From Myxococcota bacterium (GTDB lineage: Bacteria; Myxococcota_A; UBA796; UBA2385), in contig JBIJDH010000006.1 in NCBI GenBank assembly GCA_044344255.1, positions 96,001-160,000 on the forward strand: a stretch of DNA of 64,000 nt, written 5' to 3'. Of the stretch, positions 1-64,000 are shown one piece after another; within the stretch, counting starts at the first letter, position 1, and each line of letters begins with the position of its first letter. The position numbers and the translations under genes are program-made. The notes beneath the pieces are model-generated. The model was not told the origin of the DNA and ran no database searches. It saw only the letters and a list, made by a program, of their open reading frames with translations.

Positions 1-369
1 CTCGGGCAGGACGATGATCATGCCGAGCTCGTTGGCCACCTGCTGGAGCTGGAGCGAGCGGGAGGTCTGCTCGCCGGGGTTCGAGCCGGCGTTGGCGAGG
101 CCGTGCCAGAAGAAGGTGACGGGCGGGCTGGCGGGCATGACCTCGGGCAGCAGCACGGTGACGGTGCGCTCGAGGCCACCGGCGGTCATCGGGCCGGTGC
201 CGCTCTCGCTCAGGTCTGGGCAGGTGCCGGAGCGGGCGGCGAGGGGGGCAGGGGTGAGCTCGGCGGGCTCACCGCCAGCGGTGTCGTCGCCCCCGGCGTT
301 CCCGGCAGCGTCGTCGTCCTTGCCCTTGCAGGCGCCGAGCAGCATGATCGTCCACAGCGCCGTCCGCAT
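1..369 (-). CDS. Lipoprotein alpha/beta-hydrolase (LpqC/PHB-depolymerase-like esterase), 5' part only; runs off the window edge
   Basis: My translation (not in ORF track): MRTALWTIMLLGAC lipobox ... ERTVTVLLP...PPVTFFWHG...QQVANELGMIIVLPE, the typical N-terminal half of this esterase family; GGAGG SD upstream of the ATG at 369. Confidence 0.65.
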   Translation of the reverse strand, partial: MRTALWTIMLLGACKGKDDDAAGNAGGDDTAGGEPAELTPAPLAARSGTCPDLSESGTGPMTAGGLERTVTVLLPEVMPASPPVTFFWHGLANAGSNPGEQTSRSLQLQQVANELGMIIVLPE

Positions 370-439
370 CCTCACCTCCGCCGCGCACGATATCAGAGCC
401 GGCCATCGCCGTCAGGGTGCCCTGGCCGAAGGGGGGCGG

Positions 440-1591
440 ATGAAGCTCGGTCGGACGGTGCTGCTGCTCGGGCTCACGAGCCTGCTCACCGACGTGGGCT
501 CGGAGATGATCTTCCCGCTGCTGCCGCTGTTCCTGACGGTGGAGCTCGGGGCCTCGACCACCTTCCTCGGCCTGCTCGAGGGGGCGGCCGACGCGGTGGC
601 CGCGGTGCTCAAGCTCGTCTCAGGGGGCTGGTCGGATCGGACGGGGCGCCGCAAGCCCTGGGTCGTGGCGGGGTACGGGCTGGCGGGCGTGGTGCGGCCC
701 CTCGTGGGCCTGGCGGGCGCGCCCTGGCAGGTGCTGAGCGTGCGCCTCACCGACCGGGTGGGGAAGGGCATCCGATCGGCGCCGCGGGACGCGCTCATCG
801 CCGACTCCGTGCCCGCTGAGCTCGCGGGGCGCGCCTTCGGCTTCCACAAGGCGATGGACCACGCCGGCGCGGTGCTCGGCCCCCTCATCGCCTCGGCGAT
901 GCTCTACGCGGGGGTGCCGCTGCGCTCCGTCTTCCTGTGGACGGCGCTCCCCGGCCTCCTCGCCTTCCTGGCGGTCAGCCTCGTGCGCGAAGAGCCCCGG
1001 CCCACCCCGGCCCCGGGGGCGCAGACCGGCGGGCCCTTGCCGCTGAACCTGCGGCGCCTCCTCGGCGTGCTGCTCGTCTTCGGGCTCGGCAATTCGTCGG
1101 ACGCCTTCCTGCTGCTGCGGGCGGGGGAGCGAGGCCTCGACACGGCGCTGATCCCGCTGCTCTGGGCGCTGCTGCACGTCTCGAAGATGGGCTGGGCGCT
1201 TATCGGCGGGCGGCTGGCCGATCGGTATGACCGCGTCACGCTGATCATCGCGGGGTGGGCCGTGTTCGTGGCGTCCTACGCGGCGATGGCGGCGCTGCCG
1301 TCTCCCGGGCACGTCTGGTGGATCTTCCCGCTCTACGGGGCCTTCTACGGCCTCGCCGAGCCCGCCGAGAAGGCCCTCGTCCGCGACCTCGTGCCCGCCG
1401 CGGACCGCGGCCGGGCCTTCGGCTGGTACAACCTCGTCACCAGCGGCTCGGCCCTGCCAGCGGGGCTGCTCTTCGGCGCGCTCTGGGACCAGGCGGGCCC
1501 GGTGGTGGCGCTCTCCACCGGCGCCGGCCTCGGCCTCGCGGCGATGGCCGCGCTCGCTACTTGGCGACGGGCGGGAGCTTCTCGACCTTGA
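440..1591 (+). CDS. MFS transporter
   Basis: ATG at 440 within ORF 14..1591; ~12 hydrophobic segments; motif A GGWSDRTGRRKP and a second GRLADRYDR; DRVGKGIRSAPRDALIAD is characteristic of this MFS subfamily. Confidence 0.9.
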   Translation: MKLGRTVLLLGLTSLLTDVGSEMIFPLLPLFLTVELGASTTFLGLLEGAADAVAAVLKLVSGGWSDRTGRRKPWVVAGYGLAGVVRPLVGLAGAPWQVLSVRLTDRVGKGIRSAPRDALIADSVPAELAGRAFGFHKAMDHAGAVLGPLIASAMLYAGVPLRSVFLWTALPGLLAFLAVSLVREEPRPTPAPGAQTGGPLPLNLRRLLGVLLVFGLGNSSDAFLLLRAGERGLDTALIPLLWALLHVSKMGWALIGGRLADRYDRVTLIIAGWAVFVASYAAMAALPSPGHVWWIFPLYGAFYGLAEPAEKALVRDLVPAADRGRAFGWYNLVTSGSALPAGLLFGALWDQAGPVVALSTGAGLGLAAMAALATWRRAGASRP

Positions 1592-2033
1592 TCGCGCGGA
1601 TGTTGTCCTTGAGGTCGTCGCCCGTCATGTGGCCGTAGGTCCAGCCCTTGCCCTTCTCGGGCGTGCCCACCTCGTCGAAGCTGGCCTGGAAGTCAGGGTC
1701 ACAGCGCATGGCGTTCGGCTTGTCGAGGAAGTCGAGGTCGGGCGCGCGGGCGGCGAGGTCGCCGTCCTTGGTCTTGTAGCAGGCGCCCTTGCGGATCTCG
1801 ATCGCCCGCCAGGTGCGCTCCTCCCAGCCCGTCTCCAGCGCCGTGGTGATGAAGGTGACCCGGGTGCCCTCGGGGGCGACCACGATCACGGACTGGAGGT
1901 GCGCGCCGTCGATGTCGTCGCCCTGCTTGCCGCCGGCCGGGTAGATCGCGCAGTGCCTCCGCGTGCCCGAGAAGTTGATGCCGGAGAAGCCGATGATGTC
2001 GCAGCGGGTGCGGGGGGCGATGTCCCAGCGCAT
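1557..2033 (-). CDS. Hypothetical protein (158 aa)
   Basis: ATG-started ORF with globular composition and GC3-biased codons; overlaps the MFS 3' end convergently by 35 bp; no family recognised. Confidence 0.65.
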   Translation of the reverse strand: MRWDIAPRTRCDIIGFSGINFSGTRRHCAIYPAGGKQGDDIDGAHLQSVIVVAPEGTRVTFITTALETGWEERTWRAIEIRKGACYKTKDGDLAARAPDLDFLDKPNAMRCDPDFQASFDEVGTPEKGKGWTYGHMTGDDLKDNIRAIKVEKLPPVAK

Positions 2034-2160
2034 GAGAACCTCGGGGGGCGGAGTCCGTCGGGGGAAACAGGAGCGGCATCATAGCCCGGGGCGCTCGGCA
2101 GGGGGCCCCGACCGGTGACGGGCGAGGCGACGGGATAGGTGCGCCGCCGGAGGGCTTGGG

Positions 2161-3615
2161 ATGCGGGAGTGGATGCGCGCGGCGGTGCTACCGCCCTCAC
2201 CCGCGGCCGTGGTCGCCCCCACCGCGGTGCCCGCCCTCGATCTGCGCGTGCGGCTGGCCCTCTTCGTCGTCGGCTGTGCGGCGGTGGCCATCACTACCCA
2301 GCAGTTTGGGCCGGGCGGCACCGCCGACAGCGTCACCTACCTCTCCGTGGGCGAGAACCTCGCGGAGGGCCGTGGCTTCGTGCGCTTCGACGGGCGGGCC
2401 TTCGCGGCCTGGCCGCCGCTCTACCCGATCCTGCTCGCGGTCGTGACCCGCCTCGGCCTCGAGGTCAACGACGCCGCCCGCGTAGTGGGGGGCCTCTGCT
2501 TCGGGCTCACGCTCGCGGCCTTCGGCGAGATGATGCACCGGGTCGGGCGGAGCGCCTGGCTCACGCTCATCCTGCTCGCGGTGCCGCCGGTCGTGCAGGT
2601 CTTCAGCAGCGCCCTCTCGGAGGCGCCGATGACGATGGCGATGGTGCTCGGCGTGGCCGCGCTCGGCCGCGGGGCGGGCCCGCTCGAGCTCGGCCTCTAC
2701 GCCGCCTTGGCGCTGAGCTCGCGGCACGTCGGCCTCAGCCTCCTCATCGTGCTCGGGGCCTCTATCTTCCAGCGAAAGCGGTCGGGGCTCCTGATCTTCC
2801 TCCCGGTGGCGGTGGCCCCTTCGCTGGCCTGGTCCTACTACAACCTTCAGCGGGTGGGCGAGCCCACCGGGGTCCGCGCGGCGGCCAACGCCTCGCTCTA
2901 TGACAACTTCGACAGCTTCTTCACCGCGATCGGCAAGGGTTTCGGCGTCTACGACGTGCCTGGCGCCCTCCTCGGCTGGCTGTTCATGGGCCTGCTGCTC
3001 TTCGGCTGGCGGGGCTGGCTCGAGCGGCGCGCGGCGGCGCTCACCGTCATCTACACGCTGCTCGTCGTGGGCACCGCCTCGGTGGTGGCGGTCACGCACC
3101 TCAACTTCCGCTTCGTTGAGCCGGTGCTGCCCTTCCTCGTCTTCCTCGGCCTCGCCGCAGTGCCGGTGCCCTGGAAGCCCGCCCTGGCCCTTTCGGTGGT
3201 GCTCGGCATCCGCGAGGTGGCCTGGGAGCACAACCACGGCATCGCCGGCTTCGGGGGCCCCTCCTGGGGCCGCTCGCCGCTCTTGAGCACGATGGCGGAG
3301 CTCCCGGTGAGCGACCTCGTCTTCACCAACGACCCCCACGCGATGGCGCTGTTCACCGAGCACGAGGTCGCCTACATGCCGATGAAGCGCTCCTACCGCT
3401 CCGAGAAGGAGCTGGCGCCGCTCGGCGAACAATTCGAGAAGCGGCGCAAGGGCCAGGCCTGCTACATCGCCTGGTTCACGGCGAAGCGCCCGGGCTACTC
3501 CTATTACAGCCCCGATCGGCTGAAGGAGCTCGGCTACCCCTTGGAGATCGTCTCGCCGCCCCTGAAGGGCGGCCTGCTCTACCGCATCGAGGCGGGGGAC
3601 TGGCCGGGGCCTTGA
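2161..3615 (+). CDS. GT-C-fold membrane glycosyltransferase (PMT/ArnT-like)
   Basis: N-terminal TM followed by ADSVTY...WPPLYP, a later LSEAP motif, many TM helices and a soluble C-terminal domain; start may be the ATG at 2173. Confidence 0.7.
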   Translation: MREWMRAAVLPPSPAAVVAPTAVPALDLRVRLALFVVGCAAVAITTQQFGPGGTADSVTYLSVGENLAEGRGFVRFDGRAFAAWPPLYPILLAVVTRLGLEVNDAARVVGGLCFGLTLAAFGEMMHRVGRSAWLTLILLAVPPVVQVFSSALSEAPMTMAMVLGVAALGRGAGPLELGLYAALALSSRHVGLSLLIVLGASIFQRKRSGLLIFLPVAVAPSLAWSYYNLQRVGEPTGVRAAANASLYDNFDSFFTAIGKGFGVYDVPGALLGWLFMGLLLFGWRGWLERRAAALTVIYTLLVVGTASVVAVTHLNFRFVEPVLPFLVFLGLAAVPVPWKPALALSVVLGIREVAWEHNHGIAGFGGPSWGRSPLLSTMAELPVSDLVFTNDPHAMALFTEHEVAYMPMKRSYRSEKELAPLGEQFEKRRKGQACYIAWFTAKRPGYSYYSPDRLKELGYPLEIVSPPLKGGLLYRIEAGDWPGP

Positions 3616-3709
3616 GCGGAGGGATTGGCGACGGAGACAAAGCCGGTCACCGAAATTCATCAAAATAAAGAGGAGCCCCCACTGCCCGTCAGGGTGAGAG
3701 GAGGTTCCG

Positions 3710-4243
3710 ATGACTTCGACCGCTGCCCTTGTTGCTCCCGTCTCTTGCACCCCCCGACTGGCCTCGCTGGGCCTCTTTGCGCTCCTGACCTTCGTCGGGT
3801 TCGGCGCGGCCCCGGCCGAGGCCTCCACCATTCGGGCAGCCGACAAGCTGGGTGTCGGCTTTGGCCATGGCTTTGGCACCTGGGGCGCTTCGGGGAAGTA
3901 TTGGCTGACCGACAGCGCCGCCGTACAGGCCAATGTCGGCTATGGCAGCCTCTCCCTCGAGGGTGCCGAGCCCGCCCTCGGGATCAACGCCGCCTATCTC
4001 GTTGAGGGCCCCGAGCTCCGCACGTCGGAGGCCCTGGACCTTGGCTGGAACGTGGGCGGTGGCGCCGCGGTCGGCCTCGGGCCCGAGCCCTCCTTTGGCA
4101 TCATGGGCGTCGCCGGCCTGGAGTTGTGCTTCAAGAAGGTCCCCATGGACATTGTGGTGGAGGCACAGCCCGGGGTTCGGCTCCTCCCGTCCCCTTCGGT
4201 GCACCTCGCCTCCTTCGGCGCGCAGGCCCGCTTCTGGTTCTGA
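3710..4243 (+). CDS. Small outer-membrane beta-barrel protein
   Basis: Signal peptide (AEA-S), alternating amphipathic Gly/aromatic strands, C-terminal ARFWF BAM-type signal; GAGGAGG SD. Confidence 0.7.
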   Translation: MTSTAALVAPVSCTPRLASLGLFALLTFVGFGAAPAEASTIRAADKLGVGFGHGFGTWGASGKYWLTDSAAVQANVGYGSLSLEGAEPALGINAAYLVEGPELRTSEALDLGWNVGGGAAVGLGPEPSFGIMGVAGLELCFKKVPMDIVVEAQPGVRLLPSPSVHLASFGAQARFWF

Positions 4244-4321
4244 GACCGAGGAGGCGGGTTCGAAGGAGGAAGGTGGACTCGTCGAAGGTCGCCGGCCTCT
4301 GCTCCCGGTCTCCGCCGTCGA

Positions 4322-6772
4322 TCAGAGGCCGAGCAGGACGTAGGCCGTACCGGAGGCGGAGCCGCCGGTGTCGGCCCCGGAGGCGCCGATGAGCACGTCG
4401 CCCTTGCCGTCCACGTTCAGGTCGGCGCCGGAGACGAGGCCTGCGCCGAGGGCGTCGCCGGCCTGGGCGCCGAGGATGGCGCCGGCGGCGTTGGCGGTGC
4501 TGAGCGCGCCCGTGAGGGTGGCGTCGCCGGAGAAGAGCCAGACGGCCCCGGCGTCGGCGCCGGCGAGGTCGTTGCCCTCGTCGCCGACGAGGAGGTCGGT
4601 GGTGCCGTCGCCGTTGAAGTCGGTGTCATAGACCACCGCGGAGCCGAAGTCACCGGCGGTGCCGCTGAGGGTGGCGCTGGCGCTGCTGTCATTGAGATCG
4701 CCGGACTGGCTGTCCCAGAAGACATAGACCGTGCCCGTGGCCTCATTCGTGAGCACGAGGTCATTCGTGCCGCTGCCGTCGAGGTCGCCGGGCTGGGCGA
4801 GGGCGTCCAGGCCAAGCTTCCCGCTGGCGGTGGTGCCGAGCACGCGGGTGCCGTAGACGTCGTTGATCTTCTCGCTGCCCCAGGACAGGGAGGCGTCGCC
4901 GGGGATGAGGTAGACCGCGCCGCCGTCGGTGGCGCCCGTGTCGACCCCGCTGGCGCCGGACAGGATGTCCTGGTAGCCGTCGCCGTCCCAGTCACCGACC
5001 GCCAGCGTGTAGCCGAGGTAGTCGTAATTGCTCGTGCCGTTAAAATTGGCGATGGCGTCGCCGAAGTCTTGGTTGCCGGAGATCCCGCTCGTGCTGGAGT
5101 ACACGGTGAGGATTCCGGAGCTGTAGACGGTCGAGCTGCTGGCGAAGTTGTCGGTGTAGCCGCCGACCACGACCTCGGCGTAGCCGTCGCCATCGATGTC
5201 GCCGCTGGCGCCGAGGCGGATGGAGTCGTTGTTGCTGTCGGCCGAGAAGGTGGCGTCGTCGTACTGGGCGCTCTCGGTGGTGGGCGCGCCGCGGAACAGC
5301 GACACCGTGCCGTAGGAGCCGTAGGTGCCCGAGGTCACGACGTCGGCGTAGCCGTCGTTGTTGGTGTCGTGGCTGGGGCCCTGGAGCAGTCCGACCGGAT
5401 AATAATAGTATCCGCCATAATAGGAATACCCAGAGATGGTGGCGCTGTCGTAGCTGGTCGCGGAGCCGGCGGCGGCGAGGAGGTCATCGCCGGGGAGGAC
5501 CCAGGCGTAGCCGTAGCTGCTGGCGGTGGTGCCGAGGATGACGTCGTCGACGCCGTCTCCGGTGAGGTCACCGCCCATCGACATCGTCTGCGGGCCGCCG
5601 ACGCCCTGGCTGGCGGAGGTGCCCGTCACATAGGCGGTGTAGAGGTCATCGACGCTGAAGTCGTCGATCACGCCGCTGCAGTCATTGTCGACGCCGTCCC
5701 AGACCTCGTCGGTCGGGCCGGTGATGGTGGGATCGGTGTCGTTACAGTCGGTGGGGTAGGCGACGCCGTCGGCGTCCTGGTCGTAGTCGTCGCCGCCGAG
5801 GCAGTCCTGATCGACGCCGTCGTACCAGACCTCGGTGGCTCCGGGGTAGGCGGTGGCGTCGGTGTCGTCGCAGTCGAGGTCGACCGTGGAGCCGTCGCCG
5901 TCCTGGTCAAAGTCGTCGGCCCCGTCGCAGTCGCTGTCGATGCCGTCGTACCAGACCTCGGCGGCGCCGGGGTTGATGGTGGCGTCGGTGTCGTCGCAGT
6001 CGGCCTCGAGGGCGTACCCGTCGAGGTCCTGGTCGTAGTCGTCGCCGCCGTCGCAGGCCTGGTCGATGCCGTCGTACCAGGTCTCCTCGTTGCCGGGGTA
6101 GCTCGTCGGATCGAGGTCGTCGCAGTCGGTGTCGACGGTGACGCCGTCTCCGTCTTGATCGTAGTCGTCGGCGCCGTCACAGTCCTGGTCGAGGCCGTCG
6201 TACCAGACCTCCTCCGCCTCGGGGTTCACGGTGGCGTCTTCGTCGTCGCAGTCGGCGCCGCCGGTGGCGGTCGAGCCGAAGCCGTCGCCGTCCCCGTCGA
6301 TCTGGACGCTGGCGGTGATCGTCACCGGCAGGAAGTCGCCCGTGACGGTGTCGGTGATCTTGAGGGTGGCGTCGTGGCTGCCCCAGTCGGCGGGGACGAG
6401 GGCGAGGCTCACCGCCGCGGTCTCGCCGGGCTCGGGGCTGTCGTTGTCGATGCCGACCGTGTAGGCCTCGGAGTGGCTGCTCGTGAGCTCGAGCTCCAAC
6501 GCGACCGCGGCGGCGCCGTCGCTCGTGATGGTCAGCGCCTGCGTCCCGGCGCCCCCGACGAAGATGACGCCGAAGTCGAGCGAGGTGGGATCGACGGTGA
6601 AGCTGCCCGCGTCGCCGCCGCCGTCCGAGCCGTCGGTGCCGTCACTCCCGTCGGTTCCGTCGCTCCCGTCGCCGCCGTCCGCCCCGTTCGCGGTGTCCGC
6701 TCCGCCTTTCCCGACCTGTCCCTTACCCGCGCCACAAGCCAACAGAAGGACGAGGAGAGGGACAGACCGCAT
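4322..6772 (-). CDS. Surface lipoprotein 1: Ig-like (ASH/choice-of-anchor-D-like) domain + 5 Cys/Asp (MopE-type putative metal-binding) repeats + FG-GAP/integrin-like beta-propeller
   Basis: MRSVPLLVLLLAC lipobox at 6772; VDPTSLDFG Ig start; five DCDD...PGA.E.WYDG.D.DC repeats; repeated GD(L/W/I)DGDG..D...GA blades. Confidence 0.85.
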   Translation of the reverse strand: MRSVPLLVLLLACGAGKGQVGKGGADTANGADGGDGSDGTDGSDGTDGSDGGGDAGSFTVDPTSLDFGVIFVGGAGTQALTITSDGAAAVALELELTSSHSEAYTVGIDNDSPEPGETAAVSLALVPADWGSHDATLKITDTVTGDFLPVTITASVQIDGDGDGFGSTATGGADCDDEDATVNPEAEEVWYDGLDQDCDGADDYDQDGDGVTVDTDCDDLDPTSYPGNEETWYDGIDQACDGGDDYDQDLDGYALEADCDDTDATINPGAAEVWYDGIDSDCDGADDFDQDGDGSTVDLDCDDTDATAYPGATEVWYDGVDQDCLGGDDYDQDADGVAYPTDCNDTDPTITGPTDEVWDGVDNDCSGVIDDFSVDDLYTAYVTGTSASQGVGGPQTMSMGGDLTGDGVDDVILGTTASSYGYAWVLPGDDLLAAAGSATSYDSATISGYSYYGGYYYYPVGLLQGPSHDTNNDGYADVVTSGTYGSYGTVSLFRGAPTTESAQYDDATFSADSNNDSIRLGASGDIDGDGYAEVVVGGYTDNFASSSTVYSSGILTVYSSTSGISGNQDFGDAIANFNGTSNYDYLGYTLAVGDWDGDGYQDILSGASGVDTGATDGGAVYLIPGDASLSWGSEKINDVYGTRVLGTTASGKLGLDALAQPGDLDGSGTNDLVLTNEATGTVYVFWDSQSGDLNDSSASATLSGTAGDFGSAVVYDTDFNGDGTTDLLVGDEGNDLAGADAGAVWLFSGDATLTGALSTANAAGAILGAQAGDALGAGLVSGADLNVDGKGDVLIGASGADTGGSASGTAYVLLGL

Positions 6773-6923
6773 GCGAGGCTCCAGGGGACGGGGGCAGGGG
6801 AACGGGGAGGAGGGACCGCTCGAGGGCGCCCCTCCTGGACTCACCGATGTCTATGCCCGCTCACCCTCCGTCCGATCACTGTGCTGCCGCTCGGGGGCCC
6901 CGTTCGCGCGGCCCCCGCGCCGC

Positions 6924-9692
6924 TCAGAGCCCGAGCAGGAGGTAGACCTTGCCGGCGTTCGAGGCCGCGCTGTCCGAGCCGCTGGCCCCGACCAGGACGT
7001 CGTTGGCGCCGTCGTTGTCGAGGTCGTAGCCCGAGGCGAGGCCGGAGCCGAGCGCGTCTCCCGAGAGGGCGCCGGTGATCACGCCCTTCGCGTTGGCGGT
7101 GGTCAGGGAGCCCGTCAGGGCGGAGAACTCGGGGAAGAACCAGAGGGCCCCGGCGTTGCTGGCCGCCTGGTCATCGCCGTCGTCGCCGATGATGAGGTCG
7201 ATGTTTCCGTCACCCGTGAAGTCGGTGTCATACGACACCGAGGCGCCGAAGTCGCCGGCCGTCCCCGTGAAGGTGGCGGTGGCGCCGGTGTCGTTCAGGT
7301 TGCCCGTCTGGCTGTCGAGGAACATCCAGACCTTGCCCAGGGCCTCGTTGCTGAGGACGAGCTCGCTCGCGCCGCTGCCGTCGAGATCGCCGGGCTGGGC
7401 GAGCTGGTCGCGGCCGAGGGCGCCGCTGGCGGTCGTGCCGAGCACGCGGGTGGTGTAGATGTCCTCGGCCACCTCGCTGCCCCAGGCGAGGCTCGCGTTG
7501 CCGCTGACGAGGTAGACCGCGCCGCCCCCGCTCGCGCCGGTGTCGACGCCGGGGGCGCCGGTGAGGATGTCGTCGTAGCCGTCGCCGTCCCAGTCTCCGA
7601 CCGCGAGGCTGTAGCCGAGGTAGTCGTAGGCGTTGTCGCCGTTGATCTCGGCATAGACGTCGCCGAAGTCGTAGTCGTAGCCGAAGCCGCTCGACGTGCT
7701 GAAGATGGCGACGATGCCAGCGTCGCGGTCTCCGTAGTTGTCGAGGTAGCCGCCCACCAGCACCTCGGCGTAGCCGTCGGCGTCGATGTCGCCGAGCGCA
7801 GAGATCTGCAGGCCGTCTTCGGTGTCGTCCCCGGCGAAGGTGGCCTCGGCGTAGTAGGCCGACTGGGAGCTCACCGCCCCCTCGAAGAGCCACGCCACGC
7901 CGTAATTCCCGTAGGGCCCGGTGGAGATCACATCGTCCACACCGTCGTTGTTGGTGTCTCCGGCCGGGCCTTGCAGCCCGCCGACGAGGTAGTAGCTGTA
8001 GTAGCCGGTGAAGTTGGCGCTGTCGTAGGCGCTGGCGAGGCCGGCCGCGCTCACCATGTCGTCGCCGGCGATGACCCAGACGTTGCCGTAGCTGGTCTTG
8101 GTGGAGCCGACCGCGAGGTCGGGGAGGCCGTCGCCGGTGGAGTCCCCGCCCATCGAGAGGGTGTTCGGGTCGCCGACGAGCTGGTTGGCCGTGGTACCGG
8201 TCACGTAGGCGGTGTACAGATCGGTGATGCTGAAGTCGTCGACGACGCCGTCGCAGTCGTTGTCTTTGCCGTCCCAGGTCTCGGCGACCGGACCGGAGAC
8301 CGTGGCGTCCGTGTCGTTACAATCGACGGGATAGTCCACCCCGTCGCCGTCCTGGTCGTAGTCGCTGCCGCCATCGCAGGCCTGATCGACGCCGTCGTAC
8401 CAGACCTCGGTGGCGCCGGGGTAGGCGGAGGCGTCGGTGTCGTCGCAGTCGACGCTCACGTTGTAGGTGTCGCCGTCCTGATCGAAGTCGTCGGCGCCGT
8501 CACAGTTGGAGTCGATGCCGTCGTACCAGGTGTCGGCGACGCCGGGGTTGATGGTGGCGTCTGTGTCGTTACAGTCGGCCCCGAGGGGGTAGCCGTCGCC
8601 GTCCTGGTCGTCGTCATCATTGCCGGCGCAGTCGGAGTCGATGCCGTCGTACCAGGTGTCGGGGGCGCCGGGGTAGACGGTTGCGTCGGTGTCGAGACAG
8701 TCGGTGCCGACGTTGACGCCGTCGCCGTCCTGGTCGTAGTCATTGCCGCCGTCGCAGGCCTGATCGACGCCGTCGTACCAGACCTCGGCGGCGCCGGGGT
8801 AGGCGGTGGGGTCGAGGTCGTCGCAGTCGACGGTCACCTCGGAGCCGTCATTGTCCTGGTCGTAGTCGTCGTTGCCGGCGCAGTCGGAGTCGATCCCGTC
8901 GTACCAGGTGTCGGCGGCGCCGGGGTAGACGGTGTTGTCGGTGTCGTCACAGTCGGCGTCGACCGTGACGCCGTCGCCGTCTTGATCGTAGTCGTCGCCG
9001 CCGTCGCAGGCCTCGTCCACCCCGTCGTACCAGACCTCGGTGGCGCCGGGGTAGCTCGTGGCGTCGGTGTCATCGCAGTCGACATCGACGGTGCTGCCGT
9101 CGCCGTCCTGGTCGAAGTCGTCGGCGCCGTCGCAATTGCCGTCGACGCCATCGTACCACACCTCTGTGGCGTCGGGGTTGACGGTGGCGTCGAGGTCGTC
9201 ACAGTCGGCGCCGCCGGACTCGACGCTGCCCACGCCGTCCCCGTCGGCGTCGGTCTGCACGGCGGCGGTGATCGGGACCGTCACGAGGTCGCCGCTGCTG
9301 CCGTCGGTGATGCTGAGGGTGGCGTCGTGGTTGCCCCAGGTGGAGGGGATGAGCACTACCGCGAGGGTGGCGGCCTCCCCGGGCCCGGGCGCGGCCTCGT
9401 CGAGGGTGAAGGACCAAGCGCTCGGCTGGCCGCTCGTGAGCGCCAGCTCCAGGCTGAGGGCCACGTCACCCGTGTTCTGGATCGTGATCGTCTGCTCGGC
9501 CGACTGGCCGACGAAGAGGGCCCCGAAGTCGAGGCTCTCCGGGTCGACGGAGAAGTTGGCGCTGCCGCCGCCATCCGAGCCGTCACCGCCGTCACCGCCG
9601 TCGGCGCCGTCGGCCACGGCGCCCGAGTCACCCGCGCCCCCCTTGGTAGAGTCACAGGCGGCGAGGAGGAGGACGAGGGCGAGCGCGCGCAT
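6924..9692 (-). CDS. Surface lipoprotein 2, paralog with 8 Cys/Asp repeats + FG-GAP propeller
   Basis: MRALALVLLLAAC lipobox at 9692; same architecture as its neighbours; ends VYLLLGL. Confidence 0.85.
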   Translation of the reverse strand: MRALALVLLLAACDSTKGGAGDSGAVADGADGGDGGDGSDGGGSANFSVDPESLDFGALFVGQSAEQTITIQNTGDVALSLELALTSGQPSAWSFTLDEAAPGPGEAATLAVVLIPSTWGNHDATLSITDGSSGDLVTVPITAAVQTDADGDGVGSVESGGADCDDLDATVNPDATEVWYDGVDGNCDGADDFDQDGDGSTVDVDCDDTDATSYPGATEVWYDGVDEACDGGDDYDQDGDGVTVDADCDDTDNTVYPGAADTWYDGIDSDCAGNDDYDQDNDGSEVTVDCDDLDPTAYPGAAEVWYDGVDQACDGGNDYDQDGDGVNVGTDCLDTDATVYPGAPDTWYDGIDSDCAGNDDDDQDGDGYPLGADCNDTDATINPGVADTWYDGIDSNCDGADDFDQDGDTYNVSVDCDDTDASAYPGATEVWYDGVDQACDGGSDYDQDGDGVDYPVDCNDTDATVSGPVAETWDGKDNDCDGVVDDFSITDLYTAYVTGTTANQLVGDPNTLSMGGDSTGDGLPDLAVGSTKTSYGNVWVIAGDDMVSAAGLASAYDSANFTGYYSYYLVGGLQGPAGDTNNDGVDDVISTGPYGNYGVAWLFEGAVSSQSAYYAEATFAGDDTEDGLQISALGDIDADGYAEVLVGGYLDNYGDRDAGIVAIFSTSSGFGYDYDFGDVYAEINGDNAYDYLGYSLAVGDWDGDGYDDILTGAPGVDTGASGGGAVYLVSGNASLAWGSEVAEDIYTTRVLGTTASGALGRDQLAQPGDLDGSGASELVLSNEALGKVWMFLDSQTGNLNDTGATATFTGTAGDFGASVSYDTDFTGDGNIDLIIGDDGDDQAASNAGALWFFPEFSALTGSLTTANAKGVITGALSGDALGSGLASGYDLDNDGANDVLVGASGSDSAASNAGKVYLLLGL

Positions 9693-9793
9693 GGGGATAC
9701 CCGTTCGGACTTCGGAGAGGAGATCGAGGAGAGGGGACACCGGGGCCGGAGGGCGCCGACCGCCGAGGCGGAGGGCGCCCTCGGCGGCGAGGG

Positions 9794-12235
9794 CTAGAGC
9801 CCGAGCAGGACGTATACTGTGCCGGTGCCCGATCCGCCGATGTCGGAGCCTGCGGCGCCGAGCAGCACGTCGCCCTTGCCGTCGGCGTTGAGGTCGGCCC
9901 CGCTGGCGAGCCCGGAGCCGAGGGCGTCCCCGGAGGCGGAGCCCCAGATCGCGCCCTTGGCGTTGGCGCTGGTGAGCGCCCCGGACAGCGCGGAGGCGTC
10001 AGGGAAGAGCCAGACGGCGCCCGCGTTGCTCGACGCGGTGTCGTTGCCGTCGTCGCCGATAAGGAGGTCGGCGGCGCCGTCGCCGGTGAAGTCGGTGTCG
10101 TAGACCACGGCGGAGCCGAAGTCGCCGGCCGTGCCGGAGAGGGTGGCGGCGGCGTCGGTGTCGGACTGGTCGCCCGTCTGGCTGTCCCAGAAGACCCAGA
10201 CCTTCCCGAGCGCCTCGCTGCTGACGACGAGCTCGGCGCTGCCGTTGCCGTCGAGGTCACCGGGCTGGCCGAGCTGGTCCCCGCCGAGGGCGCCGCTGGA
10301 GGTCGTGCCGAGCACGCGGGTGGTGTAGATGTCGTCCATGCGGTCGCCGCCCCAGGAGAGCGAAGCGTCGCCGCTCACGAGGTACACCGCGCCGCCGCCG
10401 CTGGCGCCGTCGTCCATCCCGGTCGCGCCGGTGGCGATGTCGGGGTAGCCGTCGCCGTCCCAGTCGCCGACCGCCAGCGTGGTCCCGACGTAGTCGTAGC
10501 CGGTGCTGCCGTAGAGGCGGGCGTCGGCGTCGCCGAAGTCGTAGCCCTCGCCAAAGCCGCTCGCGGAGCTGAAGATGGCCACGGAGCCGGCGTCGCGGGT
10601 GGAGCTCTCGCTGCCCGAGTAGTAGTTGTCGAGCGGCCCGCCCACCAGCACCTCGGCGAAGCCGTCGCCGTCGAGGTCAGCCGAGGCGGAGATGCGCACG
10701 CCGTCCTGGTCGCTGTCGCCCACGAAGTAGGTGTCGACGCTGCTGGTGGTGGTGGTGCTCGGCGCCCCGTTGAACAGCCAGGCCACACCATAGGTGCTGT
10801 AGGCGCCGGTGGTGAGGAGGTCGGCGGTTCCGTCACCGTTGGTGTCGGCGGAGGGCCCCGCCATGATGCCGACCAGGTAGTAGTAGTAGCTCCCGGTGAC
10901 GGTGGCGCTGTCGTAGCTGGTGGCGGCGCCTGCGGCGGTGGGGAGGTCATCGCCGGGGATGACGAAGACGCTGCCGTAACCACCGCTGGTGGTGCCGAGG
11001 GCGACGTCGTCGATCCCGTCGCCCGTGAGGTCTCCGCCCATCGACATCGACTGGTAGTTGCCGAGGCCGGTGGCGGAGCTCGTGCCGGTCACGTAGCCGC
11101 TGTACAGGTCATTGATGCTGAAGTCGTCGATCACGCCGCTGCAGTCGTTGTCGATGCCGTCCCAGACCTCGTCTTCGGGGCCGGTGATCGTGGGATCAGT
11201 GTCGTTACAGTCGGTCGGGTAATCGACGCCGTCGCCGTCCTGATCGTAGTCGTTGCCGCCGTCACAGGCCTCGTCGATGCCGTCGTACCAGATCTCGTCG
11301 GCGCCGGGGTAGGCCTCGGGGTTGGTGTCGTCACAGTCGGCGTCGACGGTGGAGCCGTCGCCGTCCTGGTCGAAGTCGTCGGCGCCGTCGCAGTCCTGGT
11401 CGACGCCGTCGTACCAGGTCTCCTCGGCGCCGGGGTTGATGAGGGAGTCGGTGTCGTCGCAGTCATCGTCGAGGGGGTAGCCGTCGGCGTCCTGGTCGAA
11501 GTCGTCGCCGCCGAGGCAGTCCTGATCGACGCCGTCGTACCAGATCTCATCGGCGAAGGGGTAGGCCTGCGGGTCGAGGTCGTCGCAGTCATCCTCGACC
11601 AGCGAGCCGTCACCGTCCTGGTCGTAGTCGTTGGCGCCGTCACAGTTGGTGTCGATGCCGTCGTACCAGGTCTCTTCCATCCCGGGGTTGATGGTGGCGT
11701 CATCGTCGACGCAGTCGTCGCCGCCGGTCTCGGCGCTGCCGTAGCCGTCGCCGTCGCTATCGACCTGCACGCTCGCGGTGATGGATACGGGGAGGAAGTC
11801 CCCGGTGGCGCTGTCCGTGATCTTGAGCGTCGCGTCGTGGCTCCCCCAGTCGGCGGGCACGAGCGCGAGGTTGATCGCGGCGGACTCGCCGGAGGCCAGC
11901 GTGTCTTGGTCGATGCCGACCGTGTAGGCCTCGGTGTGGGCGCTCGTGAGCTCGAGCTCGAGCACCACATCGGCCGCCCCGTCGCTCGTGACGGTGAGGC
12001 CCTGGGAGCCCGCGCCGCCGACGAAGATCACGCCGAAGTCGATGCTCGTGGGATCGACCGTGAAGCTCCCCGCGTCGCCGCCATCGGAGCCTCCGTCTGC
12101 GCCATCGGCGCCGTCGCCTCCGTCTGCGCCGTTGGCGGTGTCAGTTGTGCCGCTTCCAAGCTGGCCTTTGCCAGAGGAGCACGCGACAAGGAGGACGAGG
12201 AGCGTGGGGGAGAGGAAGTGGGATTGGGTGCGCAT
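9794..12235 (-). CDS. Surface lipoprotein 3, paralog with 5 Cys/Asp repeats + FG-GAP propeller
   Basis: LLVLLVAC lipobox; same architecture; ends VYVLLGL. Confidence 0.85.
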   Translation of the reverse strand: MRTQSHFLSPTLLVLLVACSSGKGQLGSGTTDTANGADGGDGADGADGGSDGGDAGSFTVDPTSIDFGVIFVGGAGSQGLTVTSDGAADVVLELELTSAHTEAYTVGIDQDTLASGESAAINLALVPADWGSHDATLKITDSATGDFLPVSITASVQVDSDGDGYGSAETGGDDCVDDDATINPGMEETWYDGIDTNCDGANDYDQDGDGSLVEDDCDDLDPQAYPFADEIWYDGVDQDCLGGDDFDQDADGYPLDDDCDDTDSLINPGAEETWYDGVDQDCDGADDFDQDGDGSTVDADCDDTNPEAYPGADEIWYDGIDEACDGGNDYDQDGDGVDYPTDCNDTDPTITGPEDEVWDGIDNDCSGVIDDFSINDLYSGYVTGTSSATGLGNYQSMSMGGDLTGDGIDDVALGTTSGGYGSVFVIPGDDLPTAAGAATSYDSATVTGSYYYYLVGIMAGPSADTNGDGTADLLTTGAYSTYGVAWLFNGAPSTTTTSSVDTYFVGDSDQDGVRISASADLDGDGFAEVLVGGPLDNYYSGSESSTRDAGSVAIFSSASGFGEGYDFGDADARLYGSTGYDYVGTTLAVGDWDGDGYPDIATGATGMDDGASGGGAVYLVSGDASLSWGGDRMDDIYTTRVLGTTSSGALGGDQLGQPGDLDGNGSAELVVSSEALGKVWVFWDSQTGDQSDTDAAATLSGTAGDFGSAVVYDTDFTGDGAADLLIGDDGNDTASSNAGAVWLFPDASALSGALTSANAKGAIWGSASGDALGSGLASGADLNADGKGDVLLGAAGSDIGGSGTGTVYVLLGL

Positions 12236-12359
12236 GCGGGCATGCTACCTCAGGGTGAGGTGGCGCCGCGCGACCAAGTCTCAAGAGAATGTACCATTAG
12301 GGAATACATATTTGGGAGATCGAATTGCACGTTTCCCGGCATGGGCCAGGAGATGCGCT

Positions 12360-12383
12360 GTGGTCGTGGTCGTGGTCGTGGTC
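12360..12383. repeat. (GTGGTC)4 microsatellite in the divergent intergenic region
   Basis: Four perfect copies read directly, followed by GTCGAC. Confidence 0.9.
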
Positions 12384-12423
12384 GTCGACGGGCGCGGGGA
12401 ACGGACCGGGATAGGGCGCGCGC

Positions 12424-15078
12424 ATGTCGCACCTGCTCCTCATGTTGCTCCAGGCGCCTGCGGTCCACGCGCAGGCGGCGCCTCCTCCTCCCCCTGCTCC
12501 GCCCGCGGCCGCAGAAGGGGAGCTCCCGCCCCTGCTCGTGCAGCCCGAGGTCATCGACTTCGTCCAGGCGCCCTACCCCGAGGCCGCCAAGGCAGAGGGC
12601 GTGCAGGGCACCGTCGGCCTGCTGATCGAGATCGACGCGCTGGGCGCGGTGAGTGCCGTCGAGGTGCTGCGGCCGGCCGGTCACGGCTTTGACGAGGCGG
12701 CGGTCGAGGCGGCGAAGCGCTTCCGCTTCCGTCCGGCGGCCGACCAGACGGGCCCGGTGCCCGTGGCGATCGAGTTCGACTACGGCTTCGTGCTCGACGC
12801 CACCACCGTGAAGTCGGCCGTCCCCGAGGAGCCGCTCCCGGCGGCGGTCGAGGCCCCCGTCAACCTCGAGGGCGTGCTCGTCGAGATGGGCACCCGCGTG
12901 CCGCTCCCCGGCGTGTCGGTGCGGGCGGTGGGCGCCGACGGCGTGGCTTGCGAGACCAGCACCGACGCCCAGGGCAAGTGGGCCTGCCGCGGCGTCGCCG
13001 TCGGCCCGGCGGCGATCACCGCGGCGCAGCCCGGCTACGCGCGGGTCAGCGAGACGGTGGAGGTCACCGCGGGCGAGGTGGCCGAGGTCAAGCTCTGGAT
13101 CAAGAACCTGAGCTACGCCGACAACGAGATCGTGGGCGTCTACGAGCGCAAGCGGGAGCCCGAGGTCACCCGGCGCACGATCTCGGTCGAGGAGGTGCGG
13201 CGCATCCCCGGCACCTTCGGTGACCCCGTTCGTGTCATCCAGAACCTCCCCGGCGCCGCCCGCGCGCCCTTCGGCATCGGGCTGCTCGTGATCCGGGGCT
13301 CGAACCCGGAGGACAGCAATGTCTACATCGACGGGGTCGAGATCCCCCTCATCTTCCACCTCGGCGGCTACCGCTCGGTGGTCAACGCCGAGGCCATCCG
13401 CTCGGTCGACTACCTGCCGGGCAGCTACGGCGTCCGCTACGGCGAGAGCACGGGCGGGGTCATCGACGTCCAGTCGATGGACGAGTACCCCGAGCAGGCG
13501 AAGCTCACCTGGCGCACCGACGCCCTCGACACCGGCGTCTTCTTCAAGGGGAAGGTGGGCAAGGAGAAGGACGTCGGCATCGCGGTGGGCGGGCGCCGCT
13601 CCTACATCGACGCCCTCATCCCGCTCTTCACCGACGGCACCGGCTTCATGGTCAAGCCCCGCTGGTACGACTACCAGCTCAAGGTGGCGGAGCTGAAGGA
13701 GGGGCCGAGTGAGATGTCGGCCTTCGTCTTCGGCTTCCAGGACATCCTCTTCTTCAGCACCCCCGACGACTTCGCCCAGGGCACCGACCAGGACACCCAG
13801 GGTGACGTCTCGGTCAAGTACCAGACCCACCGGCAGATCTTCCGGATGAAGCGGCGGCTCACCGACGAGCTCGACCTCGTGCTGCAGCCGGTGGTGGGCT
13901 GGGACACCATCAACTTTGGCTTCGGCCAGGCCTTCGCGCTCGACCAGCTCTTCTGCCGCATCGGCCTGCGGGCGGAGCTGCCCTGGCAGCCCTCCGAGAA
14001 GCTGCGGCTGAGCACCGGCCTCGACTCGAACCTCACCTACTACGACATCAAGTTCGAGCTGCCCTTCACGCCGGACTCCTTCAATTCGCTCGATCCCATC
14101 GGCGAGCGCGAGGCGTACGTCACCACCGTGACGGGGATGCTCATCCAGCCCGACCCCTTCATGGATCTCCAGTGGCGCCCCTTGAGCGACCCCGAGAAGC
14201 TGCTCGTCAACCCGGGCTTGCGGGTCAACGTGCTCGGCATCCCCGACGTCGCCACGGTCTTCGCGGTCGATCCCCGCGTGAGCGTGCGGGCCGGGCTGTT
14301 GCCGGGCGGCTCGCTCAAGGTGGGCACCGGCCTCCACCAGCAGCCGCCGCAGGGGCAGGAATTCGGCACCGGGGAGAACCTCACCACCGGCTTCGAGCGC
14401 GCCTGGTCGAGCGAGCTCGGCTGGGAGCAGAAGGTGGGCACGGCGCTCACCTTTGACGTCACCGGCTTCTACAAGAAGCTCGACCGCCTCATCATCCAGA
14501 ACCCGGAGCTGCAGGACATCGAGACCGACCCGCTCTATGTCAACGAGGGCGTGGGCGAGATCTACGGCCTGGAGGTGCTGGCTCGCCACGCCCTGGTCAA
14601 CAAGGTCTTCGGCTGGGTGAGCTACACCCTGTCGGAGTCCCGGCGGAACGACACGCCCGAAGACGAGGACGCCTGGTACCCCTTCGACTTTGACCAGACG
14701 CACATCCTCGTCGCGCTCGGGGGCTACCGCCTGCCGCGCGACTTCGAGGTCTCCGGCAAGCTCAGCTACGTGACCGGCAACCCCACCACCCCGTTTGCGG
14801 GTGGGGTCTACGATCTCGATCAGGACAGCTACAGCGGCTACCAGACCGCTGACTACAACTCCGAGCGGCTGCCGCCCTACTTCTCGATGGACTTCCGGGT
14901 GAGCAAGCTCTTCACCTTCAAGCGCTGGCAGCTCGAGACCTTCCTCGACCTCTTGAACGCGGTGCACGGCGAGAACCCGGAGCAGGTGCAGTACAACTAC
15001 GACTACACCGAGTCCGCCTTTGTGAGCGGCCTCCCCTTCATCCCATCGCCCGGCTTCCAGGCCGAGTTCACCTTCTAG
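12424..15078 (+). CDS. TonB-dependent receptor with fused N-terminal TonB C-terminal domain and carboxypeptidase-regulatory-like domain
   Basis: Signal peptide and Pro linker; YPEAAKAEGVQGTV...FDEAAVEAAKRFRFRPA (TonB_C); plug IPGTFGDPVRVIQNLPG...LVIRGS...VYIDGVEIP; barrel ending AEFTF. Confidence 0.9.
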   Translation: MSHLLLMLLQAPAVHAQAAPPPPPAPPAAAEGELPPLLVQPEVIDFVQAPYPEAAKAEGVQGTVGLLIEIDALGAVSAVEVLRPAGHGFDEAAVEAAKRFRFRPAADQTGPVPVAIEFDYGFVLDATTVKSAVPEEPLPAAVEAPVNLEGVLVEMGTRVPLPGVSVRAVGADGVACETSTDAQGKWACRGVAVGPAAITAAQPGYARVSETVEVTAGEVAEVKLWIKNLSYADNEIVGVYERKREPEVTRRTISVEEVRRIPGTFGDPVRVIQNLPGAARAPFGIGLLVIRGSNPEDSNVYIDGVEIPLIFHLGGYRSVVNAEAIRSVDYLPGSYGVRYGESTGGVIDVQSMDEYPEQAKLTWRTDALDTGVFFKGKVGKEKDVGIAVGGRRSYIDALIPLFTDGTGFMVKPRWYDYQLKVAELKEGPSEMSAFVFGFQDILFFSTPDDFAQGTDQDTQGDVSVKYQTHRQIFRMKRRLTDELDLVLQPVVGWDTINFGFGQAFALDQLFCRIGLRAELPWQPSEKLRLSTGLDSNLTYYDIKFELPFTPDSFNSLDPIGEREAYVTTVTGMLIQPDPFMDLQWRPLSDPEKLLVNPGLRVNVLGIPDVATVFAVDPRVSVRAGLLPGGSLKVGTGLHQQPPQGQEFGTGENLTTGFERAWSSELGWEQKVGTALTFDVTGFYKKLDRLIIQNPELQDIETDPLYVNEGVGEIYGLEVLARHALVNKVFGWVSYTLSESRRNDTPEDEDAWYPFDFDQTHILVALGGYRLPRDFEVSGKLSYVTGNPTTPFAGGVYDLDQDSYSGYQTADYNSERLPPYFSMDFRVSKLFTFKRWQLETFLDLLNAVHGENPEQVQYNYDYTESAFVSGLPFIPSPGFQAEFTF

Positions 15079-15086
15079 GAGGGCGC

Positions 15087-16028
15087 ATGACCAACCACCG
15101 ACCACACGCCCGCCCCGCCCTCGGCGCCCTGGCCCTGCTGCTGCCGCTCGTCGCCTGTGGGGGCAGCGGGCTCGCCGAGAGCTATCAGCTCGACCGCCTG
15201 CGCCTCCTCGCCGTGGCCGCCGAACCTGCGGAGCCCCGCCCGGGCGACACCGTCACCTTCTCGCGCCTCGTCTACCTGCCCGAGGGGCAGGGCCTCGGCG
15301 GCCTCGTCTGGTTCGCCTGCCTGCCCACGGCCGCCGACAGCTTCGGCTGCCAGCTCGATCCGACCGTGCTCGACGCCTTCACCAGCGGTGAGCCCCTCAG
15401 CCCCGAGGAGCAGCAGGCGGCCCTGGAGGCGGCGATGGCCGCCGGGCTCATCGGCTTCGAGCCTGTCTTCCAGCCCACTTGGCTCGCGCCGGCCAACGCC
15501 CTCGACGGCCTCGACGAGATCGCGGCCAAGGAGGGGGTGAGCGCCATCGTCAACCTCACGCTGCTCTCCAATGACCCCGACGAGGAGCCGGAGATCGCCT
15601 ACAAGCGCGTGCCGATCAGCCTCGCCGACACGCCAAACCACAACCCGGTGATGGAGGGCCTCGACGTCTACAAGGTGAACGGCAGCGGAGACCCCACCGG
15701 AGACCCCATCCCCTGGGGCGGCCCCGACGTCGTGATGGCCCTCGAGGCCGGCGAGACCTACGAGATCACGCCCACCGTCCCCGAGGCCAGCATCGAGACC
15801 TACACCTTCCAGAGCTCGGAGGGCGTGGAGGAGACCCGCACGGAGGAGCCCTACTTCACCTGGTACACCGAGGGCGGGACCTTCGATCAGCCCTTCAGCC
15901 TCTACCCGGCCACCGAGGTGCAGCTCACGGTGCCCGAGGAGGACTTCACGGGCGTGATGGCCGTCGTGATGCGCGACCGCCGCGGCGGGATGGCCTGGCA
16001 GGTGCTGCGCTTCACGAACGTGGAGTAG
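15087..16028 (+). CDS. Lipoprotein partner of the TonB-dependent receptor
   Basis: GGAGG SD 8 bp after the receptor stop; LVAC lipobox; LRLLAVAAEPAE, NHNP and VMRDRRGGMAW motifs. Confidence 0.8.
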   Translation: MTNHRPHARPALGALALLLPLVACGGSGLAESYQLDRLRLLAVAAEPAEPRPGDTVTFSRLVYLPEGQGLGGLVWFACLPTAADSFGCQLDPTVLDAFTSGEPLSPEEQQAALEAAMAAGLIGFEPVFQPTWLAPANALDGLDEIAAKEGVSAIVNLTLLSNDPDEEPEIAYKRVPISLADTPNHNPVMEGLDVYKVNGSGDPTGDPIPWGGPDVVMALEAGETYEITPTVPEASIETYTFQSSEGVEETRTEEPYFTWYTEGGTFDQPFSLYPATEVQLTVPEEDFTGVMAVVMRDRRGGMAWQVLRFTNVE

Positions 16029-16091
16029 GGGGGCGGGCGGGGCGACGAAGCGGCCGGACGGGCGGAGGCCGATCAGCGGGCTGAGATGGCT

Positions 16092-16766
16092 TCAGGCCTT
16101 TGTGGGGCTTGAACGAGCGCCGCGGGTGCGGGTGGACCGCCCCTCCCGGGCGCGGATGGCCCGGCGGAGGATGTAGAGCGCCACCCCGGCATACTCGCGG
16201 CGAAGCCCGTCCGCCGAACGGCCCTCCCAATGGGCGAGGAGGTCCCGGAGGCGGCTGAGATCGGCACCCTTGGACTGGGCCAGCAGGAGGTTGAGCACCT
16301 GCGCGCGATTCTGCATGAGGCGAGGATTGTCGAGCTTGAGCGTGAGCACGTCTCCGTCCGCGCGATCGATCTCCAGCCTCCCATCGCCAAGGTAGCGGCA
16401 TCGGTCCTCCAGCCCCAACGCATCTCGAACCGGATGGACTTGAAGAGGGTTGTTTCCGCGCGCTTTGTCGCAGATGAGCTGTCCGTCGATCTTCCCCTCG
16501 CATACGGCCAGCAGATCAGGCCAGTGGATGTCCCGCCCGCCATCGGTGGACTGGGCGCTCCAATGCTCGATGGAGAGGTCTACCTGCCGCTCCTCCGTCG
16601 GGTGGTCATGGATGCGCCGCATGCAGTAGGCGCAGAGCCCGCCCTGGTCGCGATGGAGGGCGGCACGGACGGGGGCCTTCGGCGCTCCTGCGTAGCTCGC
16701 CGCTGGGGTGCTCTCCCGGTAGCGGCGCAGCTCCGGCGGCTCGGCGCCCTTGTGGATGCCGAGCAT
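16092..16766 (-). CDS. ptuB: HNH endonuclease (TIGR02646/PtuB-like), Septu-type defence
   Basis: IHKGAEPPEL N-terminus; DQGGLCAYC, IEHW, W.DLLAVC, CDKARGN; TGATG overlap with the upstream ATPase. Confidence 0.75.
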   Translation of the reverse strand: MLGIHKGAEPPELRRYRESTPAASYAGAPKAPVRAALHRDQGGLCAYCMRRIHDHPTEERQVDLSIEHWSAQSTDGGRDIHWPDLLAVCEGKIDGQLICDKARGNNPLQVHPVRDALGLEDRCRYLGDGRLEIDRADGDVLTLKLDNPRLMQNRAQVLNLLLAQSKGADLSRLRDLLAHWEGRSADGLRREYAGVALYILRRAIRAREGRSTRTRGARSSPTKA

Positions 16767-18061
16767 CAGCCCTCCAGGAGCTCGATGAGGGCGCGGGCCC
16801 GCACGAGGTCGGGGTCGTCGGCGCCGAGGCGCTCCTCCAGCGCCTTGAGGGGCTTCTTCGCCTTCTTGGGGCTCTTGTCCACGAGCTGGAAGAGGGCGTC
16901 CAGCTCCTTTTGCACGTCATCCGGGCGAAGGGGGGTGGCCATCGGCCCATTGAGGATGGTGTTCGGGTCGCGACCGGAGAAGGCCGGGGTGCCCGAGAGC
17001 ACCCTCCCATTGTCGAGCACGATGATGTTCTCGTTCTTCACCGAGGCGAGTACCAGCGGGGAGTGTGTGCTGACGATGAGCTGCATCTCCGGGAAGGCGG
17101 CCACCATCGCTCCCACCACCGTGCGCTGCCACTGGGGGTGGAGGTGGAGCTCGATCTCGTCGATGATGAGCACCCCCTCGGCGAGGGTCGGATCGGGGAG
17201 CTGCGGGTTCAGGATGACCATGCGTCGAGCGAGGTCGAGGACGATGGAGAGGAGCCGTCGCTCGCCATCGGAGAGCTGGTCGAAGAAGAGGGGGCTGTCC
17301 CCTTTGTGGATGTAGAGGCGGCCCGCAGCGGGCTCCATCGGGTTGTCGCTGTGGCGGCGGAGGACGCTCACTTTGTGCAGGGCGCAGCCGTGCAGGCGGC
17401 TGAAGAATCGCACCAGCGCGCCGCGCAGTGCGCGAAGGCTCGGGAGCTCGAAGCCGAAGGACTGCCGACGCAGCTTCTCCTGGTTCTCCAGGTTCTCTTC
17501 CTGCTCGAACCAGGAGTGCAGGTCAGTGAACTGGTGGGCCTCCGAGTCGAAGGCACCCCGCCAGGCGACCTGGCGACCCTTGAGCTCAACCCCCCTTTCG
17601 GGGCGGCGTATCGGGAGTCGCGAGCTGGAAGAATGGGCGTAGAGCAGAGGTGGAAGACCTCTCTCGCCGCCCTCCACGATTGAACCCAATTTCGTCCAAT
17701 CGGGCGATTTGTTCTTTTGCTCATCAAAGTACTTTTGAGCACCCGTGTCATCACGAAAGGCGAAGAGACCCAACCCCACATCGGGGTCGTCCGGCTCATT
17801 GCGTCGGCCGACGGCGAGTACCCATACAGCTCTCTCACGGCTACCATGTACATTGGCAGCGTCTCCCCCCCCGAACCAGGGGGTTGAGCGACCGTTGACC
17901 GTTCCAACGACTGCCGACAGCGCACTGCTCATGGCGTCAAGCAGGGACGACTTCCCCGCCCCATTGACTCCCGCCAGGACGCTCAATCGGGGATGGAGCT
18001 CCACATTATGGTTGCCGGAAAAGCCACGAAAATCACGTAGCACAAGCCGTCGGACAATCAT
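16766..18061 (-). CDS. ptuA: ABC-type ATPase (PtuA-like), Septu-type defence
   Basis: MIVRRLVLRDFRGF start; Walker A GVNGAGKSS, signature QLSDGER, Walker B IIDEIELHLHPQWQ, H-loop STHSP. Confidence 0.8.
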   Translation of the reverse strand: MIVRRLVLRDFRGFSGNHNVELHPRLSVLAGVNGAGKSSLLDAMSSALSAVVGTVNGRSTPWFGGGDAANVHGSRERAVWVLAVGRRNEPDDPDVGLGLFAFRDDTGAQKYFDEQKNKSPDWTKLGSIVEGGERGLPPLLYAHSSSSRLPIRRPERGVELKGRQVAWRGAFDSEAHQFTDLHSWFEQEENLENQEKLRRQSFGFELPSLRALRGALVRFFSRLHGCALHKVSVLRRHSDNPMEPAAGRLYIHKGDSPLFFDQLSDGERRLLSIVLDLARRMVILNPQLPDPTLAEGVLIIDEIELHLHPQWQRTVVGAMVAAFPEMQLIVSTHSPLVLASVKNENIIVLDNGRVLSGTPAFSGRDPNTILNGPMATPLRPDDVQKELDALFQLVDKSPKKAKKPLKALEERLGADDPDLVRARALIELLEG

Positions 18062-18480
18062 GGGGCCACCGATTCGCCGGCTTCGGGCTCGTCCACATCG
18101 CCCTCGGCCCACCTTTCCCCTACCCGCGCAGGCCGTGCAGTGCAGCCGGGCGAAGATGTGGCGGCCGAGCGGGAGGCGGAGGAGCAGGGCGGGGCGCTCG
18201 GCGAGGGCGCGGAGACGGCGATCGTGCTCGGCCAGGAAGTGCAGGACTTCGTCTGCGCGGGCCTCGGGACCGACCTTGCGGGGACTCGAAATGGCCGCGG
18301 GGGGGACAGGGCGCGTGAACGACGGGGAGCAGTCATGCCGCCCAGCCTACCACGGGGCCCCACCGCCCTCGTTCGCCCGCGGCACGGCCTCAAACCCGCC
18401 CGCCGTCGGGATACGCGGCTGCCGCGCCAGAATGGTCCGAACGGCGCGGCGCACCCCGAACGTCGAGCAGGCGGTCGCGC

Positions 18481-19089
18481 TCAGGGCGAGGCGGCCCCCG
18501 CGGCCTCTGCGCCGAGCCAGGCGTCCATGCGCTCGACGAGGAGCCCGGCCAGCCCCTCCGGCCAGGCGCCGACCGCCTCGGCGAAGCCCGCTCGATCGCG
18601 GGCGAAGTAGCGGCGGCCGGCCTCCTCGAAGCCGGGGAGGTCTCCGCCGAGGGCCCAGAGGAGCTTGTGACCGGCGTCCCGCGACCCCTGCGCCGCCGGG
18701 TTCGACCGCCCCTCTCGGCTGGCCAGCTCGACGAGGCGCCGGATCGCCGCGCTGGCGCCGCCGCGCTGGCCGGCGAGCCAATCCCAGTGGCGGGGCAGGA
18801 GCGACACCTCCCGCGAGACCACCCCGAGGCGCGGGCGACCGGGGCCGGGCCGCGCGGGCTCGATCCCGCGCTCGGGGCCGGGCTCGCCCCGCGGGGGCTC
18901 AGCAAACCGCGCCTCCACCTCGGCCGGGCTGCCGCGGAGATCGAGATCGACACGCTCTCCCGTCTCGACCTGAAAGACAGCGACGGGCGCCGCCTCTCCG
19001 GAGGCGGCGAGCTCGGCCACGGCGCGGGCGACCGAGGGGAGGGGGCCGCGGGCGAGGAGGGTGGGGCCGACGAAGGCGACGGTGGGCAT
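18481..19089 (-). CDS. DUF2239 family protein
   Basis: GPGRPRLGVVSREVSLLPRHWDWLAGQRGGASAAIRRLVE and GDLPGFEEA.R..FA are family signatures; ATG at 19089. Confidence 0.85.
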   Translation of the reverse strand: MPTVAFVGPTLLARGPLPSVARAVAELAASGEAAPVAVFQVETGERVDLDLRGSPAEVEARFAEPPRGEPGPERGIEPARPGPGRPRLGVVSREVSLLPRHWDWLAGQRGGASAAIRRLVELASREGRSNPAAQGSRDAGHKLLWALGGDLPGFEEAGRRYFARDRAGFAEAVGAWPEGLAGLLVERMDAWLGAEAAGAASP

Positions 19090-19112
19090 GGAGACTCCGG
19101 GTGGGTGGCACG

Positions 19113-19164
19113 TATTACCCGGGTGTAATGTTCGGCACAATATTACCCTGGTAATATTGTGCCG
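19113..19164. promoter_or_regulatory. Tandem palindromic operator-like sites upstream of DUF2239
   Basis: Perfect 15-bp inverted repeat CGGCACAATATTACC-CT-GGTAATATTGTGCCG (19133-19164) plus the related TATTACCCGGGTGTAAT (19113-19129); AT-rich island. Confidence 0.7.
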
Positions 19165-19182
19165 CGCTGTTCCGGGCCCTCC

Positions 19183-19536
19183 TCACCGTCCCGCGGATGG
19201 GTTCTCGATGATGCCGAGCACGTTGCCGAAGGGGTCGCGCACGGCCGCGGTGCGGATTCCGCCACCCACGTCCCGGGGCGCCTCCACCACCGTCGCGCCG
19301 AGGCTGAGCAGCCGCTCGAAGGCGGCCTCGATCTCCTTCACCCCCCAATAGGCGCTGCCCGAGCTCGGGGCGCCGTCCGGGATGAGGCCCAGCTCATAGC
19401 CGCCGATCTCAAAGCCGACGTAAAAGGGCTGGTCAAAGTAGGGCTCTATGCCGGTGGCCTCGATGTACCATCGCTTCGCCAGCGCGAGGTCGGGGGCGGC
19501 GTAAAAGGCAGAGCGGAGGCCGAGGAGGGGCTTCAT
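19183..19536 (-). CDS. VOC/glyoxalase family protein
   Basis: MKPLLGLRSAFYAAPDLALAKRWY...YWGV...DVGGGIRTAAVRDPFGNVLGIIEN. Confidence 0.85.
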   Translation of the reverse strand: MKPLLGLRSAFYAAPDLALAKRWYIEATGIEPYFDQPFYVGFEIGGYELGLIPDGAPSSGSAYWGVKEIEAAFERLLSLGATVVEAPRDVGGGIRTAAVRDPFGNVLGIIENPSAGR

Positions 19537-19797
19537 GGCGGAGGGCTCGAGGGAGGGAAGGTGGGCGGGGTGGGATCGTCGGCCTTCGGTATCCCGTCGC
19601 GTTAGATGCAGGCTCGATTCCCCGCGCCCTCCGTGTGGGGCGGCCTCCTCGCCGCGAGGCTGGCACCGAATTCGACTCGGCGCCCTCTCCCCCTGAAGCA
19701 CTCCACAGTGCCTGGTGTCGACTCGGGCACCCAGACTTCGGCGCTTGGGCCGTCCGCCGCGATAGGGGGCGGCCCCCGCGCTCGACGGTGTGCGCCT

Positions 19798-21195
19798 GTG
19801 CTGTTCCCGACCCTCGAATTCGCGATCTTCCTGGCCGTGGCGCTCGCCTTGTCTTGGGCGACGCGGGGGGCGGGGCTGGCCTGGCGGGGGCTGCTGCTCG
19901 GCTTGAGCTGGGTCTTCTACGGGTGGTGGGACTGGCGCTTCGTGGGCCTGTTGGGGGCCTCCACCCTGGTGAACCAGGCCCTGGTCTGCACCCTCGACCG
20001 GCAGGTGGGCGGCCGACGGCGGGCGGTGCTCGCCCTGGCGGTGGCCTTCAACCTGGCGCTGCTGGGGCTGTTCAAGTACGCCGACTTCTTCTTGCTCTCG
20101 GTGGAGGCGACCGCGGCGGCCTTGGGGTGGGGGCTGGCTATGCCCTTGCTCGACTGGGCGCTGCCGGTGGGCGTCAGCTTCTTCACCTTTGAGGCGCTGT
20201 CCTACGCCATCGACGTGTACAGGCGGGCGGCCCGACCGGCGCGGCTGGTGGACTTCGGGCTCTACCTCAGCTTCTTTCCGCACCTCGTCGCCGGACCCCT
20301 GGTGCGGGTGGGGGAGCTGATCCCGCAGCTCGAGGCGCCGCCCCCGGTCGCCCTGGAGGCCCCCCGGGCGGCCCGGCTCATCCTGATTGGCCTCGTCAAG
20401 AAGGTGCTGATCGCCGACACCCTCGCCGGGACGCTGGTCGACCCGGTCTTCACCAACCCCGCCGCGGCCAGCGCCGCCGAGGCGGCCCTGGCCCTCTATG
20501 GTTACGCGGCGCAGATCCTCTGCGACTTCAGCGCCTACACCGACATCGCCTTGGGGGTCTCGCTGCTCTTTGGTCTATCGCTGCCGGAGAACTTCGATCG
20601 GCCCTACGCCGCTCAGTCCTTTCAGGAATTCTGGCGGCGCTGGCACATCACGCTCTCTCGCTGGCTGCGGGATTATCTCTACCTCCCCCTGGGCGGCAGC
20701 CGGGGAGGGGAGGGGCGCACCGCGGCCAACCTGCTGATCACGATGCTGCTGGGCGGGCTCTGGCATGGGGCAGACTGGCGCTTCGTGCTGTGGGGGGCCC
20801 TCCATGGGCTGTTCCTCGTGGGGGAGCGGGCGCTCGGCCTCCACCGCCCGCCCCAGCCTGGGCCGGTGGGGCTGCTGCGCGCGCTGGGGGTCTTTCACCT
20901 CGTCGCCCTGTCCTGGGTGCCCTTTCGCGCCCCTTCGCTCGACGAGGCCTGGGCGGTGCTCTCGGCGCTGGGCAGCGGCGGCCTCGAGGCGCCGCGCTTC
21001 AGCCTCCCCGTGGCCCTGGCGCTGATGGGCGCCCTCGGCGGCCAGGCCCTGCCCGCGCGGCTCGGGCCTGCCCTCGATCGAGCGGTGGGGCGGCTGCCGC
21101 CGGTGGTCTTCGCCGGCCTCGTCGCCTTCGCGCTGATGGCCATCGACGCCCTGGGCCCGGATGGTGTGGCCGCCTTCATCTACTTTCAATTTTGA
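19798..21195 (+). CDS. MBOAT O-acyltransferase (AlgI/PatA/DltB-like)
   Basis: GTG start (LFPTLEF); LPVGVSFFTF, FFPHLVAGP, DFSAYTDIA, ENFDRPY, FWRRWHITLS, GLWHGA, C-terminal FIYFQF. Confidence 0.93.
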   Translation: MLFPTLEFAIFLAVALALSWATRGAGLAWRGLLLGLSWVFYGWWDWRFVGLLGASTLVNQALVCTLDRQVGGRRRAVLALAVAFNLALLGLFKYADFFLLSVEATAAALGWGLAMPLLDWALPVGVSFFTFEALSYAIDVYRRAARPARLVDFGLYLSFFPHLVAGPLVRVGELIPQLEAPPPVALEAPRAARLILIGLVKKVLIADTLAGTLVDPVFTNPAAASAAEAALALYGYAAQILCDFSAYTDIALGVSLLFGLSLPENFDRPYAAQSFQEFWRRWHITLSRWLRDYLYLPLGGSRGGEGRTAANLLITMLLGGLWHGADWRFVLWGALHGLFLVGERALGLHRPPQPGPVGLLRALGVFHLVALSWVPFRAPSLDEAWAVLSALGSGGLEAPRFSLPVALALMGALGGQALPARLGPALDRAVGRLPPVVFAGLVAFALMAIDALGPDGVAAFIYFQF

Positions 21196-21222
21196 TACGT
21201 TCAATTTTGAGGACGTTCCGCG

Positions 21223-22260
21223 TTGAGCGCCCCGATGCCACCCACCTTGCCGCTTCGACAGACCCTTGGGATCGTCTACCTGGCGATGCTGGGCGCCGGC
21301 CTGCTGAACGCGCCGGCGCTGGTGGAGCGGGTCGCCCGCGCGCCAGAGGGAGAGGGGCGGGCCCTCGGGCTGGCGCTCGTGGAGCCCTTGGCCGAGTCTG
21401 TTCACGCGCTGGGCCTCGATCGACCCCGTTCCGCGCTGCGCGCGCTGGCTGGTCGGGAGGGGGCGGCTCCGCTGCCGCCTGAGCCCCCGACCGCGCCGGT
21501 GGAGGCTCCGACCCCGTCGCCGACCGAGGCGCCGGCCCCGTCGCCGACCCCGTCGCCGACCGAGGCGCCGACCGAGGCGCCGCCCCGCGCGCTGCGCGGC
21601 CCCACCGCCGAGGAGCCGCTCCGGGTCTGGGTCTTTGGCGACTCGCTCATCAACATGGCCGGCCCTCGGGTGGAGGCCCTGCTGGAGGCCACCGGCCTCG
21701 CCCAGGTGCAGGTCGACAGCCGCCCGAACACCGGGCTCGTGCGGCCCGACTATTTCGACTGGCCCGCCGCCCTGCGCGGCCGCCTCGCCGAGGGGCCCAA
21801 GCCCGAGGCAGTGCTGGTGCTGATGGGAGCCAACGATGGACAGAACGTGCGGGTGAACGGAGCCTCCGCCCCCCGCTGGTCGGCGGCGTGGTCGACGGAG
21901 TACGAGCGCCGCGCCGGCGAGCTGATGGCGCTGCTCACCGCCGCGGGCGCCGAGGTCTGGTGGGTGGGCCTGCCCGGCATGAAGGGGGCGGCCCACCAGC
22001 GCACCGCCGATGCGCTCAACGCCGTGCTGGCCGACGAGGCGGCGCGGCACCCCGGCGTGCGCTTTTTGCCCACCGAGGCGGTCTTCTCCTCTGGCGGGCA
22101 CCGCTTCTCGTTGCACCTGGTGGGCCCTTCGGGGGCGCGCTTCCCGGCCCGGGCCAGCGACGGCGTCCACTTCACCTGGAGCGGCTCGCGGGTGCTGGCC
22201 GCGCACGTGGTCGAGGCCCTCTGTCAGGGCTGGCCGGTGCTCTGCCCGCCTCCGGGATAG
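21223..22260 (+). CDS. SGNH/GDSL O-acetyltransferase-like protein (DUF459-like), partner of the MBOAT
   Basis: GDSL block I, GLVRPDYFDWP, MGANDGQ block III, DGVHFT block V; N-terminal TM and Pro/Thr-rich linker. Confidence 0.85.
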   Translation: MSAPMPPTLPLRQTLGIVYLAMLGAGLLNAPALVERVARAPEGEGRALGLALVEPLAESVHALGLDRPRSALRALAGREGAAPLPPEPPTAPVEAPTPSPTEAPAPSPTPSPTEAPTEAPPRALRGPTAEEPLRVWVFGDSLINMAGPRVEALLEATGLAQVQVDSRPNTGLVRPDYFDWPAALRGRLAEGPKPEAVLVLMGANDGQNVRVNGASAPRWSAAWSTEYERRAGELMALLTAAGAEVWWVGLPGMKGAAHQRTADALNAVLADEAARHPGVRFLPTEAVFSSGGHRFSLHLVGPSGARFPARASDGVHFTWSGSRVLAAHVVEALCQGWPVLCPPPG

Positions 22261-22356
22261 GGCGCAGGCCGGCCCGGATGCGCGCGAGTGGCAGGCTCTG
22301 AATGCTCGGTGGTCGGCGCCTGCGTCACCCCGGCGCGGCTCCGGCACCGCTGGAGG

Positions 22357-22815
22357 TCACCCGTCGGACGGGCAGCCATCCTGGAGCGCGGCCCAGGTGG
22401 TGTTGTACGCGAGGTTGTTCGCTATTACCTCATTATCCGCGTACAACCACATGAAGGAGTCGGTGGTCGGCCCTGCCTCCGCCACGTCCTGAAGCGTGAA
22501 GGTGGCGGTCGTGCAGTCCGTCGTCCCGGCCACGTAGGCCTGGATCACGCTGCGCCGGGTGGCCGCGAGGCGGATCGCGTCGTTGACCTGGCGGAGGCCG
22601 TTGCAGGCCACGTAGAGCGTCACCGGCCCCAGGGTGCCGCAGATGATCGCGGCCTTGTCGTGCAGGGGGTTGAAGCTGGACACGTAGGCTTCGTAGGCGC
22701 TGAGGGCCTTGCTGCGGGACGCGGCGGCCGGGTCGAAGCTGACGCTGATCGCGCTCGCGGTGCGCGGGGCGGCGGACAGGGCGAGGAAGGCGATGAGCAG
22801 GGCGTTGCGGGTCAT
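22357..22815 (-). CDS. Small secreted hypothetical protein (152 aa, 4 Cys)
   Basis: MTRNALLIAFLALSAAPRTASA signal peptide; coding-like codon usage only downstream of 22815. Confidence 0.7.
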   Translation of the reverse strand: MTRNALLIAFLALSAAPRTASAISVSFDPAAASRSKALSAYEAYVSSFNPLHDKAAIICGTLGPVTLYVACNGLRQVNDAIRLAATRRSVIQAYVAGTTDCTTATFTLQDVAEAGPTTDSFMWLYADNEVIANNLAYNTTWAALQDGCPSDG

Positions 22816-23330
22816 TCGAGGCTCCGAGGCGGCTGAGGTTGCCTTCCTCGGACGCACGGGCCATGCCGAGGAGATACTCGGCATTCGTCCGTAGGCGCAT
22901 CGGGAGTACCGTCTTCCGGAGACGTTGTTGCGTCTCCTGACTACGCCGACCGTCGCTGACCGTCGCCGACTCGAAGACCGAGAGCGCAAGCGACCGCATT
23001 GCATCTCCAGCAGTGCCCGGAGAACGTGCTGAAGGCCCCGGAGCGGGTGACCTGCATCCGGGGACCTCGCAGGCCTTGTGGAGGTGGCCCGCCTGGCGCT
23101 CTGGGACCGGGTGGTCTTCGACGAAAGGTGACGAAGACCCGTCCCCTTCCACGGCGCCTTCTTCGGCAGGGGCTTCAGACCGGTGCCAACCCCTTGCACA
23201 GGTTGTCGGCCGCAAGGTAGCGTGGCGAAGTGGAGTCCAGCCGACCGCGTTCATCCTACCAATTCCCTGCCCGGCAGGATGGCAATCGGCTGACAGTGAT
23301 GGTATTCGAAGGCCTCTCCGTGGAGCTCTC

Positions 23331-24332
23331 ATGACCCCAAGGCTCATCCCCACCTCTCTGCTGTTGATGGCGCTCAGCTGCTCGGGCGGCAAGGGAGGCC
23401 AGGAAGGCGATCGAGACGGTTCGACGAACGAAGGAGAGGGCGGCGACGGTACAGAGTCGGACGCTGACTCCGATGCTGACACGGACGCTGACTCCGATGC
23501 CGACACCGATGCCGACACCGATGCGGATACCGATGCCGATGCAGATTCCGTCCCGTCGGAGTACATCAACACGACAGTCTCTCCAGCGGGCGACCTCTCC
23601 TGCTTTGACGGCAGCAGCTGGGCCTCCGATACGATCGACCCAGACTGTGTGGGCTCGCTCCTCCTCGACGCCACGGCGGTAGATTTTGAGATGGGCGACG
23701 CGGTCGGCGGGGCCGATGTGGACTTCTTTTGGAACGATGACCCTTCCGGCACGGCAGACCTCCACCTCGTCTCCGACTCTACTGGCGGCCTGGAGGCCGA
23801 CGCCCCCTCCTGCACGCCGATCGCCTGGACGCTCAGCACCGAGGATGGTGAGACCGTCCATACGAGCGCGCAGCACTTCCTGTCTCCCGAGGCGGAGGAG
23901 CGGGTAGATCTGGACATCATCGGCACGACGACATGGGCCATCATCCCCGCCCTCATCGGTGTTGAGGTAGAGGAGGGATACGGGGTCATCGCGGGCCGGG
24001 CCGTGGATTGTGAAGGCGACCCTATCGCAGGCGCCCAGGTGCTCTTTCGCCTGGAGGATGGGGGCGTGCCTTCGGACCCCTCTGTCCACTATTTCGTCGA
24101 CGAATTCCCAAACCGGACGCAGGCCGAGACCTCCGACGATGGGCTCTGGTTAATCCTGAACGCTCCTCCGGGTGCGGGAGCCGTGGAGATGTACACCTGG
24201 AATGGGGGAGGCCATACCCTCCAGGGCAGAGCCAATGTGGTGGTCCAGGCCGGTGGGTTTTTGACGGTGGACACGTTCACCGGATCCTACACCGGGGTGA
24301 TGGTACCCGACGAGTGTGCCGACTGCCCCTGA
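23331..24332 (+). CDS. Lipoprotein with Asp-rich (DADS/DADT) linker and carboxypeptidase-regulatory-like domains
   Basis: LMALSC lipobox; DADSDADT repeat; GVIAGRAVDCEGDPIAGAQV...TSDDGLWLILNAPPG. Confidence 0.75.
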   Translation: MTPRLIPTSLLLMALSCSGGKGGQEGDRDGSTNEGEGGDGTESDADSDADTDADSDADTDADTDADTDADADSVPSEYINTTVSPAGDLSCFDGSSWASDTIDPDCVGSLLLDATAVDFEMGDAVGGADVDFFWNDDPSGTADLHLVSDSTGGLEADAPSCTPIAWTLSTEDGETVHTSAQHFLSPEAEERVDLDIIGTTTWAIIPALIGVEVEEGYGVIAGRAVDCEGDPIAGAQVLFRLEDGGVPSDPSVHYFVDEFPNRTQAETSDDGLWLILNAPPGAGAVEMYTWNGGGHTLQGRANVVVQAGGFLTVDTFTGSYTGVMVPDECADCP

Positions 24333-24431
24333 GCGCCGTCGATGCGCCGCGTGTGCGGGTGTGCGGGTGCCAGGCTCTGATTTTTGCTCGGTTACGGTGT
24401 AGTGGCCTCTCCGCCTCAAATGAGCGGAGCC

Positions 24432-24477
24432 CGGCACCAGCGAATGGCACCGACAACTGGCACCGACGAATTGCACC
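24432..24477. repeat. 13-bp degenerate tandem repeat (~3.5 copies) between convergent genes
   Basis: CGGCACCAGCGAA / TGGCACCGACAAC / TGGCACCGACGAA / TTGCACC. Confidence 0.7.
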
Positions 24478-24485
24478 ACCACGGT

Positions 24486-26063
24486 CTATCCGCTCCCCTC
24501 CTCCGGACAGGCGCTTTGGGGCGTATAGCTGATCTCCACGCTCGCACCCTCCCCGGCCTCCGAACCCTCGGGGAGGTCCACTTCGTTGCGCACGGAGTCC
24601 CAGCTCCAGTCGCTCCGCTCGACCCCTTCGACGGTCATGAGGATGGTGTCCACGATGGGGAGCTCGGAGAGCGGGAAGGTCCGACCCACCGGGGGTGCCG
24701 AGGTGAGGCCGAGGGTCTCCACCGCCAGGCCAACGTCGTGGGTACAGGAGCTGAGGTAGACGCCCCTGGTGCGCGACACTGCCTCTTCCCAGCTCTGCAT
24801 TGGATTCTCGTTGCACCCGTACTCGGATGAGTCTGGACCAAAGGCCGAAACCACGAGGTCGTCGGGATCGGAGAGGAGGGCTTGGAGGCTGGTGACATGG
24901 CTGATTCCGGCACTCGGCTCAGAGTCCCCCCGGTCATTCATCCCGATCACCGCGAGGCGCCCCCCACGAACCAGGCCCTCATTGCAGCCGCCGGGCCCGA
25001 GCTCGGCCACCGCGCTGTCCACCCTGTTGAAGCAGGTGGTCCCGCAGGACTCCCCGGTGGTCTCCACCATGGCCTCGATGGCGTCGAGCTGATCGAGTCG
25101 GTTCATGGTTTCGTCCACCCAGGGAACCCCAGCCGCGGAGCAACCGTCTCCGTTGGGGATGCTGATTTGATACCGATAGCCGCCCAGGTCGAGCACATCG
25201 AGGAGCAGGTTGGAGTTGAGGAACAGCTGGTAGAGATCGTCTTCCATGGATCCCTCCCGATCCACCGCGAACAGAATATCGACCACTGCCTCGTCTACCA
25301 GAAAGAGGTCCGTGATGCGCGGGCTCATGACCCCGACGAGCACAAGCGGCAGCTCCGCGGTGGTCTGGAAGGGGTCATTCGTCTCGAGGCCGAGTGTCCC
25401 TTCGATCTGCCCGGGAGCGGAGGCCCGGCCGGAGATCATCAGGTTGATGGACTCGCCGGGAGCGATCATCTGTGGCCATTCGGGCGGGCTCGGGAGGCTC
25501 CAGCTCTCCGCCGGAGAGAGCAGATCTCCGTCTATTCGAACCGCCTCCTCCCCATCGTTCCAGACGACGATGCCCGTCTCCGCGCTGCAGCCCCAGCTCA
25601 ACAGCCCGAGGTCGAGGGCGACCGGCTCATAGCGGAGGGGCGGCAAACGACCCTCCCCCTGAATGGGGACGCTGAGCTCCGGCCGGTCGGGGTCATTCGA
25701 ACGGAGGAGGAGGGTGTCCTCGATGATGCCGGCCGTGGTCGGGCTGAAGATCACCTGGAAGCCCAGGGAGGCGCCGCCTTCCAGGGTCCATGCGACGCTG
25801 TCCGACAGGCGGAAGTCGGAGGGTGCAACGAGGAGGGTCGGGGCCTCGATCTCCAACGAAGCTTCCCCGCGGTTGGAGAGCAGGACGGTCTGGACCTTGT
25901 CATAGCCCCAGGCGACCTCGCCGAAGTCGATCGCCTCGGGCTCCACGACGAGGAGCGGCGGCACCGGGCTCGCGGCGCTGTCCAGGCCCCCTGCCCCCTT
26001 CTGGAGGTCTTCGGGGGGCTTGGAGGCGCAGGCGAACAGGGAGAGGAGGAAGAGGGGTCGCAT
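24486..26063 (-). CDS. Lipoprotein with two Ig-like (choice-of-anchor-D/ASH) domains and a vWA-like domain
   Basis: MRPLFLLSLFAC lipobox; two IDFG/LDLG...SNDP/TNDP Ig repeats; VDILFAVDREGSMEDD vWA-like start. Confidence 0.75.
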   Translation of the reverse strand: MRPLFLLSLFACASKPPEDLQKGAGGLDSAASPVPPLLVVEPEAIDFGEVAWGYDKVQTVLLSNRGEASLEIEAPTLLVAPSDFRLSDSVAWTLEGGASLGFQVIFSPTTAGIIEDTLLLRSNDPDRPELSVPIQGEGRLPPLRYEPVALDLGLLSWGCSAETGIVVWNDGEEAVRIDGDLLSPAESWSLPSPPEWPQMIAPGESINLMISGRASAPGQIEGTLGLETNDPFQTTAELPLVLVGVMSPRITDLFLVDEAVVDILFAVDREGSMEDDLYQLFLNSNLLLDVLDLGGYRYQISIPNGDGCSAAGVPWVDETMNRLDQLDAIEAMVETTGESCGTTCFNRVDSAVAELGPGGCNEGLVRGGRLAVIGMNDRGDSEPSAGISHVTSLQALLSDPDDLVVSAFGPDSSEYGCNENPMQSWEEAVSRTRGVYLSSCTHDVGLAVETLGLTSAPPVGRTFPLSELPIVDTILMTVEGVERSDWSWDSVRNEVDLPEGSEAGEGASVEISYTPQSACPEEGSG

Positions 26064-26243
26064 GTCCGTACTACGCCTGGAGACCCCGACCTGTGACGTC
26101 CCGACCACAGGCGGTCCCGCGTCCGGGGGCCAGTCGGCGGGGCGCTTCAGACCAGATCGTCATCTGGCCGTCGAGATACGCGACCGCCGCGGCGGGTGGG
26201 CCGGGCGAGCGCTGCGCATCACGACCGTCGAGGGGACCCGAGC

Positions 26244-29200
26244 TCAGGCCGAGCGGCGCCGCCGGCCGAGCGTGCGGAGGCCGATCAGCGCGCCCAGGAG
26301 CCAGGCGCCGAGGCTCGAGGCGGGGCGCGACGCTGTGACGGCGCAGGCACAACCGCCCTTGCCGTCGCTGGTGCCGCCCTCTTCGGCGGCGCCGTCTGCC
26401 GTGTCCTCCGTGTTGGCGGCGGTGTCTTCGGGGAGGTCGCCGGAGTCATCGTCATTCGACGTGTCCTCGCCGTCACAGTCCTGATCGATCTCGTCTCCGC
26501 CGATCTCGGGCGCCCCCGGCCAGGCGTCGGGGTTGTGGTCATCGCAGTCCCCGGTGGGCTCCTCGGTGGTGGCCACGCCCTCTCCCGCGCAGCTCAGATC
26601 CGCGCTCTCGGCGGTGCTGGTCTCATCGGGGCGGTACCCGTCGTCGTCGAAGTCGAGGAAGCAGAGCTCGAGGCCATCGCAGTCCTGGTCGAGCGCGTCG
26701 TCCACGCCCTCGGCGGCGCCGGGGTTCACGGCTTCGTCCGTGTCCTCACAGTCGGGCTCGGCGGAGGCCGCGGCATAACCCTCGGGCGCCGTACAATCGA
26801 GCGTGCTCCGCGTGGGATCGGTGTAGGTGTCTCCGTCCTGATCGGCAAACCAGTCCACCGCGCCGATGGCGGTGGGGCCGTCCGCCGTGCCGTCGCAGTC
26901 ATTGTCGACGCTGTCGCAGACCTCGGTGGCGTCGGGGTTGACCCCGGCGTCACCGTCGTCACACTCCAAACAGGCCGCGAAGCCATCCGAGTCGGCGTCA
27001 TCGTACGCGACCGAGCCGTCGCAGTTGTAGTCGGTGGGGTCGCTGCAGTCGGTCTCCGACGCGCCCGGGTGAAAGGCAGGGTCGGTGTCGTCGCAGTCCT
27101 CTCCGGGGGCGGAGCCGAGGGCCTCCCCCGGATCTGAACAGTCGAAGTCGAGGGAGTCGACCACGACGTCGGTGTGCCAGCCGTCCCCGTCGCCGTCCGT
27201 ATAACAGAGCTCGCCTTCGTCGCAGTCCTGGTCGATGCCGTCGCCCGTGATCTCCGGTGCGCCCGGATAGACCGTGGCCTGCGTGTCGTCACAGTCCGTG
27301 TCGTCGTCCACGGCGGCCAGGGTCTCGTCGCAGAGCGAGATCGGCGTGGCGGGGTCGCCGAAGGTGTCGGCGTCCGTGTCTACGTAGAAGACGGAGTAGG
27401 TCGCCGCGGAGACCGAGCTGTCGGCGTCGTCGGCCTGACCGTCGCAGTCCTCGTCGGTGTCGGAGGCGTCACAGACCTCCGTGGCGCCGGGGTTCACCGC
27501 CGCGGCGGCGTCATCGCAGTCCGAGCTCGTGGCGGAGTAGCCGCTCGGCAGATCACAGGCGCTGCGGACGGTGGTGCCGCCATACCCATCGCTGTCACTG
27601 TCCTGATACCAGCTGCTCTTTGTGGCCGAGGAGACGGAGCTGTCGGCGTCATCGGCGAGGCCGTCGCAGTCCTCATCGGTGTTGGCGGCGTCACAGACCT
27701 CGGTGGCGCCGGGGTTGATCGCCGCCAGGGTGTCGTCGCAGTCGGTGGCCGTGGTCAGATACCCGGAGGGGATGTCGCAGGTGCTGGTGGTCGAAGTGCC
27801 GGCATACCCGTCGCTGTCGGCGTCGCGGTACCAGGTGCCCTTCGTGGCCGAGGAGACGGAGCTGTCGGCGTCGTCGGACAGGCCGTCACAGTCCTCATCC
27901 GTATTGGAGGCGTCGCAGACCTCGGTGGCGCCGGGGTTGATCGCCGCCTTCGTGTCATCGCAGTCGGTGCTGGTGGTCAAATAGCCGGTGGGCTGGTCAC
28001 AGGTGCTGGTGGTCGTGGTGCCGGCATACCCGTCGGTGTCGGCGTCGCGATACCAGGTGCTCTTCGTGGCCGAGGAGACGGAGCTGTCGGCGTCGTCCGA
28101 CAGGCCGTCGCAGTCCTCATCCGTATTGGAGGCGTCGCAGACCTCGGTGGCGCCGGGGTTGATCGCCGCCTTGGTATCGTCGCAGTCGGTGCTGGTGGTG
28201 AGGTACCCGGAGGGGATGTCGCAGGTGCTGGTGGTCGCGGTGCCGGCGTAGCCGTCGCTGTCGGCGTCGCGATACCAGGTGCCCTTCGTGGCCGAGGAGA
28301 CGGAGCTGTCGGCGTCGTCGGAGAGGCCGTCACAGTCCTCATCCGTATTGGATGCGTCGCAGACCTCGGTGGCGCCGGGGTTGATCGCCGCCTTCGTGTC
28401 GTCGCAGTCCGTGCTGGTGGTGAGGTACCCGGTGGGCATGTCGCAGGTGCTGGTGGTCGTCGTGCCGGCGTAGCCGTCGCTGTCGGCGTCTTGGTACCAG
28501 GTGCCCTTCGTCGCCGAGGAGACGGAGCTGTCGGCGTCGTCGGAGAGGCCGTCACAGTCTTCATCCGTATTGGAGGCGTCGCAGATCTCGGTGGCGCCAG
28601 GGTTGATCGCCGCCTTCGTGTCGTCGCAGTCGGTGCTGGTGGTGAGGTACCCGGAGGGCATGTCGCAGGTGCTGGTGGTCGCGGTGCCCGCGTAGCCGTC
28701 GCTGTCGGCGTCTTGGTACCAGGTGCCCTTTGTGGCCGAGGAGACGGAGCTGTCGGCGTCGTCGGAGAGGCCGTCGCAGTCCTCATCCGTGTTGGATGCG
28801 TCGCAGATCTCGGTGGCGCCGGGGTTGATCGCCGCCTTCGTATCGTCGCAGTCGGTGCTGGTGGTCAGATAGCCGGAGGGCATGTCGCAGGTGCTGGTGG
28901 TCACGGTGCCGGCGTAGCCGTCGCTGTCGGCGTCCTGGTACCAGGTGCCCTTCGTCGCCGAGGAGACGGAGCTGTCTGCGTCGTCCGACAGGCCGTCGCA
29001 GTCCTCGTCTACGTTGGCGGCGTCACAGATCTCGGTGGCGCCGGGGTTGATGGAGGCGTCCGAGTCGTCACAGTCCTCGCTCTCGATGTACCCGTCGCTG
29101 TCCGCGTCTGTCTCGGCGACCCAGACGAGATCGTCCACCACTCCGGAGGCGCCGGTCGCCGTGAAGATCACGTGATCGATGAGGGTGGTGGAGGAGACGG

Positions 29201-30251
29201 AGATGGGCTGGAGGGTGGTGCCGATCGAGATGGAGCTCGAGGTGATCACCCCGCCCGCGCTGTCATAGGCGACGAGGGTGCCGGTCCCCCCTTTATTCGA
29301 CCCCGCGTTGAGGGTCACCGAGGTCGCAGGCGGCGAGAAGGTGAAGGTCTCGGAGAGGCCGGTCGCCGGCCCCCCGTTGTTCCAAGCCAGAAAGTTGGGC
29401 GCTGTGTGGCCCGTTACGCCGAAGTTTCCGCATTCGTTCAAGACCTCGAAGGCGGCCGAGGAGAGCGTCAGACCCACAGAGCTGTAGAAGGTGGCCGGAG
29501 TGGAGGCCGACGAGAAATTGCAGGGCGCCGAGCGATCATCGAAGTTGATCGTGGTGTAGGTCGGGTCAACCTCGATGGGGTATCGGGCGCCCCGGTCGTC
29601 CACCCTCACGCGAAAGCCACCCTCCTCCGCTTCAAAACGAGAGGGCAGGAGCTGGCCATCCGCGTCCCAGGCGAGCAGCCCCGAGACCAGGAGCTGACCG
29701 CCTCCCTCGAGCTGCATGCCGATCTGCTGGGCGCCGACCTGCAGGCTGGCTCCGGTCACCTGAACGCCGAGGCTCAGCTCCCCGCGACCCTCCGGCGCCG
29801 CGGCCAGCGTCCAGCCCTGCTCCAGACCGCCGTCCTTCACGGCCCACCACTCGAGGACCTCGCCGCGCGCCAGCTCCAGCCGAGGGTGGCAGTCGCGGAT
29901 CACACCCTCACAACCTCCGAGCGCGGCGACAGCGGCGCCGGGCTCCACCCCCGCTCCCCCTCGCCCGAAGCCCCCCGGGCGAAGGGAGACCTGCCCGGCC
30001 CCGACATCCAGCAGGACGGCGTCGCCCTCGAAGCGCGCGGTGAACGAGGGCAGCTCTGCGGAGTAGCCGCCGCCCGCGGCGTCGAAGGAGCCGTAGACGG
30101 GCTCTGCCTGGAGCTCGGGGCCGAGGTCGCTGCCGGAGGAGACCCCTGCCTGAACACCGTGAAGCGCTGAGTCTTCGGGGGCCGGAGGCGCGCAGGCCGC
30201 CGCGAGGGCGAGGGGGAGCAGGGAGGACGAGATCAGAGAGATAGATCGCAA
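26244..30251 (-). CDS. Large surface protein: N-terminal YPIEVDP-ending domain, beta-sandwich, long Cys/Asp (MopE-type) repeat stalk, C-terminal MYXO-CTERM
   Basis: Probable TTG start at 30251 after GGAGA; LALAAAC lipobox-like; ends GGCACAV...TM...RRRRSA. Confidence 0.85.
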   Translation of the reverse strand: MRSISLISSSLLPLALAAACAPPAPEDSALHGVQAGVSSGSDLGPELQAEPVYGSFDAAGGGYSAELPSFTARFEGDAVLLDVGAGQVSLRPGGFGRGGAGVEPGAAVAALGGCEGVIRDCHPRLELARGEVLEWWAVKDGGLEQGWTLAAAPEGRGELSLGVQVTGASLQVGAQQIGMQLEGGGQLLVSGLLAWDADGQLLPSRFEAEEGGFRVRVDDRGARYPIEVDPTYTTINFDDRSAPCNFSSASTPATFYSSVGLTLSSAAFEVLNECGNFGVTGHTAPNFLAWNNGGPATGLSETFTFSPPATSVTLNAGSNKGGTGTLVAYDSAGGVITSSSISIGTTLQPISVSSTTLIDHVIFTATGASGVVDDLVWVAETDADSDGYIESEDCDDSDASINPGATEICDAANVDEDCDGLSDDADSSVSSATKGTWYQDADSDGYAGTVTTSTCDMPSGYLTTSTDCDDTKAAINPGATEICDASNTDEDCDGLSDDADSSVSSATKGTWYQDADSDGYAGTATTSTCDMPSGYLTTSTDCDDTKAAINPGATEICDASNTDEDCDGLSDDADSSVSSATKGTWYQDADSDGYAGTTTTSTCDMPTGYLTTSTDCDDTKAAINPGATEVCDASNTDEDCDGLSDDADSSVSSATKGTWYRDADSDGYAGTATTSTCDIPSGYLTTSTDCDDTKAAINPGATEVCDASNTDEDCDGLSDDADSSVSSATKSTWYRDADTDGYAGTTTTSTCDQPTGYLTTSTDCDDTKAAINPGATEVCDASNTDEDCDGLSDDADSSVSSATKGTWYRDADSDGYAGTSTTSTCDIPSGYLTTATDCDDTLAAINPGATEVCDAANTDEDCDGLADDADSSVSSATKSSWYQDSDSDGYGGTTVRSACDLPSGYSATSSDCDDAAAAVNPGATEVCDASDTDEDCDGQADDADSSVSAATYSVFYVDTDADTFGDPATPISLCDETLAAVDDDTDCDDTQATVYPGAPEITGDGIDQDCDEGELCYTDGDGDGWHTDVVVDSLDFDCSDPGEALGSAPGEDCDDTDPAFHPGASETDCSDPTDYNCDGSVAYDDADSDGFAACLECDDGDAGVNPDATEVCDSVDNDCDGTADGPTAIGAVDWFADQDGDTYTDPTRSTLDCTAPEGYAAASAEPDCEDTDEAVNPGAAEGVDDALDQDCDGLELCFLDFDDDGYRPDETSTAESADLSCAGEGVATTEEPTGDCDDHNPDAWPGAPEIGGDEIDQDCDGEDTSNDDDSGDLPEDTAANTEDTADGAAEEGGTSDGKGGCACAVTASRPASSLGAWLLGALIGLRTLGRRRRSA
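27260..29040 (-). repeat. Intragenic 222-bp (74-aa) tandem repeat, 8 copies (6 near-identical)
   Basis: Unit TE(I/V)CDASNTDEDCDGLSDDADSSVSSATKGTWY.DADSDGYAGT.TTSTCD.P.GYLTTSTDCDDTKAAINPGA; antisense ORF starts recur at 28279/28501/28945 (multiples of 222). Confidence 0.92.
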
Positions 30252-30582
30252 GATATCTCCAAGTACGGCGCGCGGCTTGCGAGTCCCGAGCGGTGTGCCC
30301 TGTCGGGGTCGGACGGGGCGGAGCGCAGGGGATCGCTGAACAACGGGCGTGCACCGGTGAGCGTCAACAAGACCGACCCCAGGAGTACCCTGTCGCCCGC
30401 CGCTGGCCCGCAGCTTGCCACCTCGGCCGCCGCGCGGCAAGGGGGAAGAGAGCCGAGCCCGGCGCTGGACCCGTGGACCTGGACCTGCCGTGGGTCATCG
30501 GCGGGCGCGGGAGCGGGGTCGACGTCTGTCCCGCGCCCTCCGCGGGCTACGCGCGTGGCTATGAGGAGGCCATGGAGGTCTC

Positions 30583-31587
30583 ACGGCGGAGCGTGACGAG
30601 GTCGTCCTGATCACCGGCGCCAGCTCAGGGCTCGGCCTCGCGCTCGCTCGCCTCCTCCTCGCGGAGACCGACCACTTCCTGATCCTCACCGCCCGCCGCG
30701 CCTCCCTGGGGCGCTTCGCCGAGCAAGGCATCGTGGAAGGCGAGCGAGTCTGGATCCGCCCCCTCGACGTCACGGACTCCGGCCAGCGCCGCGCCGTCGT
30801 CGCCGAGGCGGAGGACCTCAAGGGCGGTGTCGACGTCCTGATCAACAACGCGGGGGTCTCGTACCGGGCGGTGGTCGAGCATGTCACCGACGAGGAGCGG
30901 CTGGCCCAGATGGACGTGAACTTCCTCGGCCCGATGGCCATGGCCGGCCTCTGCCTCCGCGGCATGCGCTGGCGGCGGCGGGGCCGGATCATCAACGTCT
31001 CCTCGGTCGGCGGGATGATGGCGATGCCGACGATGGCGGTCTACAGCGCCTCGAAATTCGCGCTCGAGGGGGCGACGGAGTCGATGTGGTATGAGGTCCG
31101 CCCGTGGAACGTGCGGGTGAGCCTCGTTCAGCCAGGCTTCATCCACTCCGAGTCTTTTGAGATGACACGCTACACGGGCGCGAGCCGGCGCTCCTCCGAG
31201 GACCCCCTGCGCTCCTACCACCTGCATTACGTGAACATGGAGCGCTTCATCGCTCGACTGATGCGCCTCTCCTTGGCGACCCCGGAGCGTGTGGCGCGTC
31301 GTATCCTCCGCTGTATGCGACAGAGTGACCCGCCGCTCCGCCTGCCCGGGACGATAGACGCCCACCTCTTTACGCTGCTGCGGCGCCTGCTGCCCCGAAC
31401 TCTCTATCACCGCCTGCTCTATGCCTTCCTCCCCAACGTGCGAGACTGGGGCCCGATCCTCCCGATCCGCAGGCCCGGAATGGCCACCGAACCTGTCCCG
31501 GGTACGCGGCCCGAGACCCTCGATGACTTGCCGCTCGGCCCCGGGAGCCCCGGTCCGCGCGCGCGTACTGACCGGAGGGGCCCTTGA
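30583..31587 (+). CDS. Short-chain dehydrogenase/reductase; start codon non-canonical or mutated
   Basis: VVLITGASSGLG (from 30601), LINNAG, NVSS and YSASK motifs; in-frame TGA at 30562 and no ATG/GTG/TTG before the Rossmann motif; ACG at 30583 follows GGAGG. Confidence 0.8.
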   Translation, partial: TAERDEVVLITGASSGLGLALARLLLAETDHFLILTARRASLGRFAEQGIVEGERVWIRPLDVTDSGQRRAVVAEAEDLKGGVDVLINNAGVSYRAVVEHVTDEERLAQMDVNFLGPMAMAGLCLRGMRWRRRGRIINVSSVGGMMAMPTMAVYSASKFALEGATESMWYEVRPWNVRVSLVQPGFIHSESFEMTRYTGASRRSSEDPLRSYHLHYVNMERFIARLMRLSLATPERVARRILRCMRQSDPPLRLPGTIDAHLFTLLRRLLPRTLYHRLLYAFLPNVRDWGPILPIRRPGMATEPVPGTRPETLDDLPLGPGSPGPRARTDRRGP

Positions 31588-31709
31588 TGGAGCTTCGAGG
31601 GGACCCTGTCGGAGACCTCCCGCTGCGGCCCCCGCGGGTCGGTTGAGAGGTGCTTTGCCGGAGGCGACGGCGGACGGCGGCGCTTCGACGACCCCGTTAG
31701 GGGGTCTGT

Positions 31710-34700
31710 ATGGCTGAGCGCGCGCCCACGTGGTCGGACGAGTCGGGCCCAGCCGGCGAGGAGGAGCCCGCGTCCGATGTGACGTCGGAGCAAGCGGGCC
31801 GGTACGTCGGCCCGGGCGGCGGTGAGCCCGCGCTGCTCGGGCGCGGCGGGATGGGCGCGGTGCTGCTGGTGTACGACCGGCACCTGGCCCGAGAGGTGGC
31901 CCGAAAGGAGCTGGCGGCTTCGATCGCGGCGCGGGGGCCCTCTTCAGGGTCGGGGAGCAGCCCCACCTTGGTCGATCGGTTCTTGCGGGAGGCGCGGGTG
32001 ACGGCTCGGCTCGAGCACCCCAACATCGTGCCGGTCTATGAGATCGGTCGCAGCGCGGACGGAGCGCTCTACTACACGATGCGCCGCATCCGTGGGCGCT
32101 CCCTCGCGGATGCCATCGAGAGCGCCCCCTCCCCGCAAGCCCGCCTCGCGCTGCTCCCTCACTTCCTCGCGGTGTGCAACGCGGTGGCCTTCGCGCACAG
32201 CCGTGGGGTGGTGCACCGAGACCTCAAGCCCGCCAACATCATGGTCGGTGAATTCGGTGAGACGCTCGTGGTGGACTGGGGCATCGCCCGCCTGTTGGGA
32301 GACGCTCGGCCGGACGTGCCCGCCCCCGCGGTGGAGACCCTGCTGCAGGATATCGGCGAGACGCGCGTGGGCGCCGTGATCGGCACCCCGGCCTACATGA
32401 GCCCGGAGCAGGCCCAGGGTGCCGAGGTCACCCCTCGTTCGGACGTCTGGAGCCTCGGCGCCGTCTTGCACGAGCTGCTGACCGGGCGCTCACCGTACGA
32501 AGGGGATCCTCGCACCACATTGGCGCGCGCCGTCCTCGGCTTCGTCCCGCCGATCCGACTCGACCCCGGCGTCCCGGCCGAGCTCGCGGCCGTCGCCTGG
32601 CGTGCCATGGCGGCCGCACCCGAAGATCGGTACGCGACGGCGCTGGATCTTGCCGCAGACATCGGCGCGTACCTCGATGGCAGGCGCGTGGCCGCCTACA
32701 CCTACCGGCCGCGAGACGCCCTGCGCCTCTTCGGGCGGATGTACCGGGTCCCGCTGGCGCTCGCCGGGGTGGCCGCGCTGGTGTCCCTCGTGGTGGGCGC
32801 GGCGGCCTTCGTGCGGGTGCGCGCAGAGCGGGATCGCGCGGTCGCCGCGGAGGTCGCTACCGCCGAGGCGTTGGAGGAGGCCCGGCTCCGGGGGCTCGTC
32901 GCGCGGGCCGCAGAGGCGGTCGCGAGGGGAGACCACGGCGCCGCCCTGGCGCTGGAGCGCGCCGTGTACGCCGCGGGCGACGGGAAGACCGGCGGGGCCG
33001 CCGCCGCCGAGGCCTTTCGGCTCATCCAGGAGGGCGCCGGCCTGCACACGCTGCCGGTCTCGGACGGCCCCGTGGCGGACGTACGGTGGGCGCTCGGCGG
33101 CGAGCTGGTGGTGGCGCTCACAGAGGATGGCGCGGTCTCGGCGTGGCGGGTGGCGACGGGCGAGCGGGCGCTGCTGCTCCCCTACGACGACGTGACGCAG
33201 ATGGTCATCCGGTCCGACACCGAGGTCTTGGTGGTGCGGGAGCCGAGTGGAGCTCCGGGTGAGGTCGAACGGTGGGACCTGCGGACCGGGGCGAAGTTCG
33301 GAGGCTGGACAGAGGGCGCCGACGAGGGCGTGAGGTTGGTGGCGCTCTCTCCCGACGGCGGACGGCTCGCCATCGCCCACTTCACGCTCCGCGTCTACGA
33401 CGTGGCGACCGGGCGCCTCCTCTGGCGCATGGAGCGTGACCCTTCCCAGTGGCAGGTCAACGCGGTCGGCTGGGCGCAGGGCGGACAGACGCTGTTGGTC
33501 GGAATCTCCGGCCTCCAGGCGCTGAAGGTCCTCGATGGCGCGAGCGGCGCGGTGCGGGCGTCGCTCTCGACCACCGGCTCGGTGTGGGCGCTCGACGTGA
33601 GCGCGGATGGGGAGCGCGCCGCGGTGGCGGGCGGGGGCGGGTGGGTGTACGCCTGGGAGCTCTCCACCTCGCGCCCGCTCCTGGCTGCGCGGGAGCACGA
33701 GTCGCGGGTGGCGGCCGTCGCCTTCGACGGGGATGGAGGTCGGCTCGCGGCGCAGTCCCTGCTTGGGCGGGTCGTGGTGTGGAGCACCGCGACCGGCGCG
33801 CGCGAGGCGTCGGTGGAGCCCGGGTCGGATGGAGAGTCGGTGTTGAGGTGGACCAGGACCGGCGAGCTCCTCGTCGCGACCCCGGGCCACGTGGCCGCGT
33901 TGGTCTCCCCGCGGACGGGCCAGGTCCGGGCGGCCTCGGTGGGGGCGCTTGGGCCCGTGACGGCCGTCGCGCTGCACGAGGGGCGACTGGCGGTCGCCGC
34001 CGGCGACGGGAGGGTTCGGATCGGCGTCATCCCCGCCGAAGGCGTGCGGGCCCACCTCGCGGCCGCTCACTTGACCCACGTGCGCGCGTCGATGGGCCTC
34101 GCGGTGGCGAGCGATGGTCGCGCGGTGGTGGGATTGGCGGACGGGACCGCCCAGGTCTTCCCCTCGGATGGGGCCCCCGTCCGAGGCGACGGTGCCGCCT
34201 GCCGGCTCGGCTTCATCGACGGGGGCGGTACGCCTGTCGTCCTCCACACGCCGAGCTGCGCGGTGGGTCATGCCACCTGGTTCAGCGGCCCGGTGGGTGT
34301 CGTGCTGCGCCTCCTCTCCGACCCGCCGCGCGTCCTGTTCAGCGAGCCGCCGCAGTCGCCGCCGGAGCACTCGAACAACGGGGGTGCCGCCGCCCTCTCC
34401 CTGGGCGCGGGCTTCGCTGCTTGGGCTCGCCTGGACGGCACGGTGGGGGTCGGCGACACCCGCTCCGGCCGGGTGTGGACCGCCGCGCCGGTCGATGGTC
34501 GGGTCGATTGGCTGGAGTTCTTGGACGGCGGCCGGGTGCTCGCGGGCCAGCTCTCGGAGTCCGAGCGGGCCTTCGCCCTCTGGTCGACCTCCGACGGCCG
34601 GCTCATCACCACGGTCGGGGAGGGCGACTTCGGGTACCCCCTCGGTGGGGAAGGCCCCCAGCTCCTCGCCCCCGACCTCGAGCACGGCACCCTCCAACGT

Positions 34701-35225
34701 TGGGAGATCGAAGGCACCGCGCTCCCGCCGCTGCCGGGCCTCGTCGGCGCAGGGGTCAGCGCGCGCGCGCCGGGAGTCACGGTGCTGGGCGACGACGCGG
34801 GGCGTATTCGGGTGGTCTCGGACACCGGAGGCGCCCCGGTCGACCTCCGCACGGGAGAGGGCGAGGTCCGGGCGCTGGCGATCACGGCCGATGGCGCGCG
34901 GTTCGCACGCGGCTCGGGTGACGTCGTGACCGTGCACGACACCACCACGGGCGCGCTCCTGCAGCGAGTGTCCGTGAAGACCCCGCGCCACCTCCGCTTC
35001 GCGGTGGACGGAATGACCCTGTGGATCGTCGGCGATGAGGTGGTGCTCGAGGTCCCCACGCCCGCCTACGACGCCGCTCGCATCATCGAGGCCTCCGGCG
35101 CCGCCACCAACCTGCGACCTTGTCCCGACACCTTCGACGTCGTCCCCGTGGTGCCGTACCCATCGGTCGAGAGCACCTGGGCGCCGCCGGAGTCCTGCGA
35201 GCGAGCGCCAGACGTGGGCGATTGA
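31710..35225 (+). CDS. Hanks-type Ser/Thr protein kinase with TM segment and C-terminal WD40 repeats
   Basis: LGRGGMGAV, VARK, HPNIV, HRDLKPANI, DWGIA, GTPAYMSPEQ, SDVWSLG; one TM; multiple WD-like blades. Confidence 0.92.
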   Translation: MAERAPTWSDESGPAGEEEPASDVTSEQAGRYVGPGGGEPALLGRGGMGAVLLVYDRHLAREVARKELAASIAARGPSSGSGSSPTLVDRFLREARVTARLEHPNIVPVYEIGRSADGALYYTMRRIRGRSLADAIESAPSPQARLALLPHFLAVCNAVAFAHSRGVVHRDLKPANIMVGEFGETLVVDWGIARLLGDARPDVPAPAVETLLQDIGETRVGAVIGTPAYMSPEQAQGAEVTPRSDVWSLGAVLHELLTGRSPYEGDPRTTLARAVLGFVPPIRLDPGVPAELAAVAWRAMAAAPEDRYATALDLAADIGAYLDGRRVAAYTYRPRDALRLFGRMYRVPLALAGVAALVSLVVGAAAFVRVRAERDRAVAAEVATAEALEEARLRGLVARAAEAVARGDHGAALALERAVYAAGDGKTGGAAAAEAFRLIQEGAGLHTLPVSDGPVADVRWALGGELVVALTEDGAVSAWRVATGERALLLPYDDVTQMVIRSDTEVLVVREPSGAPGEVERWDLRTGAKFGGWTEGADEGVRLVALSPDGGRLAIAHFTLRVYDVATGRLLWRMERDPSQWQVNAVGWAQGGQTLLVGISGLQALKVLDGASGAVRASLSTTGSVWALDVSADGERAAVAGGGGWVYAWELSTSRPLLAAREHESRVAAVAFDGDGGRLAAQSLLGRVVVWSTATGAREASVEPGSDGESVLRWTRTGELLVATPGHVAALVSPRTGQVRAASVGALGPVTAVALHEGRLAVAAGDGRVRIGVIPAEGVRAHLAAAHLTHVRASMGLAVASDGRAVVGLADGTAQVFPSDGAPVRGDGAACRLGFIDGGGTPVVLHTPSCAVGHATWFSGPVGVVLRLLSDPPRVLFSEPPQSPPEHSNNGGAAALSLGAGFAAWARLDGTVGVGDTRSGRVWTAAPVDGRVDWLEFLDGGRVLAGQLSESERAFALWSTSDGRLITTVGEGDFGYPLGGEGPQLLAPDLEHGTLQRWEIEGTALPPLPGLVGAGVSARAPGVTVLGDDAGRIRVVSDTGGAPVDLRTGEGEVRALAITADGARFARGSGDVVTVHDTTTGALLQRVSVKTPRHLRFAVDGMTLWIVGDEVVLEVPTPAYDAARIIEASGAATNLRPCPDTFDVVPVVPYPSVESTWAPPESCERAPDVGD

Positions 35226-35274
35226 CGGGCAACGGAACGTCGGGCACTGGAACGTCGGGCACCGGAACGTCGGG
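35226..35274. repeat. 15-bp tandem repeat x3 directly after the kinase stop
   Basis: CGGGCA(AC/CT/CC)GGAACGT three times, then CGGG. Confidence 0.85.
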
Positions 35275-35302
35275 GGCCGAGATGGGCGACCCCCGAGGCC
35301 GT

Positions 35303-36835
35303 TCAGCCCTTGAGGAAGAGCAGGGCCGTCTGCAAGGTGACCGCCAGCTCGGGGCTCGGGTCACTCCACGCCTTCCGCGCTTCGAGGAGCACGCCCTCGA
35401 GGCCCTTCAGGCGGAGGGCGGCGGCGGCGTCGATGGCGCGGACGTCTCGCTCGCCGACGCGGGAGAGGAGGTGGGCCTCGACCCACTCCCGATCGTGGCC
35501 GGTCATCGCGCGGAGGGGCGCCTGCTGGATGGCGTCGCCCGTGGTCGCGGACAAGGTGGCGAGGGCCTCTTCGCGCAGGGCCGCGTCGCCGGGGACGTAG
35601 GTGAAGGGCGCCTCGCCGCGCTCGGCCTGCTTGAGCTGTCGCCGGGCCTGATAGGCGGCCGGCTCCCACACCGCGCGGAGGGGCGTCGCGAGCCGGAGGG
35701 CGAGGGCGGCGGCGGGGCCCCAGGAGCGAGGTCCGGACGCGGGCGGGAGGTCGAGGCGGGTCACGATCGTGGCCCAGGCCCCCTCGCGCGCGGCGCGGTC
35801 ACCGGAGAGCAGCCGGTCCGTGAGCTCGGGGAGGGCGGCGGGGTCGGGGGCGGAGGGACCGGCGGGGGGGCGCAGCCGCGCGAGGCTGCGGTCGATCGCG
35901 GCCACCAGCGGCTCGCTCCAGCCCCAGCGGCGCCGCGCCTCCTCGAGGGCCGGGACCGCCGCGCGGAGGCCGATGGCGCCGATCGCGTCGGCGGCGCGCG
36001 GATCGCGGGCGCCGAGCTCGTAGACCAGCTTGTGCTCGGCCCACTGGCGGTCGTGCCCCTCCATCGCCTCGATGGCCGCGACGTCGATGGCGGGGGAGGC
36101 CTCCTCGAGGCTGGCCCAGAGGCGACGGATGAGCGCGGGGTCACCTGGTGCGTAGACGAGCCCGAGGGCCTCGGCGGTGGAGCCCCCGGCGAGCGCCTGG
36201 AGGGCCTCGGCGGCGGCGGCCGCGCCCGCCGGCCAGACGCTGTCGAGGCCGGTGATGGTGCGGGTGTAGAGGGTCCGGAGCGGCGTCTGGTGGGGCTTGT
36301 TGAGGGTGGCCGGGAGGGCGAGCTTCTCGATGAGCCCCTCCCAGGCGTGCATCCGCGCGGTCACGCTCGAGGCGCGCAGGGCCACGAGCAGGCCGGCGAT
36401 CGCCTCGGGCCCGGCGAGCTGGCGGAGGCTCCAGGCGGCCTCGGCGGCGTCGAGGGGGGCGAGCCCCTGGCCGAGCTCGGCGCCGAGACGAGCGGCGACG
36501 GCGGGGGAGGGGCGGAGCAGGGCGAGGGCGCGGGTGGCCGTGACGCGCACGGCGGGGCGGGGATCTGCCTCGAGCTTCTCGAAGAGGGGGATCGCTTCGG
36601 TCACCCCGAGGGCGGCGAGGGTCTCGATGGCCCGGGTGTCCCCCTGCTCGAGGGCGCGCTGCTCCAGGAGCTTGTCGGCGGCTGCCCGCTCCTCGGCGCT
36701 GAGGCGACCGATGTTGTCGAGATCGTAGGTGAGCTCGCCCTGGCTTCCGCCGCGGGCGACCTCATCTTGAAAGCGCTCGAACGGCGTGAGCTCTTGGGGA
36801 GTCGCGCCTGCTTCCGTGGCTGAACCAGCCTCCAT
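35303..36835 (-). CDS. HEAT-like alpha-solenoid protein with internal duplication; candidate immunity protein
   Basis: RAIETLAALG..EAIPLFEKL...VRVTATRAL HEAT-like units; two ~165-aa repeats (Y.PGD.AL...AM.GHDR.W.E...G.RD.RA.DA); 30 bp downstream of the toxin on the same strand. Confidence 0.7.
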   Translation of the reverse strand: MEAGSATEAGATPQELTPFERFQDEVARGGSQGELTYDLDNIGRLSAEERAAADKLLEQRALEQGDTRAIETLAALGVTEAIPLFEKLEADPRPAVRVTATRALALLRPSPAVAARLGAELGQGLAPLDAAEAAWSLRQLAGPEAIAGLLVALRASSVTARMHAWEGLIEKLALPATLNKPHQTPLRTLYTRTITGLDSVWPAGAAAAAEALQALAGGSTAEALGLVYAPGDPALIRRLWASLEEASPAIDVAAIEAMEGHDRQWAEHKLVYELGARDPRAADAIGAIGLRAAVPALEEARRRWGWSEPLVAAIDRSLARLRPPAGPSAPDPAALPELTDRLLSGDRAAREGAWATIVTRLDLPPASGPRSWGPAAALALRLATPLRAVWEPAAYQARRQLKQAERGEAPFTYVPGDAALREEALATLSATTGDAIQQAPLRAMTGHDREWVEAHLLSRVGERDVRAIDAAAALRLKGLEGVLLEARKAWSDPSPELAVTLQTALLFLKG

Positions 36836-36865
36836 GTACCATCCCGGTGACGTTGGCTGCGTCGA

Positions 36866-39800
36866 TCAGGGCGAGCCGCTCGCTGTCTTCTGGGCGGCGT
36901 ACTCGTCCATCCGCTGCTTGTTCTTGTCCTCCGCCAGGGTGACCATGCTGACCCGGTCGCCCTGCTGGTAGGTGCCCTTGATGCCGCCGCCCGTGAAGCG
37001 GTGGTCGGCCTCTTCGATGTTCGCGACCTTGACCGCGCAGGCGTAGAACGTGATGTCGGGGACGGGCAGCGCCTTCTCCTCGAAGAAGCCGGCGAAGGTG
37101 GGCTGCTCGATCTTGTTGAAGATGCTCTGATCGCGGCTGGAGCCGAGGCCCACGAAGCCGAGGTACCGCCGCCCGCTCACCTTGTTGGAGGCGTGCATGG
37201 CGTACGCCTGGGAGAGCGCGCCCCAGAGCTGGGTGTTCCAGGCGCCGTCGATGTTGAGGCCGTCAAAGAGGCCGCCGAGGGCGCTGGACTCGAGGGCGAC
37301 CTGGGCGTTGGCCTTGGCCATCGAGCAGCCGGGCTTGCCCGACCAGAAGGCGAAGGTGGAGGCGCCGGCCGCCTGCTTCGACATGTACTTGGCCAGCGCG
37401 TCGCAGATGGGATCGAACTCCGAGATGATGGACTTCATCGTGTCGGAGCCGAGGTCCTTGTACCGCCCGGCGGGGTCGACCGCGGGGGCGGCCTTGTAGG
37501 CGGAGTTCGTGCGCAGGATGGTCGAGACGGTCTGCAGCCAGATGCGCTCGGCGTCGCCGCCGGGGTCGCCCATGCCGATGCTGTTGGAGATGCGGATGAA
37601 GCGGCCCTTGAAGGTGGCGTAGAACTCGGAGGTCAGGGTCTCGCGCGGGTTGAGGTCGACCGGCTTCGCCGACTCGCCGAAGGCCGTGAAGCCCTTGGCG
37701 ATGTGCGTGCTGACCTCGGCTTCTTTCGTCCAGACGAGCGACTTGACCTTGTCGCGGGCGCCGTGCTTGTCCGGCATCGCCCACAGATTGTTGAGCAGCC
37801 TTCCGAGCGAGGTGATCCCGCCCTTGGCGGCGCGGAGGGCGGCGGCGGTCTCGGAGCGGACGGTGGTGTCGGCGATCGTGTTGAGCCGCCCCGTCCAGTC
37901 GGCGAGGAGCTGGTCGGCCGGGGTCGGCGTGCTGGCGACCATCGGGGTCAGGCTGCCGCCCGCCGTGGCCACCCACATGCTGTGCGACTCGGCCCCCGCG
38001 GTGAAGCCCTGGCGCTGCTCGAGGGCGCCGGTGAGCTCGGTTTGCTGGGCCTCCGGTGTGGAGGCGCCGGTGACCTGGCCGGCGGTGGCGGCGTCGATCG
38101 CCTGCTGGACCTCGGCGGGGAGCTCGACGCTGGTGACGCTCACGAGCTCGACGGAGATGTTGCTGCTGCGCAGATCGGCGGCGGTCCCGCGCTTGATCTC
38201 GGTGGCGATGGCCCCGAACTGCGCGGACAGGCCGACCACGCCCACCGCGGCGGTGCGGGCGGCGGCGGCGGAGCCGAGGGCGGAGGTGAGGCGGCTCTGG
38301 GCGCTCCCCTGGCGGCCGGCGTCGAGCGGCTGGTCATTGCTGCTCTTCAGCCGCGCGGCGCCGTGCATGGTCATGCCGATGGCGCCGTAGTCCTTGTCGC
38401 GGACGGTGAGCCGGGGCGTGACCAGGGTGACCGAGCCCGGGGTGGCGGTGGTGCCGCGGCCTTGCTGGCTGTTGCCGCCGGTGTTGGCGGCGTCGACGCC
38501 GTTGCCGCCGGTGGCCTGCCCTTGGTTCGCGTTCGACTGCTGGGCGGTGCCCGGCGCGGCGCCGGCCTGGGTCTGGGCGCCGTCCGGCGTGGCGGTGTTG
38601 GTGCCCGCCTGCACCTGCGTGCCCTGCTGGGTGCCCGACTTCGCCTTGGACTCCTTCGGCTTGAAGAGGTCCTTGGCCTTGGCGATCAGCTTCTCGATGC
38701 CGTCGTCGATGCGCTTGTGGAGGGCCTGGAGGACCTCCCGCACCTTCTTGCCGATGCCGGAGACGCCGATCAGCTTGGCGAGCAGATCGATGGCGATGGG
38801 GATCATGCCGGCGAGGGCCGACTCGACCTGGGCCGCCGCGCCGCCGATGGCGCCGGTGGCGATGGCGTGCACCGAGCCGATGATCGACTTCACGACGCCG
38901 TAGATGCGGCTGATCTGATCCCGCATGAATTCGTAGAGGCGCCAGGCGGTCATCACCGCCTGAACGATGGCGCCCACGGGGTTGAACATCGTCGCGATCT
39001 TGGTGACCGCGGCGATGACGATCTTCTCCATGAGGAAGCTCTGGATCTTGCTCACGACCTCGTCGTAGATGCCGTCGAGGTGCTCGGTCAGGTTGTTGGC
39101 CAGCCCCTCGAGGCCGCCCGACCACATCGTGTCGACGAAGCCCACCACCTGCTGCATCTTCTCGACGTTCTCGGCGCCGATGTGCTTCTTGGCCTTCTCG
39201 AGGACGTACTCCTTGTCGATGCCGGTCACCTGCATGACGAGGGAGGCGATGCCCCCGGCGTCGAAGGCGGTGGGCATCGTGATGCCGGCGTCGCCGGCCT
39301 GACCGGTGAGCCAGTTCACGAAGCCGGTCTTCAGGTGATCGACGAAGTGGTCCTTGAAGTTGTTGAAGCCGAGGGCGGCGGCGTCGATGAGGTTGCCGAC
39401 GAACTGGCCCGGGCTCTTGACGATGATGCTGATCGTCTCTTCGCCCTGGGCCATCACGCTGCGGAACTCGGCAGGGTCAATTCCGCAGAGCTTGAGGGCG
39501 GCCTCGAGGGCCATCCACAGGAGCTCCTGCCAGTTGCCGGTGGCGAGGGCCTTGGCGATCTCGAGGGCGGCGTTGACCGCCTCGTTGAAGGTGTCGGAGA
39601 TGGCCTTCAGCGTGTTGTTGATCGCGTCGCAGACCTGGGCGATGGTCTCCTTCAGCCGGTCGGCGAAGTGGTCGACCATCTCACAGGCGAGCTCGACGGC
39701 CTCGTCGATGAAGGCGCAGAGCGCCCGGGCGAGCCCGGGGAAGATGCTGCCGAGCAGGTTGTTGACGAGGCTCTTCAGGTACTCGCCGAAGGCCTTGATC

Positions 39801-42800
39801 ACGCTCTTGACGAAGCTGGCGGCGGCCTCGATGATCCTGTTGGCGAAGGCCTTGGCGGCGTCGAGGATCGTGGCGACGAGGCTGCGGACGGCGTCAAAGA
39901 TGGCGGTGACGGCCTCGGCGACGGCCTTGATGGCGTCGGCGACGAAGTCTACGGCCTTCTGCCACCAGGAGCGGTCCTTGGACTTCTCCTCGGCGGCCTT
40001 CTTCTCATCGGCGGCGCTCTTCTCGGCCTTCGAGACCTCCTGGCCGGCCTTCTGCTCGGCCTTCTGGAACTCGCTGTCGATCTTGGCGCCGTCCTGGGTG
40101 ACCCGGCTCTGAATGGAGCTGAGGTCAGAAGACTGCTTCCGACGGGCGTCGGAGTCGACCTTGCTGATCTCCTTCTGCTGCGCCTGGATCGTGCTCTGCT
40201 GCTCGGACGTGATGTCGGCGCGGGCCGAGCGGACCGCGTCCTCCTGGGCCGTCTGGGCCTCCTGGTTCGAGCGCTCGACCTCGGTCTGGGCGCGGCTGAT
40301 CTCGGTCTCGTGGGCGGTGTCGCGAGTGGTGGCGGCGGCGTCGAACTCGGCCTGGGCCTGGCTCATCGCCCCGTCCATGCCCGGGGCCATCGCCTCGTCG
40401 AACTTGGCCTGCACGTCGGCGGGCAGGTTGAGCGAGAGGTACTCCTCGAACTCGGGGAGCTGCTCGGTGCCGGAGATCGCGCCGAGCGCGATGTCGGGCA
40501 CCTCGGTCTCTTCACTCAGCTCCTTCAGCGTGACCTGCTCGGGGCCGGGGCCGGTGCGGATGGCCAGCTCGGCCTCGACCTGGGCGGCCTGGGCCTGGGC
40601 CATACCCTCGGAACGCTGACGCTCGGTGCGCTGGGGGTCCTGCTCACCCTGGAGCTTGATCGCCGGCTTCGGGTTGGGCGTGGTGGCGATGGTGCCGTCG
40701 GTGGTCTTGATCTGGCGGATCGCGCTGGCGCCGGCCTGGGCCTTCTGGTCGTCCGTCGCCGCGGCGGGGAGGCTGCTCAGGCTCTGGCCGACCGAGGCGT
40801 TGCCGGTGAAGCGGCCCGGGTTGGTCGGCGTGACCGGGGGCGGCGTGGGCGTCTGCCCCTGCACCTGATCGGTGATCTCGGCGCGCTGGGCGTCGACCTC
40901 GCCGTCGCCCTTCGCGTCCGGCGCCATCTGGCCGGACATCGTGGCGGTGAAGGTGGGGAGGGCCTCGTTGAGGGCCGCTCCCTCGACCTGGAAGCCTGCG
41001 TCGACGTTCCCGCCGAGCGAGGGCCAGGAGGCCGCCTGCTGAGTGGCGCCGGCCGTGGCGAAGTTCTTGAACGACTCGGCCGCGGTCTGCCCCGCGGCGA
41101 CGGGCTCGGGGGCCGGCGCCGGGGCCGAGCCCGCGCCCATGCCGCCGGAGCCGCCGATGGAGCCGGCCGAGCTCGTGGAGGAGGCCGTGGAGGTCGAGCC
41201 GCCGCCGCCGCCACCGCCACCGCCACCGTCTGTGGAGGTGGTGGAGGTGCTCGATGCGGTGGAGCCGGTCGATGCGGCCGAGCTGCCCTCTACGCTGGAC
41301 TCCCCGCTCGCGCCGCCGGTGGCGCCGCCCTCCTCGCTGTTGCCGAAGCGCTGGCTCATGCGGTCGGCGATGGCCGGGGCCTCTTCACTGCCGGCGAGCC
41401 GAGACACCGCCTCGGCGGGGTTGGAGAGGGCCTGCTGCGCCTGCCCGGCGTAGCCCTGGGCCTGCCCGGCGACCTGCTGGACCTGCCCGGCGGCGCCCTG
41501 CACGGCGCTGCCGATCTCGCCGAGGGTGCCTCCCATGCCGGAGAGCTGGCCCGCGGTCTCGCTCACCCGCCCGGCGAGCTCGCCCACGCTGCCGAGCGCG
41601 CCGCTGAGCTCGCCGGCCACGTCGGCGCCCTGGCTGAGCGCGTCTCCGAGGCCGGGGGCCGCGCCGAGGAGGGCGCTGACGGCCTCGCCTGCGAAGCCCT
41701 TGGCCTCGCGCTCGTGAGCGTCACCGGGCTGAGAGATACCCGCGCCACCGCCACCTTCGACGGCGTGGTGGAGCTCTTCGGCGAGGAGCTTGACCTTGCC
41801 GGGGTCGCCCATCGAGGGGGCCTGACCGCGGCCAAAGAAGATGTCCTGACCCTCGGTCATCGCGCGGGCCTTGTGGCCCTGGGCGTAGGCTTGCGAGGCG
41901 GCGTCGGTGTGCACGCGCACCTTGTCGATCGCGCCGCCGAAGAGGCCCTGGAAGCCCTTCTTCAGGTCTGAAGGGAGCTGCTGGCCCTTGCCCGTGGGGC
42001 GGGCGACGTCGGGGCGCGCGTCCCGGCGGAGGAAGCCGAAGGCGTTGCGGTTCTTCTTGCGGCCGGCGGGCTTGGGGGCCTCGAAGATGCGGTCGAGCAG
42101 GGCGTCGGGCACGCCCTCGGCCTTGAGCCGGCCCTTGTAGTGCTCGCTGCCGCCGGTGAAGGTCTTGGCGGCCGAGACGAGCTCGTCGTCGGTGTAGATC
42201 TCGCGGATGGCCTCGTACCAGCCCTTGCCACCGCGGTTCTCGTAGTGCCACCACTCCTTCTTATTGTAGGACTTCTCCCAGCCGTTGTGGGCGGGGATGC
42301 GGTTCCAGCCGAACTTGGCGGCGAGGCCGGTGACGTCGAGGAACTTCTTCTGGCCGGCGCCCTTGCCGAAGGGGTTGGTGTCGGCGGTCTTGAGCTGGTC
42401 TTCCGTCAGCGTCACCATCAGGGCGCTGTTGTCGCTCTCGCCTGGAGTCCCGCCCGTGGGCGCGGCCTGGGTGCGGTCACCGCCGTTCCCTGCGCCCTGC
42501 TGCTCGTTCGGCTTCGCCTCTTCCTTCACGGGGAGGTAGAGCCGGAACATCATCCGCTCGGTGCCCCCCTCCTCCTTCTGGGCGTCCTTCAAGATGAGCC
42601 AGGGGAGGTCCTGGTTGAGATCGAGGGCGCGGCCGGTCTTGTGCCAGCTCACGTTGTCGGCGCCCACCTTGCGGGTGGTGTAGTCGAGGCCGCGCGAGGT
42701 GTCGCCGAAGCCGGTCGACACGTCGTGCCCGGTGATCTTCTTGACCTCGTCGGCGAACTTGCGGAAGCCCTCGACCACGGCGTCGGACAGCTTCTCGTGC

Positions 42801-43996
42801 GGCTTCGTGCCGTCCTTGGCCACCGGCGTGAGCTTGTGGGTGGTCTTATCCTTGTCGGCGTCGACGTCGCGGGCGAGCACGGCGCCCTCGCCGGCCTGCT
42901 GCCCGGACTCGACGGCGAGCCCCGCCGAGGCCACGGCCGGCCCGTCGACGTCGAGCCCGCCGAGGTCTGCGCCCTGCAGACCGCCGTTCGTGGCGTCGGC
43001 GACCGCGCCTTCGCTGGCGAGCGAGCCGCCGAGGGCGGTGACCGGCGCGGTGACCGGCGCGGTGTCCGCGTCGTTGTCGACGCTGTGACCGTGGCCGATG
43101 GACTGGACGACCGTGGCGGCGCGGGCCTCGGCCTCGATCTCGGTGGCGTCGGTGGGCCGGGAGACGTTCATGCCCTCGCCGCGGTCACCGGTCGGGCGCA
43201 GGCGGCCCTCCTGGTGCTGTACGACGTGGGTGAGCTCGTGCGCGATGAGGTGAAGGCCCTCTCGGCTGCTCGGGTTGAACTCGCCCTGGTTGAAGTAGAC
43301 GTCGGTGCCCACGGTGAAGGCGCGGGCGTGGATGGCGTCGGCGGCCTGCACGGCGGCGCCGTCGGTGTGGAGGCGGACCTGCGAGAAGTCCACCCCGCCG
43401 AAGGCGTTGCCGAGCTTGCTCTCGAGCTCGGTGGAGATGGGCCGGCCGCCGCGGCGGGTGGCGGTCTCGACCTTGGAGATGGAGCGACGATCCCAGGCGC
43501 CGCCGCCGGGGGCGTCGGCGTGGCGGGCGACGGCCTCCCCGGTGAGTGCGCTCGGCCCGGACACCCCGAGGCCAGCGACCCCGAGGCTGCTGCCGCCTCC
43601 GTTTCCGGAGCCGTACTGGCCGAGCCAACCGTTGACGAAGCTGTTCGAGAAGAGGCCGCTGGCGCTGTCGGCGACGAGCACGCCGGCGGCGCCGAGGGTC
43701 ATGGCGCCCTGGACCACCTGGACGGGGCCGCCGTCGATGCCCGAGAGCGCGGCCTGCACGAGGCTGTTGCCGTAGACCTCATGCAGCGAGGCGTTCAGGC
43801 CCGCCTGGGGCTCCTGACCCGGCAGGTGCCCCGCGATCCGTCCGGAGCTCTGCTCCGGCGACCGCACACGCTGTTCGGCGCGCTCTTCTTCCTCGCCGCG
43901 GAGGCCGGGGATCGGGCCCCTGGACGGCGCAGGCCGGCGACCCCGGGAGGAGTCGGTTTGAGGACCGGAAGACTCGAAGCCAAAGGAAGGGGGCAT
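36866..43996 (-). CDS. Giant polymorphic toxin (~2376 aa): DUF4157 - M15 Zn-peptidase - degenerate DUF4157 - helical region - C-terminal CD38-like ADP-ribosyl cyclase/NADase
   Basis: ATG 43996 after GGAGG; DFSQVRLHTD...ARAFTVG...LIAHELTHVVQ; SWHKTGRALD...EWWHYE; VRVHTD...ARAMTEG...LLAEELHH; FWSG...ALESSALG...LWGALSQAYA...SIFNKIEQP. Confidence 0.85.
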   Translation of the reverse strand: MPPSFGFESSGPQTDSSRGRRPAPSRGPIPGLRGEEEERAEQRVRSPEQSSGRIAGHLPGQEPQAGLNASLHEVYGNSLVQAALSGIDGGPVQVVQGAMTLGAAGVLVADSASGLFSNSFVNGWLGQYGSGNGGGSSLGVAGLGVSGPSALTGEAVARHADAPGGGAWDRRSISKVETATRRGGRPISTELESKLGNAFGGVDFSQVRLHTDGAAVQAADAIHARAFTVGTDVYFNQGEFNPSSREGLHLIAHELTHVVQHQEGRLRPTGDRGEGMNVSRPTDATEIEAEARAATVVQSIGHGHSVDNDADTAPVTAPVTALGGSLASEGAVADATNGGLQGADLGGLDVDGPAVASAGLAVESGQQAGEGAVLARDVDADKDKTTHKLTPVAKDGTKPHEKLSDAVVEGFRKFADEVKKITGHDVSTGFGDTSRGLDYTTRKVGADNVSWHKTGRALDLNQDLPWLILKDAQKEEGGTERMMFRLYLPVKEEAKPNEQQGAGNGGDRTQAAPTGGTPGESDNSALMVTLTEDQLKTADTNPFGKGAGQKKFLDVTGLAAKFGWNRIPAHNGWEKSYNKKEWWHYENRGGKGWYEAIREIYTDDELVSAAKTFTGGSEHYKGRLKAEGVPDALLDRIFEAPKPAGRKKNRNAFGFLRRDARPDVARPTGKGQQLPSDLKKGFQGLFGGAIDKVRVHTDAASQAYAQGHKARAMTEGQDIFFGRGQAPSMGDPGKVKLLAEELHHAVEGGGGAGISQPGDAHEREAKGFAGEAVSALLGAAPGLGDALSQGADVAGELSGALGSVGELAGRVSETAGQLSGMGGTLGEIGSAVQGAAGQVQQVAGQAQGYAGQAQQALSNPAEAVSRLAGSEEAPAIADRMSQRFGNSEEGGATGGASGESSVEGSSAASTGSTASSTSTTSTDGGGGGGGGGGSTSTASSTSSAGSIGGSGGMGAGSAPAPAPEPVAAGQTAAESFKNFATAGATQQAASWPSLGGNVDAGFQVEGAALNEALPTFTATMSGQMAPDAKGDGEVDAQRAEITDQVQGQTPTPPPVTPTNPGRFTGNASVGQSLSSLPAAATDDQKAQAGASAIRQIKTTDGTIATTPNPKPAIKLQGEQDPQRTERQRSEGMAQAQAAQVEAELAIRTGPGPEQVTLKELSEETEVPDIALGAISGTEQLPEFEEYLSLNLPADVQAKFDEAMAPGMDGAMSQAQAEFDAAATTRDTAHETEISRAQTEVERSNQEAQTAQEDAVRSARADITSEQQSTIQAQQKEISKVDSDARRKQSSDLSSIQSRVTQDGAKIDSEFQKAEQKAGQEVSKAEKSAADEKKAAEEKSKDRSWWQKAVDFVADAIKAVAEAVTAIFDAVRSLVATILDAAKAFANRIIEAAASFVKSVIKAFGEYLKSLVNNLLGSIFPGLARALCAFIDEAVELACEMVDHFADRLKETIAQVCDAINNTLKAISDTFNEAVNAALEIAKALATGNWQELLWMALEAALKLCGIDPAEFRSVMAQGEETISIIVKSPGQFVGNLIDAAALGFNNFKDHFVDHLKTGFVNWLTGQAGDAGITMPTAFDAGGIASLVMQVTGIDKEYVLEKAKKHIGAENVEKMQQVVGFVDTMWSGGLEGLANNLTEHLDGIYDEVVSKIQSFLMEKIVIAAVTKIATMFNPVGAIVQAVMTAWRLYEFMRDQISRIYGVVKSIIGSVHAIATGAIGGAAAQVESALAGMIPIAIDLLAKLIGVSGIGKKVREVLQALHKRIDDGIEKLIAKAKDLFKPKESKAKSGTQQGTQVQAGTNTATPDGAQTQAGAAPGTAQQSNANQGQATGGNGVDAANTGGNSQQGRGTTATPGSVTLVTPRLTVRDKDYGAIGMTMHGAARLKSSNDQPLDAGRQGSAQSRLTSALGSAAAARTAAVGVVGLSAQFGAIATEIKRGTAADLRSSNISVELVSVTSVELPAEVQQAIDAATAGQVTGASTPEAQQTELTGALEQRQGFTAGAESHSMWVATAGGSLTPMVASTPTPADQLLADWTGRLNTIADTTVRSETAAALRAAKGGITSLGRLLNNLWAMPDKHGARDKVKSLVWTKEAEVSTHIAKGFTAFGESAKPVDLNPRETLTSEFYATFKGRFIRISNSIGMGDPGGDAERIWLQTVSTILRTNSAYKAAPAVDPAGRYKDLGSDTMKSIISEFDPICDALAKYMSKQAAGASTFAFWSGKPGCSMAKANAQVALESSALGGLFDGLNIDGAWNTQLWGALSQAYAMHASNKVSGRRYLGFVGLGSSRDQSIFNKIEQPTFAGFFEEKALPVPDITFYACAVKVANIEEADHRFTGGGIKGTYQQGDRVSMVTLAEDKNKQRMDEYAAQKTASGSP

Positions 43997-44089
43997 CCTG
44001 CCTCCGAACGCACGGATACGCGGGGATGTTATCACCGCCGGCCGTCCTGGTCGGCACAAAGCGGGTGCCTTTTGTTGGAGATTCCGACC

Positions 44090-45097
44090 TTGAGCCGTCC
44101 CGTCCACCTGCGCAGGCTGCCGCTCTCCCTCGACGTGTTCGATGACGAGGCCTTTCACCGCGGCCTGCTCGAGCGGGTCGAGCGGGACGTCGTGCTCCAG
44201 GGGCAGCCCACCCCGGCGATCCACCTGTTCCACGACGATCACGAGCGAGTGCTCGACTGGTCGCGGGTGAGCGCGGCTGACCCCGACGCCGATGTCGGCG
44301 CCACCTTCGCCGCCCTCGCCGACGGGCGCGGGGTAGAGCGCCGCGTGGTCGTGGCGATGCTCGATGACCGAAAGGGCAGCCCCGCCGCCTTCATCCTCGA
44401 GCAGCTCCGCGAGGATGGCGAGCCCCGCGGCTGGTGGCTGGCGCTCCGGCCGTTCACGTGGAACGCTGCGCGGGTGGGGCGCTTCCACGGGGCCTGGCAG
44501 GTGGGGCAAGGGCAGGAGGGGCTGCCGCCGATGTTCGCCGAGCTCGTGAGCGCCGGCGAGGGGCGCCGCGCGGCCCGGGTCTTGCCTCCGGCGCCGCTCC
44601 AGCCCGACATCCGGGTCGCCTTTGGGGAGCTGCCCGAGGGGCAGGCGCCGCCCCAGGGGGTGGAGGGCTTCGCGAGCCTCGCCGTCGCGATGGTGCTGCC
44701 GGAGGTCCAGCGTGAGGGCATCGATCACGTCAAGGTGATCCGCCTCGCCGGCGCGGCCTGGGAGGAGTGGCACCTCCACGGCGACATGCCGGCCGACTTG
44801 GACGACATGGTGCGCTACATCGCGCAGCGAGAGAGCCCCGCCGAGGCCGTCGCCGTGGCCCAAGGGGTGCTCTTCATGGAGGAGGGCGAGCCGACGAAGG
44901 CGCTGCGGCTCCAGGCCGAGCGGGGCGGGAAGCGGGTGGAGCGTATCTTCACCTTCCGCTTCCCCGAGGGGCAGGCGCAACGCCTGCCCTCCCGCGCCTA
45001 CGCCCGCGGCCTCGGCCCCGTCGAGGAGGGGGAGGGGTGGCTCGGCGTCGAGCCGATGGTCCTCTTCGAGCTCGGCCCGCTCGGCGTGGACGCCTGA
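44090..45097 (+). CDS. Hypothetical protein divergent from the toxin gene
   Basis: TTG at 44090 after GGAGA; globular composition; the upstream part of ORF 42140..45097 is antisense shadow of the toxin. Confidence 0.65.
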   Translation: MSRPVHLRRLPLSLDVFDDEAFHRGLLERVERDVVLQGQPTPAIHLFHDDHERVLDWSRVSAADPDADVGATFAALADGRGVERRVVVAMLDDRKGSPAAFILEQLREDGEPRGWWLALRPFTWNAARVGRFHGAWQVGQGQEGLPPMFAELVSAGEGRRAARVLPPAPLQPDIRVAFGELPEGQAPPQGVEGFASLAVAMVLPEVQREGIDHVKVIRLAGAAWEEWHLHGDMPADLDDMVRYIAQRESPAEAVAVAQGVLFMEEGEPTKALRLQAERGGKRVERIFTFRFPEGQAQRLPSRAYARGLGPVEEGEGWLGVEPMVLFELGPLGVDA

Positions 45098-45124
45098 AGC
45101 GGCGGCCAGCGGCGAGGCGCCGGC

Positions 45125-46225
45125 TCAGCCCCCGGAGGCCGGCGGGGCGCAGAGGGTCGCGGTCACGCTGTCCACGGGCAGCTTGTTGCCGATGAAGAGC
45201 GCCGTGCGCTGGTGGATCTCGGTGGGGTGGAGGTCGAGGATGCGACCCCGTCCGTCCGTGGCCGCCCCGCCCGCCGCCTCGGCCAGGAAGGCGAGGGGGA
45301 AGGCCTCGTAGAGCACGCGGAGCTTGCCCTCGGGGTTCTTCTTCGTGGTCGGGTAGAGGAAGATGCCGCCCTTGAGCAGGTTCCGATGGAAGTCCGCCAC
45401 CAAGGAGCCGATGTAACGGCCGTTCCAGCCCTTCGCCTTCACGGCCTCCACCCACGTCTTCAGCTCGGGCCGCCAGGAGTTCGTGTAGCCCTCGTTGGTC
45501 GAGTACATCTTGGCTTCGGGGGTGAGCCGGATGTCAGGGTGCGAGAGGAAGAACTCGCCGACGGTGGGGTCGAGCGTGAAGCCGTGGACGTGGCTGCCGG
45601 TCGAGAGCACCATCATCGTCCCCGAGCCGTAGATGACGTATCCACCGGCCACGATCTCTCGCCCGGGCCGGAGCACGTCGCCGATGTCGGCCGGCCCGCC
45701 CTCGGGGGACTTACGTCGGAAGATGGCGAAGATCGTGCCGATGGTGGCGTTGACGTCGATGTTGGAGCTCCCGTCGAGGGGGTCCATGCAGAAGACGTAG
45801 CGGCCGCGAGGGAAGCGCTCGGGGATGAAGTAGGGCTCCTCGTCCTCTTCGCTGGCGATCGCGCAGACACAGCCCGCGTGCTCGAGCGCGCGCTTGAAGG
45901 CGTTGTTCGCGTACAGATCGAGCTTCTGAACATACTCGCCCTGGACGTTGACGTCGCCCGTGGCGCCGAACATGCCGGCCAGCCCCGCGCGGTTCACGCG
46001 GGCGCTCACGAGGCGGGAGGCCAGCGAGACCTGGCGCAGCAGCGTGGCGAACTGGCCGGTGGCCTCGGGGTGGGCCTTCGTGGTCTCGAAGATGAAACGA
46101 TCGAGGGAGATGCCCTCCTCGAACTGTCGCTCATCCATGCCTTCGAGGAGATCTCGGCCGGCGGTCGGCGCGGTCGGCGCGGTCGGTGCCGGGGGCGTGG
46201 GGGGCGTGGAGGGCGTTTGGGTCAT
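45125..46225 (-). CDS. fbp: Fructose-1,6-bisphosphatase class I
   Basis: NVQGEYVQKLD, ASEEDE, DPLDGSSNIDVN..IGTIF, RYIGSLVADFHR, GKLRVLYE. Confidence 0.95.
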   Translation of the reverse strand: MTQTPSTPPTPPAPTAPTAPTAGRDLLEGMDERQFEEGISLDRFIFETTKAHPEATGQFATLLRQVSLASRLVSARVNRAGLAGMFGATGDVNVQGEYVQKLDLYANNAFKRALEHAGCVCAIASEEDEEPYFIPERFPRGRYVFCMDPLDGSSNIDVNATIGTIFAIFRRKSPEGGPADIGDVLRPGREIVAGGYVIYGSGTMMVLSTGSHVHGFTLDPTVGEFFLSHPDIRLTPEAKMYSTNEGYTNSWRPELKTWVEAVKAKGWNGRYIGSLVADFHRNLLKGGIFLYPTTKKNPEGKLRVLYEAFPLAFLAEAAGGAATDGRGRILDLHPTEIHQRTALFIGNKLPVDSVTATLCAPPASGG

Positions 46226-46236
46226 GGGGGCTCCGT

Positions 46237-46659
46237 TCAGGCGCTCTTGCAGTACGGTTCGAGTCGGGCGCGGAAGGTGTCGGTCCAAGGGGTGGCGGCG
46301 CGGCTGACGGGATCGACCCGGACGAGGGTGCGGGTGCCCTGCGCGTAGGGCACGTCTTCGTCGAGGGGGAGCACCGTGAAGCCGAAGACGAGGCTCGACC
46401 GGCCGAGCCGCTCGACCCAGATGCGGCAGCGCACCCGACCGACGCCGCGCACCGCCCGGTCGTAGGAGATCTGGTTGGCCCGGACAAGGTGGTATTGGTC
46501 GGGGTTGTTGACGGCGTCCAGGATGGTGCCCCAGCCGAGGTGGCTCCAAAGCTCGCCGATGGTGCGCTCAATGATCAGCAGGTACCGCGCGTTGTGCAGC
46601 ATCTGGAAGGCGTCGAGGTCGTCGAAGTAGACGCCGTGGACCGTCTCGTGAAAGCGCAT
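46237..46659 (-). CDS. Acyl-CoA thioesterase (4HBT/YbgC hot-dog fold)
   Basis: VYFDDLDAFQMLHNARYL...ER motif; VERLGRSS; PW near the C-terminus. Confidence 0.85.
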   Translation of the reverse strand: MRFHETVHGVYFDDLDAFQMLHNARYLLIIERTIGELWSHLGWGTILDAVNNPDQYHLVRANQISYDRAVRGVGRVRCRIWVERLGRSSLVFGFTVLPLDEDVPYAQGTRTLVRVDPVSRAATPWTDTFRARLEPYCKSA

Positions 46660-46777
46660 CGTGTCCTTTGGAGTCCGCCTCGGCGCGCCTCGCAGGAGGG
46701 TCGCGGCGACCGGGCGGTGGCCTATCGCGAGCGCGGCCCTCCCAACAGGCTATGTCCGGACGCCCTTGGAGGATCCG

Positions 46778-49108
46778 ATGAGTGAGCTGCACCGTGACCC
46801 GAGTCATGCCGATGCACACGCAGGAGCCGCGCGCGAGGAGAGCCCCCTCCCGGCGATCCGCGCGCTCTACGCCCGGATGGCCGAGCGCCACGCCATCGGC
46901 CGCCGCCGCCTTGGGCGCGCGCTGACCCTCTCCGAGAAGGTGCTCTTCGCCCACCTCATCGACCCCGAGGGCCAGCCCTTCGAGCGCCGTCGGAGCTTCC
47001 TCGCGCTCCGCCCCGACCGGGTGGCGATGCAGGACGCCACCGCCCAGATGGCCCTCCTCCAGTTCATGACCGCAGAGCAGGACGAGGTCGCCCTGCCCAC
47101 CACCGTCCACTGTGACCACCTGATCCAGGCTTACGTCGGCGCAGGCCCGGACATGGCGGTCGCCCTGCGCGACAACCGCGAGGTCTTCGACTTCCTCGCC
47201 TCGGTGTGCGCGCGCTACGGCGTCGGCTTCTGGAAGCCGGGGGCGGGCATCATCCACCAGGTGGTGCTCGAGAGCTACGCCTTCCCGGGCGGCCTCCTCA
47301 TCGGGACCGACTCCCACACCGTCAACGCGGGCGGCCTCGGCATGGTGAGCGTGGGCGTGGGCGGCGCCGACGCGGTGGACGCGATGGTGGGCCTGCCCTG
47401 GGAGGTGCTCTGCCCGGGCGTGATCGGGGTGCGGCTCGTGGGCAGCCTGTCGGGCTGGGCCTCTCCGAAGGACGTCATCCTGCGCGTCTGCGAGCTGCTC
47501 ACCGTCAAGGGCGGCACGAACAGCATCGTCGAGTACTTCGGCCCCGGCGTGGAGAGCATCTCGGCCACCGGGAAGGCGACGATCTGCAACATGGGGGCCG
47601 AGCACGGCGCCACCACCTCGATCTTCCCCTTCGACCACCGCATGGCCGCCTACCTCCGCGCCACCGGCCGCTCGGAGGAGGCGGCCCTGGCGGAGGCGCA
47701 CGCCGGCGCCCTCGAGGCCGATCCCGACGTCTACACCGATCCAGAGCGCTACTTCGACCGGGTCCTCGAGATCGACCTCAGCGCGCTCTCGCCCCGGGTG
47801 GTCGGCCCGCACAGCCCTGATCGCGGCCGCCCCCTCTCCGAGCTCAAGGCCGAGGCCGACCGCGAGGGCTGGTCGCGGCGCTTGACGAGCGCCCTCATCG
47901 GCTCCTGCACCAACTCTTCCTACGAAGACATCGAGCGGGCCGCGCATGTCGCCCGCCAGGCCGCGGCGCGGGGGCTCGTCGCGAAGGTCCCCTTCTTCGT
48001 GAGCCCGGGCTCCGAGCAGATCATGGCGACGCTCGAGCGGGATGGTCAGGCCGAGGACCTCCGGAAGATCGGCGCCATCGTGCTCGCCAACGCCTGCGGC
48101 CCGTGTATCGGCCAGTGGCGTCGGGACGACTGGAAGAAGGGGCAGGCCAACACCATCATCAACTCCTTCAATCGCAACTTTCGTGGACGGAATGACGAGA
48201 ACCCGGAGACGCTGTCCTTCATCGCCAGCCCCGAGGTGGTGGTGGCGGCGGCGCTCTCGGGCCACCTCGGCTTCGACCCCGAGACGGAGCTGCTCAAAGG
48301 CGCAGACGGCGTGCCCTTTCGCCTCGAGGCGCCCACGGGCGACGAGCTCCCGCGGCGCGGCTTCGCCGAGGCCCAAGACGGCTATGTCCCCCCCTTGCCC
48401 CTGGCCGACCGGCGGGCGGTGGCCGTGCTGGTGGCCCCCGGCTCGCGGCGCCTCGAGCGCCTCCAGCCCTTCGCGGCCTGGTGGGGGGGAGACCTCCCAG
48501 GGAACCGGGTGCTGGTCAAGGCCGTCGGCAAGTGTACGACCGATCACATCTCGGCGGCGGGGTCCTGGCTCCAGTACCGCGGCCACCTCACGAACATCTC
48601 GGGCAACCTCATGCTCGGGGCGGTCAACGAGCTCACCGGTGAGGCCGGCCTCGGCATCGACGGCCTCACGGGCGAGCCCGCATCGCACCCCGACATCGCG
48701 CGTCACTACAAGGCCGCGGGTCAGCCCTGGGTCATCATCGGCGACGAGAACTACGGGGAGGGCAGCTCGCGGGAGCACGCGGCGATGGAGCCGCGGCACA
48801 TGGGCGGCGTGGCGGTGATCGTCCGCTCCTTCGCCCGCATCCACGAGACCAACCTGAAGAAGCAGGGGATGCTCCCGCTCACCTTCCGCGATCCGGCCGA
48901 CTACACGAAGGTCCGCGGGGATGACATCATCGACATCGTGGACGTGGCCGCGATCGCCGAGGGTGGCTCCCCGTCGTTGGTGTTGCGGCACGCCGACGGG
49001 ACGGTTGAACAAATCGAGACCCACAACACCTGCTCGCCCGAGCAGTTCGCCTGGTTCGTGGCGGGGAGCGCGATCAACGCCATCCGCGCGGACCGCGCCG
49101 GGGCCTGA
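46778..49108 (+). CDS. acnA: Aconitate hydratase (mitochondrial-like AcnA type)
   Basis: LRPDRVAMQDATAQMALLQF, VHCDHLI, GTDSHT, IGSCTNSSYED, NACGPCIGQW, SFNRNF, KCTTDHIS, NYGEGSSREHAA; GGAGG SD. Confidence 0.93.
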   Translation: MSELHRDPSHADAHAGAAREESPLPAIRALYARMAERHAIGRRRLGRALTLSEKVLFAHLIDPEGQPFERRRSFLALRPDRVAMQDATAQMALLQFMTAEQDEVALPTTVHCDHLIQAYVGAGPDMAVALRDNREVFDFLASVCARYGVGFWKPGAGIIHQVVLESYAFPGGLLIGTDSHTVNAGGLGMVSVGVGGADAVDAMVGLPWEVLCPGVIGVRLVGSLSGWASPKDVILRVCELLTVKGGTNSIVEYFGPGVESISATGKATICNMGAEHGATTSIFPFDHRMAAYLRATGRSEEAALAEAHAGALEADPDVYTDPERYFDRVLEIDLSALSPRVVGPHSPDRGRPLSELKAEADREGWSRRLTSALIGSCTNSSYEDIERAAHVARQAAARGLVAKVPFFVSPGSEQIMATLERDGQAEDLRKIGAIVLANACGPCIGQWRRDDWKKGQANTIINSFNRNFRGRNDENPETLSFIASPEVVVAAALSGHLGFDPETELLKGADGVPFRLEAPTGDELPRRGFAEAQDGYVPPLPLADRRAVAVLVAPGSRRLERLQPFAAWWGGDLPGNRVLVKAVGKCTTDHISAAGSWLQYRGHLTNISGNLMLGAVNELTGEAGLGIDGLTGEPASHPDIARHYKAAGQPWVIIGDENYGEGSSREHAAMEPRHMGGVAVIVRSFARIHETNLKKQGMLPLTFRDPADYTKVRGDDIIDIVDVAAIAEGGSPSLVLRHADGTVEQIETHNTCSPEQFAWFVAGSAINAIRADRAGA

Positions 49109-49136
49109 GCGCCGGGGCCTGAGCGCCGGGGCCTGA
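49095..49136. repeat. Perfect 14-bp tandem repeat x3 containing the aconitase stop codon
   Basis: GCGCCGGGGCCTGA three times. Confidence 0.95.
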
Positions 49137-49182
49137 GGCGACGGGGCGTGCTAGCCGGCCCGCCCCTCTGCCGGAGCGCCCC

Positions 49183-49797
49183 ATGGCCCTTGACCGCTCG
49201 ACCTCTGCCCTCTCTGCCCTCCTCCCTGCGCTCACGCTGCGCGCCGGAGGCCGCTGCGAGCTCTGCGCTCGGGAGGGCGAGCTCAGCCCGCGGTCGGTGC
49301 CCCCCGCCGAGCCCCCCTCCGCCGATCGGGCGATCCTGCTCTGCGCCGACTGTGACGCCGGGATCGACGCCCCCGAGGGCCGGCCTGCAGCCCGCTGGAG
49401 CTCGCTCTCCGAGGCGATCTGGAGCGAGGTGCCGGCGGTGAAGGTGCAGGCCTGGCGCCTGCTCTCTGCGCTCTCGGGGGAGGCCTGGGCGGCGGCGGCC
49501 CTCGAGGCGGCCTACCTCGACGAAGACACCCTGGCCTGGGCCGAGGCGGGCGCGCGGGAGGCCCCCGAGGCTGCGGAGGCCGAGGCCACCGCGCGGGACA
49601 GCAACGGCGCTGTGCTCCGCGAGGGGGACTCGGTCACCCTCATTAAGGATCTGCCGGTGAAGGGCGGGGGCTTCACGGCCAAGCGGGGCACCCTGGTCAA
49701 GGGCATCCACCTCATCGGAGATCCCGACCACGTCGAGGGATCGGTGAACAAGATCCAGATCGTGCTCAAGACCGCCTTCCTCAAGCGGGTGAGCTGA
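49183..49797 (+). CDS. PhnA-domain (YjdM-like) protein with N-terminal Zn ribbon
   Basis: CELC...LCADC; RDSNGAVLREGDSVTLIKDLPVKGGGFTAKRGT...LKTAFLKR. Confidence 0.85.
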   Translation: MALDRSTSALSALLPALTLRAGGRCELCAREGELSPRSVPPAEPPSADRAILLCADCDAGIDAPEGRPAARWSSLSEAIWSEVPAVKVQAWRLLSALSGEAWAAAALEAAYLDEDTLAWAEAGAREAPEAAEAEATARDSNGAVLREGDSVTLIKDLPVKGGGFTAKRGTLVKGIHLIGDPDHVEGSVNKIQIVLKTAFLKRVS

Positions 49798-49802
49798 CCG
49801 CC

Positions 49803-49856
49803 TGGACGGTGGTGGACGGCTGGGCTACAATGTCCACGCTTGTCCACATGGGTCCG
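49803..49856 (+). promoter_or_regulatory. Sigma70-like promoter overlaid with 10-bp-phased TGGAC/GTCCA repeats
   Basis: TGGACG (49803) - 17 bp - TACAAT (49826); TGGAC at 49803 and 49813; GTCCA at 49832 and 49842; GTCCG at 49852. Confidence 0.7.
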
Positions 49857-49905
49857 AGGATGACCTTCGGTCGGCCGCTCGGCGGGGGCATCGGGGAGCG
49901 CGACG

Positions 49906-50613
49906 GTGCGGCTGAACGTTCGAGAGGCGGCCGAGCTCCTGCAGGTCTCGACCAAGACGATCTACCGCTGGGTGGGGGACAGCAAGCTCCCCGGCTACCG
50001 CGTGCAGCGCACCTTCCGCTTCGACCACGCCGAGCTCGTCGAGTGGGCGACGGCGAACCGCATCGAGGTGTCGCCCCGCTTCGCCGCGGACGCCCCCGTC
50101 GCCGAGCCCATCCCCGAGCTCGACCGCGCCCTCGAGGCCGGGGGCATCGCCTACCGGGTGGGCGGGGCCTGCCGCGACAGCGCGCTCCGGGCCGCGCTCG
50201 ACACCTTGCGCCTCGGTGAGGATGGTGACCGTGACGCGATCTTCGCCGCCCTGCGCGCCCGGGAGGAGCTCGCGTCCACGAGCATCGGCGATGGCCTCGC
50301 CCTCGCCCACCTGCGCAACCCGCTGCGCCTCCAGCTCAACCGGCCCACGGTGAGCCTCTGCTTCCTCGAGCGGCCGGTAGACTGGTCGGCGCTCGATCGT
50401 CAGCCGGTTCGGGCATTGTTCATCATCTTGGCGTCCACGGTCCGCTCGGTCTTGCAGCTCCACGCGCGAACCTACTTCGCCTTGCGAGACCCAGCCTTCC
50501 GAGAGCTGATCCTGCGGGAGGGCTCCCGCGAGTCGATCCAGGCCGAGGCGCGCCGGGTGGCCGCGTCCTTCCCGCCGCCGCCCGCTCCCCTCGCGGTCTC
50601 ATGCTCGGGCTGA
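49906..50613 (+). CDS. Excisionase/BldC-type HTH fused to a PTS EIIA (Ntr/Fru-like) domain
   Basis: LNVREAAELLQVSTKTIYRW...LPGYRV..TFRFD..EL.EW; then AREELASTSIGDGLALAH (phospho-His position) and VDWSALD.QPV. Confidence 0.88.
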   Translation: MRLNVREAAELLQVSTKTIYRWVGDSKLPGYRVQRTFRFDHAELVEWATANRIEVSPRFAADAPVAEPIPELDRALEAGGIAYRVGGACRDSALRAALDTLRLGEDGDRDAIFAALRAREELASTSIGDGLALAHLRNPLRLQLNRPTVSLCFLERPVDWSALDRQPVRALFIILASTVRSVLQLHARTYFALRDPAFRELILREGSRESIQAEARRVAASFPPPPAPLAVSCSG

Positions 50614-52577
50614 CGGTCGCCGGCGCGGTCCTCCTCGTGGGGGCGCTCTGCGCGTTGGCCCTGCCGAACAACCGCGCCCGGGCGGCGGCCGCCTTGTCCA
50701 CCCAAGGGCTCGCGCTGGTGATCACGCTGGGCTCGGTGTTCCCTGTGTTGGCGGGGGGGCCGGCGCTCGCCGAGTCCTGGTCCCTGTCGTACCCCCTCGA
50801 CGTCGTCAGCGGCGAGGTCGACGCGCTCAGCGCCTTCTTCATCGCCTGGTCGCTGCCGATGACCCTGCTGGGGACGCTCTACGCGGTCGGCTACCTCCAG
50901 CGCTCCCTCGAGGAGGGGCGAAATGGCGGGCCGCACTTCGCCTTGCTCAACATCATCGCGCTGTCCTTCTTGATCATCTACGGATCCCGTCACGCGATCA
51001 TCTTTCTGCTCGGCTGGGAGCTCGCGGCGGTCTCGGCCTGGCTGCTCGTGATCTGGGACTACAAGAACCAGAAGGTCCGCTTCTCCGCCTTCAACTACCT
51101 CGTCTCCACGCATGTCGGGCTGCTGGTGCTGGTCGCCGCCTTCATGTACCTGCACGGACAGACGGGCTCGATGGACTTCGCCGCCTTCGGGCGCACCCTC
51201 GGGGTGTCGAGCGGAGGGCGCAGCTTCGTCTTCCTCTTGTTGGGCGCGTCCTTCGCGCTGAAGTCCGCCTTCTTTCCTGTTCATTCCTGGCTCCCGCGGG
51301 CCCACTCCGCCGCGCCGGCCCATGTCTCCGCCCTGATGTCGGGCGTGATCCACAAGGCGGGGCTCTTCGCCTTCCTCCGCTTCACCCTGCTGATCGGGGA
51401 GCCTGAGGAGTGGATGGGCTGGCTGGTGCTGCTCTTCGGCGCGCTCTCCGCGCTGTTCGGGGTGGTGTATGCGGCCTCCCAGCGCGACCTCAAGCGGCTG
51501 CTCGGCTACTCCTCCACCGAGAACGTGGGCATCGCCGCGATGGGCTTTGGTGTGGCCTACCTCGGCCTGTGCTGGGATCAGCCGGCCCTCGTCGCGCTGG
51601 GCATCACCGGTGGGCTGCTGCACATCCTCAACCACGCCCTGTTTAAGTGCCTGCTCTTCTACGCGGCGGGCGCCGTCTATCGCTCCACCCACACGGTCGA
51701 TCTCGAGCGCCTGGGCGGCCTCCTCCGCCGGATGCCGCGCACCGGCTGGCTCTTCCTCGTGGGCGCCTTGGCCATCGCCGGGATCCCGCCGATGAACGGC
51801 TTCATGAGTGAGCTGCTCGTCTATGCCGGTCTGCTCGGGCAGACCGCCCCCGGCTCGGTCGAGAACGCGGCCCTCGTCTCGGCCGCGGCCCTGCTCGGCT
51901 TCGTGGGCTCGGTGAGCGCGCTGGCGATGGTCCGGGCCTTCGGGGTCGCCTTCCTCGGCAGCCCGCGGGACAGCGCGGTCACCGATCACGGCGATCCTCC
52001 GGCCACGATGCTGCTGCCGATGGGGCTGCACGCCGCCGGCGTCGTGCTGCTCGGTCTCGCGCCGTCGGTGGGCGTCGCCTTCATCCGGCCGGTGGTGGTG
52101 CTCTTCCACTCCGGCGCCGCGGGGATGGCCGCTGTCGACGACGTGCTCTCGCCGCTGCAGTGGGCCTGTCGCGGCCTCGTCGTGGGCATCGTGGTCCTCG
52201 GCCTCGTCGGCTGGCGACTCGGCCGCGGGGCCCGCCGCCACGTCACCTGGGGCTGCGGCTACACGGCGGCGAACCCGCGGATGCAGTACACGGGCAGCTC
52301 CTTCAGCCAGCCCTTCGTCGAGATCTTCGAGTCTCTCTCGCCGCAGCGCTGGCGGGTGAAGCTGTCTGGCAAGATCTTTCCGCCCGCGAGCGGCCACCTC
52401 GAGGTGCATGTCGCCGACGCGGTCGAGGGCCGCATCTTCGAGGTGCTCGGTCGCGGCGAGCAGCTCTTCGTGCGAGCGGCCGCCGCCATCCCCGAGCAGC
52501 CTCGGTACGCCTTCGGCGCGGGGCTCGTCGTCCTCGTGGTGCTGGTGGGCCTCCTCGTCGCGGGGGGTGTGCCCTGA
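50601..52577 (+). CDS. hyfB: Ehr/hydrogenase-4 antiporter-like membrane subunit (HyfB-like)
   Basis: FLLGWEL, LKSAFFPVHSWLPRAHSAAPAHVSALMSG, LKRLLGYSSTEN, HILNHALFK, TWGCGY...RMQYT. Confidence 0.88.
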   Translation: MLGLTVAGAVLLVGALCALALPNNRARAAAALSTQGLALVITLGSVFPVLAGGPALAESWSLSYPLDVVSGEVDALSAFFIAWSLPMTLLGTLYAVGYLQRSLEEGRNGGPHFALLNIIALSFLIIYGSRHAIIFLLGWELAAVSAWLLVIWDYKNQKVRFSAFNYLVSTHVGLLVLVAAFMYLHGQTGSMDFAAFGRTLGVSSGGRSFVFLLLGASFALKSAFFPVHSWLPRAHSAAPAHVSALMSGVIHKAGLFAFLRFTLLIGEPEEWMGWLVLLFGALSALFGVVYAASQRDLKRLLGYSSTENVGIAAMGFGVAYLGLCWDQPALVALGITGGLLHILNHALFKCLLFYAAGAVYRSTHTVDLERLGGLLRRMPRTGWLFLVGALAIAGIPPMNGFMSELLVYAGLLGQTAPGSVENAALVSAAALLGFVGSVSALAMVRAFGVAFLGSPRDSAVTDHGDPPATMLLPMGLHAAGVVLLGLAPSVGVAFIRPVVVLFHSGAAGMAAVDDVLSPLQWACRGLVVGIVVLGLVGWRLGRGARRHVTWGCGYTAANPRMQYTGSSFSQPFVEIFESLSPQRWRVKLSGKIFPPASGHLEVHVADAVEGRIFEVLGRGEQLFVRAAAAIPEQPRYAFGAGLVVLVVLVGLLVAGGVP

Positions 52578-53500
52578 GCCTCCCCGTCCTGGCGCTCAAC
52601 CTCGTGGGGCTGGCCCTGCTCCCCTGGCTGATGGTGGGCCTCATCAACCGCACCAAGGCGCGCTGGGCCGGGCGCCTCGGGCCGCCGCTGCTCCAGTCTG
52701 TCTACGATGTGCTCCGACTCTGTCGAAAGCGGCCCGTGTACAGTGAGACCACCACCGCGATCTTCCGGCTCACGCCCTACGTGGGCCTCGCCGCGACCCT
52801 CGCGGCGGCGCTGGTGGTGCCGATCGTCGGATTCCCGCCTCTCTGGTCCTTCTCCTACGACTTCATCTGGCTCGCCTACCTGTGGGGCCTCGGGCGGGCG
52901 GCGCTGATGCTCGGCGCCCTCGACACCGGCAGCTCCTTTGAGGGGATGGGGGCGAGCCGCGAGGCGACCTTCGCCACCCTCGTCGAGCCGGCGCTGCTGC
53001 TCGTCATGGGGGCCCTCGGAGCCACCACCGGCGCGACGAGCCTGATGGGCGCGGTCTCGCAGGGTGCCCACAGCATCGAGGCGCTCGTGGCCTGGGGGGC
53101 GAGCCTGTTCGCGCTGCTCGTCGTGGTGCAGGCCGAGGGTGCGCGGATGCCGGTGGACGATCCGACCACCCACCTCGAGCTCACGATGATCCATGAGGTG
53201 ATGGTGCTCGATCACAGTGGCCCCGAGCTCGCGGCGATCCAGATCACCGCTGCCCTCAAGCTGACGCTCGGCGCCTCGCTGATCGCCGCCCTGCTCAACC
53301 CGTGGACCGGCTCCGGGCCTGCGGCGACCGGCCTCGTGGTCCACCTCCTGCTCATGGTGATGATCGCCGTCGTGATCGGCACCATCGAGTCGCTGTGGGC
53401 GCGCTTCCAGCTCCCCGTGCTGCATCGGTATCTGTTCATGGCCGTGGTGGGCGGAGCGGTGGCCCTGCTGGCCACCACCTGGCAGGGGGGAGGGCTGTGA
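52574..53500 (+). CDS. hyfC: Ehr/hydrogenase-4 NuoH-like subunit (HyfC-like)
   Basis: KARWAGRLGPPLLQ.VYD, LDTGSSFEGMGASRE, RMPVDDPTTHLELTMIHEVMVLDHSGP; probable CTG start overlapping the hyfB stop. Confidence 0.85.
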   Translation: MSLPVLALNLVGLALLPWLMVGLINRTKARWAGRLGPPLLQSVYDVLRLCRKRPVYSETTTAIFRLTPYVGLAATLAAALVVPIVGFPPLWSFSYDFIWLAYLWGLGRAALMLGALDTGSSFEGMGASREATFATLVEPALLLVMGALGATTGATSLMGAVSQGAHSIEALVAWGASLFALLVVVQAEGARMPVDDPTTHLELTMIHEVMVLDHSGPELAAIQITAALKLTLGASLIAALLNPWTGSGPAATGLVVHLLLMVMIAVVIGTIESLWARFQLPVLHRYLFMAVVGGAVALLATTWQGGGL

Positions 53501-54141
53501 CCTCCTTGCTCATCGGCTTCGTGATCGTGCTGCTGGTGCCGCTCTTCGTGGGCACCTGGCGCATCAGCCTGCTCGGCCTCAGCCTGCAAGGCCTGCTCCT
53601 CTACGGCGTGGCCTACCGTCTGGAGGGGGCCGACACCTCAGCACCCGGTCTGCTCACCGCCTTCGACCTCATCTTCTTAAGAGGGATCCTGGCGCCTGCG
53701 CTCCTCTATCGGGTGCTCCAGCTCCGGCGAGCGCCCGAGCGGAACGACGTGCTGCCGCCCAACCTCATCGCCTGGGCCGCCGCGATCGGCCTCGTGCTCG
53801 GGGCATTTCGCCTCGCCCTGCTGCTGGTCCCCGTGGCGGGGGATGAGCAGCTCCAGGTGGGCGCGGCCGCCGCGGCGGTGCTGCTCGGCTTCCTCGTGTT
53901 GTCCTCGCAGGGCGGGGTGTTCAGCCAGATCGTGGGCGCGCTGCGGATCGAGAACGCGATCGCCCTCTTTGAGCTCGGCACCAGCGATGGGCACGGGTCG
54001 CTCGGGCTGCGGTGCGGGCAGCTCTTCATCTTTGGGGCGTCGTTGCTCTTGTTTCGTTGGTATCTGAGCACGGTCGATCCCGCGCCTCCTGTGCACCACC
54101 CGATCGAAGAGCTGCCCGATCTCAAGGACATCCACCCATGA
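53497..54141 (+). CDS. hyfE: Ehr/hydrogenase-4 small membrane subunit (HyfE-like)
   Basis: GTGA overlap; ~7 TM; LQGLLL and QIVG..RIENAI motifs; position in the operon. Confidence 0.78.
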   Translation: MTSLLIGFVIVLLVPLFVGTWRISLLGLSLQGLLLYGVAYRLEGADTSAPGLLTAFDLIFLRGILAPALLYRVLQLRRAPERNDVLPPNLIAWAAAIGLVLGAFRLALLLVPVAGDEQLQVGAAAAAVLLGFLVLSSQGGVFSQIVGALRIENAIALFELGTSDGHGSLGLRCGQLFIFGASLLLFRWYLSTVDPAPPVHHPIEELPDLKDIHP

Positions 54142-55574
54142 GCGCCCGCCCGCTGGAGCCGGAACTGCGGCAGGTCAGCGAGACGCTGGCGCGGCAGAGC
54201 TCGCGCTTCGGGCCGGCCTTCTTGTTGTTCGCCGGGCTCTGCTCCCTCGCCTTCGCGGCCCTGATGGTCTTCGGCTCCTTCGACCCCGGCGCGCTCGGCC
54301 CCTACTTCGCGGTCGACGCCACCGCGCGGCTCTTCCTGCTGCTCATCAACACGATCTTCGTGGGCATCGTGGTCCACGAGTGGACCCGCGTCCGGGTGGA
54401 GTCCGACTCGGTCGAGGGCCTGCGTGTGCTCCTGTGGACCGCCTTCCTCGCGGCCTCCAACCTCGCGGTCCTCTCCGATCACTTCGTGGTGACCTGGATC
54501 TGCCTCGAGCTCAGCACGCTGGCCGCCGCGCCCTTGATCGTGCGGCGCGGCGCGGCCTCCTCTCGGCTGGCCTCGTGGCGGTACCTCCTCTTCTCGTCGG
54601 TGGGCCTCGGCCTGACGCTGCTCGGCTTCATCTGCCTCGCCCGCGGGCTCGTCGCCGACGGGGGCGGGCACGGCGGTCTCGAGGCGCTCTCGGTGAGCGG
54701 GCTGCTCGGCGAGGTGCCCTCCGGGGCCTCGCCCTGGCGCTCCCTCGGCGTGGCCCTGGCCATCCTCGGCTACGGCGCCAAGCTCGGCCTCGCGCCGCTC
54801 TACGTCTGGCTGCCGGAGGCCTACGACGAGGCGCCGCCGCCCGTGACCTCGCTGCTCGCCGCCCTGCAATTCAACTGCGCGCTGGTGGGCCTCATCCGGC
54901 TCCTCCAGGTCTTCCGGGCTGGGCACGAGGGCCTCGTGAGCATCGAGCTCATCGGTATGGGGCTCGCGACGGTGGCCCTCGCCGCCGCGAGCCTGATCGC
55001 CACCCGGAGCATCCGCCGACTCGTGGCCTACGCCTCCATCATGCACGGCGGGGTGATCGCGGTCGGCCTCGGGGTGGGGGCCGGCGCGGGCTACGGCGTG
55101 CTGCTCTACGCGGTGAGCAACGCCTTCATCAAGGCGATGTTGTTCCTCACCGCGGGCAAGATCGAGGCCCGGTACGGCACGAAGGACACCGCTCAGATCC
55201 GAGGCGTCATCAAGGTGCTGCCGCCGAGCGGCCTCTTCCTGATGGCGGGCACCTTCGCCCTGCTCGGCTTCCCGCCCTTCGGGAGCTTCATCGGGGAGCT
55301 GCTCATCCTCTCCGGCCTTGTGCGCGGCGGCTATCTGTTCGCCTTCGCCGCCCTCGGCTTCCTCGTCACCGTGGCCTTCGTCGCGACCGGGCGCACGGTG
55401 TTCCCAATGATCTGGGGGCAGCCGGAGGGCCACCTCGAGACCGGGAAGAATTCTGTCCTCTTCCTCGTGCCGAAGCTCGCATTCCTCCTCGTGCTGGTCG
55501 TGCTCGGCCTTCACCTCCCCGACCCCGTGAACGCGCTGTTTCACGAGGTCGCCGTCAGCCTCGGAGACGAGTGA
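54138..55574 (+). CDS. hyfF: Ehr/hydrogenase-4 antiporter-like subunit (HyfF-like)
   Basis: WICLELSTLAAAPLI, ASWRYL, GYGAKLGLAPL..WLPEAY.EAP.PV, GFPPFGSFIGE. Confidence 0.87.
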   Translation: MSARPLEPELRQVSETLARQSSRFGPAFLLFAGLCSLAFAALMVFGSFDPGALGPYFAVDATARLFLLLINTIFVGIVVHEWTRVRVESDSVEGLRVLLWTAFLAASNLAVLSDHFVVTWICLELSTLAAAPLIVRRGAASSRLASWRYLLFSSVGLGLTLLGFICLARGLVADGGGHGGLEALSVSGLLGEVPSGASPWRSLGVALAILGYGAKLGLAPLYVWLPEAYDEAPPPVTSLLAALQFNCALVGLIRLLQVFRAGHEGLVSIELIGMGLATVALAAASLIATRSIRRLVAYASIMHGGVIAVGLGVGAGAGYGVLLYAVSNAFIKAMLFLTAGKIEARYGTKDTAQIRGVIKVLPPSGLFLMAGTFALLGFPPFGSFIGELLILSGLVRGGYLFAFAALGFLVTVAFVATGRTVFPMIWGQPEGHLETGKNSVLFLVPKLAFLLVLVVLGLHLPDPVNALFHEVAVSLGDE

Positions 55575-57100
55575 TGTCCACCGGCGCTACCGCCGACCTC
55601 GGCCCTTCGGTCGGGCTGTGCTCGACTTCGGCCGGGGAGGCTGCCCTCGAGGCCCCCGGGCCCTGGCGAGCCGAGCTCCTCGAGGCCCTGGCGGGCGGGG
55701 CGCGGCTGGTGAGCCTCTTCGGCCGACGGGCCGACGAGGGCACGGCCGCGCTCACGGCGGTGCTCCAGGGCCCCTCGGGCGCGCTCCGGCTCACCCGCTG
55801 CGCGGCGTCGATCGGGGAGGGTGTCCACTCCCTCACCGAGGAGCACCCCGCCTTCCACTGCTTCGAGCGGGAGCTGCACGAGCAGCTCGGGCTGAAGGTG
55901 AAGGGCCACCCGTGGATGAAGCCCCTCCGGTTCGAGGGTGGAGGTGGACAGTCCTCGATGAACGCCTACCCTTACCACTCGGTGGAAGGGAAGGACGTAC
56001 ACGAGGTCGCCGTCGGGCCCGTCCACGCCGGGGTCATCGAGCCCGGCTCCTTTCGATTCATGTGCCACGGGGAGCGGGTGCTCCACCTCGAGATCCAGCT
56101 CGGATACCAGCACCGCGGCGTCGAGCGGCTGCTGCTCGGGCGGGACCCCCGCCGCCTGGGCCCTCTCGTCGAGACCGCGGCCGGGGACACGAGCGTCGCC
56201 CACGCCTGGGCCTATTGCGCCGCCCTCGAGGCGCTCGCAGAAGGGAGCGCCGCCGGCGGGGTGATCGACGGCGTGGTCGACGGCGCGGTCGAGCGAGGGC
56301 GGGCGCTGCTGCTCGAGCTCGAGCGAGTGGCGATGCACCTCGCCACGCTCAGCGGGCTCGCCGCCGACATCGGCTTCCTGCAGGGGGCGACGGCCTACGG
56401 GAGGCTGCGCACGACGGTCATCAACACCACGATGCGCCTCACCGGCAGCCGTTTCGGGCGCGGCGGGCTGCGGCCGGGGGCCTCGGCCTTTGGTTTTGAC
56501 GCCGCCGCGCTGCGCGACCTCGAGGCGGCCTTCGGGCCCCTCACGGACGATCTCGCCGTGGTCCACGATCGGCTGCTCTCCGATGTCACCGTTCAGCACC
56601 GGCTCGTCGACGTGGGGGTGGTGTCCCCGGCCCTGGCGGCGCAGATCGGCCTCGTCGGCGTCGCCGCGCGGGCCTCTGGCCAGCGGATCGACCAGCGGAG
56701 CCACGACGCGGGCCTCTACGCGGCGCTCCCCCTCCGGCCCCAAGTGGAGTCCTCCGGGGACTGCCTCGCCCGGACGCGAGTGCGGGTGCGCGAGATCCAC
56801 GCCTCCCTCGACTGGATCCGGCGGCTGCTCGCCGAAGGCCTGGAGCTCCAGCGCGGGCGGGTCGAGCTCGGCCCCCTGCGACCGAACGCGCTCGTGGTGA
56901 CGGTGGTGGAGGGGCTGCGCGGCGAGGTGGTCCACGCCCTCGAGACCGACGCCCGGGGCGCCCTCCTCCAGTACAAGGTGCAGGACCCCTCCCTCCGCAA
57001 TTGGCTCGGCCTCGCCCTCGCGGTGCGGGGGGGTACGATCTCGGACTTTCCCATCTGTAACAAGAGCTTTGACCTCTCTTACTGCGGGCATGACCTGTGA
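55574..57100 (+). CDS. Ehr large subunit (NuoC/D, HyfG-like) lacking NiFe-binding cysteines
   Basis: FERELHEQ.G...GHPW.KP; VAVGPVHAGVIEPG.FRF...LGYQHRGVE; VETAAGDTSVAH where L1 CxxC would be; DFPICNKSFDLSYCGHDL where L2 DPCxxC would be. Confidence 0.88.
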   Translation: MSTGATADLGPSVGLCSTSAGEAALEAPGPWRAELLEALAGGARLVSLFGRRADEGTAALTAVLQGPSGALRLTRCAASIGEGVHSLTEEHPAFHCFERELHEQLGLKVKGHPWMKPLRFEGGGGQSSMNAYPYHSVEGKDVHEVAVGPVHAGVIEPGSFRFMCHGERVLHLEIQLGYQHRGVERLLLGRDPRRLGPLVETAAGDTSVAHAWAYCAALEALAEGSAAGGVIDGVVDGAVERGRALLLELERVAMHLATLSGLAADIGFLQGATAYGRLRTTVINTTMRLTGSRFGRGGLRPGASAFGFDAAALRDLEAAFGPLTDDLAVVHDRLLSDVTVQHRLVDVGVVSPALAAQIGLVGVAARASGQRIDQRSHDAGLYAALPLRPQVESSGDCLARTRVRVREIHASLDWIRRLLAEGLELQRGRVELGPLRPNALVVTVVEGLRGEVVHALETDARGALLQYKVQDPSLRNWLGLALAVRGGTISDFPICNKSFDLSYCGHDL

Positions 57101-57849
57101 TGTGGCTCTCCGCGCTCCGCGTCCGGCTGCGGCAGGGCCAGCCGACCATCCGCGACCTGCGGGCCGCGACGCCCGTCGGCGCCCGGGGGCGCCCCTCGAT
57201 CTCCGCCGCCCCCTGCGTCGAGGGCTGCACGACCTGCCGGGATGAGTGCCCCACGGAGGCCATCTCCCTCTCGCCCGTCCGCCTCGACCTCGGGCGCTGC
57301 ATCTTCTGCGGCGCCTGTGAGGAGCGCTGCCCGGCGGAGAAGATCCGCTTCAGCAGCGAGCCTCGAATGTCGGCCCGCGCCCTCCCAGACCTCGTCGTCG
57401 AAGAAGGCCCGGGCCCCGGGCCGCGGGTGGCGGCGGACCCCGATCTCTCGCGGCGTTACGGCCGCTCGCTCAAGCTGCGGCAGGTCTCGGCGGGGGGATG
57501 TAACGCCTGTGAGCTCGAGCTCAACGCCCTCGCCAACGTCAACTTCGACGTCCAGCGCTACGGCATCGAGTGGGTGGCCTCCCCTCGCCACGCCGACGGC
57601 CTCGTGCTGACTGGGCCGCTCACCGCCAACATGCGGGACGCGGTGCGCCTCACCTGGGACGCGATGCCCGACCCTCGCTTCGTCATCGCGGTCGGGGCGT
57701 GCACCCTCACCGGGGGCCTCTACCGGGGCTCCGGGGCCCTCGAACGGGGGTTCCTTGGCGAGGTGGGGCCGGTGGTCTACGTCCCGGGCTGCCCGCCCCA
57801 CCCGCTCACCATCGTCCACGCGATCATGGACCTGCTCGACATCCGCTGA
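57097..57849 (+). CDS. Ehr small subunit: 2x[4Fe-4S] ferredoxin fused to a NuoB/HyfI-like domain
   Basis: CVEGCTTCRDECP and CIFCGACEERCP; GGCNACELE, SPRHAD, GAC, PGCPP. Confidence 0.88.
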   Translation: MMWLSALRVRLRQGQPTIRDLRAATPVGARGRPSISAAPCVEGCTTCRDECPTEAISLSPVRLDLGRCIFCGACEERCPAEKIRFSSEPRMSARALPDLVVEEGPGPGPRVAADPDLSRRYGRSLKLRQVSAGGCNACELELNALANVNFDVQRYGIEWVASPRHADGLVLTGPLTANMRDAVRLTWDAMPDPRFVIAVGACTLTGGLYRGSGALERGFLGEVGPVVYVPGCPPHPLTIVHAIMDLLDIR

Positions 57850-57873
57850 GCGCCGAGCCGGCCACGGACACGC

Positions 57874-58653
57874 TCAGGCCGCGGGCGGGGCGGAGACGAG
57901 GGCGAAGTGGCCGCCCTGGGGGTCAATCCCGTTGAGGATGTGACCGCCGCCGGGGATCTCCTGGGGTCCGTGGATGACCTGCCCACCGGCCTCTTGGATG
58001 GTGGCGACCGCGGCGTGCACGCTCGGGACGTTGATGTAGCAGGACCAGGCGGAGACGGGCATCTCCTTCGGGCGCCGCATCATGCCGCCGAGGCTCGGGA
58101 GCTGGCCAAAGCCGAACATCCGATAGGTGCCGTGCTCGCCCATCTCCATCTCGCCGGTGTTGTCCCAGCCGAAGAGGGCGGCGTAGAAGGCGAAGCCGGC
58201 CTCGAGGTCAGCGGTCATCAGCTCGTGCCAGCCGATCCCGCCGAGGGTGGTGCTGCCGGAGGCGGCGCCGGCCATCTCGCTGCCGGGGACGGGCGTGAAG
58301 GCGGCGAACACCGCGCCCTGGGGGTCGCTCAGGACGGCGAAGCGCCCGATGGTGGGGATGTCGGTGGGGGCGAGGTGCACCTGGGCGCCGAGGGCCTCGG
58401 CCTGCTGCACGGTGGCGTCGACGTCGGGCGTGCCGATGTACGCGAGCCAGTGGGGCGGCACGTGGACGCCGGGGGGGAGCATCATCGAGCCGCCGACGGG
58501 GCCGTTCGGGGTGGTCCACATCATGTACTCGCCCATGTCGGACGTGTAGGCGGACAGCGTCCAGCCGACGACCTTGGTGTAGAAGGCCTGGGCGGCCGCG
58601 GTGTCGTTGGTGTTGAGGTCGTACCAAAAGAAGCGACCGGAGACTTCAGACAT
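57874..58653 (-). CDS. Two-domain VOC family protein (CFP32-like)
   Basis: GRFFWYDL.T.D..AAQAFY..V.GW and GWHELMT.D....AFY..LFGW; two DPQG motifs. Confidence 0.9.
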   Translation of the reverse strand: MSEVSGRFFWYDLNTNDTAAAQAFYTKVVGWTLSAYTSDMGEYMMWTTPNGPVGGSMMLPPGVHVPPHWLAYIGTPDVDATVQQAEALGAQVHLAPTDIPTIGRFAVLSDPQGAVFAAFTPVPGSEMAGAASGSTTLGGIGWHELMTADLEAGFAFYAALFGWDNTGEMEMGEHGTYRMFGFGQLPSLGGMMRRPKEMPVSAWSCYINVPSVHAAVATIQEAGGQVIHGPQEIPGGGHILNGIDPQGGHFALVSAPPAA

Positions 58654-58825
58654 GGTGGGGCTCCATTTTGAGGGCGAGCGCGGGGGACACTGAACGGGTT
58701 GCGGCGCTCAGGCCGCGCAAACTGGTATCCAGGCACCGCCAGGTTGTCGAAGAAAGAACCCGTACAAGGGTATGATGGTGCCAGATCGCGTGATCCATGT
58801 GTCGGGATCGGGCTGATCGGAGAGC

Positions 58826-58840
58826 GGTCATAAAATGACC
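58826..58840. promoter_or_regulatory. Palindromic operator-like site in the divergent intergenic region
   Basis: GGTCAT-AAA-ATGACC perfect 6-3-6 palindrome. Confidence 0.45.
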
Positions 58841-58945
58841 TGGATTGTCGCCCTCTGCAGGCGCCCCGGTCGACCGCCTTGCCCCGTCCCTTGCGGATCC
58901 CGCTTCCCGCGCCTACAACAGGGGCAGGACGTCCAGGGAGGCCCG

Positions 58946-59512
58946 ATGCGCACCCGAGTTTTGTTGTGTCTGCTCCTCGCCGCTTGCGGTAAGGACACCG
59001 AAGACGCGGACGCGGACGGAGCGGGCGGCGATGAGGCCGACGCCGACAGCGACGCGGACTCGGACTCGGACGCCGACAGTGACGCCGACAGTGACGCCGA
59101 CAGCGACGCGGATTCGGACGCCGACAGCGACGCGGACGCCGACGGCGATCTGAGCTGCCTCGACTGGAGCGCGCTCGTCGTCGATGAGTCCGGCACCACC
59201 GGGCCCTTCACCTCGAGCGCCTCGCTGGTCGCGACCGGCGCCGTGGCGAACCACTGTGAGGCGCTCGTCTCCTTCGAGACGCCGTCTACCTGCCTCTTCA
59301 GCAGCTTGAGCTACGCGGACGCCGACAGCGGCGAGGTCGTGGACATGGGCTGGCCCTGCGGTGACGCGGTGACCACTTGGACCATCGCCCCCGGCTATCC
59401 GACCGAGTCGAGCCAGCCGCTCGGCGCGGTGGGCCCAGGCCACTTCACGATCACCATCCCCTTCGACGATGTCGAACACCACATCGCCAGCGCCACCTTC
59501 GTGGTGGAGTAG
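58946..59512 (+). CDS. Lipoprotein with (DADS)n linker and Ig-like (BsuPI-like) domain
   Basis: MRTRVLLCLLLAAC lipobox after GGAGG; VANHC...FET...C...C.DAVTTWTIAPG. Confidence 0.7.
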   Translation: MRTRVLLCLLLAACGKDTEDADADGAGGDEADADSDADSDSDADSDADSDADSDADSDADSDADADGDLSCLDWSALVVDESGTTGPFTSSASLVATGAVANHCEALVSFETPSTCLFSSLSYADADSGEVVDMGWPCGDAVTTWTIAPGYPTESSQPLGAVGPGHFTITIPFDDVEHHIASATFVVE

Positions 59513-59520
59513 GAGCGATC

Positions 59521-60261
59521 ATGAGCCCTCTGCGAACCTCACGCTTGAACCGCGGCCCCTCCACGCCGGCGCTCCGCTTCGCCCTCGCGTTGTCTCTGCC
59601 CCTCGCGCTGCACGCCGGCTGCGGACGGTCGAGCGAAGACAAGACCCCCGACGACCAGGACGTCGGCGGCGGCGGGGACGACGGCGGTGACGAGGGGGCT
59701 GACCCCAGCGGCGACACCGGCGGCAGCGATGGTGGGAGCGACGGCGGGACGGACGGTGGCACCGACGGCGGCACCGACGGGGGCAGCACCGGCGGCGGAG
59801 ACGGCGAGCCCGACGCCGACACCGACGTCGACGCGGACACCGACACCGACACCGACCCGGCCACCGTGGTGATCGACGTGACGGGCATGGACTGCCTCGA
59901 CAACCTCGAGTTTATTGCGCAGATCTATGACTTCGACGGTGTTCGTTGCGATCCGCTGTGCGCGCCGGGAGACCTCCAGCTCACCGCCGTCGTGGCCAAC
60001 CCCTGTGACTACGACCAGGAGCTGAGCACCCACGCCGACGTGCTCATCAGCTCGATGTCCTTGTCATTCCTCAGCACCGGCGAGGGGATGGGCATGAGCG
60101 TCGGCAGCAGCGGTGGCCCGACGGACTGGCTGATCGAGGCGGGCACGGGCCTCGCGGAGCCCACGTACTTTGGGTACCTCGAAGGGGGCGAATACCAGCT
60201 CGACATCGGCTTCGACGACGTCGATCGACACAGCGCCACGCTGCTGTTCACGGTCGAGTGA
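59521..60261 (+). CDS. Paralogous lipoprotein with Gly/Asp linker and the same C-terminal Ig-like domain
   Basis: LHAGC lipobox; DGGT and DTDT repeats; VANPC...FDDVDRHSATLLFTVE aligns with FDDVEHHIASATFVVE of the upstream gene. Confidence 0.7.
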   Translation: MSPLRTSRLNRGPSTPALRFALALSLPLALHAGCGRSSEDKTPDDQDVGGGGDDGGDEGADPSGDTGGSDGGSDGGTDGGTDGGTDGGSTGGGDGEPDADTDVDADTDTDTDPATVVIDVTGMDCLDNLEFIAQIYDFDGVRCDPLCAPGDLQLTAVVANPCDYDQELSTHADVLISSMSLSFLSTGEGMGMSVGSSGGPTDWLIEAGTGLAEPTYFGYLEGGEYQLDIGFDDVDRHSATLLFTVE

Positions 60262-60267
60262 GCGGCC

Positions 60268-60308
60268 GGGGTCCGCCCCGCGGCCTTCGGGGTCGCGTGG
60301 GTGGGCCC
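60268..60308 (+). terminator. GC-rich stem-loop after the lipoprotein pair (terminator or mRNA stabiliser; no U-tract)
   Basis: GGGTCCGCCCCGCGGCC-TTCGG-GGTCGCGTGGGTGGGCCC pairs with several G-U wobbles on the + strand. Confidence 0.4.
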
Positions 60309-60351
60309 GCGCGAGTCGGATAGGCGGGAGCCCCTGTCCCCGAGGTCTCCC

Positions 60352-61587
60352 ATGCGTGGGTCGCGTGTGTTCGGCGCCGCCGCGCTGTTGGTCGGCATCG
60401 CCGCGGGCGCCTATTGGTACCTCCGTCCGGCCCCGAGCGAGGTCTCGCTCCGGCTGGAGGCGCTCGAAGCCGCCGATGTGGTCGCCACCGTCACCGCCAC
60501 CGGCACCCTCGGGGCGGTGACGACGGTGGAGGTGGGCACCCAGGTGTCGGGGGCCATCAGCGAGCTGCTGGTCGACTTCAATGACCAGGTGGAGGTGGGG
60601 CAGCTCCTCGCCCGCCTCGACACGTCGCTGCTCCAGTCCGACGTCGCCTCGGCGCGCGCGGCCTGGCAGGTGGCGTCGGCGGAGCGCGACCAGGCCGCCC
60701 TCGCCCTCGTGCGCGCCCGCGCCCTGTTCGGGGGCGGAAACCTCGCGGAGGAGGAGCTCGAGGTGGCGCGGATGGACGACGCCGTGGCCGACGCCCGGCT
60801 GCGCTCGGCCAACGTCTCGCTCGAGCGGTCCACCCGGAACCTCTCCTTCGCCACCATCCGCTCGCCGATCGCCGGCACCGTGCTGCGACGCGACGTGGAG
60901 GTCGGTCAGACTGTCAACGCGGGGATGTCGGCCCCCACGCTCTTCTTGCTCGCCGGCGACCTCTCTCGCCTCCAGATCATGGCGTCGGTCGATGAGGCCG
61001 ACGTGGGGCGGGTGTCCGCGGAGTCCGGGGTGGAGTTCACCGTCGCGGCCTACGGGGAGGCGAAGTTTACGGGCGCCGTGCGGCAGGTGCGCCTGCAGTC
61101 CGTCGTGGCCGAGAACATCGTGACCTACCCCGTGGTCATCGACGTCGAGAACGCCGACGGGAGGCTCCGCCCCGGCATGACCGCCACCGTGAGCTTCATC
61201 GTCGAGCACGCCGAGGGGGCCCTCTGCGCGCCGAACGCGGCCTTACGTTTCACCCCCGAGCCTGCGCAGATCGGGGCGGCTCCGGTCAGCGAGGGTGGGG
61301 CTGAGGCCAAGGCCGAGAAGGGCGGCAAGGGCGGGCGCGGAGGGCGGGGCGGCCGGCGCGCGGCCTCGAAGGCGCGGACGCTCTGGACCCCGCAGGAGGA
61401 CGGGCTCCTGCGCGGCCTCACCGTCAAGACCGGCATCACGAACGGCGCCTGCACGGTGGTGGAGGGGGAGGGGGTGACCGAGGGCATGACCATCGTCACG
61501 GGGCTCGAGCGCGCGGCCGAGGCGGGTAAGTCGGGGAGCCCCCTCGCCGGAGGGTCGGCCCAGCCGCGCCGCCCGGGCGGGATCTGA
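60352..61587 (+). CDS. MacA-like efflux membrane fusion protein
   Basis: N-terminal TM; VTATGTL...VEVGTQVSG.I..L.VDFND.V..GQLLA; IRSPIAG.V; VDEADVG; LRPGMTA. Confidence 0.92.
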   Translation: MRGSRVFGAAALLVGIAAGAYWYLRPAPSEVSLRLEALEAADVVATVTATGTLGAVTTVEVGTQVSGAISELLVDFNDQVEVGQLLARLDTSLLQSDVASARAAWQVASAERDQAALALVRARALFGGGNLAEEELEVARMDDAVADARLRSANVSLERSTRNLSFATIRSPIAGTVLRRDVEVGQTVNAGMSAPTLFLLAGDLSRLQIMASVDEADVGRVSAESGVEFTVAAYGEAKFTGAVRQVRLQSVVAENIVTYPVVIDVENADGRLRPGMTATVSFIVEHAEGALCAPNAALRFTPEPAQIGAAPVSEGGAEAKAEKGGKGGRGGRGGRRAASKARTLWTPQEDGLLRGLTVKTGITNGACTVVEGEGVTEGMTIVTGLERAAEAGKSGSPLAGGSAQPRRPGGI

Positions 61588-62805
61588 GTGTCCGTCTTCG
61601 CGCTCATCGGCCTCGCGCTCCAGAGCCTCCGCTCGCACGTCGGGCGGGCGCTCCTCACGATGCTCGGCGTGGTCATCGGTGTCGCCTCGGTGGTGGTGAT
61701 GGTGGCGATCGGCGAGGGGGCGCAGGCCGAGATCGCCGCTCGGATCCAGGGTTTGGGCGCGAACCTTGTCGTCGTCACCCCCGGCTCGGGCACGCCGGGG
61801 GGCGTGAGCGGCGGCGCCGCCTCGATGGACAGCCTCACCCTCGAAGACGCCGCCTTGCTGGCGAGGGAGTCGCAGCTCCTGGCGGTGGTCTCGCCGGTCA
61901 TCTTCTCGCGCGGCAACGCGGTCGCCGGCCGTAACAATTGGCGCACGGTGCTCTACGGCGTGGACGTCTCCTACGCGGAGATCCGCGCCTGGACAGTGGA
62001 GACAGGGCGCTTCCTCGAAGAGGACGATGTGCGCGCCAGCCGGAAGGTCTGCCTGCTCGGGGCCTCTGTCGCCGCCGCGCTCTTCCCCGGGGAGGACGCC
62101 GCCGGCCAGCGCATCCGCCTGCGCGGGGTCCCGCTGCAGGTGGTGGGGACCCTCCAGAAGAAGGGGCAGACCGCCGATGGTAACGATCAGGACGACGTGA
62201 TCATCGCCCCCTACACCACCGTGCGCAGCCGCCTCGCCGGGCGTCAGTTCATCGGGCAGATCCTCGGCAGCGCCTGGAGTGAGGCCGACCTCGTCGGCGC
62301 GCAGGCCGAGGTCAAGCAGATCCTCCGAGAGTCGCACCGCCTCTCTGCCGCGGAGCCCGATGACTTCGAGGTCCGCGACCAGGCCGCCCTCGCCGCCGCC
62401 GCGAGCTCGACCACCGAGGTGATGACCACCTTGTTGCTCGCGATCGCCAGCGTCTCGCTGCTCGTGGGCGGCATCGGCATCATGAACATCATGCTCGTGA
62501 GCGTCACCGAGCGGACCCGCGAGATCGGCATCCGCCGCGCCTTCGGGGCCAGCCAGCGCGACGTCTTGGGGCAGTTCCTCGTCGAGAGCATCGTGCTCTC
62601 CGGCCTCGGCGGCGTCGTCGGGGCCGCCTTCGGTGTAGGGGCGACCGCGGTGGTGGCCGGGGTGACCGGCTGGTCCACCGTCGTCACCCCGGGCACCCTC
62701 GGCGTGGCGATGGCCTTCTCGATCGGCGTGGGCGTCTTCTTCGGTTGGGTGCCGGCGCGTCGTGCCGCCGCCCTCGACATCGTAGACGCCCTCCGCACCG
62801 CCTGA
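61588..62805 (+). CDS. MacB/FtsX-like ABC permease (no fused ATPase)
   Basis: RALLTMLGVVIGVASVV; SLLVGGIGIMNIMLVSVTERTREIGIR; PARRAA.LD..DALR. Confidence 0.92.
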   Translation: MSVFALIGLALQSLRSHVGRALLTMLGVVIGVASVVVMVAIGEGAQAEIAARIQGLGANLVVVTPGSGTPGGVSGGAASMDSLTLEDAALLARESQLLAVVSPVIFSRGNAVAGRNNWRTVLYGVDVSYAEIRAWTVETGRFLEEDDVRASRKVCLLGASVAAALFPGEDAAGQRIRLRGVPLQVVGTLQKKGQTADGNDQDDVIIAPYTTVRSRLAGRQFIGQILGSAWSEADLVGAQAEVKQILRESHRLSAAEPDDFEVRDQAALAAAASSTTEVMTTLLLAIASVSLLVGGIGIMNIMLVSVTERTREIGIRRAFGASQRDVLGQFLVESIVLSGLGGVVGAAFGVGATAVVAGVTGWSTVVTPGTLGVAMAFSIGVGVFFGWVPARRAAALDIVDALRTA

Positions 62806-62846
62806 GCCCGACGCGAACCGGCGCCTGCCTTGGGCCCGGACCGGTC

Positions 62847-64000
<1,154 letters not shown>

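Follow-up and report, generated by a model that had tools for sequence, protein, structure and literature searches.

The C-terminal ~240 residues of a giant protein encoded in the 64-kb window, i.e. in the whole 64,000-nt stretch of Myxococcota DNA that was analyzed, probably constitute a CD38-fold ADP-ribosyl cyclase (ARC)/NAD(P)+ glycohydrolase toxin, which may be carried as eCIS cargo and may be counteracted by a HEAT-repeat partner as the likely immunity protein. The existence of ARC-fold toxins that deplete NAD(P)+ was predicted in 2012; proof for T6SS, T7SS and CDI systems followed in 2025, when ARC toxin domains were also shown to kill bacteria. ARC toxins as such are already known, and the one described here is a divergent, eCIS-linked variant.

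The positions of all features are compiled in Table 1. A 2,704-aa ORF listed for the toxin gene was rejected as over-extended, as the codon-position GC profile together with a GGAGG-ATG arrangement places the start such that the protein has 2,376 aa. A database copy (P0009), whose C-terminal domain is 99% identical, has 2,373 aa. The protein matches PF13699 in two stretches (E 4.7e-41, 139 bits), and the HExxH motif is intact in the first eCIS_core/DUF4157 domain (HELTH) and degenerate in the second (EELHH). A DUF4157 domain with HExxH is thus positioned N-terminally of the toxin domain, which is the arrangement that marks eCIS cargo toxins. The segment between the two DUF4157 domains might be a peptidoglycan peptidase and is to be regarded as a lead only: 29 of its 30 named matches in the ESM Atlas belong to the Peptidase_M15_4 set (top score 0.90), it has no sequence match in Pfam or PDB, and AF2, run on the single sequence, gave a model too poor for use (pLDDT 40). 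A weak SPFH/Band_7-like stretch directly precedes the ARC domain, and the relative P0028 has one as well.

Table 1. Features of the toxin locus in window coordinates; residue numbers in brackets count within the ARC domain.
Feature	Position	Strand	Remarks
Toxin gene	36866..43996	-	2,376 aa; ATG at 43996, GGAGG 6 nt upstream; stop 36866-36868
eCIS_core/DUF4157 domain 1	43205..43441	-	aa 186-264; Pfam PF13699, E 2.3e-28 on the excised piece; profile search of genome contigs C74:139205-139441, 101.8 bits
Possible M15/LAS-type peptidoglycan peptidase segment (lead only)	42062..42868	-	aa 377-645
eCIS_core/DUF4157 domain 2	41747..41977	-	genome match C74:137747-137977, 57.3 bits
Weak SPFH/Band_7-like stretch	38051..38410	-	Pfam PF01145, E 1.6e-5, 25.5 bits (cut-off 23.6)
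Predicted ARC (CD38-like ADP-ribosyl cyclase/NAD(P)+ glycohydrolase) domain	36869..37600	-	aa 2133-2376; profile against PDB, AF2 model, fold searches, family conservation
FAFWSG	37354-37337	-	W2218 (W86), codon 37343..37345; aligns with FWS of bovine CD38
ALESSALGG	37297-37271	-	E2236 (E104), codon 37289..37291; second active-site Glu
LWGALSQAYA	37228-37199	-	W2258 (W126), codon 37225-37223; S2262 (S130), codon 37213-37211
SIFNKIEQP	starts 37126	-	E2297 (E165), codon 37106..37108; predicted catalytic Glu
HEAT-repeat gene, candidate immunity protein (P0002)	35303..36835	-	510 aa from translation; 30 nt past the toxin stop

The original prediction had named four CD38-type motifs at the C-terminal tip of the protein, and these were found at the given positions in the minus-strand sequence and in the translation, all of them within the last 244 codons of the ORF. 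What had to be revised was the domain limit at 37450, which is too short: the folded domain begins further upstream, as both the model and the family profile extend over 37600..36869 or more. In the family profile alignment, the motifs are opposite FWS, TLED, W..LS..FA and IF..VE of bovine CD38, and they also align with the corresponding motifs in Tac1 and ARCtox. If positions are counted along this alignment, E104, W126 and E165 are opposite E516, W540 and E573 of Tac1 (residue numbers from PMC12356396; the count assumes that 14 residues of the 159-residue chain are a tag), and all three residues have been mutated and tested in Tac1 (PMC12356396). Colautti et al. equate Tac1 E573 with CD38 E226, and Tac1 E516 with CD38 E146 (PMC12356396). 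E165 occupies the position of the essential catalytic Glu (CD38 E226/Tac1 E573/ARCtox E356), E104 that of the second, TLE-motif Glu (CD38 E146/Tac1 E516), and W86, W126 and S130 match the two active-site Trp residues and the Ser of W..xS.

Conservation was counted over 155 domain instances in 154 family representatives, which were obtained by an exhaustive HMMER search; a word-index protein search had given 6 relatives of the domain and 1 of the partner. E165 (E2297) is present in 147/147 family members and S130 in 151/151, followed by W126 (149/151), W86 (146/148), E104 (E2236; 146/152) and S87 (135/148), and these six are the most conserved positions of the family. As judged from the alignments, the motif set is beyond chance, being conserved in the family and aligned with known ARC motifs.

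Homology to known ARCs becomes visible only when the family profile is compared with PDB sequences. The profile built from 59 family members retrieved Tac1 as best match (9ouf_A, E 1.9e-5), ARCtox (9ro8_A, E 1.8e-4) and bovine CD38 (3gh3, E 1.1e-3; 3p5s, E 1.6e-3), and all five rows at E <= 10 belong to the ARC family. The 244-aa domain by itself matched none of the Pfam families at E <= 1, PF02267 (Rib_hydrolayse) included, and none of the NCBIfam models, and a single-sequence phmmer search against the PDB yielded only chance ClpP rows (E >= 0.56) and no ARC entry. The AF2 model of the domain is confident (pLDDT 94.8, pTM 0.91) and has the two-lobe alpha/beta ARC fold, with an N-terminal helical lobe, and model residues 1-240 align to CD38/BST-1. 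Among the rows listed in a Foldseek search against the PDB, nearly all are CD38, BST-1, Aplysia cyclase or ARCtox, joined by the Vibrio RDTND NADase domain; no match in this search reached E <= 1e-3, and the TM-scores, normalized to query length, are low (0.26-0.35). The rmsd values of the VIA comparison are 4-6 Å, and the identity to solved ARCs is 13-23%. The assignment to the CD38 family, for which a fold prediction had been proposed as check, is therefore supported by the confident model, by the family profile, which retrieves Tac1, ARCtox and CD38, and by the near-invariant Glu/Glu/Trp/Trp/Ser set. As the catalytic residues are kept and an ARC fold is predicted, the domain likely acts as a toxin that destroys NAD(P)+.

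How such a domain would be delivered has to be considered in the context of the whole genome. The toxin gene resides on contig C74, and the only eCIS locus found in the genome is on contig C52, which encodes an AAA+ ATPase, a small eCIS_core protein, two sheath proteins, two gp19 tube proteins, a CIS_tube+LysM protein, Phage_GPD and gp25. The toxin gene is thus neither in nor beside an eCIS operon, and no sheath, tube or baseplate gene was found among the 27 ORFs of the window that were scanned. Because the sole eCIS locus is on a different contig, loading of the toxin onto an eCIS particle is something that we purely infer. All seven sampled genomes with an ARC domain upstream of the partner gene contain gp19 tube genes, compared to 198/401 in the phylum sample, but this co-occurrence carries little weight, as gp19 is present in nearly every genome of the order to which the window belongs. 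Among the relatives, eCIS_core was the sole Pfam family, detected in 15/59 short (E <= 0.01) and 6/27 long proteins, and the scans of these 59 short and 27 long proteins revealed no LXG, PAAR, Rhs or CdiA. As far as Pfam profiles can tell, eCIS_core is the only trafficking-type domain in the scanned members of this ARC clade. A DUF4157 protein has been described to bind CIS spike-complex proteins (PMC13277306), and many eCIS toxins have an N-terminal DUF4157 followed by a linker, which is in some cases longer than 1,000 aa (PMC8213781). In the enrichment table of Geller et al. (supplement file 4), the Pfam ARC family is counted 0 times in eCIS operons and 7 times overall (PMC8213781); that the clade is invisible to Pfam explains the zero count in this Pfam-based survey. 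In 34/154 relatives, and in 22/40 of the closest ones, at least 150 aa follow the ARC domain, which thus is internal there and does not always form the tip of the protein. The spread is patchy (1/30 relatives carries it), as expected of a mobile toxin cassette.

The gene product downstream of the toxin, P0002, consists of one ~310-aa unit and a partial repeat of it. HEAT_2 and HEAT are its only Pfam matches at E <= 1, with HEAT_2 at 22.4 bits, i.e. under the cut-off of 27.7, and three of four P0002 homologues from related loci exceed this cut-off (29.6-40.5 bits). Imm74 and Imm63, the families used by Zhang et al. (2012) to describe Tox-ARC immunity, are not among these Pfam matches of the protein encoded beside the toxin. 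Partner genes occur at 4/13 ARC loci: ~310-aa homologues directly follow the ARC ORF in L015 and L016, in L011 and L012 they come after a distance of 1-2 kb, and none is within the flanks at the other 9/13. The two genes are on the same strand and 30 nt apart here, whereas in L015 and L016 they are separated by 10 nt or overlap, and this tight adjacency recurs in divergent Myxococcota MAGs. Conversely, 8/17 near-full-length partner loci had an ARC domain upstream (six within 1.5 kb, two more within 6 kb), compared to 0/13 generic HEAT loci; in the stretch examined, 9/17 partner loci had no ARC domain upstream, and two of these had <3 kb available. At L056 and L057, the upstream ORFs match non-ARC parts of ARC-family giants. 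As ARC domains are upstream of 8/17 partner loci and of none of the generic HEAT loci, the HEAT-repeat gene product is likely an immunity protein. The ~510-530-aa tails that follow the ARC domain in relatives were considered as fused copies of the HEAT gene, but phmmer revealed no similarity, and the tails make up separate BLAST clusters.

From these data, a mechanism can be proposed in which the protein would attach via its N-terminal eCIS_core/DUF4157 domain to the spike/baseplate of the C52-encoded eCIS, so that the toxin would ride as cargo. In the target cell, the ARC domain would kill by depletion of NAD+ and NADP+, with a catalysis as in Tac1 and CD38 and with E2297 as the essential Glu, and in the producer the co-oriented HEAT-repeat protein would block the ARC cleft. 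E2236 would favor hydrolysis of the cyclic intermediate, giving linear ADP-ribose rather than cADPR as main product. The second Glu has this role in Tac1, where E516 drives hydrolysis to linear ADP-ribose and where, in the experiments reported, cADPr is released only with Ala at this position (PMC12356396). Of the initially proposed NAD+ glycohydrolase that possibly makes cADPR, the family assignment holds at the level of sequence and model, whereas the cADPR part is weaker, since E104 is retained.

Which other explanations could account for these observations? It is rather improbable, though it would fit the chemistry, that the main output is a signalling nucleotide, i.e. cADPR or, by base exchange, NAADP, and that the product rather than the loss of NAD(P)+ harms the target. 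Both reactions are possible on an ARC fold, the bacterial ARC Nac1 produces cADPr and ADP-ribose about equally, Tac1 E516A releases cADPr (PMC12356396), and product toxicity has been raised as an alternative by Zhang 2012. However, the Glu whose loss moves the output to cADPr is kept in nearly all family members, and both characterized toxin-type ARCs give no detectable cADPr, and linear ADP-ribose is expected as main product because E2236 is retained. Less probable still is a domain that has only the shape of CD38 and is catalytically dead or acts on another substrate, e.g. as an N-glycosidase of the flavodoxin-like or nucleoside deoxyribosyltransferase type. The low identity to solved ARCs, the missing Pfam and NCBIfam matches and the weak Foldseek E-values would agree with this, but the profile search against the PDB yields ARC entries alone, and the residues shown to be important in Tac1, ARCtox and CD38, i.e. 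two Glu, two Trp and the Ser, are all retained and near-invariant in the 154 relatives, which is expected only with selection for the same chemistry.

A misinterpretation of the surroundings deserves somewhat more weight, but it also appears unlikely. The ARC domain could be correctly identified while the HEAT neighbor is a chaperone, an adaptor or unrelated, and/or while export is independent of eCIS, with DUF4157 being a processing metallopeptidase only. An ARC domain is upstream at fewer than half of the partner loci and a partner is present at fewer than a third of the ARC loci, the toxin gene is outside the eCIS operon, and the ARC immunity proteins known so far, Imm74/Tci1 and ARCimm, are small and unrelated. 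Geller et al. moreover describe many eCIS toxins that lack immunity genes and regard the role of DUF4157 as unknown (PMC8213781). Against this argue the recurrence of the tight same-strand ARC-HEAT adjacency in divergent MAGs, the absence of upstream ARC domains at all 13 generic HEAT loci, and the upstream ORFs at L056 and L057 that match ARC-family giants, and non-eCIS export is disfavored because no trafficking-type Pfam domain other than eCIS_core was detected in the scanned members of the clade.

If an ARC toxin with eCIS delivery and HEAT-repeat immunity is indeed encoded here, this would be the first link of the ARC fold to a phage-tail-like injection machine, and it would add both a further ARC delivery route (eCIS via DUF4157) and a new immunity family. 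In a wider generalization, which we advance tentatively and with slightly more doubt than conviction, there may be a Myxococcota-centered clade of full-length, two-lobe CD38-fold NADases, with the protein here as a founding example, that is missed by current family models, dedicated to eCIS via DUF4157 and neutralized by a new family of HEAT-repeat immunity proteins. This would add a clade of ~154 clusters whose members remain “hypothetical” when annotated with Pfam and NCBIfam. Judging from the model, the domain appears closer in size and lobe structure to metazoan CD38/BST-1 than the minimal T6SS/T7SS ARC toxins are, and a bacterial ARC of roughly metazoan size would be useful to test the proposed descent of CD38-type enzymes from polymorphic toxins of bacteria. 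The engineering of eCIS would gain one more predicted natural cargo, whose activity would be clear to read out biochemically.

Among the known systems, Tac1, the T7SSb LXG toxin of Streptococcus parasanguinis (PDB 9OUF; Colautti, Kim & Whitney 2025, PMC12356396), is the closest PDB profile match. Both are C-terminal toxin domains of multidomain exported proteins with a protective gene downstream, although export and protection are predictions here. The toxin domain of Tac1 is a ~145-aa minimal ARC, whereas the domain here has ~240 aa and includes a helical lobe on its N-terminal side; Tac1 carries LXG for trafficking where the protein here carries DUF4157, and immunity is conferred by Imm74 (Tci1) in Tac1 and possibly by the HEAT-repeat protein here. 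ARCtox, the PAAR-ARC T6SS toxin of Pantoea ananatis (PDB 9RO8; Martinkus et al. 2025, PMC12605009), differs by its PAAR-mediated T6SS delivery and by its small, unrelated immunity protein. Zhang 2012 assigned Tox-ARC to T2/T5/T6/T7SS delivery and to Imm74/Imm63 immunity, and the partners listed in PMC12605009 are PAAR, RHS, FIX, LXG, EsxA, TPS, pyocin, Flp pilin and Fn3. DUF4157/eCIS does not occur in the text of that paper or in two of its supplement files, and, as neither DUF4157/eCIS nor HEAT is found in the text of PMC12356396 and PMC12605009, a pairing of DUF4157 and HEAT is undescribed there, as had been surmised. The metazoan ARCs (CD38, BST-1/CD157, Aplysia ADP-ribosyl cyclase; PF02267) share 13-16% identity with the domain, which has no PF02267 match, and they are secreted or membrane ecto-enzymes, whereas the ARC domain here is part of a giant bacterial toxin. 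As for DUF4157-bearing eCIS-associated toxins (EATs), the toxin gene here is far from the eCIS operon, and the NADase EATs named in passages of Geller et al. 2021 and Danov et al. 2024 have RES or TIR domains. With DUF4157-bearing EATs (PMC8213781, PMC11297309), the protein shares the N-terminal DUF4157 with HExxH, the very long linker, the C-terminal toxin domain of predicted enzymatic function, and the presence of an eCIS in the genome.

The four motifs that had suggested a CD38-like ADP-ribosyl cyclase (ARC) domain, namely FAFWSG, ALESSALGG, LWGALSQAYA and SIFNKIEQP, are found in the sequence and its translation at the positions claimed, near the 3' terminus of a long ORF on the minus strand. 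Because the coding pattern of the codon-position GC begins near position 43950 and the ATG at 43996 is preceded by GGAGG, the gene is taken to encode 2,376 aa. The 2,704-aa ORF of the raw listing is over-extended, and the additional part is antisense to a plus-strand ORF that is divergent from the toxin gene and has a coding-type GC3 and no Pfam match. Elsewhere in the window, whose GC content is about 70%, are, among others, genes for MopE/FG-GAP surface proteins, a Ser/Thr kinase bearing WD40 repeats and a TonB-dependent receptor, as well as housekeeping genes. Four large paralogues are rich in metal-binding repeats of the MopE type, and in three of the four these are joined by FG-GAP repeats and an Ig domain similar to HYDIN/VesB.

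Coordinates of the features discussed, in the window or on other contigs (C-numbers) of the same genome
Feature	Contig	Position	Strand	Size
Toxin gene	window	36866-43996	-	2,376 aa
Toxin aa 377-645, between the two DUF4157 domains	window	42062-42868	-	
HEAT-like partner gene	window	35303-36835	-	510 aa
Rejected extension of the toxin ORF	window	43997-44980	-	~330 codons
Divergent plus-strand ORF	window	about 44135-45097	+	~320 aa
MopE-repeat paralogues	window	4322-12235 and 26244-30440	-	
eCIS-type gene set (locus L017)	C52	about 235-253 kb		
Second sheath-like match	C83	42216-42506		
eCIS_core match	C43	106115-106309		

An exhaustive HMMER search identified 154 cluster representatives of the ARC-domain family at E <= 1e-3 (116 at <= 1e-10), mostly from Myxococcota MAGs (Haliangiales, Kofleriaceae, Polyangia). 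In 155 aligned domain instances, the key residues W86, E104, W126, S130 and E165 of the 244-aa domain piece (W2218, E2236, W2258, S2262 and E2297 of the full protein) occupy the most conserved columns, with E165 in 147/147, S130 in 151/151, W126 in 149/151, W86 in 146/148 and E104 in 146/152 cases, which marks the motif set as a feature under selection in the family and not a chance resemblance.

Single-sequence searches with the domain gave no match in Pfam (including PF02267, E <= 1), in NCBIfam, or with phmmer in the PDB. When a family profile of the query and 58 relatives was searched against the PDB, all five rows at E <= 10 were ARC proteins: the T7SSb toxin Tac1 (9ouf_A, E 1.9e-5), the 'ADP-ribosylcyclase toxin' 9ro8_A (E 1.8e-4) and three bovine CD38 sequences (E 1.1e-3 to 5.2e-2). 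The molecule name of entry 9OUF is 'Ribonuclease', whereas the depositing paper describes Tac1 as an ADP-ribosyl cyclase/NAD(P)+ hydrolase toxin, and name-based look-ups could thus mislead. In the printed profile alignment, E104, W126 and E165 stand opposite Tac1 E516, W540 and E573 if 14 residues of the 159-residue chain are taken to be a tag. According to the available text of the Tac1 paper, E516 and E573 correspond to CD38 E146 and E226, and the E573A exchange abolishes both activity and toxicity (PMC12356396). An AlphaFold2 model from a 59-sequence alignment is confident (pLDDT 94.8, pTM 0.91). The fold comparison proposed with the original prediction, against CD38 and Aplysia cyclase, was positive. 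The Foldseek E-values are weak (best 7.5e-3), and the rows listed comprise members of the ARC family and the RDTND NADase domain from Vibrio. Metazoan ARC enzymes align with the query domain, which spans ~240 residues, over model residues 1-240 (VIA-align on the Foldseek list); the solved bacterial ARC toxin domains comprise 127-159 residues. The conserved catalytic set, the ARC-only profile matches and the confident model support the CD38-family interpretation, and we assign the domain to the ARC superfamily as a divergent member with a complete predicted catalytic set.

The described position at the C-terminal tip holds for the query and 97/154 relatives, but the domain is internal, with at least 150 residues behind it, in 34/154 relatives; among the 40 closest this applies to 22. 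Together with the two ARC copies of relative P0037, these internal domains indicate that the family also occurs within multi-effector giants, which is what such relatives look like. The tails behind internal domains (e.g. in P0011, P0020, P0026, P0027, P0035 and P0037) comprise 150-1,800 aa, 17 of them fall into one BLAST cluster, and P0026 and P0035 end with a calpain-type Peptidase_C2 domain.

As to the chemistry, hydrolysis of NAD+ and NADP+ by both characterised bacterial ARC toxins yields linear products, and no cADPr was detected, as far as described in the accessible parts of the two reports (PMC12356396, PMC12605009). An alanine at the second Glu position results in cADPr release, as seen with Tac1 E516A and the natural Nac1 (PMC12356396, same parts). 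As the protein analyzed here retains this second Glu, NAD(P)+ depletion is its likely mode of action, and cADPR would be a transient intermediate at most.

The toxin contains two eCIS_core/DUF4157 domains (Pfam, E 4.7e-41), the first with HELTH, the second without HExxH. The stretch between them contains SWHKTGRALD and EWWHYE, which we take to be LAS/M15 peptidase motifs, and 29 of its 30 named ESM Atlas neighbours belong to the Peptidase_M15_4 set (score 0.90). An M15-type peptidase at this position is a lead only; if it truly is one, the giant would possess another enzyme, aimed at the cell wall, and this would suggest bacteria as its targets. Ahead of the ARC domain come a long region rich in helices and a weak SPFH-like stretch. 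The layout of DUF4157, very long linker and C-terminal enzyme matches that of eCIS-associated toxins in the available text of Geller et al. (PMC8213781).

The partner gene starts 30 nt past the toxin stop codon and closes the two-gene pair, with the following gene being convergent. Its product consists of a ~325-aa unit and a partial repeat of the C-terminal half of this unit, in which a GHDR.W.E motif recurs, and the unit is homologous to stand-alone proteins of ~310 aa. Single-unit partner homologues of this ~310-aa size lie downstream in 4/13 ARC loci. In L015 and L016 they begin 10 nt past the ARC ORF stop or overlap with it, and in L011 and L012 the distance is 1-2 kb; three of these four exceed the HEAT_2 cut-off. 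In a reciprocal test that covered 401 genomes of the phylum, a partner-family profile detected 17 near-full-length loci. ARC is encoded upstream within 1.5 kb at six of them and within 6 kb at two more, and at two further loci the upstream ORFs match non-ARC parts of ARC-family giants; generic HEAT-repeat loci had an ARC domain in 0/13 cases. This is the gene-neighbourhood signature of a putative immunity protein, with 9/17 partner loci having no detectable ARC upstream.

A possible delivery route is indicated by the eCIS_core domains, the sole trafficking-type Pfam family that the scan detected in the ARC family (15/59 short and 6/27 long members); LXG, PAAR, Rhs, VgrG or CdiA domains were seen in none of the members scanned. 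A calpain-type peptidase forms the C-terminus of two long members, and another long member has a weak Band_7 match. The window contains no eCIS genes, and contig C52 of the same genome carries an eCIS-type set comprising an AAA+ ATPase with winged helix, a small eCIS_core protein, two sheath and two gp19 tube proteins, CIS_tube+LysM, Phage_GPD, gp25, and a 1,509-aa ORF without Pfam match. A second sheath-like match and a further eCIS_core match are located on two other contigs. Genes for gp19 occur in 7/7 sampled genomes with ARC upstream of the partner versus 198/401 genomes of the phylum sample, a weak test of co-occurrence, since few genomes of this order lack gp19. For Streptomyces, the accessible text describes binding between a DUF4157 protein and proteins of the CIS spike complex (PMC13277306), and it is plausible that the toxin may be loaded into the C52 machine.

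How does this system relate to published ones? Tox-ARC was defined in 2012 with T2/T5/T6/T7SS delivery and Imm74/Imm63 immunity, and the available text of that study (Zhang et al.) has no PVC/eCIS link and lists no delta-proteobacteria. Activity and structures of ARC toxins were established in two JBC papers of 2025 (PMC12356396, PMC12605009), which in their accessible parts name T6SS, T7SS, CDI and several other partners, not DUF4157/eCIS or HEAT, and include the myxobacterium Pendulispora among the examples in Figure 5. The NADases named in the available text of eCIS toxin surveys are RES and TIR (PMC8213781, PMC11297309), and Rib_hydrolayse is counted 0 times in eCIS operons in the Pfam enrichment table of Geller et al., of which the supplement was covered in part (PMC8213781). 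Full-text literature, as far as accessible, combines ADP-ribosyl cyclase with contractile injection in T6SS papers only. The pairing of ARC with DUF4157 and HEAT, which had not been recognised as described, is indeed absent from the searched literature, although supplements and figures may still contain it. As toxin class and mechanism were already established in 2025, the interest of the finding is moderate: compared with the known systems, this is a divergent, annotation-invisible, eCIS_core-linked predicted ARC toxin with a HEAT-like neighbour.
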